In this document: positions 1-64,000 of the stretch, in pieces | Position numbering within the stretch: the first letter of the stretch is position 1 | How the letters are laid out: each line of letters starts with the position of its first letter | Assembly (NCBI RefSeq): GCF_963921235.1 | Contig: NC_086097.1 | Coordinates: 71,922,001 to 71,986,000, forward strand | Length of the DNA stretch: 64,000 nucleotides | Direction of reading: 5' to 3' | DNA from: Mobula hypostoma | Lineage: Eukaryota | The notes under the pieces: generated by a model | The model's database searches: none | Seen by the model: only the letters and a program-made list of their open reading frames with translations | What the model was told of the DNA's origin: nothing | Translations under genes and position numbers: made by a program

Positions 1-198
1 GTACTGTAGTAGCATTGGCAGTGTTCTAACTTGTTCTGTATTTCATTTAAATACACAATTTGTTACTGAATAAAATGGTAGTTTGTCTTTTTTATACCTT
101 TTTAACTATTTCCAAGAAACTTGGACTAATTAGGGCAGCCGCTTAATTGGGCCAAAATGTACTGGTCCTGGTGTGTCCCAATGAACTGAAATCCACTG
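1..198. mobile_element. End of a TcMar-Tigger/pogo-like DNA transposon, truncated by the window edge
   Basis: Ends in ...gtcccaatgaactgaaatccactg followed by TA (199-200), resembling a CAGTGGATT... Tigger-type terminal inverted repeat; a related subterminal ttaattgggc motif lies near 143-152. Confidence 0.6.
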
Positions 199-983
199 TA
201 TTGGACTTCTACCAACACATCAGGTGAAGTCAACTTTGTTAGTGTGGAGAAAGGAGCTAATCTTGATCCACAGAGGCCAATAGCATTCTAAGTCATAAAT
301 GTTCCTATGGAACTAATGGAAGAATCAATTAATTTCTTTTGATAAAAACCAGTGAATTCAAGGCTAAGTTCTACAAATGCAATTTGTTTTGCTAACTTAT
401 GTCATTTATGTCTGTGTTGAAAAGTAATGTTGCTTGAGTTTTCAAAAACACCACGAATATTTTAAATCTGGAAGCGTTATCTTATCATAGGGAGGAGTCG
501 TGTTAGACATAGAGCAATGATGGGGTTAATAGCTTATGAAGGCATTACAGCATAACTTTGTGTATCAATGAAGAGAGGTACAGAGTTAACGATTCAGAGT
601 TTTTCAGAAAAGTGGTAGAGTTTCTGACTGCAGAAACAGTTTCCCAGATAACTGTTTCCATCAACTTGGGCAAGGGTAAGCCCCTGAGGGAGCCTCACTG
701 CTGGCATGCCAATGGCACTCGTAGTTGGATTGCTCATGGCAATGGAGTGCCAACATGCTGAAGGTTCTGAACAATTTTAAGAAATCTATCCATAGGAACT
801 GCACTGGATTAGAACCCGTGCAGGTTTGGTGGCTCCTTTTCAATGGAGAAAATTGGCAACAAGGGAGAGGCTTATGGGACCCCCTGAAATATTCACTTTG
901 TTTCTCTCTTCACAAATAACATCTGCCAGTATTGTCTTTTTATTTTTCATTTGCATAATTTACCTAGTATTTGTCTTGTTTCA

Positions 984-1001
984 GTGTGTGTGTGCGTGTG
1001 T

Positions 1002-1042
<41 letters not shown>
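984..1042. repeat. (TG)n microsatellite
   Basis: Directly visible, with two interruptions. Confidence 0.98.
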
Positions 1043-1047
<5 letters not shown>

Positions 1048-2689
1048 AGCTTGCATATGCAGAAGCAGTCTATTATTATGCTAGCTCTCTGAGAAAATGT
1101 AAGTGGAACCAGTATTTAAAATGACACTTAACTAATTCAACAAAGATCAAACAAACATAGAGATCCTGTTGAGATCCCTCTCTGTTTCCTCTGTTATCAT
1201 CTCCCGCTTAGAGCTTGCTGCAAACACTGTTAGTAGATCAAGGTCAGCTGGCAAAAGTGAAAAAAAATGCTGCACTAGTGGTATTGTTCTAAGAGCACAT
1301 ATTGTTGAATGAATGAAATAAAGCAATGTTACATCAGCTTAATTATTCATATCATAGAATTAGCCATGCTTCGAAGAAATACAACATGAAAACAGTAATC
1401 ACTGATTATTTCTACAGGAAATTCCAATTCCTAGTGAAAACTTTAATTGAGCTTGATATAAAGTATGAAATCAGATAGAATTTGTTCAGTGTTGCAAAAG
1501 TGGGTTTCAGCCGTGCCATTAGACTCAATGGTCAAAACATCAAATACTTGGGTGGTAGTGATTTGTAAATCTCTGGTACAAATGCTAATCACTGGAAAAT
1601 CAGATGTTAAGTTCAAATCTGAATTCGAAGATTTTTGATAATTGAGGATAGTGAGGGATGTGGAAAGAGTGTGGACATGGAATTTGGTCATCGATCAGTC
1701 TCAATCCCATTGGATGACAGAAAATAGTCAAGTGACTGAATGGACTTCTCTTATTCCTAAACTCCTTTGCTGCATACATATATCCTTTTTGCAATCATCT
1801 TAAACCAAAGAAACATGAAAAAAAGAGTATTTCTACTCTGAAGGAAACATCAGAATGTCTGTACAGAGTTGTATAAGAGAATATGCAATACGTGAAAGAT
1901 TATTTTGGGAAGTTTCCCAAAATTACAAGGAATTAAGTTCAAACTAGCAAAACAAAGACTGGTAGGGGAATTCCTTCTTTACATTTCAAGTAGCAAATGC
2001 ATGAAATGGAGTCCTGTTTGAAGCAATGAAAGCAAAAGCTCATGTCATTTAGGTATACTCGTCAAAATGAGAGAATTTAAATGTATTTCTGGATAGATGA
2101 AATAAAATGAGCTACATGACTTTTCTCACCTGTAAAACTCCCATGATGTGATGAGAAGAGGCTCAGAAGGGAAATCAGTCATGGACTAGGTTACATGCAA
2201 ATCAGTATCTATACTGCCTGATTTAATTTCAAAGCCTTAATATGTAAAATAGGTTAATTTACATTATCCTGATTTCCCCAGCTGATCCTGGCTGTTGCAA
2301 ATAGCTTTCAGATATATGCAGATAGGTAAGTGAAATTGAGATAAATAGGTTTCTGTTAACAGCAAGATTGATGAAAGTTTTGAAAGGTGAGAAGAGTTCC
2401 GATAAGTCTGGAGGATGGTGACAAACATTTTCCATGCTTTACACCTTTAATGCCAAAGTTCATCATTTCAGTTACACTCTGCATATCAAAAACTTGAAGG
2501 TTATATATTTTTGTCAACATCAAATAACTGTAGAAGATAAAATGTATAGTTTATTCACAGAATTTTACTTTCTGTTTGAGTATATGTCTTTGTGTTGGAG
2601 GCTGAATGGGAAAGGGGATGGAATACATGGTGGGTGGAGTTAAACAGCTCACACATAATTACCCAAGCTGTCCTGACATGTCAACCCTT

Positions 2690-3225
2690 TGCAGACCCGA
2701 AGAAGGGTCTCAGCACAAAACGTCAACTCTTTTCTCTTTTCCATAGATGCTGCCAGCCTGCTGAGTTCCTTCAGCATTTTACGTGTGTTGCTTTGGATTT
2801 CCAGTGTCTGCAGTCTTTTTGAGGGATGCCTACCCTGAAGAAGTTTAAGTCTTCCCTTCGATGGGAGTTCACTGATACTCTCTCTCACTGTTCCCCCTCT
2901 GTGATCTCTCGGCCCTCTGACTCTTCGACTCTGTGCTCACCCAGACCCGCTACTATCTCTTTCACCAATCAACCTCCTGGATCTATACTTCACTGCCTCC
3001 CACTCTCCTAGTTTCACCTATCACCTACCACTTTGTACTTCTTTCTCCCCTCCCCCCCAATTTCTTACACTGACTTCTCCCCTTCCTTTCCAGTACTGAA
3101 GAAGGGTCTTGGCCTGATTTGTCGACTGTTTACTCTTTTCCATTGATGTTGCCTGGCCTGCTGAGTTCCTCTAGCATTTTGTGTGTGTTGCTCTGAATTT
3201 CCAGCATGTTCAGGTTTTGTCATGT
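2690..3225 (+). mobile_element. Two head-to-tail 3'-end fragments of a Penelope-like element
   Basis: The block 'gaagggtct..gcc.gaaacgtcgact...gatgctgcc..gcctgctgagttcct..agcatttt.tgtgtgttgc' occurs at about 2700-2815 and 3100-3215, and matches the 3' end of the GIY-YIG element at 51913-53074. Confidence 0.8.
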
Positions 3226-3325
3226 TTGTGATTCTACTACTCAACTGGCCTGCTCTGATCCTTAAATCCACCAGATTAAAAACCACAGAGCTCATTAAGT
3301 GTGAATTTAATTCAGCTACTTTACA

Positions 3326-3445
3326 TAAGAGCATAGGACATTACAACATGGAGTCTGCTTGCCATTGCACCATGGCTGATTTATTATCCCTTTCAACCCC
3401 ATTCTCCTGGCTTCTCCCCATAATCATTGACACCCTTACGAATCA
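3326..3445 (-). mobile_element. Short CR1 LINE 3'-end fragment
   Basis: 'catggctgattta...caaccccattctcctg.cttctccccataa' is the reverse complement of the CR1 3' end seen in other copies (e.g. 30110-30230). Confidence 0.65.
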
Positions 3446-3746
3446 TCAATTCAATCATATATCTGAAGCACCTTCAATAACTCCAAAAGACTAAAGTTGG
3501 GTAAAATACTGAAAGGTCGTACAATACGACCTCCATGGTGAGTGTCTGCCCCCGGGCTGAGGGGGAGGGGCAAGATGAAATCAGCTTTATACAGAAATCT
3601 GTGGGAGGAGCCACAGGGGCAGTCAGCAGAGGGGCATGTCCAGACAGTTAACACAGTTACAACATATATATGGTTTACCATAATATCTATGATTGAATTC
3701 TCTGTGCTGCAATTTTTTCACCCAAGTTCATAATTTATCTCTCAGT

Positions 3747-4566
3747 TGTCACGTGTGGCGCCAAGCAGAGCTGCAGGACGGATGATTCTAATGAGAGAGA
3801 TAACGGAAGACAATGGAGAAACGTTCAAAATGCTAATAAGAGAGAAGAGAGAGAGTAACGAGAAAGAAACATAATTCCGATGTTGTTGTCTGCGACAGGC
3901 CGTTTGCTTTGAACCTGAACTGTTTGAAGTTTGATGGACAGGTGATACCCCAGCAGGAGGATAAAAATAGCAGGTTTGCTAAGGCACGGGACACACGCCT
4001 TGAGACCCTGGAAAGAGCAGTGTGCCCCACAAGGTGGTGGGAGTTTGGAGGACCAGTTTGCGAGAATCGGTCAGAGGCTCACAGGGTGAAAAGTTACGAT
4101 TGGTGGGAACCTGGTGTGTGTCTGCCCTTGCCTGGGTGCCGGGTTCACCACAGAAGAACGATCGCATCCAGAATGGAAGGATCACAGTCGGTGACCACAG
4201 CTGGATCAGAAGGCATCGAAAGGTTTGCCTGAAACCAACTGCATCTCTCACTCTCTCTCTCTCTCTCTCTCTCTCCCCCCAATGGTACAACAACAGCGAT
4301 TACTTCGAACTGCACTAGACTGAACTGAACTCTGCTTCACTTAAGACTAATCATTTTACTGCAATAGAGCTTGGTTGATTCCTATTACCCCATTTTTGTG
4401 TATATGTGTATACTATCATTGCTAACCTGTTACATTTATATCCTTGTAATTAGTGTACTGTATTACTTATTTCTTTAATAAAACTTTATTAGTTCCTAGT
4501 AATCACAGACTCCAACAAGCGTTCCATTTCTGCTGGTTTGGCAACCCAGTTATGGTGTACGTAACA
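3747..4566 (+). repeat. 5' LTR
   Basis: TGTCAC...GTAACA; contains a TATA-like GGATAAAA (about 3959), a (CT)n run and AATAAA at 4477-4482; homologous to 9306-10120. Confidence 0.97.
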
Positions 4567-4570
4567 TAAG

Positions 4571-4596
4571 TGGGGATCTCGTCTGGGATTTTGAAC
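4571..4596 (+). promoter_or_regulatory. Primer-binding site complementary to the 3' end of tRNA-Pro
   Basis: tggggatctcgtctgggattttgaac versus the canonical tRNA-Pro PBS TGGGGGCTCGTCCGGGATTTGAAC, 4 nt downstream of the 5' LTR. Confidence 0.85.
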
Positions 4597-4667
4597 GCCA
4601 AAATTGGGACTGGGTAAATTGATTGGGTTAGAATTCCCGAAAGAAAAAAAAAGGGCAAACAGCAGAA

Positions 4668-6614
4668 ATGGAGATTGAGGAATTTCTAAAGGCACCAACA
4701 TTGGAGGCATTAGAGGATGCCAGGAAATCAGAATTGGCGACTGTTGCAAAATGCTTGAATCTTTTTAAGGGGAAGCCGACAATGAGGAGAACAGAGATGC
4801 ACAGAGATAACGTTGAGCATTATGTATCTAAAGGTGTGTTTCCCCACGGGGAGCTGGAGGTGGTGTCTATGAGCAAACCTGGTGGGGAGACAGTGCAGCT
4901 GCAGATGGAAAAGTTAAGGCTCGAACATGAGTTCCGAATGAAGCAGTTAGAACAGGAAAAGAGAGAGTAAAGCAGTTAGAACGAAAAGAGAGAGAGAAGG
5001 AAAGGGAGTTTGAGCGGGAGAAGTTAAGGATGGCATTAGAGAGGGGCCAAATGCTGGACCATGGTGGAGGGTTCAGGGCGAACAGGAGGTTAGGTTGGTT
5101 CCCCCATTTGAGGAGGCCGATGTTGATCAGTACTTTCTACATTTTGAAAAAGTCGCTGCAAGTCAGGACTGGCCGAGGGATAAGTGGGCTGTTTTGCTCC
5201 AGAGCAGCTGAAAGGGAAGGCTCAGCAAGCTTACTCAGCATTGTCAGCAGAAGACGCCCAGAGGTATGATGTGGTGAAAGAGGCTACACTCAGGATTTAT
5301 GAGTTGGTCCTGGAGGCATACCGGCAAAGGTTCCGGAATGCGAGGAAGCAGTGGGGCTGCACGTACTTAGAGTTTGCCCGTGAGATACAGATGTATTGTG
5401 AGCGTTGGTGCGCCTCGAAAGAGGTCACTGGGAATTATGACAAACTGCTACAGCTAATACTGATTGAGCAATTAAAAGGTCGTGTCCCTGAAGATATGAG
5501 GCCCTATTTAGATGAGAAAGAGGCAGAAACATTAGCCGCAACTGCTAAGTTAGCAGATGAGTACACATTAACACACAAAGCAAAGTTTACCCCAAGCAAG
5601 AGCTACCAGAAGGGTAGTCGAGAGGGTGGAGAAAGTCTGCCGGCAAAGCCAGAAAGTAAGTCGGGAACTAGTGAGAAGGATAAGGAAGACCGGAAGCAGT
5701 TTGGTAGGAAGTCTCCTGGGGTCGTATGCTATAATTGTGGGAAAGCCGGTCACATTGCATCCAGGTGTTTTGTCCCTAAGAAGGAGACAGGGAAAAGAAA
5801 AACGACGACTCCGACTGGCTGTATTGAGCCAGCAAACAAACCGCTAGGGGAGAAGAGGTCTGATAGAGTTCAAGAAGGGCGCGAGAAGTTTATTCTGGCT
5901 GGATTGGTGTCGGTGAAGGAGGGGTCAACCCCAGTTCCAGTACGGATCTGGAGAGACACTGGGTCTTGTCAGTCATTGATCTTAAGCAGGGTGTTAGACT
6001 TTAGAGCAGAGACCGAGACTGGGGAGGTCAGTGTGATAAAAGGCATTGGGAAAGGGACTGAAGCAGTACCTCTGCACCAGATATACCTGAAAAGTGATTT
6101 GGTCTCCGGAAGGGTCACGATAAGGGTGAGGCCCGAATTACCGATAGAAGACGTGGAGGTCTTACTCAGTAACGACCCTGCAGGTGGAGATGTGTACCCA
6201 GCAGTAAAGCTGACAAGCAAGCCTGCCAGGACTGAGGACCCGTCCATGGACTCACAGGTTTATCCCATTTGTGCAGTAACTCGACACATGTCAAGAAAGG
6301 CTGCCGAAGCAAATGTGGATTTAGCTGAGACGTTTTTACCAGCCTTGTACCAGGAGGGGTTAGAAAGTGAGAAGAAGGAGCATAGTGGAGCGGAAGGAAG
6401 TGAAGGAGTTGAGGTAGATTTATCATTAGTGAGGAAGGAATTTATACAGGCACAGGAACGAGACGAGGAGCTGATGGTTTTGATGGAGACAGCTCTCTCT
6501 GAAGCAGAAATAAAAAGGGAACCAGTGGGCTATTATGTGAAGGAGGGAGTACTGATGAGGAAGTGGAGATCAAGTACCGTGCCCGCAGATGAGGCGTGGG
6601 GGGTGGCACACTAG
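4668..6614 (+). pseudogene. gag: gag-protease region: coiled-coil N-terminus, SCAN-like capsid domain, CCHC zinc knuckle and aspartic protease; disrupted
   Basis: ORFs 4668-4970 and 5184-6614; EAYRQRFR...LILIEQ...LADEY (about 5313-5564), CYNCGKAGHIASRC (5727-5768), WRDTGS protease motif (about 5955); stop at 4970, frameshifts near 5080-5200, TAG at 6612. Confidence 0.9.
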
Positions 6615-7670
6615 GTGCTAGTGCCGAAAATTTATAGGGACGAGATTTTTAACCTGGCCCACAAGATACCCCTCGGTGGACATTCTGGGGTGAGGAAAAC
6701 AGTCGATAGAATTATGAAAGAGTTTTACTGGCCGAACATGAGGAAGGATATTGTTGACTATTGTAGACGATGTCATTTATGTCAGGTGGTAGGAAAGCCG
6801 AACCAAGTCCTGCCTAAAGCGCCCCTTCGACCGATACCCGCTTTCGGGGAACCTTTTTCCCGAATAATTGTGGATTTTGTCGGTTCCCTGCCCAGAACTG
6901 TGAGTGGGCGAGAGTATGTGATGACTATGATGTGCGCCACCACCAGGTTTCCGGAGGCAGTGCCCCTGGCAACCGTCAAGGCTCCCGCAGTGGTAAAGGC
7001 GCTTGTGAAATTTTTCACTACGGTGGGGCTGCCAAGGGAAATTCAGTCAGATCAGGGGAGTGTCTTCACATCTCACACATTCCGACGGATGTTGGATGAG
7101 ATGGGAGCAAAGCAGATTTTGGCCTCCGCGTACCAACTGGAGTCCCAAGGGGCGTTGGAAAGATTCCACACAACATTAAAGACCATGATTAAAACTTATT
7201 GTCAAGAGAACGCTAGAGACTGGGATGATGCCTTGCCTCTCTTGTTATTTGCCATAAAGGACACGGTTCAGGAGGCAATGGGGTTCAGCCCATTCGAGCT
7301 CGTCTTCAGCCATCGGCCCAGAGGACCTCTGACCTTACTGAAAGAGCAATGGTCCAGTCCAACAGTACAAGTCAATGTGATTGATTATGTTTTAAAATTT
7401 CGTGAGAGGCTTAGAAGGATCTGTGACCTTGCCAAAGAAAATCTACGAAACTCCCAAACAAAAATGAAACAGTGGTATGATAGACGTGCCCACGAACAAG
7501 TGTTTCAAGGGGGCGATAGGGTCTTAGTTCTGTTTCCAGTGGTAACCAACCCCCTCCAGGCGAGATTCCACGGTCCGTACAAAGTGATTAAAAGGATAGA
7601 CTCTTTGAATTATGTTATTGAAACGCCAGACAGATGTAAGCCGACCCAATTGTTGCTATTAATATGTTAA
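6615..7670 (+). pseudogene. pol: Integrase domain of pol, upstream of RT
   Basis: HHCC zinc finger (AHKIPLGGH...CRRCHLC), DDE core (IIVDFVG, IQSDQG, GALERFH) and GPY/F motif (RFHGPYKV). Confidence 0.93.
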
Positions 7671-9184
7671 AAGCTTACCACGGTAAGAAAGCAGATCTAG
7701 TCGGTGTTATCACAAAAATAAATGAGGCTGGGCTGCCAAATGATAAGGGGAAAAGCCATCTTGAAAAGGTAAATATGGTGCCGACCAGATTGGAGAACTC
7801 TATTGTTTTGGCCAACTTTGCTGGTAAGGTCTCTCACTTAACCCCTGAACAGAGCGAGCCGCTGATAAAGCTAATTAACCGGCATGCAGATGTATGTCCG
7901 GATGTCCCGAGGCGATGCAAGGGGATGGTACATGATGTTGTTGTTACATCAGATCAGCCTATTAAGAAACACCCCTATAGGATGAACTTGGAGAAGGGCA
8001 AGCTAGTGGAGAAAGAAGTTGAACACATGCTAGCCACAGGTATTATTAGGCCATCCAAATCGGAATGGGCTTCTCCCTGTGTGGTTGTCCCGAAACCCAA
8101 TGGGAGCATCCGATTCTGTACAGATTACAGAAAGGTGAACGCCATCACAAAAACTGATGCTTACCCCATCCTAAGGGTAGACGATTGCATCGATAAAGTA
8201 GAGAGAGCTAAGTACATCACAAAGATCGATTTGCTGAAAGGATACTGGTGTGTTCCTTTAATCAACCGGGCTAGAGAAATCTCAGCCTTTGTCACTCCAT
8301 CCGAGTTATATGAGTATAATGTTTTACCTTTTGTCATGAAGAACGCCCCAGGGACCTTCCAAAGGATGATCAATTCAGTGATAAAAGGGTTAAAGAACGC
8401 AGAAGTGTATATTGACAATTTAGTGGTCTGGAGTGACACATGGGAGGAGCACATTGTGGCAGTAGGGACTGTTTAAACGGCTGTCTGAAGCCAACCTGAC
8501 AGTGAACCTCGCGAAAAGTGAGTTCGGCCACGCTATGGTCACTTATCTGGGTTATGTGGTAGGACAGGGGCAGCTGGCACCGATGCAGGCTATCTCTGAA
8601 GTTCCCATCCCAACGGACAAGACAGCCCTGAGAAGGTTCTTGGGGATGGTAGGGTACTATCGGAAGTTTTGCAAAAACCTTGCGGATATTACCCTCCCTC
8701 TTACTAAGCTCTTGCTGAAGAATGAGAAGTTTGTGTAGAATGACCTTTGTCAACAAGCCTTCGAGAGTCTGAAGGCGATTCTGTGTCACCACCCTGTATG
8801 GAATGCGCCTGACTTTTCAAAACCCTTCTCCCTAGCAACAGATTCTAGCGATGAAGTGGCAGGGGCGGTGCTGTTGCAGACAGACAAAGAGGAAATTGAA
8901 CACCCAGTGGCTTATTTTTCTAAGAAGTTTAATGTCCATCAGAGAAATTATTCCACTGTGGAGAAGGAATTATTGGCAATCATTCTGGCATTACAACATT
9001 TTGAGGTTTATATTTGTCCAGCACGGAAATCACTGATCACAATCCATTAGTGTTTTTGACCACAATGAAGGATAAAGACAAATGCTTGTTAAGTTAGAGC
9101 CTGGTATTACAGGAATTTGATATTAAGATAAAACATATAAAAGGAACTGACAATGTGATTGCTGATTGTCTGTCCAGGTGTTAA
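7664..9184 (+). pseudogene. pol: Reverse transcriptase and RNase H domains of pol; disrupted
   Basis: WASPCVVVPK, RFCTDYRKVN, KIDLLKGYW, MKNAPGTFQR, YIDN (YxDD mutated), FLGMVGYYRKF, NYSTVEKELLA and a terminal NVIADCLSR; several frameshifts and stops. Confidence 0.93.
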
Positions 9185-9289
9185 AACTTAAAGTTCTCTG
9201 TATTAGCTGAATAGCTGATGGCTACCTGTATATTAGTGTGTATCTTATAATGTGCATTCATGCCCATAATTTTTACCCTGGTAAAAATC

Positions 9290-9305
9290 CTTTTAAGGGT
9301 GGGAG
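9290..9305 (+). promoter_or_regulatory. Polypurine tract
   Basis: ttttAAGGGTGGGAG immediately before the 3' LTR. Confidence 0.75.
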
Positions 9306-10120
9306 TGTCATGTGTGGCGCCAAGCAGAGCTGCAGGACGGATGATGCTAATGAGAGAGATAACGGAACACAATGGAGAAACATTCAAAATGCTAATAAGA
9401 GAGAAGAGAGAGATTAACGAGAAAGAAACACAATTCCAATGTTGGCATCTGCACCAGACCATTTGCTTTGAACCTGAACTGTTTGAAGTTTGATGGACAG
9501 GTGATACCCCAGCAGGAGGATAAAAATAGTAGGTTTGCAAAGGCACAGGACACACGCCTCGAGACCCTGGAAAGAGCAGTGTGCCCCACAAGGTGGTGGG
9601 AGTTTGGAGGACCGGGTCACAGGAATCGGTCAGAGGCTCACAGGGTGTAAAGGTACGATCGGTGGGAACCTGGTGTGTGTCCGCCCTTGCCTGGGTGTTG
9701 GATTCACCGTGGAAGAACGATCACATCCAGAATGGAGGGGTCACAGTCAGTGACCACAGCTGGATCAGAAGGCATCGAAAAGGTTTGCCTGAAACCAACA
9801 GCATCTCTCACTCTCTCTCTCTCTCCAACAGTACAACAACAGCGATTACTTCGAACTGCACTAGACTGAATTGAACTCTGCTTCACTTAAGACTGATCAT
9901 TTTACCCCTAGATTGCAACAGAGCTTGGTTGATTCCTATTACCCTATTTCTGTGTGTATGTGTGTACTATCATTGCTAACCTGTTACATCTATATTCTTG
10001 TGATTAGTGTACTGTATTACTTATTTCTTTAATAAAACTTTATTAATTCCTAGTAATCACAGACTCCAACACGTGTTCCATTTCTGCTGGTTTGGCAACC
10101 CAGTTACGGGGTACGTAACA
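9306..10120 (+). repeat. 3' LTR
   Basis: TGTCAT...GTAACA followed by the TSD CAGT; roughly 92-93% identical to the 5' LTR by manual count over the first ~360 bp. Confidence 0.97.
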
Positions 10121-13100
10121 CAGTCTAATTCAATTCCTTGATTGCAATCTCTTTTTCTCACCAGTTTGCATTTAGTAACCTCCCTTTGATAGCAAAGAAA
10201 GAATATTTCTGAATGAATAATAAAAACAGAATTTAATTTGCAAGATTACTGTCAGGATATTTTGTGCGATCTAATCGGAAATGGTCATGTCACGTGATAA
10301 AATAGTAAAGTTCAAAGCCTTTCATTGGATTACTGATACTGATTTGCTGACAAATAGAGATTACAGGGATTATTGCTATGTTAATATGTTGTTGAAATTT
10401 CCCAGTGAAAGGAAGTTGTCCTACTCAACTTTAACCTCTGCGTTGGTTATTCTGACCCCACTGATCGTAAATAAGGACAAAAAAATGTCACTCCCACAGT
10501 ATTGTGTAAATCTCAGGCAGACTCATCACAATCACAAAGGAATTAAAGACTTCTTCAGCCATTTTATTTCACCCATACCAGCTGCAACAAGCATTTCTGA
10601 CTCTGCAGGTAACAGTTAATAGGGCAATGTTTTCTGCATCATTTGGAGTCATTTCTGCAAAACAGTTTAAATGTATTCATAAATTTACTGGGTTGAGTAA
10701 TTGTATTTTAAGGATCTAAAAAGAAGGCAATAAGTAAACACAGGATGCCCATTTGAACATGCTATAAAGTGAATACAGTAGGCTTCAGGCAGTTCAGCTG
10801 CCTTGAGGGGTGTATAGGCCTCTTACTAATGCACTGAATTATTATTGATGGCTGAGGCAGTTCTGCTCTGCTGGTGAACCAATAATGTCAATGCTGTACC
10901 TGAAAGATTAATTATAGGAGAGAATGGGCTGTAGTTCCCTGGGACTATGACATTAATAGAGACTGAGCTTTAGTTTCTAGGGATTCTTCAGAGTAGCAAA
11001 TGTACCAGATAATATAATACATGCTGTAGACCAATATTTACCCATTTTCATATTAGTGAAAATACAAAATCAATGAGAGTGTATAAACAAGATTTTATTT
11101 TACACTTTGAAAGTTGAATAATCTTGCATCCTCCCTGAATGATTCTTTAAAAAAAAGGAGTCCGAGGCTGTTAATTACTTTCTGCATTTTTAATCATATG
11201 GTATTGTGGCAATAATCAAGTTTGTATCAGAAACGGCTCAATTTTCATTCTCTCGGCCAGGGCATATAAGTGTAATTACGACATATGCCATTGCCTGTGA
11301 TTTTTTGAAACCATACCTACACTGAACAAAATGATGGATTGTGACATTTTACAAAAGTATAGGCAGGTGGTCATAAGTGTGTACACTGAGACACCATGAA
11401 TGCATTGAATGGACCTGCCGCTGTGTCTCCTGCTTGCACACATTGACTGGGCCTTGAAGTAGAGAGTCCAAGCAGTAGATCTGCAACCCTCTGCAAGATA
11501 ACACACATCTTCAGAAGAGGCTCCACCCCTTGAAAACCCTGACATCCTTTCACAGGAAGCATGACAGAAGGAAGAACCATGCCTCCTGATTAAAAAAGTC
11601 AGTGCTACAAAAGAGCCTTTAAATGTTTCTGATACCTAAAGACATTTAAGTCTAAAATTATTTTAAATAATTAAAACATTAAACCAAAATAACTTTAAAA
11701 AATATAAAAGGTTACCTTTTTCCTATACCCTCCAGCCTAGAACCCTGAATAAATGGAGACTCCAGTGATACAGCAGACTAGAGTGGGAAATGCTGGGTAT
11801 TCCCAGCATGACTGTGATCCATTTTGCATCAGCAACACTGCTGAGCATCAGATGTTCTGGGACCTAGTTAGCTGGGAATGGCTGAACATCAGAGATCGCT
11901 TTCAGAGTTGTTTTTAATTTTAAAAATAAGCTTCATTCATAAAAATTATATCAAAGGAAAAAAACACGGCTTTCTTTACAATATAGTGTCAACCAGATTA
12001 TATATTCATAGTATCGTCAAGTATGTACATTCATAGTGGCATCAACTTGCTACACTTTAGGTAAAAAGCACCAGTGCCATTCCTATGGCTTCTTTGGACA
12101 ATACTCTTTTTAGAACAGTTGGCCACACTTCACACATTTCACACAGTTCACACAGTTGCTACTACTTACTAGCAGAGCCTTTGAGTGCTGAATACTACAT
12201 TTAAGAGTGAGTTAAATTTGCAGCTGAGTAGTGCTGGATTCAAACAATATTGTTTGAATCACACTCAATTTCAGCACGGCTGAAGCTATTTTAGTTTTGT
12301 CAGGCTGGTGATAAAATTATTGCACTCTACTGTGGAATGTGAGAATATAAATTCTTATCCAGATCCGTCTTGGTTTGTTAATCATTCTGAAGATATGGGC
12401 AACAATACCAAGGCCAGAATTTTCTTCCAATTTGCTGGGGAAAAGGTGGTTGTGTGCTTTCCTCTTGAACCACTGCAGACCACATAAAGAATAAACTCCC
12501 ACAGGTGCTGTTTGAAAATGGGCTGCATCTTCCACTGAGTTCTACATGGATCTGCAAAATAACCAGGGTAGGCCACAGAGGAGGCAGTAGCGCAGGCTTC
12601 CTTTCCAGGAGAACTATTTGTTGCACTGGTGAGTTCCTCATGTATTTACAATTTGGTACATTACAAGAAAAGGAGCATACTATAACAGAAGAGCACTAAA
12701 ACAAAAATAGCATGGCACTGAGTCCAGATTAATGCTATTCCACCTTAATGGGTTATCCTATAAATTATATTTCTGTAATAAAAGGGCTCCACATCACTGG
12801 CTTTTACATACATTTAACTTCAGATATTTTTAAAATTTCATTTTGCAATTAAAAATTAATTTACTTGCATTATACTGGGTACTTGTAGCCTTTGGCATCC
12901 TTGGGTCCTGATATGGTTTTTCATTCAGCAAAGCTTGGGATGGTATGATGACCTTGACCTTGCAGTGTACTTTTTCTGGACTGAATTGTTTCAGAGCAGA
13001 TCATTGATGGTCCTTCCAGAGATAGGGTGAACATGAGGTAAATCACTAAGACATTTTGGCTTTGGCCCTGCCTTCCCATGGCACTAGATGAATCCTCCAC

Positions 13101-13995
13101 AGGTGTGACATAATGTCCATCTACTCTTTCCAACCTGTCCCAGATAGGTATGTGGTTACCACTCCAACTCTTGCTGTTGGTATTCCCCTTCAGTATGTTC
13201 TTTGGGTACAGCTCCTCTCTTCTACCCCATCCAGCAAAAGGTTGTATAATAGAGATTCAAGATAGAATGAATAGCAACAAGGAATATATCTACTGCTTGG
13301 TCCTTTTCACTGGTGGGAACAAGAAGCGACTTGTATTACATTTTCCACCTACAGGGTACAAATATCCCATAGGTCAAACAAACTTAATTCCAGTGGCCCC
13401 TCATTCAACAAAACAGAACCCCGTTTTTAAACTTCCAAAAATAATGGACAATAATTCTGGTCTTTATGCTTTCAGGATAAGAATCCCTAAAGCAGGAGCA
13501 GCAGTAAGTTTTATCCCTTCAACAGTTTTTATAGATTGATTGTTTGGAGATCTAATGACTCTTGAGTGTGTAGCAGTCATATGAAGGAATCTCAACCGGA
13601 GCTTCAGTGATTGCTGTAGGGCTGCTCAACTCAATTGAATTTTAATGACTGACAGCCATCGTCCTACAACATTGTTGTCCACCAATCTTGCCAGTGAAAT
13701 CTAAAAGAAAAATGAAAAAATTTCTCTGCAGCTTTCCCAGGTTAAATCCATCTTTAGGTGAATGTGAACTTTGTAGCACATGATGTTGTCATTTATGACA
13801 AGATAGACTAAATATTTTGGGGGCCAAAAATGTTCATTTGGTTATTCTCCAACTTAATTCAATTTTTGCTCAGTGGTTGGTTGCAGTCCGGCTGCAACCT
13901 TCATGGACTCAGGGTCTTGGACTCTATTTTCATTATACAACTGTATTTCACTGGTATCATATATGTGCTTGCTATCTATTATGTACTATATGTAC

Positions 13996-14681
13996 CAGAC
14001 ATCCCACCTCTCCCGGAAGTTCCGGGAGTCTCCCGCATATTGATAGTGTCTTCCTGATGACCGCAAATTACATACAATATGCCAGAAATGGATTTTTTTG
14101 AGAGTGAGCGAGAGCGAGAGAGTGAGAGAGAGCGAGAGAGAGAGCAAGAGAGAGCGCGAGAGAGAGAGAGAGTGAGAGAGAGTGCGAGAAAGAGTGTAAG
14201 AGCGAGAGAGAGCAAGAGAGAACACGAGAGAGTGAGAGAGAGCGCGAGAGCGAGAGAGAGCATGAGAGTGAGCGCGAGAGCGAGAGAGAGCGAGAGAGAG
14301 CAAGAGAGAGAGAGTGAGGGTGAGCACCATGGCAGAGTGTTCCTAAAAAAGAAAATATAAAATGTACATCACCCCAGACTATACTAAAGTGTACCCCTGC
14401 CTAACAGGGGTCAAAAATAATGACAGTGTTGCTCGCTGCACTGTTTGCAACAGTGACTTTTCTATTGCCCTTGGTGGGTTAAGACTGTAAAAGACATGTT
14501 GAGGTGAGCTTAACAGGTGTCATTCATTCATTAGTATAGCTAACGTTATTTAAACTAGCTGGCCAGCTGCTAAGGAGTTACTCTATTGCAGGCATCCCAC
14601 CTCTCCCGGAAGTTCCGGGAGTCTCCCGCAAATTGATGGTGCTATCTCCCTGAAATGAGATTTTGCAGGGTGGGATGTCTG
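13996..14681 (+). mobile_element. Non-autonomous hAT-type DNA transposon with a remnant of the transposase zinc finger
   Basis: 13-bp TIR CAGACATCCCACC / GGTGGGATGTCTG; a ~45-bp subterminal block is repeated at about 14000 and 14593; internal ...VARCTVCNSDFSIALGG/DCKRHVE. No clean 8-bp TSD. Confidence 0.8.
14100..14320. repeat. Degenerate (GA)n microsatellite inside the hAT element
   Basis: Directly visible. Confidence 0.95.
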
Positions 14682-14950
14682 ATGTCCCTTCTGGGGTATC
14701 CAGAACTAGAGGGCACAGCCGCAAAATTGAGGGGTGACCTTTTAGAACAGAGGTAAGGAGGAAATTTTTTTAGCCAGAGAGTAGTGAATATGTGGAATGC
14801 TCTGCTACAGACTGCAGTGGAGGCCAAGTCCATGGGTATTTGTAAGGCAAAAGTTGATAGTTTCCTAATTGGTCAGGACCTCAAAGGATATGCCAAGATG
14901 GAATGAATGGCCTAATTCTGCTCCTATGTCTTATAGTCTTATGGTCTTAT
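14682..14950 (+). mobile_element. CR1 3'-end fragment
   Basis: Encodes SRTRGHS...FRTEVRR..FSQRVVNMWNAL and ends in a tcttatg/gtctta tail. Confidence 0.85.
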
Positions 14951-16391
14951 AATGCACAATGGATCTCTGCAGTAAAAAATTGACAGCCAGTTGTAGAACA
15001 TTTTTTACAACTGTTACAGAATGGAGGCAGGTGATTAATATCCCTGTTATTCCTTTGATGAGAATATTTTTTCAGTCTTCTTCAGAATGAATACAGCACA
15101 CTACACGTCTGTGATGTGAATCCTATTTGTGTGCAGAGGGGACATTGATATTAACCTTTCTGATCTTGAATTATGTAAGATCTCTAGTCATCAGTAACAA
15201 CGGCATTGGTGCATTCAGTAGCCAGTGGGAAAACACAGGGCTGCTTGTACTTTCCTGGAGGACCCCTGTGTTCCTGTGTAGGTGCCTGCTCAGGAAATAG
15301 CATTCTTTAATTAGAACTCCTTGGGTAAACATTAAGAAATCTTACTATAGTGTCACTGTAATTTACACCAATGATTTGCAAGCACTATTGCCCTTTGCAA
15401 TGCTAACCAAAACTATATTAGTCAATATTTTACACAGCTGTAATTAGTGACAGTAAAATTCAAAATGCTGCCTTTAGTAGTATAGATCAGTGATTTTACA
15501 ATCCAGCCGCAGGCTCATAAGATACATAAATGTTGCTGGCAAATGCCCTAATAAAAATAAATGGGTTTCAAATATATTTATTTCTGTCACCTAAATTAAT
15601 CACCGTATCATTTTCATTCTCTCTTAACATGATCTACTTTTCAAATTAGAGGTACATAGTATTTAAAATAAATCCTGCGGGGTGATCAAGATTTATTTTT
15701 ACATCACTATCTAACATTATAGTACAGTTTTGCTGCAGCTTTAATGGGTTATCCTATGGGCTATTGGATTAGGAGATATGATTAGAAACCTTCATGATTT
15801 TATTTTGAAATGTCACTAAACAATACTAGTTCCTTGCCCCAGCTTGGTGGTGTGGCTTCTATTAAGATCGGTCTGCAAATCCCATTTGACTTGATCTATT
15901 TTTGAATGTTATAGTCGGGCTCATTTATAATCACAAGACATGAAGTACAATGTGAAGTGTCACCTTTTCACAGTTAATCTAAAATAATCCAAGGATTGAT
16001 CGATTCTGCCAACTGTCCCCCAGCATAATTTATATTGGACTCTTTAGCATCTTGCTTGCTTACGATGCAGCTCTATTATTTTTAGCATGTGCAACAATTC
16101 ATTTTGCATTTACTGCTGTCATGGCTGATAAACGTTTTGGACAAGTGTGCAAATGCATTGAATGTAAATGTATACAGGCAATCTCAAGTGCAGTAACAAC
16201 CTGGGAAAGTTGCTTTTAATCACAGCAATATGTAAAACTCAGTTTGTTTCTTCTTTGATGTGAATGAGTTTCCTGCACTTCATAAGTCCTATCAGTGGGT
16301 TGTGGTCCAGCTTTATAATTAATTAATTCATATTTCCTGATTACCCCAGGAAGAAAAGAAAATTATATAATAAAGCAGTGCATTAATGAAG

Positions 16392-17015
16392 GAGCAACAC
16401 ACACAAAATGCTGGAGGAATGCAGCAGGTCAAGTAGCATCTATGGAAGTGAATAAACAGTCAACGTTTCAGGCTGAGACCTTTTTTCTGGACTGGAAAGG
16501 AAGGAAGAAAATGCCAGAATAGGGGGTGTGGGGGGTTGGAAGAAGGATAGTTAGAAGGTGCTAAGTTAACCCAGGTGGTGGGAAAAGTAAAGGGCTGGAG
16601 AAGACAGAATCTGGTAGGAGAGAAGAGTAGACTATGAGAGAAAGGGAAAAAGGAGGGACACCAGGAGGAGGTGATAGGCTGATGAGGAGAAGAGGTAAGA
16701 GGCCAGAATGGGGAATAGAAGAAGAGGAAAGCAGGCGGGAAAATATTACCAGAAGGAGAAATCTATGTATATGCCATCAGGTTGGAGACAACCGAGATGG
16801 CATTGGAGGTATTGCTCTTCCACCCTGAGTATACTCTCATCATGGCACAAGAGGAGACCATGGACTGACATACTGGAACAGGAATGGGGAGAGGAATTAA
16901 AATGGCTGGCCACTGGAAAACTCTGCTTTTGATGGATGGAGCGGCAGAGCTCGACAAAGCAGTCCCCCAATTTATATTGGGTCTCATCAGTGTAGATGAG
17001 GCCACACCGGGTTTG
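16392..17015 (-). mobile_element. Penelope-like element fragment (GIY-YIG endonuclease plus 3' repeat)
   Basis: RCGLIYTDET..LGDCFVE...VASHFNSSPHS...EEQYL...LQPDG in ORF 16746-17207, followed by the PLE 3' block. Confidence 0.88.
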
Positions 17016-17479
17016 TGATGGATCTAGGTCAAGATTAACACAATCACGTTTGGCAATAAAATGTACATCTGCTGATATTGGTTGCCTGTAAATTACAGAG
17101 AATATGCAATACAGAGTCAGATTGTTCTGAAAATCACTCTCCTCTTTCGTGATTCTGGTCCCTAGGCTTCTCCTGAGTTTTTTTGTCACTCCACTATTAG
17201 GCATCATGATTTCAGCTGAAATAGAAGCTGAAAGTATTCTGCAATTGAAATCCCTTCTGTGGGGAGAGATACAGAGTTATGATTCATGTTGTTGACCACT
17301 CATGAATCTGATAATAGGTTATCGTCCTGAAACGTTATCTCTGTTGCCATCTCCACAGATGCTGTCTAGTCTGTTTACCTTCTATTTCTGTTTTATATTT
17401 GTAGCATCTACAGAATTTGATTTCGTATGCCTGAAGCAATCTTGACCCAGTCTCTCAATTCTTTACCTGAAACATTCTA

Positions 17480-17665
17480 CTTTCCTTCATCTCTCCTTTG
17501 TTAAGAAGTTACTTAAAACCTACTTTGAACAAGCCTTTCACTTTCCTGTCCTGACATGCTTACTGTGATTCAATGTCCTGTTTTTTTTAGTTTGATAATA
17601 CTCATGTGAGATAGTTTAAGTATGTTTCATTTTAATGAAGGATTGCTTAGATGCAATTTGGTGTG
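17480..17665 (+). mobile_element. Degraded L2-type LINE/SINE 3' tail
   Basis: 'ttaaaacctac..tgaacaagcctttc...gataatactcatgtga...ttagatgcaatttg' resembles vertebrate L2 3' ends. Confidence 0.5.
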
Positions 17666-17769
17666 CCGTTCATTGTATTTGTATTATTTGAAATATTTAG
17701 CTATCAAGTGTATCAATGAAGATTTTTGTCTGCACTTCAGAATAAACATTTACTTTTATACCCCACATA

Positions 17770-18035
17770 TTGGAATTGGAATTATTTTATTATTGCTACA
17801 TGTACCAAGATACAGTCTTGTCTTGCATACTGTTCAAACAGATCAGATTGTTACAATATGCAGTGAGGTAGAACAAACTAAGATAATAACAATGCTGAAT
17901 AAAGGGTAATGACTACAGGAAGAGTGTGGTGCAGGTGAACAATAAGGTGCAAGATGATAAAAAGTTAGATTGTAAGGTGAAGAGTCTGACTTGTTATACC
18001 AGAAACTGTTTAATAGTCTTATACCACTGTGGTAG
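17770..18035 (-). mobile_element. Rex1/Babar-like 3' fragment
   Basis: A short tandem tail (attgga)n next to sequence resembling the LxTAIRLLN end of the Rex-type ORF. Confidence 0.5.
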
Positions 18036-21000
18036 AAGAAATATACTTCCATAACTATTTTAATAAAATATATATAGCAGCCAAAATAAAAAATTAAACA
18101 AATGTGAAAATTGTGTTTGAGATCGCACACCTACTTTAGATACGTTGAACCATGGAACCATAATTACACCAAAGTTTTATCTTTAGCTTAAAAACATTAT
18201 TTATGTTCCTTTCTTGTTTTCCCATGTTTGAGTGCAAAAGTGAAGCCCAGAGGACAAGAACACAGATGCAAAAATAATGATGGAATAGGAACCAGAAAAT
18301 TATATTGAATGGCTTTTTCAGACAGTAAGATGTAGTTTCCTTGTGTTCTGTGACTGTTTTATCAGATTATTGGATCCAATGTAAGAAAATCTTTAAAACA
18401 AGTGTGAATTTCCTTTCTAAGATCACTATAGTGAAAAAATACAGTAGATTGCAAGGTAATATGAAACAGCATGGCAAATTCCACTTTGCTTCACGCTTAT
18501 TCTGGAACATACACCATGGCATCCATAGGATTCAGCATTAGGTCCCCCACTGTTTCCTATACTCTTCAAAGTCAAATACAGTATCATTCCTTTTCCCATT
18601 CTGAAATTTGTTGAAGAAATGAAACTTACCCCGTAGTAAACAGTAAGGAGGATAGAGGTAAAGCAAGGGGGAAGAGGGACTGATGGAGTAGACAGGTGCA
18701 CAGCAGATAGCATCCAACACTGCTCAACACATGACAAAACATTTTGATATGAAGGAGGAGAAAGACAATGCACAAGGAATCTTAAAGAGAGCACAAGAAA
18801 AGTCAAACCTGGACAGTTTGTTGAGAAGAAAACGAAAAATAGATAATGGCTGGTGTTTCAGATGAATCTATGTGTTCTTCTGAATAATAAACAAGAGGTC
18901 AGAAGTAGCATGGCATCTGAAGAGGGGTGTTAAAGGAGCACTGCTCATTCCGTTTTCTAAGATGCACCTGGCAGTAAAATTTACTCCACAGAATGCTCAC
19001 AGTGATATGCACAGACGTACGGTTAAAGACCCTCCTTTTGCAGGTGTTGCATTGCAGAAGAGAAAGTCATTCAAACTGAAGGTGGCAGTACAGTACTAAA
19101 GGTGGTTAAGAACAGACTGCTGTGATCAGATGGTAACCTTTCATCCTGACTGGCTGTTTCTGGTAGAAATCAGGAAGACTTTTCCAAAGAAGTGTAACAT
19201 GTCCGTAAGACCATAAAACCATAAGACATAGGAGCAGAATTAGGCTATTCAGCCCATCAAGTCTGCTCCGCCATTCCATCATGGCTGATCTCAGATTCCA
19301 CTCAACCCCATGCACCTGCCATCTTTCCATATTCTTTGATGCTCTGACCAATCAGGAAACCATCAACTTCCACCTTAAATATACCCACAAACTTGGCCTC
19401 CACCACAGTCTATGGCAGCGCATTCCATAGATTCACTACCCTCTGGCTGAAAGGATGCTTCCTTACCTCTGTTCTAAAAGGTCACCCCTCAAGTTTGAGG
19501 CTGTGCCCTCTAGTACTGGATACCCCCATCCTTTCCACATCCACTGTAACTAGTCCTTTCAAAATTTGGTAAGTTTCAATGAGATCTTCCCATATTCTTC
19601 TAAATCCCAGTGAGTACAGGCCCAAAGCTGCCAAATGCTCCTCATATATTAACCCCTTCCTTCCTGGAATCTTGTGAACATCCTCTGTACTCTCTCTAAT
19701 AACAACACGTCTTTGCTGAGAAATGAGGACCAAAACTGTTGACAGTACTCCAAGTGCAGCCTAACTAGTGTCTTATAAGGCATCAGCATTATCTCCTTGC
19801 ATTTATATTCTGTTTCCCTTGAAATAAATGCCAACATTGCATTTGTCTTCTTTACCACAGACTCAACCTGTAAATTAACCTTCTGCGAGTCCTGCCCGAG
19901 GACTCCTAAGCCCTTCTACACCTCTGAAGTTTGAACCTTCTCCTTATTTAGGTAATAGTCCACACTATTGTTCCTTTCACCAAAATGCATTATCATACAT
20001 CTCCCAATACTGTATTCCTTCTGCCACATTTTTGCCCATTCTTCAAATTTGTCTAAGTCTTGCTGCAAACACCTTGCTTCCTCAGCACTTCCTACTCCTC
20101 CATCTATCTTTGTATCACCTGTAAACTTTGCCACAAAGCCATCAATTCCATTATCCAAATCATTGATAAACAATGTGAAAAGTGACGGTCCCTGAGGAAC
20201 ATCAGTAGTCACTGGCAGCCAACCAGAAAAAGTCCTCTTTCATCCCACTCACTGTCTCCTGCCTGTAATGCCATAGGATTGTATCTTGATAAGCAGCCTT
20301 ATGTGTGGCACCTTATCAACTGCCTTCTGAAAGTCCAAGTAAATGACATCCAGTGCCTCTCCTTAGTCCGACCTGCTTGTTACTTCCTCGAAGAACTCTA
20401 AAAGGCAAGATTTCCCTTCACAGAAACCATGCTGACTTTGACTTATTTTATCATTAGTCTCCAAGTGCTTTGAAACTTCATCCTTAATAATAGACTCCAA
20501 CACTTTCCCAACCACTGACGTTAGGCTAACTGGTCTATAACTTCTGTTCTCTTGCCTTCTTGCCTTCTTAAAGTGGATTGACATTTGCAATCTTCCAGTC
20601 CCTGGGACCATGCCAATATCAAGTGATAATTGAAACACTGCTACAGTGAAGACAGATGCAAAGTACCCATTAAGTTAATCTGCCATCTCTTTGTCCCCCA
20701 TTACTACCGCACCAGCATCATTTTCCAGTGGTCAAATAACAACTCTTACCTCCCTTTTATTCTTTATATAACTGAAAAAACTTTCGGTACCCTGCTTTAT
20801 ATTATTGGTCAGTTTACCCTCATATTTCAATTTTTCCCTCCTTATTGTTTTTTTAGTTGCCTTTTGTTGGATTTTAAAAGCTTCCCAATCATCCAACTTC
20901 CCACTCACTTTTGTTACCTTATATGCCCTTTCCTTGGCTTTTATGTAGTCCTTAATGTCCCTTGTCAGCCACAGAGTCCTACCTCTGTCATAGAACATAG

Positions 21001-21157
21001 AACATAGCAATCTACAGTACATTACAGGCCCTTCGGCCACAATTTTGTGCTAACCATGTAACCTACTCTAGCAATTGCCTTGAACTACCCTACTGCATTG
21101 CCCTCTATTTTTCTAAGCTCCATGTATCTGTCTAAGAGTTTCAGAAAAGACCCTATT

Positions 21158-24100
21158 AACCATAGAAACCATAGAAACTACAGCACAAAAACAGGCCCTT
21201 TGGCTCTTCTTGGCTGTGCCGAACCATTCTCTGCCTAGTCCCACTGACCTGCACACAGACCATATCCCTCCATACACCTCCCATCCATGTATCTGTCCAA
21301 TTTATTCTTAAATGTTAAAAAAGAACCCGCATTTACCACCTCATCTGGCAGCTCATTCCATACTCCCACCACTCTCTGTGTGAAGAAGCCCCCCACAATG
21401 TTCCCTTTAAACTTTTCCCCCCTCACCCTTAACCCATGTCCTCTGGTTTTTTTCTCCCCTTGCCTCAGTGGAAAAAGCCTGCTTGCATTCACTCTATCTA
21501 TACCCATCATAATTTTATATACCTCGATCAAATCTCCCCTCATTCTTCTACGCTCCAGGGAATAAAGTCCTAATCTATTTAACCTTTCTCTGTAACTGAG
21601 TTTCTCAAGTCCCGGCAGCATCCTTGTAAACCTTCTCTGCACTCTTTCAACCTTATTTATATCCTTCCTGTAATTTGGTGACCAAAACTGAACACAATAC
21701 TCCAGATTCGGCCTCACCAATGCCTTATACAACCTCATCATAACTTTCCAGCTCTTATACTCAATACTTCGATTAATAAAGGCCAATGTACCAAAAGCTC
21801 TCTTTACGACCCTATCTAACTGTGACGACACTTTTAGGGAATTTTGTATCTGTATTCCCAGATCCCTCTGTTCCACTGCACTCCTCAGTGCCTTACCATT
21901 AACCCTGTATGTTCTACGTTGGTTTGTCCTTCCAACGTGCAATACCTCACACTTGTCGGTATTAAATTCCATCTGCCATTTTTCGGCCCATTTTTCCAGC
22001 TGGTCCAAGTCCCTCTGTAGGCTCTGAAAACCTTCCTCACTGTCTACTACACCTCCAATCTTTGTATCATCAGCAAACTTGCTGATCCAATTTACCACAT
22101 TATCATCCAGATCATTGGTATAGATGACAAATAACAATGGACCCAGCACTGATCCCTGTGACACATCACTAGTCACAGGCCGACACTCAGAGAAGCAATT
22201 CTCTACCACCACTCTCTGGCTTCTTCCATCGAGCCAATGTCTAATCCAATTTACTACCTCTCCATGTATACCTAGCGACTGAATTTTCCTAACTAACCTC
22301 CCATGCGGGACCCCGTCAAAGGCCTTACTGAAGTCCATGTAGACAACATCCACTGCCTTCCCTTCATCCACTTTCCTGGTAACCTCCTCGAAAAACTCCA
22401 ATAGATTGGTCAAACATGACCTACCACGCACAAAGCCATGTTGACTCTCCCTAATAAGCCCCTGTCTATCCAAATGCTTGTAGATTCTGTCTCTTAGTAC
22501 TCCCTCCAATAACTTACCTACTACTGACGTTAAACTCACTGGCCTATAATTTCCCGGATTACTTTTCAATCCTTTTTTAAACAACGGAACAACATGAGCC
22601 AGTCTCCAATCCTCCGGCACTTCACCCGTAGACAGCAACATTTTAAATATTTCTGCCAGGGCCCCCGCAATTTCAACACTAGTCTCCTTCAAGGTCCGAG
22701 GGAACACTCTGTCAGGTCCCAGGGATTTATCCACTTTAATTTTCCTCAAGACAGCAAGCACCTCCTTCTTTTCAATCTGTACAGTTTCCATGGTCTCACT
22801 ACTTGATTCCCTCAATTCCATAGATTTCATGCCAGCTTCCTTAGTAAATACAGACGCAAAAAACCTATTTAAGATCTCCCCCATTTCCTTTGGTTCCGCA
22901 CAAAGTCAACCACTCTGATCTTCAAGAGGACCAATTTTATCCCTTACAATCCTTTGGCTCTTAATATACTTGTAAAAGCTCTTTGGATTATCCTTCACTT
23001 TGACTGCCAAGGCAACCTCATGTCTTCTTTTAGCCCTCCTGATTTCTTTCTTAAGTATTTTCTTGCACTTCTTATACTCCTCAAGCACCTGATTTACCCC
23101 CTGTTTCCTATACATTTCATACAACTCCCTCTTCTTCTTTATCAGAGTTGCAATATCCCTTGAGAACCAAGATTCCTTATTCCTATTCAATTTGCCTTTA
23201 ATCCTGACAGGAACATACAAACTGCACTCTCAAAATTTCCCCTTTGAAGGCTTCCCACCTACCAATCACATCTTTGCCAGAGAACAACCTGTCCCAATCC
23301 ACGCTTTTTAGATCCTTTCTCATTTCTTCAAATTTGGCCTTCTTCCAGTTGAGAACCTCAACCCTAGGACCAGATCTATCCTTGTCCATGATCAAATTGA
23401 AACTAATGGTGTTATGATCACTGGAACCAAAGTGCTCCCCTACACAGACTTCTGTCACTTGCCCTAATTCGTTTCCTAACAGGAGATCCAATATTGCATC
23501 CCCTCTAGTTGGTCCCTCTATATATTGATTTAGAAAACTTTCCTGAACACATTTTACAAACTCTAAACCATCTAGACCCCTAACAGTATGGGAGTCCCAA
23601 TCAATGTATGGAAAATTAAAATCCCCTACCACCACAACTTTATGTTTCCTGCAGTTGCCTGCTATCTCTCTGCAGATTTGCTCTTCCAAGTCTCGTTGAC
23701 TATTGGGTGGTCTGTAATACAATCCCACTAATGTGGCCATACCTTTCCTGTTTCTCAGCTCCACCCATAAGGACTCAGTAGACAAGCCCTCTAATCTGTC
23801 CTGCCTGAGCACTGCTGTAATATTTTCCCTAACAAGCAATGCTACTCCCCCACCTTTCATTCCTCTGCCCCGATCACATCTGAAACATCGGAACCCTGGA
23901 ATATTAAGCTGCCAGTCCTGCCCCTCCTGTAGCCAAGTTTCACTAATTGCTACAACATCATAATTCCACGTGTCAATCCACGCCCTCAACTCATCCGCCT
24001 TCCTCGCAATACTCCTAGCATTGAAATATATACACCTCAGAACCTTTCTATCAGCGGATTTGCTTAAACTTTCAACATCATTTATTTTCACCCCAGCCAC

Positions 24101-24215
24101 ACTGTCAGCTCTGGCACTCTGGTTCCCATCCCCCTGCAAATCTAGTTTAAAGCTTCCCCAATAGCACTAACAAACCTCCCTGAAAGGATATTGGTCCCCC
24201 TGTGGTTCAAGTGTA
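21158..24215 (-). mobile_element. Young 5'-truncated CR1 LINE with a near-complete ORF2
   Basis: (TTTCTATGG)n tail; ORFs 23198-24139 (APE), 22906-23220 (linker) and 21235-22884 (RT). Confidence 0.95.
21235..24139 (-). pseudogene. CR1 ORF2 (apurinic-like endonuclease and reverse transcriptase) with one frameshift and one nonsense codon
   Basis: YFNARSI, ISETWL, GDFN, LDL and SSDH (APE); YRPVSLTS, QHGF, DFSKAFD, QGSVLGP and FADDTK (RT); frameshift near 23220 and in-frame TGA at 22906-22908. Confidence 0.93.
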
Positions 24216-26436
24216 ACCCACTTCTACCACCATCGCTCCCACCACTCTCTGTGCGAAAAACTTACCCCTGACATCACCTCTGTACCTGCTTCCAAGCACC
24301 TTAAAACTATGTCCCCTTGTGTTAGCCATTTCAGCCCTGGGAAAAAGACTCTGGCAATGCCCCTCATCATCTTATACGTTTCTATCAGGTCACATCTCAT
24401 CCTTCGTCACTTTAACGAGAAAAGGCCAAGTTCATTCAACCAATTTTCATAAGGCACGCTCTCCAATTCAGGCAAAATCCTTGTCAGTCTCCTTCGCACT
24501 CTTTCTATAGTATCCACATCCTTCCTGTGGTGAGGTAACCAGAACTGAACACACAGATTGCAGAAGAGTCATTTGAGAACTGCTTCTTCTGTGGAAAATA
24601 TCTATCCTGTACCTTGTGAATTATTCCCAGAAACTTCAGCCATTTCTGTTCTGCCGTCATCTCCACCAGTATCCCCCTCCAGTCCACCTGGGCAAGCTCC
24701 TCTCTCATGCATCTGTAATTCCTTTTATTCAATTGTGATACTGATACATGTGACTTATGCTTCTCCCTCTCAAATTGCAGTATGAATTCATATGATGGTT
24801 ACTGTCTCCTAAGGGTTCCTTGACGTTAAACTCATTAATACAAACTGGGTTATTACACAACACCCAATCTAAGATAACCTTTCCCCTGGTAAGCTCAAGC
24901 ACAAGCTGCTCTAAAAAAACCACCTTGTAGGCATTCAACAAATTCCCTCTTTGCGATTCAAAACCAACCTGATTCTTCCAATCCCCTTGCATATTGAAGT
25001 CCCCCATTACAACTGTGGCATTACCCTTATTACATGCCTATTCCAGCTCCCTTTCCAATCTCAACCCACATCTTGGCTACTATTTGGATGCCTATATATG
25101 ATTCCCATAATGGTTCTTTTACCCTTAAAGTTTCTTCACTCCACCCACAAAGATTCAACATTCTCTGCCCCTAAGTCACCTCTTTCTAAAGATGTAATTC
25201 CATCTCTTACCAACAGAGCCACACCACCACCTATGCTTTCCTGCCTGTCCTTTCGATATGAAATATATATCCTTTGATGTTAAGCTTCTTTCAGCCACAA
25301 CTCAGTGATACCCACAGCGTCACACCGACCAATCTCTAATTGCGCCACGAGTTTGTCCCCCTTATTCTGAATGCTATACGCATTTCAATACAGCACCTTC
25401 AGTCTTGCATTCTTTGCCCTTTTGAATCTTGCCTCTGTGGTACAATTTAACTCTGCTCGGTCTGTATTTGTAGCCAATCATTGGCTTGTCCTTCCTTACA
25501 TTCACGTTACACCCATCATCTACTTGTAAACCTGCTGGTTCATCCTCAGCTCCATCATTCTGGTTCCCACCCACCTTCCATATTATTCTAAACCACTGTC
25601 TATTGTCACAGGTTATTCTTTTTCTTTTACAGAGATGATCAAATTCAAATTCTGAATGCCTGGCTGAAGTACCAAAGAGCAAGAAAATCTCCAGTAGTCT
25701 CCAATTCCAACAAAAATACAGTTTACCCCAATTACTTACACCTCAGTTGCTGCTTTCAAAGACTAATATTATCACATATGCTGGTTCTCTAGGTGGAATT
25801 AGTTTAGGGAGAACAGGTTAACCATTTTAATTTGATATTACCCTACTTTTTAAAGGTAAACCAACTGATAGGCAGGGAAATTATTTTGTTACAATGTTGT
25901 TGACAGCTTGGAGAAGTTGTTTTTATATCTACCACCCTCAAAAAATGCAGTGAATTACCTGGAAAAACAATCTGTTGCTTCATTATATTGCCTTCTTCTA
26001 AGTTGAACAGCAGTTATTGAATGTTGTGGGATAATAATGTTAAAAATCAGATGAAAAGATGACGAGGATATATATTATCTGTAGTGTTGACCTTGAGTTC
26101 ACAGAATGGTATCTGATCAGTAAAGAAGTTGTTCAACCTGTACCACAAAGAGCAATCAACTTGACTGACTACCCAGCACGATTCACATCATCTTTTATTT
26201 GTTGCTTCCCCTCAAATACTTATTCCATTCCCTTTGGAGTGTTCCTGTTGGATTAGTGCCTATCTTCCTCATGCAGCACATTCCAGATTCTAGGTTCTTT
26301 TAGCATAAAATTTTACTTACATCACTCGTAGCTATTTTGCCAATTCCAGAATCTAATACCATCTTGTTATCAATGTTATGATGTTGAAAACTGCTTATCT
26401 TTATTTACTCTATCCAAATCCGGTGCAATTTTTAAA

Positions 26437-27510
26437 CAACGCACACGAAATGCTGGAGAAACTCAGAAGGCCAGGCAGCATCTCTGGAAAAGAGTACAGT
26501 CAATGATTCAGGTCAAGACCCTTCAGCAGGACCAGAGAAAAAAAAGCTGAGGAGTAGGTTTAAAAGGGAGGGGGGGAGGGGAGGAAGAATCAAAAGGTGA
26601 GGTGATAGGTGAAACTGGGGTGTGGTGGGGGGGGTAAGGTGAGGTAATGAGCTGAAAAGTTGATTGCTGAAAGAGCTACAGGGCTGGAGAAGGGGAATCT
26701 GATAGGAGAGAACAGAAGGCCATGGAAGAAGGAAAAGGGGGAGGTGATAGGCAAGTTAGGAGATAAGGTGAGAGAGGGAAAGGGAAATGAAAATGGAGAA
26801 TGGTGAAGGTGAGCGTGGGCATTACCAGAAGTTTGAGAAATCTATGTTCATGCCATCAGGTCGGAGGCTACCCAGATGGAATATAAGGTGTTGCTCCTCC
26901 AACCTGAGTGTGGCCTGATTGCGACAGTAGAGGAGGTCATCGATGGACATGCCGGAATGGGAATGAGAAGAGGAATTAAAATAGGTGGCCACTGGGAAAT
27001 CTCACTTTTTCTAGTGGATGGAGCGAAGCTTTCTCCCAATCTGCATCGAGTCTCACTGATATACAGGAGGTTACACCGGGAGCACCAAGCACAGTAGATG
27101 ACTCCAACAGACTCACAGGCAAAGTATCACCTCAACTGGAAGGACTGTTTGGGGCCCTGAATGGTAGTGAGGGAGAAGGTGTTGGGGAAAATGTAGCATT
27201 TTGCTCCGCTTGCAAGGATGTGCCAGGAGGGAGGTCAGTGGGAAGGGACAGGTGAATAAGGGAATTGCATAGGGAGCGATTCCTGTGGAAAGCAGAAAAT
27301 GAGGGGGAGAGAAAGGTGTGCTTGGTGGTAGGATCCTGCTGGAGATGGCAAAAGTTAAGAAGAATTATGTGCTGGATGCGAAGGCCGGTGGGGTAGTAGG
27401 TGAGGACAAGAGGAACCCTATCCCTGGTGGGGTGTCAGGAGGATGGGGTGAGGGCAGACATGCGTGAAATGGAAAAGATGCAGTTGAGGGCAGCACTGAT
27501 GGTGGAGAAA
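26437..27510 (-). mobile_element. Degraded Penelope-like element (RT C-terminus, GIY-YIG and 3' repeat)
   Basis: Co-linear with 51913-53074 along its length. Confidence 0.9.
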
Positions 27511-27894
27511 GGGTTTTTAAACATCTCTGTTAAATCTCCTCTAAGCATTAGAGCTTCTTCAGACCATCCATGTAATTCTAATGGCTTATCTCCTGAACAA
27601 TTCAAACAACTTTATTCTGTCCTCGCTTTCCTGTTCACCCTATGTTGATGTGCCCAGAATTACATACATTGAGACTGAAGTGTTACTTCTTGCAAGAACC
27701 TAGATTTTAGACTTTGCCTCTGCTTTGAAAGCCCAAGATCCAAAATGCTTTATTGACCATCTTGTTGTCTTCAAAGGTGATAAGAAATAAATGCAAGAGT
27801 AGTCTCAAGGATCTTAAGTTTAGTCCAGGATTCAATAAAATTCTGGCTGATTCTTAACCTCAAGGCCATGTTCCTGTCTAATCTCTTGAAATAA

Positions 27895-28840
27895 AAACAA
27901 ACAATATTGGAAATACTCATCAGATTAGACAACAGCTGTGGAGTAACAGAGTTAACATTTCAGTCAATGGCCTTTCATCTGGACTTGGAAAAGTTAGAAA
28001 TCAATTATATTTTGAAGTGCAGAGAAGTGGAAGGGTTGTAGCGAATATCCAGAGGGAGGTTATGAGAATATGTTTGAAAACTGGATCTCATCACACTGAG
28101 GCAGAGATGTGTTTGCCCAACAAAAATTGCACTGCATTTATCACCACATTTTATGACTCTGTCAGTTTTGGGCTTTCATGCTGAAAGTCCAGTTTAGTGA
28201 AAGTTTGAATTGGTCTCAATAACCTCTCTGTGACTGGTCTCTTACCCTGCTTCAATGAAGTCCAGCCTTAGCTCAAGGAACAGCACCTTATGTACACTAC
28301 AGCCCTCAGGACTCAATATTAAATGCAACAATTTCAGTGAAACAGCCTTTCTAATTCATGCTAGAAATGCCCAGTTCCAAGAAAGGTCACCAGCTTGTCA
28401 CATTAACTGTTCCCTGTCTTCACAAATGATGTCACAGAATATTTTCAGCATTATCAAATATATTTCAGCTCTCCAGCAAGTGCAGAATTTATAGCTCACA
28501 CTTTGTCGCATTCTTCTGTCGTTATTCACTTCCTTCCTTTTAATTCTCTCCCAGAGGGATCAACTGCAGTTAACTAACATTTACCACCCTCTCAGCTGGC
28601 ACTACCACTGTTATGTCATTCAGTTTCTCTTTATCTCCACCCTATCCCTGACATTTCTTTGGTTCTTTCCACCACTCCTCTTTATCTCTTTTAAAAAGCA
28701 TGTTTAATTTAGTTACTGACTAATGTTTAATTTCTAACTCTTCATTGTTCTGATGAAAAGTCATGGACTATTTCTGTTTCATTACACACAGATGCTGCCT
28801 CACCTGCTGAGTATTTCCAACATTCTCCGCTTTTATTTTT
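27895..28840. mobile_element. Cluster of old Penelope-like 3' fragments in both orientations
   Basis: 'cagagttaacatttcagtc...ctttcatc' (minus, about 27950), 'acactacagccctcaggactcaatat' (about 28295) and 'ctgatgaaaagtca...agatgctgcct.acctgctgagtatttcca' (about 28750-28830). Confidence 0.55.
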
Positions 28841-29354
28841 GTTGTCTTATGAAAGAGGAGGGTGCAAAGAAAGAAGATGTCGTATTGGAGTCATTTAGAA
28901 TGACTCCAGACTGAAAAAGTTTGCTCCCAATCTGTGCTTTTCCACTGAACAAGGCTTATATAAACCAAGATAACCTTTCTCTATATCAGAGGTTGTTAAG
29001 GAAGTAGGCCAGCTATTTCCCGAGGGATCCAATCTCCCCTCTCACCACCACACTGACATGTTTTCTTATTGTCATCGGATCCAGCCTCATTGTGAAACTT
29101 CTGCAGATATTTAACTCTCCTTCACTGTGAGAGGCTCTCCATGAGCACTTCTGGTGAACTGTGCAATTTACATCCTGCCAAATGGGGCAAAAGGAAGAAA
29201 AAGAGAAAAACTGCATAAATGGAAGACTGATGAAGAGAGCTATGAATGAAACAGCATGCCCATGTCCTGGTGTCATTCACCTATTCAAGTCACGAATGTG
29301 AATGTCTTCCATTCTATAAATGTCTCCTGTTGGCTTACTGCCTCCTACTGGGGA

Positions 29355-29600
29355 GCAGGTCATCCTCTCCTCTTGCTACTTCCATCAGGAAGAAGGTATC
29401 AGAACCTTAGGTCACACAACCACATTCAGGAGCAGTTTTTATCCATCAGCCATCAGGCTGTTGAACCAATGGGGATAACTTCACTTAACCCATTACTGAA
29501 TTGTTCCCACAACCAATGGATTCACTTTCAAGGACTCCTCATCTCATCTTCTTAATATTTATTGGTTACTTATTATTATTATTATTATTATTATTTATAT
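29355..29600 (+). mobile_element. Rex1/Babar-like 3' fragment ending in a (TTA)n run
   Basis: HPL..LLPSGRRY.NL motif and a (tta)n run at about 29570-29595. Confidence 0.65.
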
Positions 29601-29604
29601 TTCT

Positions 29605-30240
29605 GAGAAAGGACTAGAATACAAAAGCAAGGATATAACGCTGAGGCTTTATAAGGCATTGGTCAAACTGCACTTTGAATACTGTGAGCAGTTTTGAGGC
29701 CCTTATCTGAGGAAAAAAATGTGCTAACATTGGAGATAGTCCAGAGAAGGCTTGTGAGAATGATCCTAGGAATTAAAGGGTTAACATATAAGGAGTGTTT
29801 GGTGGTTCTGGGCCCGTATTCACTGGAGTTTAGAAGAATGAGGAGTATTCTCATTAAAGCCTATCAGATATTGAAAGGCCTTGATAGAATGGATGAGAAG
29901 AGGATGTTTCTTATAGTGAGGGAGTCTAGGACCATAGGGTACAGCCTCAGAATAGAAGGATGTTCATTTAAAATAGAGGTGAGGAGGTATTTCTTTAGCC
30001 AGAAGGTAATGAATCTGTGGAATTCATTTCCACAGTCGGCTGTGCAGGCCAAGCCTTTGGGTATGTACAAGGCAGAGATTGATTGGCTCTTGATTAATCA
30101 GGGTGTCAAAGGTTATGGGGAGAAGGCAGGAGAATGGGGTTTAGAGGGATTATAAATCAGTCATGATGGAATGTTAGAGCAGACTCAATGGGCTGAATGG
30201 CCTAATTCTGCTCCCATGTCTTCTGGTCTTCTGGTCTTCA
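29605..30240 (+). mobile_element. CR1 3' fragment
   Basis: ORF 29694-30155 (VQRRLVRMI...FSQKVMNLWNS...KGYGEKAG) plus the CR1 3' UTR. Confidence 0.9.
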
Positions 30241-30489
30241 GGTGTCACAAGCCTTCCTTCAGTGTGGTGTTACACTGCATGGGAAAAGTTACACTGTCTG
30301 GATGCTCATTGATGTGCATTACAGATATCAGCCATGGACACAGAACATTGCAGCACAGTACAGCTCCTTCAATCCATCACGTGCTGACCTTTTAACCAAT
30401 CTAACCCTTCCCTCTCATATAGCCCTCCATTTTTCTAACATTCAAGTGCATCCACCTTTTGCCTTACTTACCACTGACTCAACTGCGAG

Positions 30490-32285
30490 TTAGCCATTAG
30501 GGAATCCTGCACAAGGGCTCCCAAAGCCAGTTGTACTTCTGATTTTTGAATTTTCTCTCTATGTAGAAAATAGTCTATCCTTTTATTTCTTCTACCAAAG
30601 TGCATGACCATACACTTCGCAACACTGTATTCTGTATGCTACTTCTTTGCTCATTCTCCTAATCCGTCAAAGTGCTTCTGCAGCATCCCTGATTCCTGAA
30701 CACTACCCGACCGTCCACCTGTCTGAAATGCTCACAATACTCCAAGTAAGGTCTTACCAATGTCTTGTAAATCCTCAACATTACATCCTTGCTTTCATAT
30801 TCTAGTCAAATGCTCACATTTTATTTGCCTTTCTCACAATCGACTCAACCTGCAAAATAACCTTTAGGGAATCCTGCACAAGGACTCCCAAGTCCCTTTG
30901 CACCTTCGATTTTTGAAATTTCTCACAATTTTAAATATAGTCCACACTTTCATTTCTTCTACCAAAGTGCGTGTTCATACACTTCCTAACACTGTATTCC
31001 ATCGGCCTCTTCTTTGTGCATTTTTTTAATCGGTCAAAGTCCTTCTGCATCCTCCCTGCTTCTACAACACCACATGACCCTCCACCAATCTTTGTATCAT
31101 CCACAAACTTGTCCACAAAGCCATCAATTCTGTTACCCATATCATGGACATCTGATGTAAAAAGAAGTGGTAGCAACACAGACCCCCGTGGAACACCACT
31201 CATCACCGGCAGCCATTCAGAAAAGGCTCCCTTTATTCCCACTCTTTGCCATCCTGCCAATCAGCCGCTGCTTTATCCATGCTGGAATACCATGGTCTCC
31301 TAACTTGTTGAGCAGCCTCATATATAGCACCTGTCAATGGCCATCTGAACATTCAATTACACAACTCCCACCTTTGTGTATCCTGCTTGTTATTTCTTCA
31401 GAGAATTGTCAGTTGAGATTTTCCCTGAAGGAAACCACTCTGACTTCGACCTATTTTATCATGTGCCTCCAAGTACCTCGAAAACGCCTCCTTAATGATC
31501 GGCTCCCACATCTGACCACTGAGGTCAGACTAACTGGCCTATAATTGCCCTTTTTTCATGCCCTTTCTATTTCTCCTTGAAATAATATGTCACATCCTGC
31601 AACTGTTTGGGGGCCTGCTTATAATTCCCAGCAGGGTCTTGTCACTGTTACAGCTTCTTAACTCTACTCACAAGGATTCTAGATCTTCTGATCTTATGCA
31701 ACCTCTTTCAAAGAATTTGATTTGACTTCTTTACAAACAGAGCTACTCCACCCCCTTTGCCTAACTTTTTGATACAGTGTGTATCCTTGGTTGTTCTGCT
31801 CCCAACTACGATCTTTCAGTCACAACTCATTGATGGCCATATCGTATCTGCCAATATCTAACTGTGCTACAAGATCATCTGCTTTATTCCATTCCCTGCA
31901 TGCTTTCAAATATAACACCTTCAGTCCAGTATTTATCAATATTTTCAATTTTGGCCTCCTGTTACACTTCAGCTCACCCCACTGACTGTAATTTCGCCCT
32001 ATCATCTGCCTGTCCTTCCTCGCAGTCAAACGACACACTGCATTGACTTGTATAGTTTCAGCCCTATCACTCTGGTCCCATCTCCCTGGAAAATTAGTTA
32101 AAACTCTCCCCAGCAGCTCTAGCAAAGCTGCCTGTAAGAATATTGGTCCCCCTCAGGTTCAGGTGTAACCCATCCTTTTTATACAGGTTATACCTTCTCC
32201 AGGAGAGATCGCAATGATCCAGAAATCTGAACCCCTGCCCCCTGCACCAATTCTTCAGCCATGCATTCATCTGGCAAATCATGCA
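30490..32285 (-). mobile_element. Rearranged, internally deleted CR1 including the end of the ORF1 esterase
   Basis: RT pieces (GVPRGSVL, FVDDTK), the APE start, and an SGNH-esterase C-terminus WCRGQGFRFLDH...DGLHLN (32094-32282); about 30500-30720 repeats about 30865-31085. Confidence 0.85.
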
Positions 32286-33167
32286 GGATTTGTGGAGGGA
32301 GATATTTTAAATCTTTAAATCTTTTAAATCAAGATCCTTCAAATGGCTTGAGATTCCAGGTTCTGCAGTCTGTTGTGTAACAGTAAAGAGAGAAACCAAT
32401 CAACCAGAAGGAGAGTGGAGAGTTTATAGTTTTCTTATGCAGAGTTGTGGGCAGGCACGGGGCGAGAAACAAAGGACTAAATTCTGATAGATTAAGACAG
32501 ATCAGATGATAAAGAGCATTAGTACCGGCCATGAGCGAGATTTTCCGAAGAAATGCGATGACAAAGACAGCTTACCTGAAGCTGGAAATTTCATTGTTGA
32601 TTCCAGAGGATGCCAATGGCCCAAACTAAAGATAAAAGATGTTTTTATTCTAGTTTAAATTGGAATAACTGGAATGTCAAGTTGTTAACTGGATACACTG
32701 AAAGGCATTGCCGAAGAAACCCAGCAACCACACAGATCAAATGAGAACAGAGGACCTGGGAGTACTCAGCAGAGCAGGTGTCACCTCCAGGGAGAGGAAA
32801 AGTTAACATTTCCGGTCAATAGACATTTCGCTACCTTCAGCTGACAGTTTCTAGCACTTTCTGCTTTCATTTCTGATTTTAAGCATCTGCTGTTTGGTTT
32901 TGCTTTACATCATCAAAGTTGAATTGGTTTTAAAGGAATCTTCAAGGCAACAATAATAAGAGGAAAAGGTAAGTAAAATAAGCTGTAGAAAACAACAAAA
33001 ATGATCAACCTTCTTTTATTCTGTATCATTTATGATTGAAGGATTCTAAATTCTTGAGAGCCAAATAATAAGAACCACTTGGTAAATTGTCATTTATATA
33101 TTTATATGTCTGGTTCCACTCACAGCCAGAACAATGAGTATCAGAGTGTTGCTAATCAAAGCACATA

Positions 33168-34097
33168 CAGTGGTATGCAGAAATTTGGGCACCCCTTGTC
33201 AAAATTTCTGTTACTGTGAATAGCTAAGCAAGTAAAAGATGTGGCCAAAAAGTTCTATTCAAAAAGGTTCAAAGGAACATCTAAACAAGCTTGATGCATT
33301 TTGGAAATAAGTCCTGTGGACTGTTGAAGTTAAAATAGAACTTTTTGGCTGCAATGAGCAAAGGTATGTTTGGAGAAAAAAAGGTGCAGAATTTCATGAA
33401 AAGAACCCCTCTCCAACTGTTAAGCACGGGGGTGGATCGATCATGCTTTAGGCTTGTGTTGCAGCCAGTGGCACGGGGAACATTTACCGGTGGAGGGAAG
33501 AATGAATTCAATTAAATACCAGCAAATTCTGGAAGCAAACATCACACCATCTGTAAAAAAGCCGACGATGAAAAGAGAATGGCTTCTACAACAGGATAAT
33601 GACCCTAAACACAACTCAAAATCCACAATGGACTACCTCAAGAGGCACAAGCTGAAGGTTTTGCCATGGCCCTCACAGTCCCCCGACCTAAACATCATCA
33701 AGAATCTGTGGATAGACCTCAAAAGACCAGTGCATGCAAGACGGCACTAGAAACTCACAGAAAAAGAAGCCTTTTGCAAGGAAGAATGGGCAAAAATCAC
33801 CCAAACAAGAATTAAAAGACTCTTAGCTGGCTACAAAAAGCATTTACAAGCTGTGATACTTGCTAAAGGGGGTCTTACTAAGTACTGTCATGCAGGGTGC
33901 CCAAGCTTTTGCTTCGGGCTCTTTTCCTTTTTTGTTATTTTGAAACTGTAAAAGATGGAAATAAAAAAGTTTTATTGCTTAAAATATTAAAGAAAAGTGT
34001 CATCTTTAACTTTATGCCTTTTGGAAATCAATTAATCTTTTACTCACTTAGCTATTCACAGTAACAGAAATTTTGACAAAACTTTTGTATGTCACTG
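33168..34097 (+). mobile_element. Internally deleted Tc1 DNA transposon
   Basis: TA at both flanks; CAGTG...CACTG ends with an inverted repeat of about 60-70 bp; transposase C-terminal half with WTVE (D mutated), QQDNDPKH and WPSQSPDLNIIKNLW (E mutated). Confidence 0.93.
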
Positions 34098-35689
34098 TAT
34101 ATTGGCCAAGTCATTCGGAATCTCTCCTCCTTCTCCAGAGGTGCCTCAACATAGCTTAATTCCACTGCTAACAGAAATGGGTCTCCTACAGTGCATGTTC
34201 TTAGTATTACATTGTAGCTTCTGGCTAGATTGTCAGCTCATCGCAAATGTGTGTTTCTTGAATCTATAATCGCTACGATTTGCATTTTTTACTAAAAGTT
34301 TCAAGTTAAAGATTAATTTGAAAATGGCCAGAATGTCAGGCAACACTTGTGGGCTGACCCCTGCATGCCCTTGGGTGTGTTGGTTGTTGACGCAAATGAT
34401 ATATTTCATTATATATTTGGATGTATACATGATAAATAAACTTGAATCTTGAATCTTGGCTTGGTATATTCCAGAATATCACACCCTTTAAGTCCCTTTT
34501 CAAAATGGTTACTGTATTTAGCAATTATTTTTATGTTGTGAATTCTATTCCCATCAGTATGATCAGATACGTTGGTAGTAATAGAACTCATGACATTCCT
34601 GAATTCATACAGTGTTTTCAAAATAAGTTAATTTTATTCTATTACTTAACTGCAGAATTGGTTTTCGAATGTCCATCATTATCTCAAATAAAATTTACAA
34701 CCACCATGGAGAAAGAGAATTGTTATCCATGGAACGGCCTTAGCTCACATCTCAAAGGCAAAGACTAGCCAATCCATTTGTTTATTTTCCTCTTTGATTA
34801 ATTAGTTATAAATTTTATAACTTTAGTCAGAATGCATGAAACATTGCTTGTTAGCAAAACTAGCGATATTGTGATTTGTTTTATATTCTTGTCAAACTTT
34901 TGACTTTAATTTAGATATTTTTGTTCAAATTGAGATTATTGGAGAAGAGAAAATTGTGTTGTCATTCAGATCATTTTCTCCACTGGAATGGTGAACATTC
35001 TTGTCCATGGTTACATTTAATCTCTCTTGGGAAGGCAGCTAATTATAGGTTAAGTTTCATTAATGTGGAGAAAGGAATCTCTAACATATCAATCCAAATA
35101 TGATGGACTTCCACATTAATTACATGATAAATTTTGACATTTCCTGTTTTACAGACAGACTTTTTACTTTAGCTAAAGTTTAAGGGAGGAACATAGAATG
35201 GTTTCAGTGACATTTACTTTACTTCAAACCTCCAAGTTCTTGTCCAGACTAAATTTGTCTGAGAGATAGAGATTTGCAATTCCCCAGATACAGAATCATA
35301 TTAGTAGTTGCTATTTCATTTTAGTAGTGAGGAAGATGAAGTGAAAAGGGATTGGAACATTTCTATAAGTGGATGTAGTTTTCTGAAGATGAGAAAGTAT
35401 GCAGTTTCTTCAGCCTCCAGCTAGAAAGGATTTCAAGTCTGTCATATCTTGTTGCTTTGTGGAAAAGAGAGATAATATCCTTTCTTCTGTTTATCTCACC
35501 ATATAAAAAATCCTGCTCTATTAATTTTAATAGGTTCGCAATCTGTCTCATTATACCGCTCATGAAATCTCATCATTGGCAATGGTATGACCTTGGCAGA
35601 CTGAATAAAATTAGAATCTTTTCTTTTTGGTAGACTTTGTACAATGCTCAGCACCACTCACACCCTCTCAGATAATGAAGCAGCCCACA

Positions 35690-36645
35690 TCCAAATGCAA
35701 CAAGACCTGTACAATATGCAGGACTGCACTGAAAGGTGGCAAGTAACATTTGCAACACACAAGCATAACAGTGCCAGGCAATGACGGATTTCAACAAGAG
35801 AATGTTCACCTATCACCTCCTGATCTTCAATGGCATTGTCATCATTGAATCCACTACCATTGATATCCTGGGGATTATCATTGACCAGAAACTGAACTGG
35901 GGAGCCATTATACATCGGTCAGAGGCTAGGAATCATGTGGTGAGTAGCTCACATCCTGGTCCTCCAAGCTCAGTCCACCATCTACAAGGCTCAAGTCAGG
36001 AGTATGATGGAATACTCACCACAGCTGCATAAAGTTCTAAACTCAGCCAGCTCCATCATGGGCTCTGGTCTCCCCAACATCGAAGACACCTTCAAATAGT
36101 GATGCCTCAAAAAGGTGGCATCCATCATCAAGGACCCCCATCACTCAGGGCCGGCCCTCTTTTTATTGCTACCACCCAGGAGGAAGTAAAGTAGCCAGGA
36201 GTCACAGGCTCAATTTTTTCAGGAACAGCTTCTTCCTCTTCACCATCAGATTTCTGAATGATCCCCTGAACACTACGTCACTATTTACTTTCTTCTTTTT
36301 ACTTTTCTCTCTTCTTGCACTACTTATTTAATTTAACTTTTATTGTAATATTTTATAATTTATTATTTCTTAATGCATTTTATTGCTTTTTTATTATTAT
36401 GCATTGCAGTGTACTGCTGCCGCAAAACAACAAATTTGCAGAGGCTGATGGGATGCTAGGTAAGGACAAGAGGGACCCTGTCACTATTAAGGTGGCAGAA
36501 GATGGGATGAGTGCTCGAATGTTCAGGAAGTGGAGGCAATGCGGGTCAGGGTAGCATCAATAGTAGAAGGAGGGAAACTTTTTATAAAAGAAGGAGGACA
36601 TCTCTGATGCCCTTGAATGGAAAGCCATGTACTGGGAACAGATGC
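35690..36645. mobile_element. Mosaic of old fragments: CR1-group RT (+, 35690-36030), Rex-like 3' end (+, 36035-36435) and Penelope-like RT piece (-, 36440-36645)
   Basis: Degenerate motifs (WQVTF..HK, ILGIIIDQKLNW; SIIKDPHH, NSFF) and similarity to 52915-53070. Confidence 0.6.
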
Positions 36646-39060
36646 TTTTGATATCTTTTTGATATTATTGACTAACTTACCTTCATATTTCATCTTCTTG
36701 CCCTTTATGTTTTTTAGTTGCCTTCTGTTTTTTAAAAGCTTCCCAATCCTCTAACTTCCCACTATTTTTGCTATATTAAATGCCCTCTTTTTTTCTTTTA
36801 TGCAGTCTTTGACTTCCCTAGTCAGTACAGTTGCCTCAACCTCCACTTGGAATATTTTTTTTTCATATTTGAGATGTATCTTTCCTGCGGCTTCCAAATA
36901 TCCTCCAAAATCTCCAGCCATTGCTGTCTTACCATCATCCCTGCTAGTGTCCTCTTCCAATCAACTTTGGCCAGCTCCTCTCTCATGCTTTTGTAATTAC
37001 CTTCACTCCACTGTGATACTGATACACTTGACTTTATCCCTCCCTCTCAAATGGCAGGGTGAATTCTAACATATTATTATCACTGTCTCCCAAGGGTTCC
37101 TTTACCTTAAGCTCCCTGATCAAATCCAGTTCAATGCACGACACCCAATCCAGAATTGTCTTTCCCCTAGTGGGCTCAATTACAAACTACTTCAAAAGAC
37201 ATCTCACAGGCATTCTACAAATTCTTCCTCCTGGGATCCAGAACTAACTTGATTTACCCAATCTGCCTGCACTTTGAAATCACCCATGAATGTTATAACA
37301 TTGCCTTTTCTATTTCCCATGATAATTTATATCTCACGTCCTGGCTACTATTTGGAGGCCGGTATATAACTCCCATCAGGGTTTTTATACTCTTGCAGTT
37401 TCTTAATGCTATCCACAAGTACTCTATATCTTCTGATCCTATATCACCTCTTTCTAAGGATTTGATTTCATTTTTTATCAACAAAGCCAACCCCACTCTC
37501 TCTGCGTATTAGCCTGTCCTTTTAATACAAGATGTATTCTTGGATTTTCAGCTCCCAACTAAGATCTTCTTTCAGTCATGGCTCTCTGATGCCCACAACG
37601 TATTACCGGCCTAACTCTAACTATGCTACAAGATCATCTCTCTTACTTTGTATATAGTGTGCATTCGAATATAACACCTTCAGTCCTTATTTATCACCCT
37701 TTTTAATTTTGCGCCCATGTTATACTTCCACTCATCGCAATGATTGCAATTTTGCTCTATCATCTACCTGTCCTTCCTGATAGTCTCACTCAACAATTCA
37801 TCGACTTGTATACCAATTGCCCCATCCTCAGCCCTATTACTTTGGTCCATATCCCCTGCCTACATAGTTTAAATCTTCCCCACAGTTCTATAGTTCTATC
37901 AACTTGCCCACAAGGATATTGGTCCCTCTCAAGTTCAGGTGTAATCTATCCTTTTTCTACAGGTCATTCATTCTCCTGAAACAATCTCAAAGATCCAGAA
38001 ATCTGAAACCCTGTTCCTGCACCACTTCGTTGGCCACTCATTCATCTGTACTGTCATCGGATTGTCCTGACTAGTATGTGGTACTGGAAGTAACTTAGAG
38101 ATTACTACCTTGGATGTCCTCCTCTTCAGCCTCTTCCCTAACTCCCTAGACTCACTTTGTAGGACCACTTTCCCCTTTCTACCTATGTTATTGGTGCCAA
38201 TGTGCACCATGACCTCTGGCTGCTTACCCTTCCTCTTCAGAATCTCTTGCAGCCGCTTTGAGACATCCTGGACCCTAGCACCTAGGAGGCAATACATGAT
38301 CCTGGCCTCTCTTTTGCGGCCACAGAATCTCCTGCTACTTCCTCCACCCCCCTATCGATCAAATCTCCTACCACTATCGCTGCTGCTTTGGTCTCTGATA
38401 GGTCATACCCCAGCAGTATCTAAAGGGGTATACTTGTTGCTGAGGGGAAAGGCCGCAGGGGAACCTGCACTGACTGCTTACTCTCCTTATTCTCCCATCT
38501 ACTATCTGAAGACTGTGCTCTGAATTTGACTACCTCAGTAAATTTCTTATCTGCAAGGTTTTCAGCCTCCTGAATCATCCCGAGTACATTCTGATCCAGC
38601 TCTAGTTCCTTTGTTTAAATTCAAATTTTTATTATTATTTATTCTTATTTTACAAAGCAGCACAGCATATCACAGAGCAGATACAGAACAGCATACTTGC
38701 ACAGCCATCCCATGACAGCAGAACAAATAAAACTTGGAGACAGAGAGAAGTTCTAATTTAAGTTTGAATTAACATACAACCAAAATTGATCCCACGCGTC
38801 TTGCACTTCTCCCTCACTGTTAATTCTTCCCAACATGTGTTCATATGATGAAATCTTAATCATTTCTTCAGTCCATTCCTTCAGAGTAGGACATCTGTTT
38901 TTTTTTTCCAGTTTTGCAATATAATTCTTGCAACTGTGATGAGACCCACCTTTGAAATAGTAAATTTGTCATTGTTTACATTAGGTATCATTGTCCTATC
39001 ACCCAAAAGACAGGAGCTGAAGCTGGGTGCACTTCCTGCAGATGTAGGCATCAGGAGGTT
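36645..39060 (-). mobile_element. Degraded 5' half of a CR1 (ORF1 esterase and ORF2 endonuclease)
   Basis: ORF 37968-38297 CL.GARVQDVS...VMVHIGTNNIG (SGNH esterase of CR1 ORF1) and GVIYRPPNS (APE). Confidence 0.85.
38612..39005 (-). mobile_element. L1/Tx1-like ORF2 C-terminal fragment with A-rich tail, inserted in the CR1
   Basis: The minus strand reads ..ITVARIILQNWKK..CPTLKEW..MIKISSYE, followed by an A-rich (AAT)n tail. Confidence 0.55.
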
Positions 39061-39349
39061 ACTTCCTTAACTACCGTCCTGCCTACACTTGTTATACCTC
39101 CAACTTCTCAAACTTAAGCTCTAGCATGTCCCTGTTCTCGCTGAAGCCAGCTAAACCAATGCCTGGCCACTCTAACACTGTCCGCTCCAAGAATGGCCAC
39201 TCCACTTCAACCTTGCTGCTTTTTATTGGCCCTTGCTATGTTACTATTAGCCCAAGAACTCTCGTACTCACTTTTTAAAACAGGTGTGTAAAGTTCACGA
39301 GGAACTGTCTCCAACTCAGTCTGCGATCTCCCGTACTGCTTTTTAATTA

Positions 39350-40740
39350 TTTTCCAACTGAAAAGATGACCTCATATTTTACCTTATTATATTCCATTAT
39401 GGACATTCTCTTAACCTATCAATATCACTCTGCATCATCCTCAGTTTTGTACCATCAGGAAACTCAGTCACTTCATCTAAATCATTGATATGGACTGTGA
39501 ACTAATAGGGCAATTGCTAGTGGTGATCCCTGAGGCATCCAGCTGGCCACAGCCTTTCACAGCAAAATGATATGCTTATTCCTGGTCCTTGCTTTCTAAC
39601 CATTAATTAATCCTTAATTCATGCTCCAAATGTTTTAATTATTTTAATATCCTAATCTGGCACCATATCGAGGTCTACTGAATATCCAAATACTGCTTTG
39701 CTAATTACAGCCTCAAATTGCCAACAGATTTATCGATCAGGATTGCATTTTGATAAGTGTATATTGACTGCCCGATACTATTATTATTTTCTAAGTGCTG
39801 CATTATTACAGCTTTACATTGTCCCTATGAATTATGTCAGGATACCTTGTGTAGATTCCTGTTCCCTCTCTCTTCTGTTTCTTAAAAAGGGTGATTACAT
39901 TTGCTAGTTTCCAATCTGCGAAAACTAATCTAGTCTCTATCGAAATTTGGAAGGTGACAACCTGTGACTCTACTTTCACCAGAGGGCATCTCTTTCAAAG
40001 TCTTTGGATACATGTTATCAGGTTCAGGGGATTTATTGGTTATCATTCACGCGAATCTTCCAGTTTGTTTTTCACTCCTACTGATTTCCTTCAACTTCTC
40101 ATTCACATCAGATCTATCCTGCACGATTTCCAGGAGGTTTGTTTTGAGTCCTACCATGAAAACAAAGACATTAATTGCTTAATAAAGACACTAATACCAT
40201 GAATGGAAGGGCACAGGGGAGTGTAGTGGAAAAGAAGGACCTAGGAGTACAAGGGTCACAAGTCGACCAGGTGGTGAGAAAGGTATTTGGCACGATAGCC
40301 TTTATCAGTCAGGGCACTGGGGACAGCAGTTGAGACCTTGTGCTGCAGTCTGTAAGTCATTTATCAGGCCACACTTGGAATACTGTGCAGTTTTAGTTAC
40401 TATGTTATAGAACAGTTGTGGTTAAACTACAAAGCATGCAGAAAAGCTTTACATGGATTTTGTTAGAGATAGGGGCCCTGAGTTATAATGAGAGATTGGC
40501 CAGTCTAGGCTTTTGTTCCATGGAGCATAAGAGAATGAAGGGAGGTCTTATAGAAAAGTTTAAATTTATGAGAGGTATACCTAAAGTAGATGTTAAGTCT
40601 TTTCCCCCGGGTTTAGGAGACCACAATGAGAGGACACAGATTTAGGTTGCGAGGGAAATGATTTAAAAGTGTCTTGAGGGGCAATTTTTCTTCTTGCAGA
40701 GGGTGATGAGCTGCCAGAAGAAGTAGCTGAGGTGGGTATG
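39350..40740. mobile_element. Two highly degraded CR1 pieces (minus 39350-40200, plus 40200-40740)
   Basis: Residual RT and thumb-region motifs; ORF 40418-40645 resembles the CR1 C-terminus. Confidence 0.65.
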
Positions 40741-41095
40741 ATACTAGTAGTAGTAGTGCAGTTACTCGTGTCGAGCATGATGTTCTCCTACGAGGATGTC
40801 TATTGGTAGGTCCTCAGGTGGCTGTAGAGGCCAATCCGGAATCCACATATTCTGGTACGGTATAGGCAAGAGTAAGTGGTGGCTGTGGTTAGTGGCTGAG
40901 TCTTCTGTTTGTTCAGCTTCTCCTTTCACAGCTACCACTTGGTCTCTGCAGCACAGTGGAGGCCAATCTCATGTAGCACAGCTCCCTCTTGAAGAGATTT
41001 CCTCCAGGTGTATTTATTGAGTGCAGATTTTAGATGTAATGTTGAATTTCCTCAGGCTGATACTGATGTTAACTTTAAAGTGCTTTTTTGCCCAA

Positions 41096-41950
41096 GTTCA
41101 AGGTTCAAGGTTCAAAGTACATTTATCATTAAAGTACACGTGCAGTATACAACTTTGAGATTTGTCTTCTCCAGACAGCCGTGAAATAAAGAAAACCACG
41201 GAAGCTATTCAAAAAAAATATCGAGCACCCCCCCCCACACACGCACACGAGAAAAACAAGAAACAAATCGAGCAAAAGGCAAGAAGAACATTAACCCTCC
41301 CCCATGCACAAAAAAGCCAAATCTTGCAAATGGCAACAAGAACATCAAACGACCCCTGCACATGCAAATATAAAAACAAATCACACAAACAGAAGCAAGA
41401 AAGAATTGGTGAAAACACAGAATACAAAAACATGAAACTGAAAGTGTCCAATTGAACTACAGTCCAATCCATAAACTGCAGGCCCAGAACTTCAGTACTG
41501 TCCTCTGGCAGCATCAAAGGAGAGAAAGAGACCATTTGAACGCAGGGACCTTCCATTGGGAGAAGTCACTGCAAGGGATAAAGAGGGTATCACAGACAGT
41601 CACCTTCCTCTGGCTGCAGTAAGCAAGACGCTGATAGACAGCGCTGAATGCCTGTTTGCCTTCCTCACTCCTCGATGTTTCAATCTTCCTCGGCTCTTTA
41701 ATCGGTGAGATGGGCAAGAAATGGAGTCGATCATGGAGTAGTCTCTAAGCTTCTAGGCCTGAAGGCCACTTGCCTCCTGGAATCTTCTCGGAGACCGCAA
41801 ACACCAGATCATTCAATCGATCTGGAAATTGTAGATCGCAGGCTCCAACAGAACTAGAGTAAAAAAGTGTTAAAGAAGTGAACAGTTTCGTGAACCATTT
41901 GGACGATGTCACCAGGGAAGTGTTGTTTGCTGGTGCCATCTTGACCAAAT
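41096..41950 (-). mobile_element. Non-coding (non-autonomous) non-LTR element inserted in the RTE
   Basis: 5' end CAAGATGGCACC, 3' tail (TTGAACC)n and no RT motifs; the RTE reading continues across it. Confidence 0.7.
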
Positions 41951-44335
41951 GGCCAGCAGGAACCTGCTGACCTTCCTCAACTGGGAGTAAAAGATCTGTT
42001 TGGGGAGATGTGAATGAGGCATCCAGATGACATGACGTATCAATTGGAGTTGGTGTTGCATTATCATGGTGGAGATGCTGTTCATGTTGGCCTCCTCTAG
42101 CACACTGGTGTTAGTACATCTATACAACCAGCCAATCCTCAAAATCTTTTGTAAGGATCTTTGGTGGCATTGTCCAAGGTTTTCAGGTGTCTACTGTTGG
42201 TAGTTCATGATTCTGCTCCATGCAATAATGTAGGAAGGACAACAACTCTATAGACCAAAAGTCTTGTTTGGACCTGTAGGTCACGGTCTTCAAAGACTCT
42301 TTCCCTTAATCTTGCATGGCTCCACTAGCACTATTAAGGCCGTGGTTTTTCTCTGAGTCATCTGCTTTTGAAGAGAGAATGCTGCCTAAGTATGGAAAGT
42401 GATCTACTTGTTCAAGGGTAATATTGTCAAGTTTTATGGAGGGCTGGTTAAGTAGTTGGTTGGTGTGTGGCTGATATAAAGATCTGTGTCTTTTTTTATA
42501 TTCATACAAGTCCCAAGACCCTATATACCTTGGCAAAGCCATTCATGGTACAATGGAGTTCTCCTTCAGAGTGTGCTGCAATGGCATTGTCATCGCATAC
42601 TAGATCCATGATAGTGATAGTGCTGACTTTGGTCTTGGCCTTGAATCAACTGAGGTTGAAAAGCCTGTTGTACATCCTATACATGATTGGGATTCCCTCT
42701 GGCAGGTCTTGGCCAATGTGATGAAAAATGGCAGTAATAAAGATGGTAGATAGAACAGGAGCAATGATACAACCTTGTTTGACTCCTGTCTTGACAGTGA
42801 CGAGTTCTGATTCAGCCCCACTATGGCTGAGAATTAGAGCTGGCATCCCATCATTCAGTAGCTTCAGTATTCTTAAGTACTTGTCAGGGCAGCCATGCCC
42901 TGATTATATAAGCTAGAGGGCATAGCGGTCTACTGCATCGAATGTATTTATCAAATCTATGAAAGCCAAGTATAAAATATGCCTTTGTCTGCAGCATTTT
43001 TTCTGTAATTGGTGTGTTGTGAAGATCATATCTTCAGAACCTCTAGAAGGATGGAAAGCACACTGTGATTCAGGGAGTACTTCAGATAGCAGAAGGAGTA
43101 GGTTGATAAGGATATGTGCAAGTACTTTGCCTGTTGTTGACAGGAGGGAGATGCCTCTGTAACTGCTACAATCTGTCTTGTCTCCCTTCTTGAATATGGT
43201 CACTATTAAAGCATCCCTGAGCACTGAGGGTAGTTGTTCCTTTTCCCAGACCTTCAGGAGCAGAACGTGTGTGTGTGGTGCAGGAGTGCTGTTCCATCTT
43301 TCTTGAGGAACTCCACTGAGATCCCATCAGGACCAGTAGCTTGTCAGGCTCCAGGTGGCATCATGGACCTCTTTCATATTGGGAGGTTCCCCCACATCTT
43401 CTCTCACAGGGGTCTGTAGGATCTGATTAGTAACCTTTGGTTCAACAGTGCTATTACATTTAAGAAGTCCCTGAAAGAGCTCCCTCCATCTATCGTTGAC
43501 ATACTTCCAATCCTTTAGCTAATTCTTCCCATCCTTTAAAAGCAGGGGGTTTAATCTACTTGGACCATAGGCTCCTTTGGTGACATTGAAGAAGACTCTC
43601 ATGCTACCAGAATCTGGCAGCCTCTTGATTTCCAGGTCTTTTTCAGCCCACTATGGATTATTTAGCTTCCACACACTGTATCGGACATTTGCCTTGCCTT
43701 TAGAATAAGCTTTTCTTTTGACCTTAATCCCAAGCACAAAAGGCTTTCATTTTCTTGGGGATGAGTTGTTCCATCTCGATGTCATTATTATCATCATGTA
43801 TTCTGGACTTGTTTTTATAGGTATTGGGGATGGTGCAGTTTAGCAGACCACAGTGTTCTTCGATATCCTCTGGATATTCCTGTTGCAGATTTTCCCCAGA
43901 CAAGGCCCAAAGGTGCTGTTGGGTGGCAGTGTCAAGCAGGCTCTCCAGTTTTAGCCTAGGTATATCTGCTGCTTATGATCCCTCCTCTTTTTCATGAGTC
44001 TGATGGACATGGTGAAGCAGATCAGGTGATAAGTTGTCCAGTGGTCATCTGTGGCAATCACTGTCCTTGTGATATTCACATCATGGTGGTCCCTAGCTCG
44101 GACAATGACATAGTCAATGAGTGCCACTGTTAGATTGTGGAGGGGAGGGGGTTACTGACAAGATAATTTGAAATTGCTTTTCCTGGCAGAAGAGAGTTTG
44201 TGATGATAAGATTATGCTCAGCACATAGGTAGTAGTACTCCATTCGTGTTGCCAATCCCTTCCTTTACTATGGCGCCATTCCAAAGGTTGAAGTCCCCAC
44301 TATCCCTAGCACTGTATTCCCCTAAGAGAATTATA

Positions 44336-47285
44336 AGACCATAAGACTTTAAGATATAGAAGCAGAATTAGGCCATTTGGTCCATTGAGTCTGCTCTGCC
44401 ATTCGTAATAAGGTGGATGAATTGAAAGTGCAGATTGTTATTAATGATTATGATATAGTTGGGATCACAGAGACATGGCTCCAGGGTGACCAGGGATGGG
44501 AGCTCAACGTTCAGGGATATTCAATATTCAGGAGGGATAGACACGAAGGAAGGGGAGGTGGGGTGGCGTTGCTGGTTAAAAAAGAGATTAACGCAATAGA
44601 AAGGAAGGACATAAGCCGGGAAGATGTGGAATCGATATGGGTAGAGCTAAGGGGCAGAAGACGCTGGTGGGAGTTGTGTACAGGCCACCTAACAGTAGTA
44701 GTGAGGTCGGAGATGGTATTAAACAGGAAATTAGAAATGTGTGCAATAAAGGAACAGCAGTTATAATGGGTGACTTCAATCTACATGTAGACTGGGTGAA
44801 CCAAATTGGTAAAGGTGCTGAGGAAGAGGATTTCTTGGAATGTATGCGGGATGGTTTTTTGAACCAACATGTCGAGGAACCGACTAGAGAGCAGGCTATT
44901 CTGGACTGGGTTTTGAGCAATGAGGAAGGGTTAATTAGCGATCTTGTCGTGAGAGGCCCCTTGGGTAAGAGTGACCATAATATGGTGGAATTCTTCATTA
45001 ACATGGAGAGTGACGTAGTTAATTCAGAAACAAAGGTTCTGAACTTAAAGAGGGGTAACTTTGAAGGTATGAGATTATGGGGAGCAAGGACATGGCAGAC
45101 CAATTGAATAATTACTTTGGTTCTGTCTTCACTAAGGAGGACATAAATAATCTTCCAGAAATAGTAAGGGACAGAGGGTCCAGTGAGATGGAGGAACTGA
45201 GCGAAATACATGTTAGTAGGGAAGTGGTGTTAGGTAAATTGAAGGGATTGAAGGCAGATAAATCCCCAGGGCCAGATGGTCTGCATCCCAGAGTGCTTAA
45301 GGAAGTGGCCCAAGAAATAGTGGATGCATTAGTGATAATTTTTCAAAACTCGTTAGATTCTGGACTAGTTCCTGAGGATTGGAGGGTGGCTAATGTAACC
45401 CCACTTTTTAAAAAAGGAGGGAGAGAGAAACCGGGGAATTATAGGCCGGTTAGCCTAACGTCGGTGGTGGGGAAACTGCTGGAGTCAGTTATCAAGGATG
45501 TGATAACAGCACATTTGGAAAGACCAGATTGATTCCTGGGATGGCAGGTCTTTCATATGAAGAAAGACTGGATGAACTGGGCTTGTACTCGTTGGAATTT
45601 AGAAGATTGAGGGGGGATCTGATTGAAACGTATAAGATCCTAAAGGGATTGGACAGGCTAGATGCAGGAAGATTGTTCCCGATGTTGGGGAGGTCTAGAA
45701 CGAGGGGTCACAGTTTGAGGATAGAGGGGAAGCCTTTTAGGACCGAGGTTAGGAAAAACTTCTTCACACAGAGAGTGGTGAATCTGTGGAATTCTCTGCC
45801 ACAGCAAACTGTTGAGGCCAGTTCATTAGCTATGTTTAAAAGGAAGTTAGATATGGCCCTTGTGACTACAGGGGTCAGGGGGTATGGAGGGAAGGCTGGG
45901 TTCTGAGTTGGATGATCAGCCATGATCATAATAAATGGCGGTGCAGGCTCGAAGGGCCGAATGGCCTACTCCTGCACCTATTTTCTATGTTTCTATGTTT
46001 CTATGTTTCTAAATGGCGGATCCATTTTCTCTCTCAGCCCAACCTCCTACTTTCTCCCTCTATCCCTTCATGCCCTGATTAATCAATCTGATCTATCAAT
46101 CTCTAACTTGAATATACACAATGACTTGGCCTCCACATACACCTGTGGCAATCAATTCCACACATTCACCTTTCTTTGGCTAAAAAAATTCCTCCTCATA
46201 TCCGTTCTAAAAGACCACCCCTGTATTCTGAGGCTGTGTCTTCTGGTCTTAAGCGCCCCCACCATAGGAAACATTCCTCTCCACATCCATTCTATCAAAG
46301 CTTTTCAACATTCAATAGGTTTCAGTGAGGTCACCCTTTATTATTCTGAATTCCAGCCCTAAGTGCTCCTCATATGACAAGCCTTTCAAACCCGGGATCA
46401 TTTTGTTGGTTTGTCCTGTGTTCCTGTGATATCTTTCTGGAGGAACATTGTATCATTTTTTAATGCAAGCATCTTTAAGTGACAATAAACGAGGACTGAA
46501 TGTCCTCATAATCTAATCTAATCCTTTAAACCCTTTCCAATATCAGCACATCTTTTCTTAGATAAAACTGCTCACAATACTCCAGCTGAGGCCTCCCAGT
46601 GTTTTATAAAGCCTCATCATTACATCCTTGCTTTTATATTCTGTCCTCTTGAAATGAATGCTAACATCCAATTTGCCTTCCTCACCACCAACTCAACCTG
46701 CAAATTAACCTTTAGAGAATCCTGCACGAGGACTCCCAAGCCCCTTTGCTCCTTAGATTTTTGAATTTTCTCTCCAATTAGAAAATTGCCTATGCTTCTA
46801 TTTCTTCTACCAAAGTGCATGACCATACACTAATTGACACTGTATTCCATCTGCCACTTCTTTGCCCATTTTCCTAATCTGCCAAAGTCCTTCTGTAGCC
46901 TCTCTGCTTCCTCAAAACCACCTGACCCTCCACCTATCTTCATATCGTCCACAAATTTGGCTGCAAAGCCATAAATTCCATCATCCAAATCATTCACATT
47001 TAATGTAAAAAGAAGCATTCCCAACACAGACCCCTGTGGAGTATCATTAGTCACTGACAGCCAACAAGAAAAGGCTCCCATTATTTCCATTCCTTGACTC
47101 CTTCTGATCAGCCAATTCCCTATCCATGCTCATATCCTTCCTATAATATCACAGGCTTTTAACTTATTAAGCAGTCACGTGTGTGACACCTTGTCAAATC
47201 TCTTCTGAAAAGCAAAGTGTACAGTATCTACTGATTCTCCTTTGTCTATCCTGCTTGTTACTTCTTGAAAGAGTTCCAACAGATT
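44336..47285 (-). mobile_element. CR1 3' half in two pieces (44336-44404 and 46011-47285), inserted in the RTE
   Basis: (accataag) tail at the left end; RT motifs PQGSVLG and FVDDMK in ORFs 46620-47090. Confidence 0.85.
44405..46010 (+). mobile_element. Young CR1 with two large internal deletions
   Basis: APE (GITETWL, GDFN, GKSDH), then the start of RT (NYRPVSLTS), then the C-terminus and a (TTTCTATG)n tail; the RT catalytic core is absent. Confidence 0.9.
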
Positions 47286-49039
47286 AACCATTAGGTTCCA
47301 ACAACTATCTTATCCTCCTTGGGGATGCTAAGCAGTGTCAGGCATAGGCAAGCGTGGAAGGTCTCTTTTTCCTACTCTGTGAGTCCCGAGTGTGTGCTTA
47401 GCTTTATCTGGTGTTATAAAAAACAAACAGATAATCATGAGACATTCACTGAGCTGCACTGGAAGTTCAGAGAGTTGACTGACAAGCTACTTCTTTATTA
47501 CAAACCCAACACTGAGGACCCTGGATTTGTCAGCTGCCTTCCCTTTCCAGAAGAAGTTGTATTCACCCTTCTCCTTTAACTGCCAGATGAGTTTCAGGAA
47601 GAGCAGCTAGGTCAATCTAGCATCTTCTTAGTCCTCTGGTAAGATCACAGTTTTCCTTTCAGGTCAATCACTGGTTGCATACAGGGTGCATACACTCCAG
47701 GCTCCAGATGTCATGTTTCTTTGTTTCTGACTGAATATGGTGATTACCTGAAAGTGGCAATGCAGTCAAAAGGGTTTGAGGCAGGCTACCTCTAGGGCAC
47801 CTTTTCTAGCTTCTTGCCCGAGTGGGGTGAGCAGAGCAGATCCTGAATAGGGCCCTGGGTGCAGCTGCCAAAGGGCTCCTTCTCCTCAGTCCAAAAGCCC
47901 AGCAACTGAATAAAATACCCACTGCCCAATGTGCCAGCTCATGACTAGGGGCTTCCAGACATCACCATTGTTGGCCTGAGGAACTACAATCTATAAATCA
48001 TCGATCAGTAATGAGATAAGGGCAATGGAAACAGAAAATGTACAAGTCTTTGTTCTTATTATGTGATGGCAGGAATTGAGGTGGCCATTTTAAGACTGTC
48101 CTTGCAGAAGCCATTTTGTGAACTGTTTGGTGAATTGATTCTTGCTTTGAGATAAACTTAATCAGAGCAGTTCAATGTTGACACAAGGAGTTTCTGCTAA
48201 TGATCTGATAAACCTGAGACCATTCACAGATCAGAAGCTGTTTATTATGTAAAGTAGCATGTCTGCAGTAGGAATAGGTTGTGATCTGGTCATATGGGCC
48301 CAGTGCTTGGCTGACTTAGTTAGAACCACTTGGAGTTGGACAGAACAAAAGATATCACCCGAGTCACAAAACTGAAGGGAGAGCCATAAAGCAATACTGC
48401 TTGTAGCCCTGGGCTACATCAAATCAGAAGTTGAAGCAAGTGGGTCAGATGACATTGAGCCAACAAAATTGAAACTTCGTAAATTGACCTAATAAGGAAA
48501 AGGATAAGGATGACAACTTTGGGAGCACATCCAGTGACAACTCTCCGGAAAACAACCATCACAGCTGGGGAGGATCTCATGTCAGACATGTGGAGATTAG
48601 AACGGGACCACAAGGAATGTCTGGCCTGTGTAGACTCTTTTTCCGGGGTATTACCTTTTCTTATCTTTGACTATTCATGGAGCATCAGGGAAACGTAGTG
48701 GGTACGAACAAGGGTATTCAGTTCTGTAAATTCATTCCTGTGAACTGAGCCGATAAGGGTACTTGTCAGTAAATCCAGATTCTCTCTGTGCCTAATTGAT
48801 CATTATTACTGAGGGGTAATCCTTCCAACACCCTTTTGCTACTTACCAGTCACCATGGGACTGAATCCAGATGGTTAGGATGGATTTCTTTAATGGGGAA
48901 TGCTTGTGCATGACTGCTTAATGTGGGGGGTTTGATGCACAAGCAGCCACCACATGGTCCTTGACAGATCAGAGTCAGGATCCAATGGCATGGAGTGTAA
49001 GATGACTGCAAACCCACTCCAGTCCAATAAGTCATAAGG

Positions 49040-50940
49040 AAGGGACCCCAAAAGCAACAGAACTTAACTAAAAAGGCAATACGGGGAGAAAATATGAGGT
49101 ATGTACGCAACCTAGCTAGGAATATAAAGGAGGATAGCAAAAGTTTTTTTAGGTATGTGAAGAGAAGGAAGATAGTTAAGAACAATGTTGGGCCCTTGAA
49201 GAATGAATTGGGAGAAATTGTTATGAGAAACAGAGAAATGGCAGACGAATTTAGTAAGTACTTTGAATCAGTCTTCGCTAGGGAAGACACAAGCAGTCTC
49301 CCAGTTGTATGGATGGGCCGAGGACATAGGGTAACAGAGGAACTGAAACAGATTGACATTAGGAAGGAAACGGTGATGAGTAGACTGATGGGACTGAAGG
49401 CTAACAAATCCCAGGTCCAGATGGTCTGCATCCTAGGGTACTAAAGGAGGAGGCTCTGGAAATTGCGGATGCATTGGTGACCATTTTCCAATGATCATTA
49501 GATTCAGGATCAGTTCCTGAGGATTGGCGAATGGCTAACGTTACCCCACTTTTTAAGAAAGGAGGGAGGGAGAAAACAGAGAACTATCACCCTATTAGCC
49601 TAACATCAGTAGTGGGGAAAATGCTAGAGTCCATTAATAAAGATGAAATAGTGGCATATCTTGATAGCAGTGATAAGATTGGGCCGAGCCAGCATGGATT
49701 TACCAAGGGCAAATCATGCTTGACTAACGTGTTGGAGTTTTTCGAGGATGTAACCAGGAAGATAGACGCGGGAGATCCAGTGGATGTGGTGTACCTTGAC
49801 TTTCAGAAGGCATTTGATAAGGTACCACATAGGAGATTGGTGGGTAAAATCAGAGCTCATGGCATTGCGGGGAGGATATTGACATGGATAGAAAACTGGT
49901 TGGCAGATAGAAAGCAAACGGTTGCAGTGAATGGGTGTTTCTCGGAATGGCAGGTGGTGACTAGTGGGATGCCACAGGGCTCGGTATTGGGACCACAGCT
50001 GTTTACGATTTATGTCAATGATTTAGAGGAAGGCATTGTGAATAACATCAGCAAGTTAGCTGATGATACTAAGCTGGGTGGCAGTGTGACATGTGATGAG
50101 GATGTTAGGAGAATTCAAGGTGACTTGGATAGGCTGGGTGAGTGGGCAGAAACTTGGCAGATGGCGTTTAATGTGAATAAGTGTGAGGTTATTCACTTTG
50201 GGAGCAAGAACAGGAAGGCAGATTATTATCTGAACGGTGTGGAGTTAGGTAAGGGTGAAATACAAAGAGATCTAGGAGTATTTGTTCATCAGTCTCTGAA
50301 GGTGAATGAGCAAGTGCAGCAGGCAATGAAGAAGGCTAATGGGATGTTGGCCTTTATTACAAAGGGAATTGAGTACAAGAGCAAGGAAATCCTTTTGCAT
50401 TTGTACAGGGCCCTGGTGAGACCACACCTGGAGTATTGTGTGCAGTTTTGGTCTCCAGGGTTAAGGAAGGACATCCTGGCTGTGGAGGAGGTGCAGCGTA
50501 GGTTCACTAGGTTAATTCCTGGGATGTCCGGACTGTCTTACGCAGAGAGGTTAGAGAGACTGGGCTTGTACACACTGGAATTAAGGAGATTGAGGGGCGA
50601 TCTGATTGAGACATATAAGATTATTAAGGGATTGGACAAGATAGAGGCAGGAAATATGTTCCAGATGCTGGAAGAGTCCGGTACCATAGGGCATGGTTTA
50701 AGAATAAGGGGTAGGTCATTTAGGACAGAGTTGAGGAGGAACTTCTTCTCCCAGAGAGTTGTGGAGGTGTGGAACGCGCTGCCTCAGAAGGCAGTGGAGG
50801 CCAATTCTCTGGATGCTTTCAAGAAGGAGCTAGATAGGTATCTTATGGACAGGGGAATCAAGGGTTATGGGGACAAGGCAGGAACCGGGTATTGATAGTA
50901 GATGATCAGCCATGATCTCAGAATGGCGCTGCAGGCTCAA
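49040..50940 (+). mobile_element. 5'-truncated CR1 with an open 454-aa RT frame (49531-50895)
   Basis: QHGF, DFQKAFD, PQGSVLGP, LADDTK and HLEYCVQFWSP; upstream frameshift and stop. Confidence 0.93.
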
Positions 50941-51973
50941 AGGGCTCTTTGTAGCAGAAAAATATGGGCAGTGATGATCGTCTGTTATAAGTATATTGGA
51001 AAGCCTTGTATTTTGAAAGGGATAGATAAGATAGAAGTAGGAAAGTTGTTTTCATTGGCAAGTGAGACTAGAACTAGGGGACATTGCCTCAAGATTCAGG
51101 GGAGAAGATTTAGGGTGGAGATGAGGAGAAACTGTTTTTCCCAGAGTGGTGAATCTGTGGAATTTTCTGCCCAGGGAAGCAGTTGAGGCTTCTTCACTAA
51201 ATATACTTAAGATACAGTTAGATAGATTTTTACATAGTACCTGAATTAAGGGTTATGGGGAAAATGCAGGTGGATGGAGCTGAGTTTACGGACAGATTAG
51301 CCATGATCTTATTAAATGGCGGGGCAGGTTCGATGGGCCGGATGGCCTACTTCTGCTCCTAATCTTGTGCTTCTTATGTATTTGTCAACTGGGTAGTACA
51401 AGCAGCATAAGTTGCTTATGTGGCTTATTGACTCTGTGGTTAGGAAGCCATATGGTGCATTGGCCATCATTAACCGTGGGATTGAGTTTAGGAGCCGAGA
51501 GGTAATGTTGCAGCTATATTAGACCCTGGTCAGACCCCACTTGGAGTACTGTGCTCAGTTCTGGTCACCTCACTACTGGAAGGATGTGGAAACCATAGAA
51601 AGGGTACAGAGGAGATTTACAAGGATGTTGCCTTGATTGGGGAGCATGCCTTGTGAGAATAGGTTAAGTGACCTTGGCCCCTTCTCCTTGGAGCGACGGA
51701 GGATGAGAGGTGACCTGATAGAGGTGTATAAGATGATGAGAGGCTTTGATCATGTGGATAGTCAGAGGCTGAAATGGCTAACATGAGAGGGCACAGTTTT
51801 AAGGTGCTCGGAATTAGTTACAGAGGAGATGTTAGGGATAAGTTTTTTATGCAGAGAGTGGTGAGTGCATGGAATGGATTGCCGGCGACGGTGGTGGAGG
51901 AAGATACAATAGCAACACACATCAAAGTTGCTGGTGAACGCAGCAGGCCAGGCAGCATCTGTAGGAAGAGGTG

Positions 51974-52010
51974 CAGTCGATGTTTCAGGCCGAGACGCTT
52001 CGTCAGGACT
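51974..52010 (-). ncRNA. Minimal type-I hammerhead ribozyme motif (best copy in the window, partly decayed)
   Basis: The minus strand reads AGUC-CUGACGA-A-GCGU CUCG GCCU-GAAAC-AUC-GACU(G): core boxes CUGANGA and GAAA, stem I AGUC/GACU and a weakened stem II. Confidence 0.7.
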
Positions 52011-52312
52011 AACTGAAGGAAGAGTGAGTAAGGGATTTGAAAGTTGGAGGGGGAGGGGGAGATCCAAAATGATAGGAGAAGACAGGAGGGGGAGGGATAG
52101 AACCAAGAGCTGGACAGGTGACAGGCAAAAGGGGATACGAGAGGATCATGGGACAGGAGGTCCGGGAAGAAAGACAAGGAGTGGGGGTGGGGGGGACCCA
52201 GAGGATGGGCAAGAGGTATATTCAGAGGGACAGATGGAGAAAAAGGAGAGTGAGAGAAAGAATGTGTGCATAAAAATAAGTAACAGATGGGGTACGAGGG
52301 GGAGGTGGGGCC

Positions 52313-53056
52313 TTAGCAGAAGTTAGAGAAGTCGATGTTCATACCATCAGGTTGGAGGCTACCCAGACGGAATATAAGGTGTTGTTCCTCCAACCTGAGT
52401 GTGGCTTCATCTTTACAGTAGAGGAGGCCGTGGATAGACATGTCAGAATGGGAATGGGATGTGGAATTAAAATGTGTGGCCACTGGGAGATCCTGCTTTC
52501 TCTGGTGGACAGAGCGTAGATGTTCAGCAAAGCAGTCTCCCAGTCTGCGTCGGGTCTCGCCAATATATAAAAGGCCACATCGGGAGCACCGGACGCAGTA
52601 TATCACCCCAGTCGACTCACAGGTGAAGTGTTGCCTCACCTGGAAGGACTGTTTGGGGCCCTGAATGGTGGTAAGGGAGGAAGTGTAAGGGCATGTGTAG
52701 CACTTGTTCCGCTTACACGGATAAGTGCCAGGAGGGAGATCAGTGGGGAGGGATGGGGGGGACGTATGGACAAGGGAGTTGCGTAGGGAGCGATCCCTGC
52801 GGAATGCAGAGAGAGGGAGGGAGGGAAAGATGTGCTCAGTGGTGGGATCCCGTTGGAGGTGGCGGAAGTTACGGAGAATAATATGTTGGACCTGGAGGCT
52901 GGTGGGGTGGTAGGTGAGGACCAGGGGAACCCTATTCCTAGTGGGGTGGCAGGAGGATGGAGTGAGAGCAGATGTACGTGAAATGGGGAAGATGCGTTTA
53001 AGAGCAGAGTTGATAGTGGAGGAAGGGAAGCCCCTTTCTTTAAAAAAGGAAGACAT
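52313..53056 (-). CDS. Penelope-like ORF C-terminus: end of RT, Cys-rich linker and GIY-YIG endonuclease (open but 5'-truncated)
   Basis: FKERGFP, PLVLTYHP, CKRNKCYTC, GVIYCVRCSRCGLLYIGETRRRL, VATHFN and RLEEQHLIFRLGSLQPDGMN. Confidence 0.85.
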   Translation of the reverse strand: MSSFFKERGFPSSTINSALKRIFPISRTSALTPSSCHPTRNRVPLVLTYHPTSLQVQHIILRNFRHLQRDPTTEHIFPSLPLSAFRRDRSLRNSLVHTSPPSLPTDLPPGTYPCKRNKCYTCPYTSSLTTIQGPKQSFQVRQHFTCESTGVIYCVRCSRCGLLYIGETRRRLGDCFAEHLRSVHQRKQDLPVATHFNSTSHSHSDMSIHGLLYCKDEATLRLEEQHLIFRLGSLQPDGMNIDFSNFC

Positions 53057-53530
53057 CTTCCTCGTCCTGTTTGCGAAGATACAATAGGGTCTTTTAAGAG
53101 ACCTCTGGATAGGCTCATGGAGCTCAGAAAAATAGAGGGCTATGGGTAACCCAAGGTAACTTCTAAAGTAAGTACATGTTCCTGCACAGCATCGTGGGCC
53201 AAAGGGCCTGTATTCTGCCCTAGGTTTTCTATGTTTCTATATTTCTATGTATTCTTGGATATGAGGTGCTTTAAGTACTGTAGCATGTGGCTAACTGCTT
53301 TCTCTATGATGTTACAAATGTTCAGTGCAGAATTAGGAGAACTGATCTTCCTGTGTCATAGAAGGCACACTGTGGAACTTTATTTTCCAGAAAAGCTCAT
53401 TTCTCTGTAAGATATTTTGTTTTAAACAATACTTAGATAGTTTATATCACCAACTATCATTCAATGTCTAAGCACTACAGCGTAACTTCTTTAGTGAGCA
53501 TTATGGAGCACATCCCCGGGCATGAAAGAC

Positions 53531-53722
53531 ACCTTAACCTATTGTGCTCTACCCATTATTATAGGCAGCTCTTCTATATATGGTATACCTGCCACCATGC
53601 TCTCAGCATCTCCAGAGTTCCCACATTGGCATCTTATCCTTATTGTGCTCTACCTATTGTTGCAGGCAGTTCTTCTATATATAATAAACCTGCCTCCATG
53701 TTCTCAGCACCTCCAGAGTTCC
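53531..53722. repeat. Diverged tandem duplication of about 100 bp
   Basis: 'tattgtgctctacc.att.tt..aggcag.tcttctatatat...acctgcc.ccatg.tctcagca.ctccagagttcc' occurs twice. Confidence 0.9.
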
Positions 53723-53909
53723 TTACCTTGATCCACTGAGTTCCTTTGACATTTTGTTTGCTGTTCCTTATCTCCTTGTGTTGCGCTTTAATTTTCCATT
53801 GACTGCTGCGTGCTTGATCTTGAATGGAAACATTTTTTACTTACCAATAATCTTTACTTGTGCCACTATTATAATATGCCAAGAACTTCCTTCCATTTTC
53901 AATGTGTTT

Positions 53910-55250
53910 GTCATAGTCATAGTCATACTTTATTGATCCCGAGGGAAATTGGTTTTCGTTACAGTTGCACCATAAATAATTGAATACTAATAAAACCATA
54001 AATAATTAAATAGTAATATGTAAATTATGCCAGGAAATTATGAAATAAGTCCAGGACCAGCCTATTGGCTCAGGGTGTCTGACCTTCCAAGGGAGGAGTT
54101 GTAAAGTTTGATGGCCACAGGCAGGAATGACTTCCTGTGACGCTCTGTGTTGCATCTCGGTGGAATAAGTCTCTGGCTGAATGTACTCCTGTGCCCAACC
54201 AGTCCATTATGTAGTGGATGGGAGACATTGTCCAAGATGGAATGCAACTTAGACAGCATCCTCTTTTCAGACACCACCATCAGAGAGTCCAGTTCCATCC
54301 CCACAACATCACTGGCCTTACGAGTGAGTTTGTTGATTCTGTTGGTATCTGCTACCCTCAGCCTGCTGTCCCAGCACACAACAGCAAACATGATAGCACT
54401 GGCGACCACAGACTCGTAGAACATCCTCAGCAATGTCCAACAGATGTTAAAGGACCTCAGTCTCCTCAGGAAATAGAGACGGCTCTGTCCCTTCTAGTAG
54501 ACAGCCTCAATGTTCTTTGACCAGTCCAGTTTATTGTCAATTCGTATCCCCAGGTATTTGTAATCCTCCACCATATCCACACTGACCCCCTGGATGGAAA
54601 CAGGGGTCACTGGTGCCTTAGCCCTCCTCAGGTCCACCACCAGCTCCTTAGTCTTTTTCACATTAAGCTGCAGATAATTCTGCTCACACCATGTTACAAA
54701 GTTTCCTACCGTAGCCCTGTACTCAGCATCATCTCCCTTGCTGATGCATCCAACTATGTCAGAGTCATCAGAAAACTTCTGAAGATGACAAGGCTCTGTG
54801 CAGTAGTTGAAGTACGAGGTGTAAATAGTGAAGAGAAAGGGAGACAAGACAGTCCCCTGTGGAGCCCCAGTGCTGCTGATCACTCTGTCGGACACACAGT
54901 GTTGCAAGCACACGTACTGTGGTCTGCCAGTCAGGTAATCTAGAATCCATGACACCTGGAAAGCATCCACCTGCATCACTGTCAGCTGGCATCCTCAACT
55001 CCTAGTCGGGGCCGGTCAGCGAACTGGAGGGGTTCTAAGTGTGGCCTGACCATAGACTGGAGCAGCTCCAGAACACGTCTCTCCAGGGTCTTCATGATGT
55101 GGGAGGTCAATGCCACCGGTCTGTAGTCATTGAGGCCACTGGGGCGCGGCATCTTTGGCACAGGGAGGAGGCAGGACATCTTCCACAGCACAGGAACCCT
55201 CTGGAGACTCAGGCTCAGGTTGAAGACAGGTTGTACTCCAGCATGTTGAC
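53910..55250 (-). mobile_element. 5'-truncated Rex1/Babar LINE with an internal deletion
   Basis: NDYRPVALTSHIMK, GAPQGTVLSP, FSDD and YKYLG; (ACTATG)n tail; near-copy of 55363-56800. Confidence 0.92.
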
Positions 55251-55362
55251 TTGAGACAGAATTCTGCATTACTTCATCATTAATAAACTTGAATAAGGTT
55301 TTAAGAGGAAGTGAGGAAGCTGTTCAGGATGCAGAATACCCACTGTCTCCACTGCCATCCTT

Positions 55363-58300
55363 ATAGTCATAGTGATAGTCGTACTTTATTGATCCCGGGG
55401 GAAATTGGTTTTCGTTACAGTTGCACCATAAATAATAAATAGTAATAGAACCATAAATAGTTAAATAGTAAGATGTAAATTATGCCAGTAAATTATGAAA
55501 TAAGTCCAGGACCAGCCTATTGGCTCAGGGTGTCTGACCCTCCAAGGGAGGAGTTATAAAGTTTGATGGCCACAGGCAGGAATGACTTCCTATGACGCTC
55601 TGTGTTGCATCTCGGTGGAATGAGTCTCTGGCTGAATGTACTCCTGTGCCCAACCAATACATTATGTAGTGGATGGGAAACATAAACCAAGATGGCATGC
55701 AACTTAGACAGCATCCTCTTTTCAGACACCACCGTCAGAGAGTCCAGTTCCATCCCCACAACATCACCGGCCTTACGAATGAGTTTGTTGGTTCTGTTAG
55801 TGTCTGCTACCCTCAGCCTGCTGCCCCAGCACACAACAGCAAACATGATAGCACTGGCGACCACAGACTCGTAGAACATCCTCAGCATCGTCCGTCAGAT
55901 GTTAAAGGACCTCAGTCTCCTCAGGAAGTAGAGACGGCTCTGACCCTTCTTGTAGACAGCCTCAGTGTTCTTTGACCAGTCCAGTTTATTGTCGATTCGT
56001 ATCCCTAGATATTTGTAATCCTTCACCATGTCCACACTGACCCACCGGATGGAAACAGGGGTCACCAGTACCTTAGCTCTCCTCAGGTCTACCACCAGCT
56101 CCTTAGTCTTTTTCACATTAAGCTGCAAATAATTCTGCTCACACCATGTGACAAAGTTTCCTACCATAGCCCTGTACTCAGCCTCATCTCCCTTGCTGAT
56201 GCATCCAACTATGGCAGAGTCATCAGAAAACTTCTGAAGATGACAAGACTCTGTGCAGTAGTTGAAGTCCGAGGTGTAAATGGTGAAGAGAAAGGGAGAC
56301 AAGACAGTCCCCTGTGGAGCCCCAGTGCTGCTGATCGCTCCGTTGGACACACAGAGTTGCAAGCACACGTACTGTGGTCTGCCAGTCAGATAATCAAGGA
56401 TCTATGATACCAGGGAAACATCTTCCTGCATTGCTGTCAGCTTCTCCCCCAGCAGAGCAGGGCGGATGGTGTTGAACGCACTGGAGAAGTCAAAAAACAT
56501 GACCCTCACAGTGCTCGCTGGCTTGTCCAGGTGGGCGTAGACACGGTTCAACAGGTAGACGATGGCATCCTCAACTCCTAGTCGGGGCTGGTAGGCAAAC
56601 TGAAGGGGATCTAAGTGTGGCCTAACCATAGGCCGGAGCAGCTTCAGAACACATCTCTCCAGAGTCTTCATGATGTGGGAGGTCAATGCCACTGGTCTGT
56701 AGTCATTGAGGCCGCTGGGGCGTGGCGTTTTCGGCACAGGGACAAGGCAGGACATCTTTCACAGTACAGGAACCCTCCGGAGTATCAGGCTCAGGTTGAA
56801 TACATGGCGAAGTACTCCACATAGCTGAGGGGCACAGGCTTTGAGCACCCTGGTACTGACACCATCTGGTCCTGCAGCCTTGCTTGGGTTGAGACGTTTC
56901 AGCTGTCTTCTCACCTGTTCAGCTGTGAAGCCCACCGTGGTGGTTTCGTGTGGGGAAGGGGTATAGTCATGAGAGCAGGGTGGGGGACTGTGAGGAGGGG
57001 TAGGAGGGGAGAATGGAATATGTGTTTGTTGGGGGCCGACAACAGATAGCTCATGTGTGGGATAGGCAGGGGCCACAATGTCAAATCTGTTAAAGAACAA
57101 GTAAAGTTCCCTGGCCCTGTCCACATTGCCTTCCGCTCCTCTGTTGCTAGTTTGCCGGAACCCAGTGATGGTCCTCATCCCCCTCCATACCTCTCTCATG
57201 TTGTTCTGCAAGAGTTTCCACTCAAGCTTCCTCCTGTACTTGTCTTTAGCCTCCCTGATCCTGGCTTTCAGGTCCCTCTGCATTGCCCTCAGCTCCTCCC
57301 TATTTCCATCTCTAAGCACCCTCTTTTTAGCTTTCAGGATGTCCTCAATGTCCTTTGTCACCCATGGCTTGTTATTCGAATAACAAAGGACAGTTCTTGT
57401 CGGAACATTGCAGTCCACACAGAAGTTGATGTAATCAGTGATGCGCTCTGTGAGCCCATCAATATCCTCTCCATGTGGTTCACAGAGTGCCTGCCAGTCT
57501 GTCACCTCAAAACAACCCTGGAGCGCCTCATAAGCCTCCTCCGACCGTTTTCTCACTGTCCTCGAGGTTGCATGTTTTCTCTTCACCAGAGGCACGTAGC
57601 AGGGTTTTAGATGCACCAGGTTGTGATCTGACCTTCCCAGTGGGGAGAGGGGAGAGGAGCTGTATGCTTCCTTAACGTTAGTGTACATCAAATCCAGAGT
57701 CCTCTCCCCTCTGGTTGTACAGCTCACATACTGCGTGAAGTTGGGCAGTGTTCTAGCCATGGTAACCTGGTTGAAGTCACCCGAGATGGTAATGAGGGCA
57801 CTCGGGTGCTGCGTTTGTAATCTGGCTATGACGGTGTAAATGATGTTACACGTCAACGTCGGGTTGGCAGAGATGTAAACAAAAACCACAATTGCATGCG
57901 AGATTTCACTTGGCAAATAATATGGCTAGAGTCCAACAGCAAAAAGTTCCATATCTGGGCTACAGACACGTTGCTTGATCATAATGGATGAATTGAAGGA
58001 AATTTATATTAGGCAGGAATTGGTGTTGGATAGGCTGTTGGGTCTGAAGGCTGATAAGTCCCCGGGACCTGATGGTCTGCATCCCAGGGTACTTAAGGAG
58101 GTGGCTTTAGAAATCATGGACGCATTGCTAATCATTTTCCAATATTCTATAGACTCGGTATCAGTTCCTGTAGATTGGAGGGTGGCTACTGTTGTCCCTT
58201 TCTTCAAGAAGGGAGGAAGAGAGAAAACAGGGAATTATAGACCGGTTAGCCAGACGTCGGTGGTGGGAAAGATGCTGGACTCAATTATAAAAGATGAAAT

Positions 58301-60325
58301 TACAACACATCTGGATAGTAGTAACAGGATTGGTCCAAGTCAGCATGGATTTATGAAGGGGAAATAGTGCTTGACTAATCTTCTGGAATTTTTTGAGGAT
58401 GTAACTATGAAAATAGACAAGGGAGAGCCAGTGGATGTAGCGTACCTGGACTTTCAGAAAGCCTTTGATAAAGTCCCACACAGGAGATTAGTGGGCAAAA
58501 TTAGGGCACATGGTATTGGGGGCAGAGTACTGACACGGATTGAAAATTGGCTGGCTGACAGAAAGCAAAGAGTAGCGATTAACGGGTCCCTTTCTGAATG
58601 GCAGGCGGTGACCAGTGGGGTACCGCAGGGTGCAGTGCTCGGACTGCAGCTGTTTACAATATATATTAATGATTTAGATGAGGGAATTAAAAGTAACATT
58701 AGCAAATTTGCAGATGACACAAAGCTGGGTGGCAGTGTGAAATGTGAGGAGGATGTTATGAGAATGCAGGTGACTTGGACAGGCTGGGTGAGTGGGCAGC
58801 TGCATGACAGATGCAGTTTAATGTGGATAAATGTGAGGTTATCCACTTTGGTGGTAAGAACGGGAAGGCAGATTATTATCTAAATGGAGTCAAGTTAGGA
58901 AAAGGGGAATCACAACGAGATCTCAGTGTTCTTGTACTTCAGTCACTGAAAGCAAGCATGCAGGTACAGCAGGCAGTGAAAAAAGCTAATGGCATGCTGG
59001 CCTTCATAACGAGAGGAATTGAGTATAAGAGCAAAGAGGTCCTTCTGCAGCTGTACAGGGCCCTGGTGAGACCACACCTGGAGTACTGTGTGCAGTTTTG
59101 GTCTCCAAATTTGAGGAAGGACATTCTTGCTATTGAGGAAGTGCAGCATAGGTTCACAAGGTTAATTCCCGGGATGGCGGGACTGTCATATGTCGAAAGA
59201 TTGGAGTGACTGGGCTTGTATACTCTGGAATTTAGAAGGCTGAGAGGGGATCTTATTGAAACATATAAGATTATTAAGGGATTGGACACGCTGGAGGCAG
59301 GAAGCATGTTCCCGCTGATGGGTGAGTCTATAACCAGAGGCCACAGTTTAAGAATTAGGGGTAGGCCATTTAGAACGGAGTTGAGGAAAAACTTTTTCAC
59401 CCAGAGAGTGGTGGATATATGGAATGCTCTGCCCCAGAAGGCTGTGGAGGCCAAGTCTCTGGATGCTTTCAAAAAAGAGATGGATAGATCTCTTAAAGAT
59501 AGTGGAATCAAAGGTTATGGGGATAAGGCAGGAATTGGATACTGATAGTGGATGATCAGCCATGATCACAGTGAATGGCGGTGCTGGCTCGAAGGGCCGA
59601 ATGGCCTACTCCTGCACCTATTGTCTATTGTCTATTGTCTGTTGTAATATGCCCAGGATTGCACCATCTGTTATTTACCAGAACAGCCAGCCCCCCTCCT
59701 TTACGCTTACTGCTCTCAGTGCAATTCCGGTCAGCTCGAACATTCTGGAAGCCCTCTATGGAAACACTTTGATCGGGTATGTCCTCGTGCAGCCATGCCT
59801 CTGTAAAGCACATGACACTGCTCTCCCGAAATGTTCTCTGACTCTTAACAAGCGCAGTCAGTTCGTCCATTTTATTCCCCAGCGATCTCACATTTCCCTT
59901 AATGAGAGAGAGGAGACACGGCTTATAACTTCTCTTCTCCATAAGCCTCTGTTGTCTCGACCCAGTCCTCTTCCCTCGCCTTTTTGATCCCCCTCTGCAT
60001 TCTCTGTGTGTTTTCCTCCAGATTTCAGCTGGTATGTCCGCTGCTCTGTTCGCTAAGCCAGCAGGCATGAGCGCAATCAGTCGGTCCCTGGAGTAAACAA
60101 TGCGGCCATCCTGCTGCCACGCTAACGAGATGTGTCCAAATGTAACTGTTTCCAGCGCTAAAAAAACAAGTAAAACTCTCTCCACCAGCATGTTAGAGAG
60201 GGTGCAGCTTCAACGTGTTACCGTGAGAAAAAAAAATACAACAAATAACTAAGTTAAAAAGTTTAAAAGTAAGAAACTACGGAGCAACTGTAACCGGCTG
60301 CATGCACGACCGGTGCATGGGCACA
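55363..60325 (-). mobile_element. Apparently full-length Rex1/Babar LINE (APE-RT), split by a CR1
   Basis: ORFs 59625-60191, 56759-57916, 56402-56755, 55895-56368 and 55517-55888 give GNVRSL, CFTE.WL, GGGL, GDFN, GRSDH, DFSSAFNTI and FSDD; tandem 3' tail. Confidence 0.93.
57981..59640 (+). mobile_element. 5'-truncated CR1 inserted in the Rex1 endonuclease
   Basis: RT ORF pieces 57975-59545 with two stops and a frameshift; (TATTGTC)n tail. Confidence 0.93.
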
Positions 60326-61570
60326 CACTGAACTAATCAGCTGTCTACAGTCTTCACAGATATTTTCAGACAGTCTCTTAAACTATGCACTGTTTCACAA
60401 AATCTATTATTATTTCAGGCCCCCAAAAAATCAAAGATCACTGGACTCACGGACTACAGGCCAGTTACACTGATATCAGTCGTAATAGAGACTTCTGAAA
60501 GGCTGGTCATGTCACTTCTCAGATCCACAACTCAAAATGTTCCAGTTTTGCTGCAGTTCCTCTACAGAGCTAACAGATCTGTGGATGTTGTTGTTAACAC
60601 GTCTGGACTTCATACTACTGCTGCTTGACTGCCATGTTTCAGGATTCCCTTTGTTGATTTTAGATCAGCCTTCAAAATCGCCATCCCTGAGCTTCTACAG
60701 GAGAAACTCTCCAAACTTACCATACTAGGTCTAATCTGCAGGTGGATCATAAACTTCCTCTGACAAAAGGCAGTATGTGAGACTAGGCAGATATATCTCC
60801 ACATCCTGCTCAGTCAGCACTGGTGTGCCACAGTGATATGTTCTCTCCCTGATCCTACTTTCTCTGTTCACCAAGGACTGCATCTCCAGTGATCCATCGG
60901 TTCAACTGAAAAAGCTTGCAGACAACACCATTGTCATAGGACTAATCACCAGAGATGACAAATCCAAATACCATCAGAATATAAACAAGTTCAGGTCCTG
61001 GAGCAATCACAACGACTTGGAACTAGATGCTCTCAAAGCCATAGAGATGCATATCGACTTCAGGAGAAATGTGTCCCCTCTCCATCCACTCATCATCAAC
61101 AACTCTATAGTTCGCACAGTTTCAACATTCAGCTTCCTCAGCATCATGATTTTGCAGAAACTCATGTGGGAGAATAATAGCTTCTTCATTAACAAACAGG
61201 TTTGGCAGAGGATGTACTTCTTGTGGTAGATGGTAAAATTCAATCCTTCCCAGAACATACTGGTGCAATTTACACTACTATAATAGGGACCATCCGCACA
61301 TCAGCCATCACTGTCTGGTACGGTGCAGTATCCTCTAACAATATACACAAACTACAGCAAACTGCCAGGACTGCAGAAAAGGTCATCGGGTGCACTCTAC
61401 CATCACTGCAGGACCAGTATGTGTCCAGGACAAAGAAATGGGCAGGATAAATCATTCTGGACACTACCTGCCCCACACCTACCTTTTCTGAAAGCTTCTT
61501 TCTGGAAAGTACTATAGGACTACTGAAACAAAAAAAAAACTTTTCCCCAGGCAGTTAATCTGATCAACCA
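60326..61570 (+). mobile_element. Old degraded Rex1/Babar-type LINE whose upstream part lies at about 55260-55362
   Basis: NQLSTVFTDIF, ITGLTDYRPVTL.SV, STGVPQ, IDFRR, AITVWYG and FFPQAV. Confidence 0.8.
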
Positions 61571-62139
61571 ATCTAGTTACCTCCTTCTCACCATCTCTGT
61601 CTATTACAGCACTGTAAATATTTTAAACCATTTTTTCATGTCATTTACATTGTAAATCCATGCTGGTATTTACATATTTATGTACTTTATTCAATAACCA
61701 TACTTCTAACTTTATAATTCTTTATTCTGTATAATTATTCAATGCAGTTTTCTATTGCATCAAGCACCAACACATCACAGCAATTTCCTAATTCGGGCAA
61801 ATAAATATGCCAAATAAAGGTGATCCTTTGATGAGGAAGAAGTTCTCTTTGTTCTCATTTCAATTTCAAGTTCAAGTTTATTTTGAAAGGGATGTAATAA
61901 TTCGTTGAATTATGAAATGACCATAGCTGCTTTTTTAAATTCAAAATAAGATAATGGGAAATAAATCATTGGGATCAGTAATTGCTCAACTATTCCTCCA
62001 GACCAGGCAGATCATGGAGCTTCCTATGGATGTGGCATTGACATTTTCTCTAATCTTGGGGAAATTCACAGAGTGGTTTCAGTGCAGCTTTGTCTGAGAG
62101 CTGCTGCAGGTGGCTGATTGTAGTGCTGATGTGGTGGGG

Positions 62140-62220
62140 CCTGACTAAGTGCAGCTGTCAATGATTGGCTGGAAATTTCCCAGCAGCAATTGATTGCTCT
62201 TCAGTTTCCATAGAAACACT
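62140..62220. promoter_or_regulatory. Candidate enhancer-like motif cluster in unique sequence
   Basis: CTGTCA, ATTGG, GGAAATTTCCC and GTTTCCATAGAAAC within 80 bp; motif matches only. Confidence 0.35.
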
Positions 62221-62509
62221 AGCCGCCTAATTTATTGTGGTTCTCACTACAGCCAGGTGCTTCATGGAGAAGTACGTTGTATTGATGAGAACTGAGATCA
62301 GAATATTAGAAGAAAGCTGCAATTTGTCTAGTTACTTTTTTTAATTTATAGAAATGGTAAATGTAGCTTTGTCAGATTTGACAATTGACTGAGAAAATTT
62401 AAAAATCACAGTTATGATCTACAGCATCACATCCCATCCCCAATTTCTCTTCCATTAACACAAATTATTCTTCCCTAAAGAAAGGAATTTTTAAACTTGG
62501 ATGATTAAC

Positions 62510-63212
62510 TCCCAGTGTGGCCTTCTATATATTGGCGAGACCCGACGCAGACAGGGAGATCGTTTTGCTGAACTTCTATGCTCTGTCCACCAGAGAAAGC
62601 AGGATCTCACAGTGGCCACACATTTTCATTCCACGTCCCATTCCCATTCTGATATGTCCATCCATGGCCTCCTCTACTGTCAAGATGAAGCAAACTCAGG
62701 TTGGAGGAACAACACCTTATATTCCGCTTGGGTAGCCTCCAACCTGATGGCATGAACATTAGCTTCTGTAATTTCTACTGCCCCTCCTCCCCTTCTTACC
62801 CCATCATTTATTTATTTACTTATTTATTTCCCTTTCTTTCTCTTTCTTTTTTCTCCCTCTGTCCCTCTCATTAAATCTTCCTCTGATGCTCCCTCCCCCT
62901 TTCTTTCTTCCCAGGCCTCCCATCCTATGATCCTCTCCCTTCTCCAGCCTCATATCCCTTTTGCCAATCAGCTTTCCAGCTCTTAGCACCATCCCTCCCC
63001 CTCCTGTCTTCTCCTATCATTTCAGATCTCCCCCTCCCCCTCTTACTTTCAAATCTCTTACTATCTCTTTTTTCAGTAGGTCCTATCGAAGGGTCTCGGC
63101 CCAAAATGTCGACTGTACTGCTTCCTATAGATGCTGCCTGGCCTGCTGCGTTCCACCAGCATTTTGTGTGTGTTGCTTGAATTTCCAGCATCTGCAGATT
63201 TCCTCGTGTTTG
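62510..63212 (+). mobile_element. Penelope-like element fragment (GIY-YIG plus 3' repeat)
   Basis: CGLLYIGETRRR...VATHFHS; same family as 51913-53074. Confidence 0.92.
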
Positions 63213-63452
63213 TGTTTATACATTTCTCTTCAGTTTCTTGATTTGGAGAATAATAACTGAATAGATGTCTCATTTTCTTGTCCTGATGATTGAAACCGTA
63301 TCCTGCAAAGTTGAAGTCACTCTTTAAAGCGATGGTCAATGCATTCTGAGTTTGGAAAAAATTGAAAGTACCAAAGAGATACATTTTTAAACATACCACT
63401 GGAGCAGTTGATCTTTGGCTAAGAGAACAGCTTAATGTAGTATTGTGTAAAG

Positions 63453-64000
63453 TAGTGGTCATCAACCTTTTTAAGCCCAAGATCCCCTACCCCTACCTCA
63501 GTGAAAGGCAAGATCTACCTATTAAATCGTTTAGAGAAAAAAACTGCTCAGATTGTACTTCCAATTTGAGGCCTTTTATTTGAGCAAATTGTATTTGAAT
63601 TACACAAAATACTTTTGTCAAACTTTTAGATTAATACAAACAAGAAAACACTGTAACTAGCATATCAAACAGGCCATAGCAGTCTTTCTTTAAGAATATT
63701 ACAATACTTCACACCTTTAATTCTAAGTTTCATTATTTAATTTTATTTCAACACGAAAAATAAGTGATTAAAAATTGACTGTTGCACTCAGTGTGATGAC
63801 TGGGGCTGAATACCTCCTGCTAGTTCTCTGAAATTTGGCTCATAACTACAGACAGCCAGTCTGAGACAGTCTGTGAGGTGTAGGGTTGCCAACTGTCCTG
63901 TATTTCCCCCGTTAAGGTAGAGTGTCCTATGAAACCTTTTGTGCTGAAATGCTTCATGCCGAAGAAGCAATTACCATTAATTTATATGGAAAAAAAAATT
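63453..64000. mobile_element. Probable hAT-type transposon end (Charlie-like) with a second hAT-like terminus at 63881, running off the window
   Basis: TAGTGGTCATCAACCTTTTT resembles CAGTGGTTCCCAACC-type TIRs; TAGGGTTGCCAAC at 63881-63893 resembles another hAT TIR class; partner ends are not visible. Confidence 0.5.

Follow-up and report, generated by a model that had tools for sequence, protein, structure and literature searches.

The window, i.e., the whole 64,000-nt stretch of DNA that was analysed, contains a young, 5'-truncated copy of a Penelope-like element (PLE) on the minus strand at 51913..53074. The copy is composed of the end of the open reading frame (ORF), the 3' pLTR, a hammerhead motif, and a short 3' end without the 35-nt tail. 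It is bordered by a 13-bp target-site duplication, of which the right-hand copy on the element strand lies at 51900..51912 and the left-hand copy at 53075..53087. The C-terminal piece of the ORF is open at 52313..53074 (minus strand, 253 codons and a stop). It covers the RT thumb region, a C-x4-C-x2-C linker, and a GIY-YIG endonuclease with CxxC and two histidines, and the GIY-YIG match (E 0.052) was below the curated cut-off. The ORF is followed by a pyrimidine-rich part of the pLTR (approximately 300 nt), then by the motif and a further 65 nt. The insertion was approximately 97% identical to its best genomic relatives; among the best 40 genomic matches to it, the 39 others were at 97% identity. 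It is embedded in a LINE-like repeat fragment (family D13); copies of such repeats resemble AP endonuclease or RT in their open frames. The DNA around the focal copy, itself a dead fragment, consists of older repeats.

The focal minimal hammerhead is located at 51974..52010 on the minus strand (numbering read from the sequence). Stem I is formed by 52010-52007 with 51978-51975. The core lies at 52006-52000, the extra A at 51999, stem II at 51998-51987, and GAAA at 51986-51983, and the predicted cut falls between 51979 and 51978. The core boxes are present. Two lesions are private to this copy, i.e., G10.2>C at 51997, which breaks stem II, and G16.2>A at 51981, by which the 15.2-16.2 pair and the palindrome are lost, and the copy is predicted to be inactive. 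The sequence-only reading had regarded the deviations of each copy as its own lesions. This holds for 51997 and 51981, whereas U11.1 at 51987 proved to be inherited when genomic relatives were compared, and the C6 of the copy at 26497 matches an inherited subfamily state. An upstream pyrimidine tract at 52015..52021 (minus strand) is predicted by folding to pair with the core GAAGG in intact U11.1 copies.

Six blocks of this kind had been claimed in the window, and all of them were recovered at their positions and strands. The claimed architecture was also present, i.e., CUGANGA, an extra A, a 4-bp stem II with a tetraloop, GAAAC-GUC, the AGUC/GACU stem I, and the palindromic ACGU. Two decayed hammerheads on the plus strand, 2693..2728 and 3091..3128, belong to one old, internally deleted element with both pLTRs (2693-3236). 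The former lies in the 5' pLTR; stem I marks the beginning of the element, and the ORF starts downstream at 2826 (match 2825-2929). The latter is likely in the 3' pLTR (about 3047-3236). The decayed motif at 16457..16494 (minus strand) is located downstream of an endonuclease remnant (about 16745-17011). The one at 26497..26533 (minus strand, copy about 26431-27513) has C at core position 6, and in the one at 63079..63115 (plus strand, copy about 62509-63209) A6 and G12 are changed. By class assignment, the focal copy belongs to young class A, the copies at 63079, 26497, and 3091 to class B, and that at 16457 to the oldest class C, and that at 2693 was left unassigned. Only the focal block among the six was within 3 mismatches of the family 31-mer, for which the chance expectation is none. 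A seventh, much older downstream-pLTR remnant was observed at 28787-28823 (plus strand), with a CUGAUGA box upstream and the second box absent.

The remark that no copy is fully intact was borne out, as the generic minimal-hammerhead descriptor detected no intact motif in the window. The placement in the 3' repeat fails for 2693, which lies in a 5' pLTR, and the pLTR location itself stands. The blocks belong to several subfamilies, and therefore the single consensus drawn from the six copies mixes different parents. Rfam search of the window gave no hammerhead match (seven weak, unrelated matches), which we infer to be a limit of its models for loop-less forms.

The motif does not need to be reconstructed from decayed copies, because the exact canonical 34-mer was found 6,605 times genome-wide, and the reversed pattern was not found. 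In an unbiased sample of 1.064 Mb, the generic descriptor recognized 19 intact motifs, against none in the reversed sample. The CUGANGA and GAAA boxes with the UH triplet are exact in these 6,605 copies and in 38,871 exact copies of the U11.1 form, and the A6C subfamily departs at one position. The ACGU palindrome, i.e., the loop-less stem III, was found in all five subfamily consensuses and is lost in the focal copy. The extra base between 9 and 10.1 is A in all subfamilies. Across the five consensuses, the 37-nt block differs only at N7, 6, 11.1, and CpG-decayed sites, whereas the flanks differ widely. The subfamilies span 4-14% divergence, and the greater conservation of the block argues that it matters to the element.

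Distant relatives, i.e., 80 loci from metagenome contigs with 30-56% protein identity, were also searched. Sixteen sense-strand minimal hammerheads were found in 15 of the 80 loci, against two antisense and none reversed. The stem sequences of the sense matches were quite different and still paired in the same fold, and an extra base was kept in 15/16. With the core boxes alone as the query, all three helices were paired in 12/21 sense and 2/8 antisense matches, and in none of 20 local shuffles. The U3-A8 core variant, reported for Schistosoma elements (PMC4209133), was observed in four distant relatives (L360, L379, L389, and L410). Stem I/II covariation, proposed earlier as a check, was present between the distant families and absent between the five subfamily consensuses of this genome, where no two-sided change was found and the changes were one-sided only.

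A chance hammerhead-like pattern in a repeat would agree with the missing Rfam match and with the missing two-sided covariation among the subfamilies of this genome. It is extremely improbable, and it is refuted by 15/80 distant relatives, in which the motif lies on the sense strand at a consistent position and its stems vary while still paired, and by the shuffled and reversed controls, which gave none. The six blocks are confirmed as decayed minimal (loop-less stem III) type-I hammerheads of PLE pLTRs. The dimer-type assignment of the sequence-only reading is likewise supported by the pLTR position, the RT/GIY-YIG ORF, and the stems that vary yet pair in distant families.

By its coding features, the element is assigned as an EN+ PLE of Neptune/Nematis type (RT and GIY-YIG). 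Its single ORF has the order RT, then C-terminal GIY-YIG endonuclease. A 787-codon frame was found in one of the 20 fetched relatives, with weak RVT_1 and GIY-YIG matches below the curated cut-offs. The longest frame, in L328, has 1,016 codons, and its RVT_1 and GIY-YIG matches were also below the curated cut-offs. The register of this frame is lost across the RT catalytic motif; thus no fully intact copy was seen among the fetched elements. The L328 protein has C-x4-C-x2-C at 883, CxxC at 926, and two later histidines. It fits the definition of the CX2-5CxxC linker and CCHH motif, which is that of Neptune and Nematis elements (PMC8557442). In the 5' pLTR of L328, a short frame (about 16 codons) opens with an AUG at +21 after the cut and precedes the main start codon. 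The element has 1,085 protein homologues, and the closest named proteins are those of devil ray (85-93% identity), stingray (77-84%), and sharks (62-71%), which points to a cartilaginous host, most likely a ray. The viral_contigs search gave no relative. No shark or ray account of this PLE family was found in searches of the freely accessible literature.

When the 5' part of the ORF was used as a query, nine of the 30 loci had a sense-strand motif about 650 nt upstream. The motif was found in both pLTRs of 9/10 fetched long elements, with a spacing of 3,489-3,724 nt. The start codon lies 138 nt downstream of the predicted cut and the stop codon about 324-325 nt upstream of the next predicted cut, and the 5' pLTR ranges from 88 to 1,486 nt. 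The PLE hallmarks were present, i.e., partial-tandem pLTRs, inverted 5' copies (frequent among the 20 fetched relatives of the focal copy), 5' truncation, and an optional 30-40 nt tail. An unusual ribozyme change was common to both pLTRs in L322 (stem I) and in L329 (stem II), as if from one template copy. With an HMM built from the stretch that follows the motif, 170 copies were recognized in the unbiased 1.064-Mb sample, whereas its reversed control gave none. By extrapolation from this sample, the genome total would be roughly half a million element ends.

The parent of the focal copy was not the consensus proposed earlier but the G10.1-U11.1 form. U11.1 was found in 20/20 fetched relatives, which had been chosen by likeness to the focal copy, and in 8/9 two-pLTR elements, found with a query from the U11.1 subfamily. 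In the unbiased sample, 31/44 class-A copies covering the block carried it. The dominant young subfamily carries the G10.1-U11.1 wobble, whereas older subfamilies keep G10.1-C11.1. The U form as CpG decay was ruled out, because the mirror change at the same CpG, at G12, is 25 times rarer (1,561 copies), and also because U11.1 is linked to flank variants, e.g., TG-C at +4 to +6 in 21/30 U11.1 loci versus 1/30 C11.1 loci. In contig-only runs of related organisms, C11.1 was absent at 10% among the rows listed for X1, X2, and X19, and it accounted for 32-69% of the depth in X10, X13, X14, and X17; therefore the U form looks recent. The 10.1-11.1 pair is the second most conserved pair of the hammerhead (PMC3088659), and folding predicts a loss of 1.6 kcal/mol in stem II of the U11.1 form. 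On account of this conservation and predicted loss, U11.1 is considered weakened. A shifted register of stem II that takes in the extra A was predicted to be less stable than the wobble register. Literature search for a measurement of a G10.1-U11.1 hammerhead found none.

The second inherited state is A6C. At position 6, class B has C in 15/41 copies and A in 18/41. The classes are ordered by flank divergence at about 14%, 8%, and 4%. The exact A6C form was found in 154 copies genome-wide. Of 30 such loci inspected by eye, 25 had class-B flanks and five class-A flanks, and for most of them a scattered mutation is ruled out by the class-B flanks. In a phage hammerhead, A6C gives a kobs below 0.1 per min (PMC3088659) and favours Mn2+ (PMC7151607).

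The folding values are equilibrium predictions for RNA alone, i.e., without protein, dimer, or co-transcriptional folding. In the isolated young forms (C11.1 and U11.1, 30 loci each), stems I and II are predicted to fold. In the same forms, G5-A6-C7-G8 is predicted to pair with C15.2-G16.2-U16.1-C17 and to close the core (median P 0.98), and A6C removes this predicted pairing. When 50 nt upstream and 75 nt downstream were included, the median P of stem I was 0-0.015. Pairing of the core with the upstream pyrimidine tract had a median P of 0.97 in U11.1, 0.36 in C11.1, and 0.10 in A6C. Across the cut, trans pairing of the GUCGAC palindrome is predicted to be stronger than that of the ACGU needed for the active dimer. 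In the pLTR context, these models predict a ribozyme in the off state.

Such a prediction raises the idea that catalysis has been lost and that the motif is retained beside the RT start hairpin for a structural, protein-binding, or promoter role. The changes at conserved positions in two amplified lineages would suit this idea, as would Naiad PLEs, which proliferate without hammerheads (PMC8557442). However, G8, G12, A13, A14, A15.1, U16.1, C17, and all stem pairings are unchanged in the subfamily consensuses bar CpG decay. The whole fold with different stem letters in distant families also fits catalysis better than sequence-specific binding. A vestigial motif is considered rather unlikely, though it deserves some weight.

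The insertions themselves record which RNA was copied. The 3' ends of young copies form two clusters after the cut, at +59 to +69 (23/49) and +91 to +105 (19/49), a pattern similar to the pair of RT start sites in the anole element (PMC11167929). As these ends lie downstream of the cut, the cDNA must cross the cut site. The 5' starts were read from 50 alignments, the other 106 of 156 (older or non-terminal) being set aside. In this set, the start lay upstream of the cut in 41/50 young copies and at -31/-30, i.e., at the start of stem I, in six; no copy began at +1. These six, together with the old copy at 2693, begin as might follow from an RNA start at stem I, which would suit a promoter-like role of the motif, but such starts also fit microhomology at GTC-CT-GAC. 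Young copies were likely made from RNA uncut at the hammerhead site. The sequence-only reading had the active parent cleave its RNA after GUC, but by far the most genomic copies run across this site.

Junctions near the cut were counted genome-wide with probes at -3, -1, +1 (the cut), +2, and +4, which gave 188, 84, 502, 183, and 144. The 502 cut-site junctions compare with 90,865 intact downstream 31-mers. The peak at the cut is real, but with probe acceptance roughly corrected for, it corresponds to approximately 1% of copies. By script, the first 40 cut-site junctions comprised 28 inverted-copy joins, six flank joins, and six direct or deletion joins; by eye, four were true flank joins, and GAC microhomology was seen in 16 of the 28 inverted joins. 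In the same three classes, the control junctions were 7/6/7 of 20 at +2 and 13/4/3 of 20 at +4. Classes are given for +1, +2, and +4, and counts only for -3 and -1. Scaled from these small samples, true flank joins are about 50, 37, and 14 at +1, +2, and +4. As a clear cleavage footprint the excess was rejected, because the mix of junction classes and the GAC microhomology at +1, compared with the controls, make it inseparable from microhomology. Cutting may have left its mark in the peak at this very position.

Uncut and religated RNA should leave similar copies, and the circle-template model of Cervera and de la Pena (PMC4209133) has to be weighed here. It supposes efficient cutting at both pLTRs, ligation of the 3.5-kb unit, and copying more than once round, by which the site is regenerated. 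If both motifs were cut, precisely one unit carrying the complete ORF would be set free, and the model would account for the varied lengths of the 5' pLTR and the junction peak at the cut position. It would also suit the one element whose pLTRs are 99.6% identical over 1,486 nt and the stem-I change common to both pLTRs in another. However, in 3/9 two-pLTR elements the pLTRs differ, as judged by eye, at subfamily-variable sites, which is unexpected from one monomer circle. A6C or U11.1 in amplified lineages also argues against efficient cutting. Moreover, uncut RNA is the main substrate of the anole element, and no reads end at its site (PMC11167929). The circle is regarded as unlikely.

The explanation that we favour, as probable by a small measure, is that the intact motif performs a slow, dimer- and probably protein-dependent cleavage, which most insertions do not use. 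Stem III would arise by ACGU pairing between two motifs, from both pLTRs of one tandem transcript or from two RNAs. In a monomer, the core would be closed by the predicted pairing of G5-A6-N7-G8 with C15.2-G16.2-U16.1-C17, and in context it is predicted to be bound by the upstream pyrimidine tract. Cutting after GUC would then occur only in the dimer, probably with the help of the element's protein. Synthesis of the cDNA would be initiated downstream of the cut, at a distance of 60-70 or 95-105 nt, and would have to cross the site to reach the ORF, so that an unrepaired cut would destroy the template. Reverse transcription likely copies RNA uncut at the site, and occasional cutting may trim tandem or read-through transcripts to the 3.5-kb unit with the whole ORF. 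The weakening changes, U11.1 and A6C, were tolerated in amplified lineages, which counts for a slow ribozyme. Against it, a circle that was cut and religated would give read-through copies just as well. The junction peak at the cut and the stronger conservation of the block than of its flanks likewise weigh against it.

The motif and its link to PLEs are already published, and the family is a new, very high-copy member of the published class. The min-HHRs of metazoan PLE pLTRs, including those of fish Xena, Poseidon, and Neptune (PMC4209133), share with it the type-I topology without loop 3, the palindromic 15.2-16.2, an extra nucleotide between 9 and 10.1, a helix I of 4-5 bp, the location in both pLTRs, and mostly single truncated genomic copies. 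They differ in that G10.1-C11.1 is highly conserved there, whereas G10.1-U11.1 (dominant young) and A6C (older) were found here; in our distant relatives, G10.1-C11.1 was kept in 15/16 sense matches and G-U was in 0/16. The copy number here is also far above the 4,000-9,000 of coelacanth and Xenopus (PMC4209133). The main text of that study contains no cartilaginous fish, and shark and skate are absent from the searched text of its supplement. Cleavage by metazoan min-HHRs is weak and requires a dimer (PMC4209133). The dimer-cleaving PLE hammerheads of Lunse, Weinberg and Breaker (PMC5785218, via PMC6765202) likewise share the short palindromic stem III, the dimer requirement, and the PLE association.

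Another close system is the anole Poseidon element PAc (PMC11167929), in which a pLTR hammerhead lies upstream of two RT start sites, as here. Its two start sites give the 30-40 nt tail, and its copies come from uncut RNA, as is likely in the present family. The anole ribozyme cuts only with protein and is dispensable for insertion in vitro (PMC11167929). The ORF of PAc starts inside stem II, whereas the start codon here comes after the cut, and unlike PAc the element here has the Neptune/Nematis-type cysteine linker (PMC11167929). A natural hammerhead with C at core position 6, as in A6C, is known from phage Bcep176 (PMC3088659, PMC7151607). That one is a single phage motif, whereas A6C here marks an amplified retrotransposon subfamily of the loop-less dimer type (PMC3088659). 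Non-LTR retrozymes also have type-I hammerheads related to those of PLE pLTRs, but they are non-coding tandem arrays, and the copies here are dispersed ends of a coding element (bioRxiv 10.64898/2026.07.22.740005). The retrozyme survey took in one chondrichthyan genome (bioRxiv 10.64898/2026.07.22.740005). No tandem array was found at the hammerhead sites of the window. Retrozyme identity was ruled out, as there is no tandem array and the copies end a coding element.

The motif is mostly ordinary, and what distinguishes the family is an inherited change at a base pair that is normally conserved, carried by its most abundant young form. What hammerheads do in PLEs is described as an open question (PMC8557442). 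The family offers three natural ribozyme states (C11.1, U11.1, and A6C) with very large copy numbers and rough ages, and through these states a beneficial, harmful, or neutral effect of self-cleavage on the element could be told apart. It is conceivable, but improbable in our judgement, that successive bursts were led by masters with a turned-down hammerhead, i.e., A6C and then G10.1-U11.1 with the capturing upstream hairpin, cutting being costly. Templates would be lost to the element when the RNA is cut between the RT start site and the ORF, and this cost would have favoured such masters. If so, the genome would hold a dated natural series of ribozyme attenuation, and a small fossil excess of insertions would start at the cut site.

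Other repeats were also found in the window. An LTR-retrotransposon-like element was located at 3747-10120, with two 94%-identical repeats about 5.56 kb apart. Its frames (5184-8476) read as gag-protease, integrase, then RT and are broken by stops, and this order we take to be that of Gmr1-type elements. LINE copies with long open frames of AP endonuclease or RT likeness were observed at 21235-24166 (minus strand), 49495-50895 (plus strand), and 56759-57925 (plus strand). Two direct-repeat pairs (D8 and D15), 89-94% identical and spaced by 1,455 and 1,576 nt, were found at 53983-56804.
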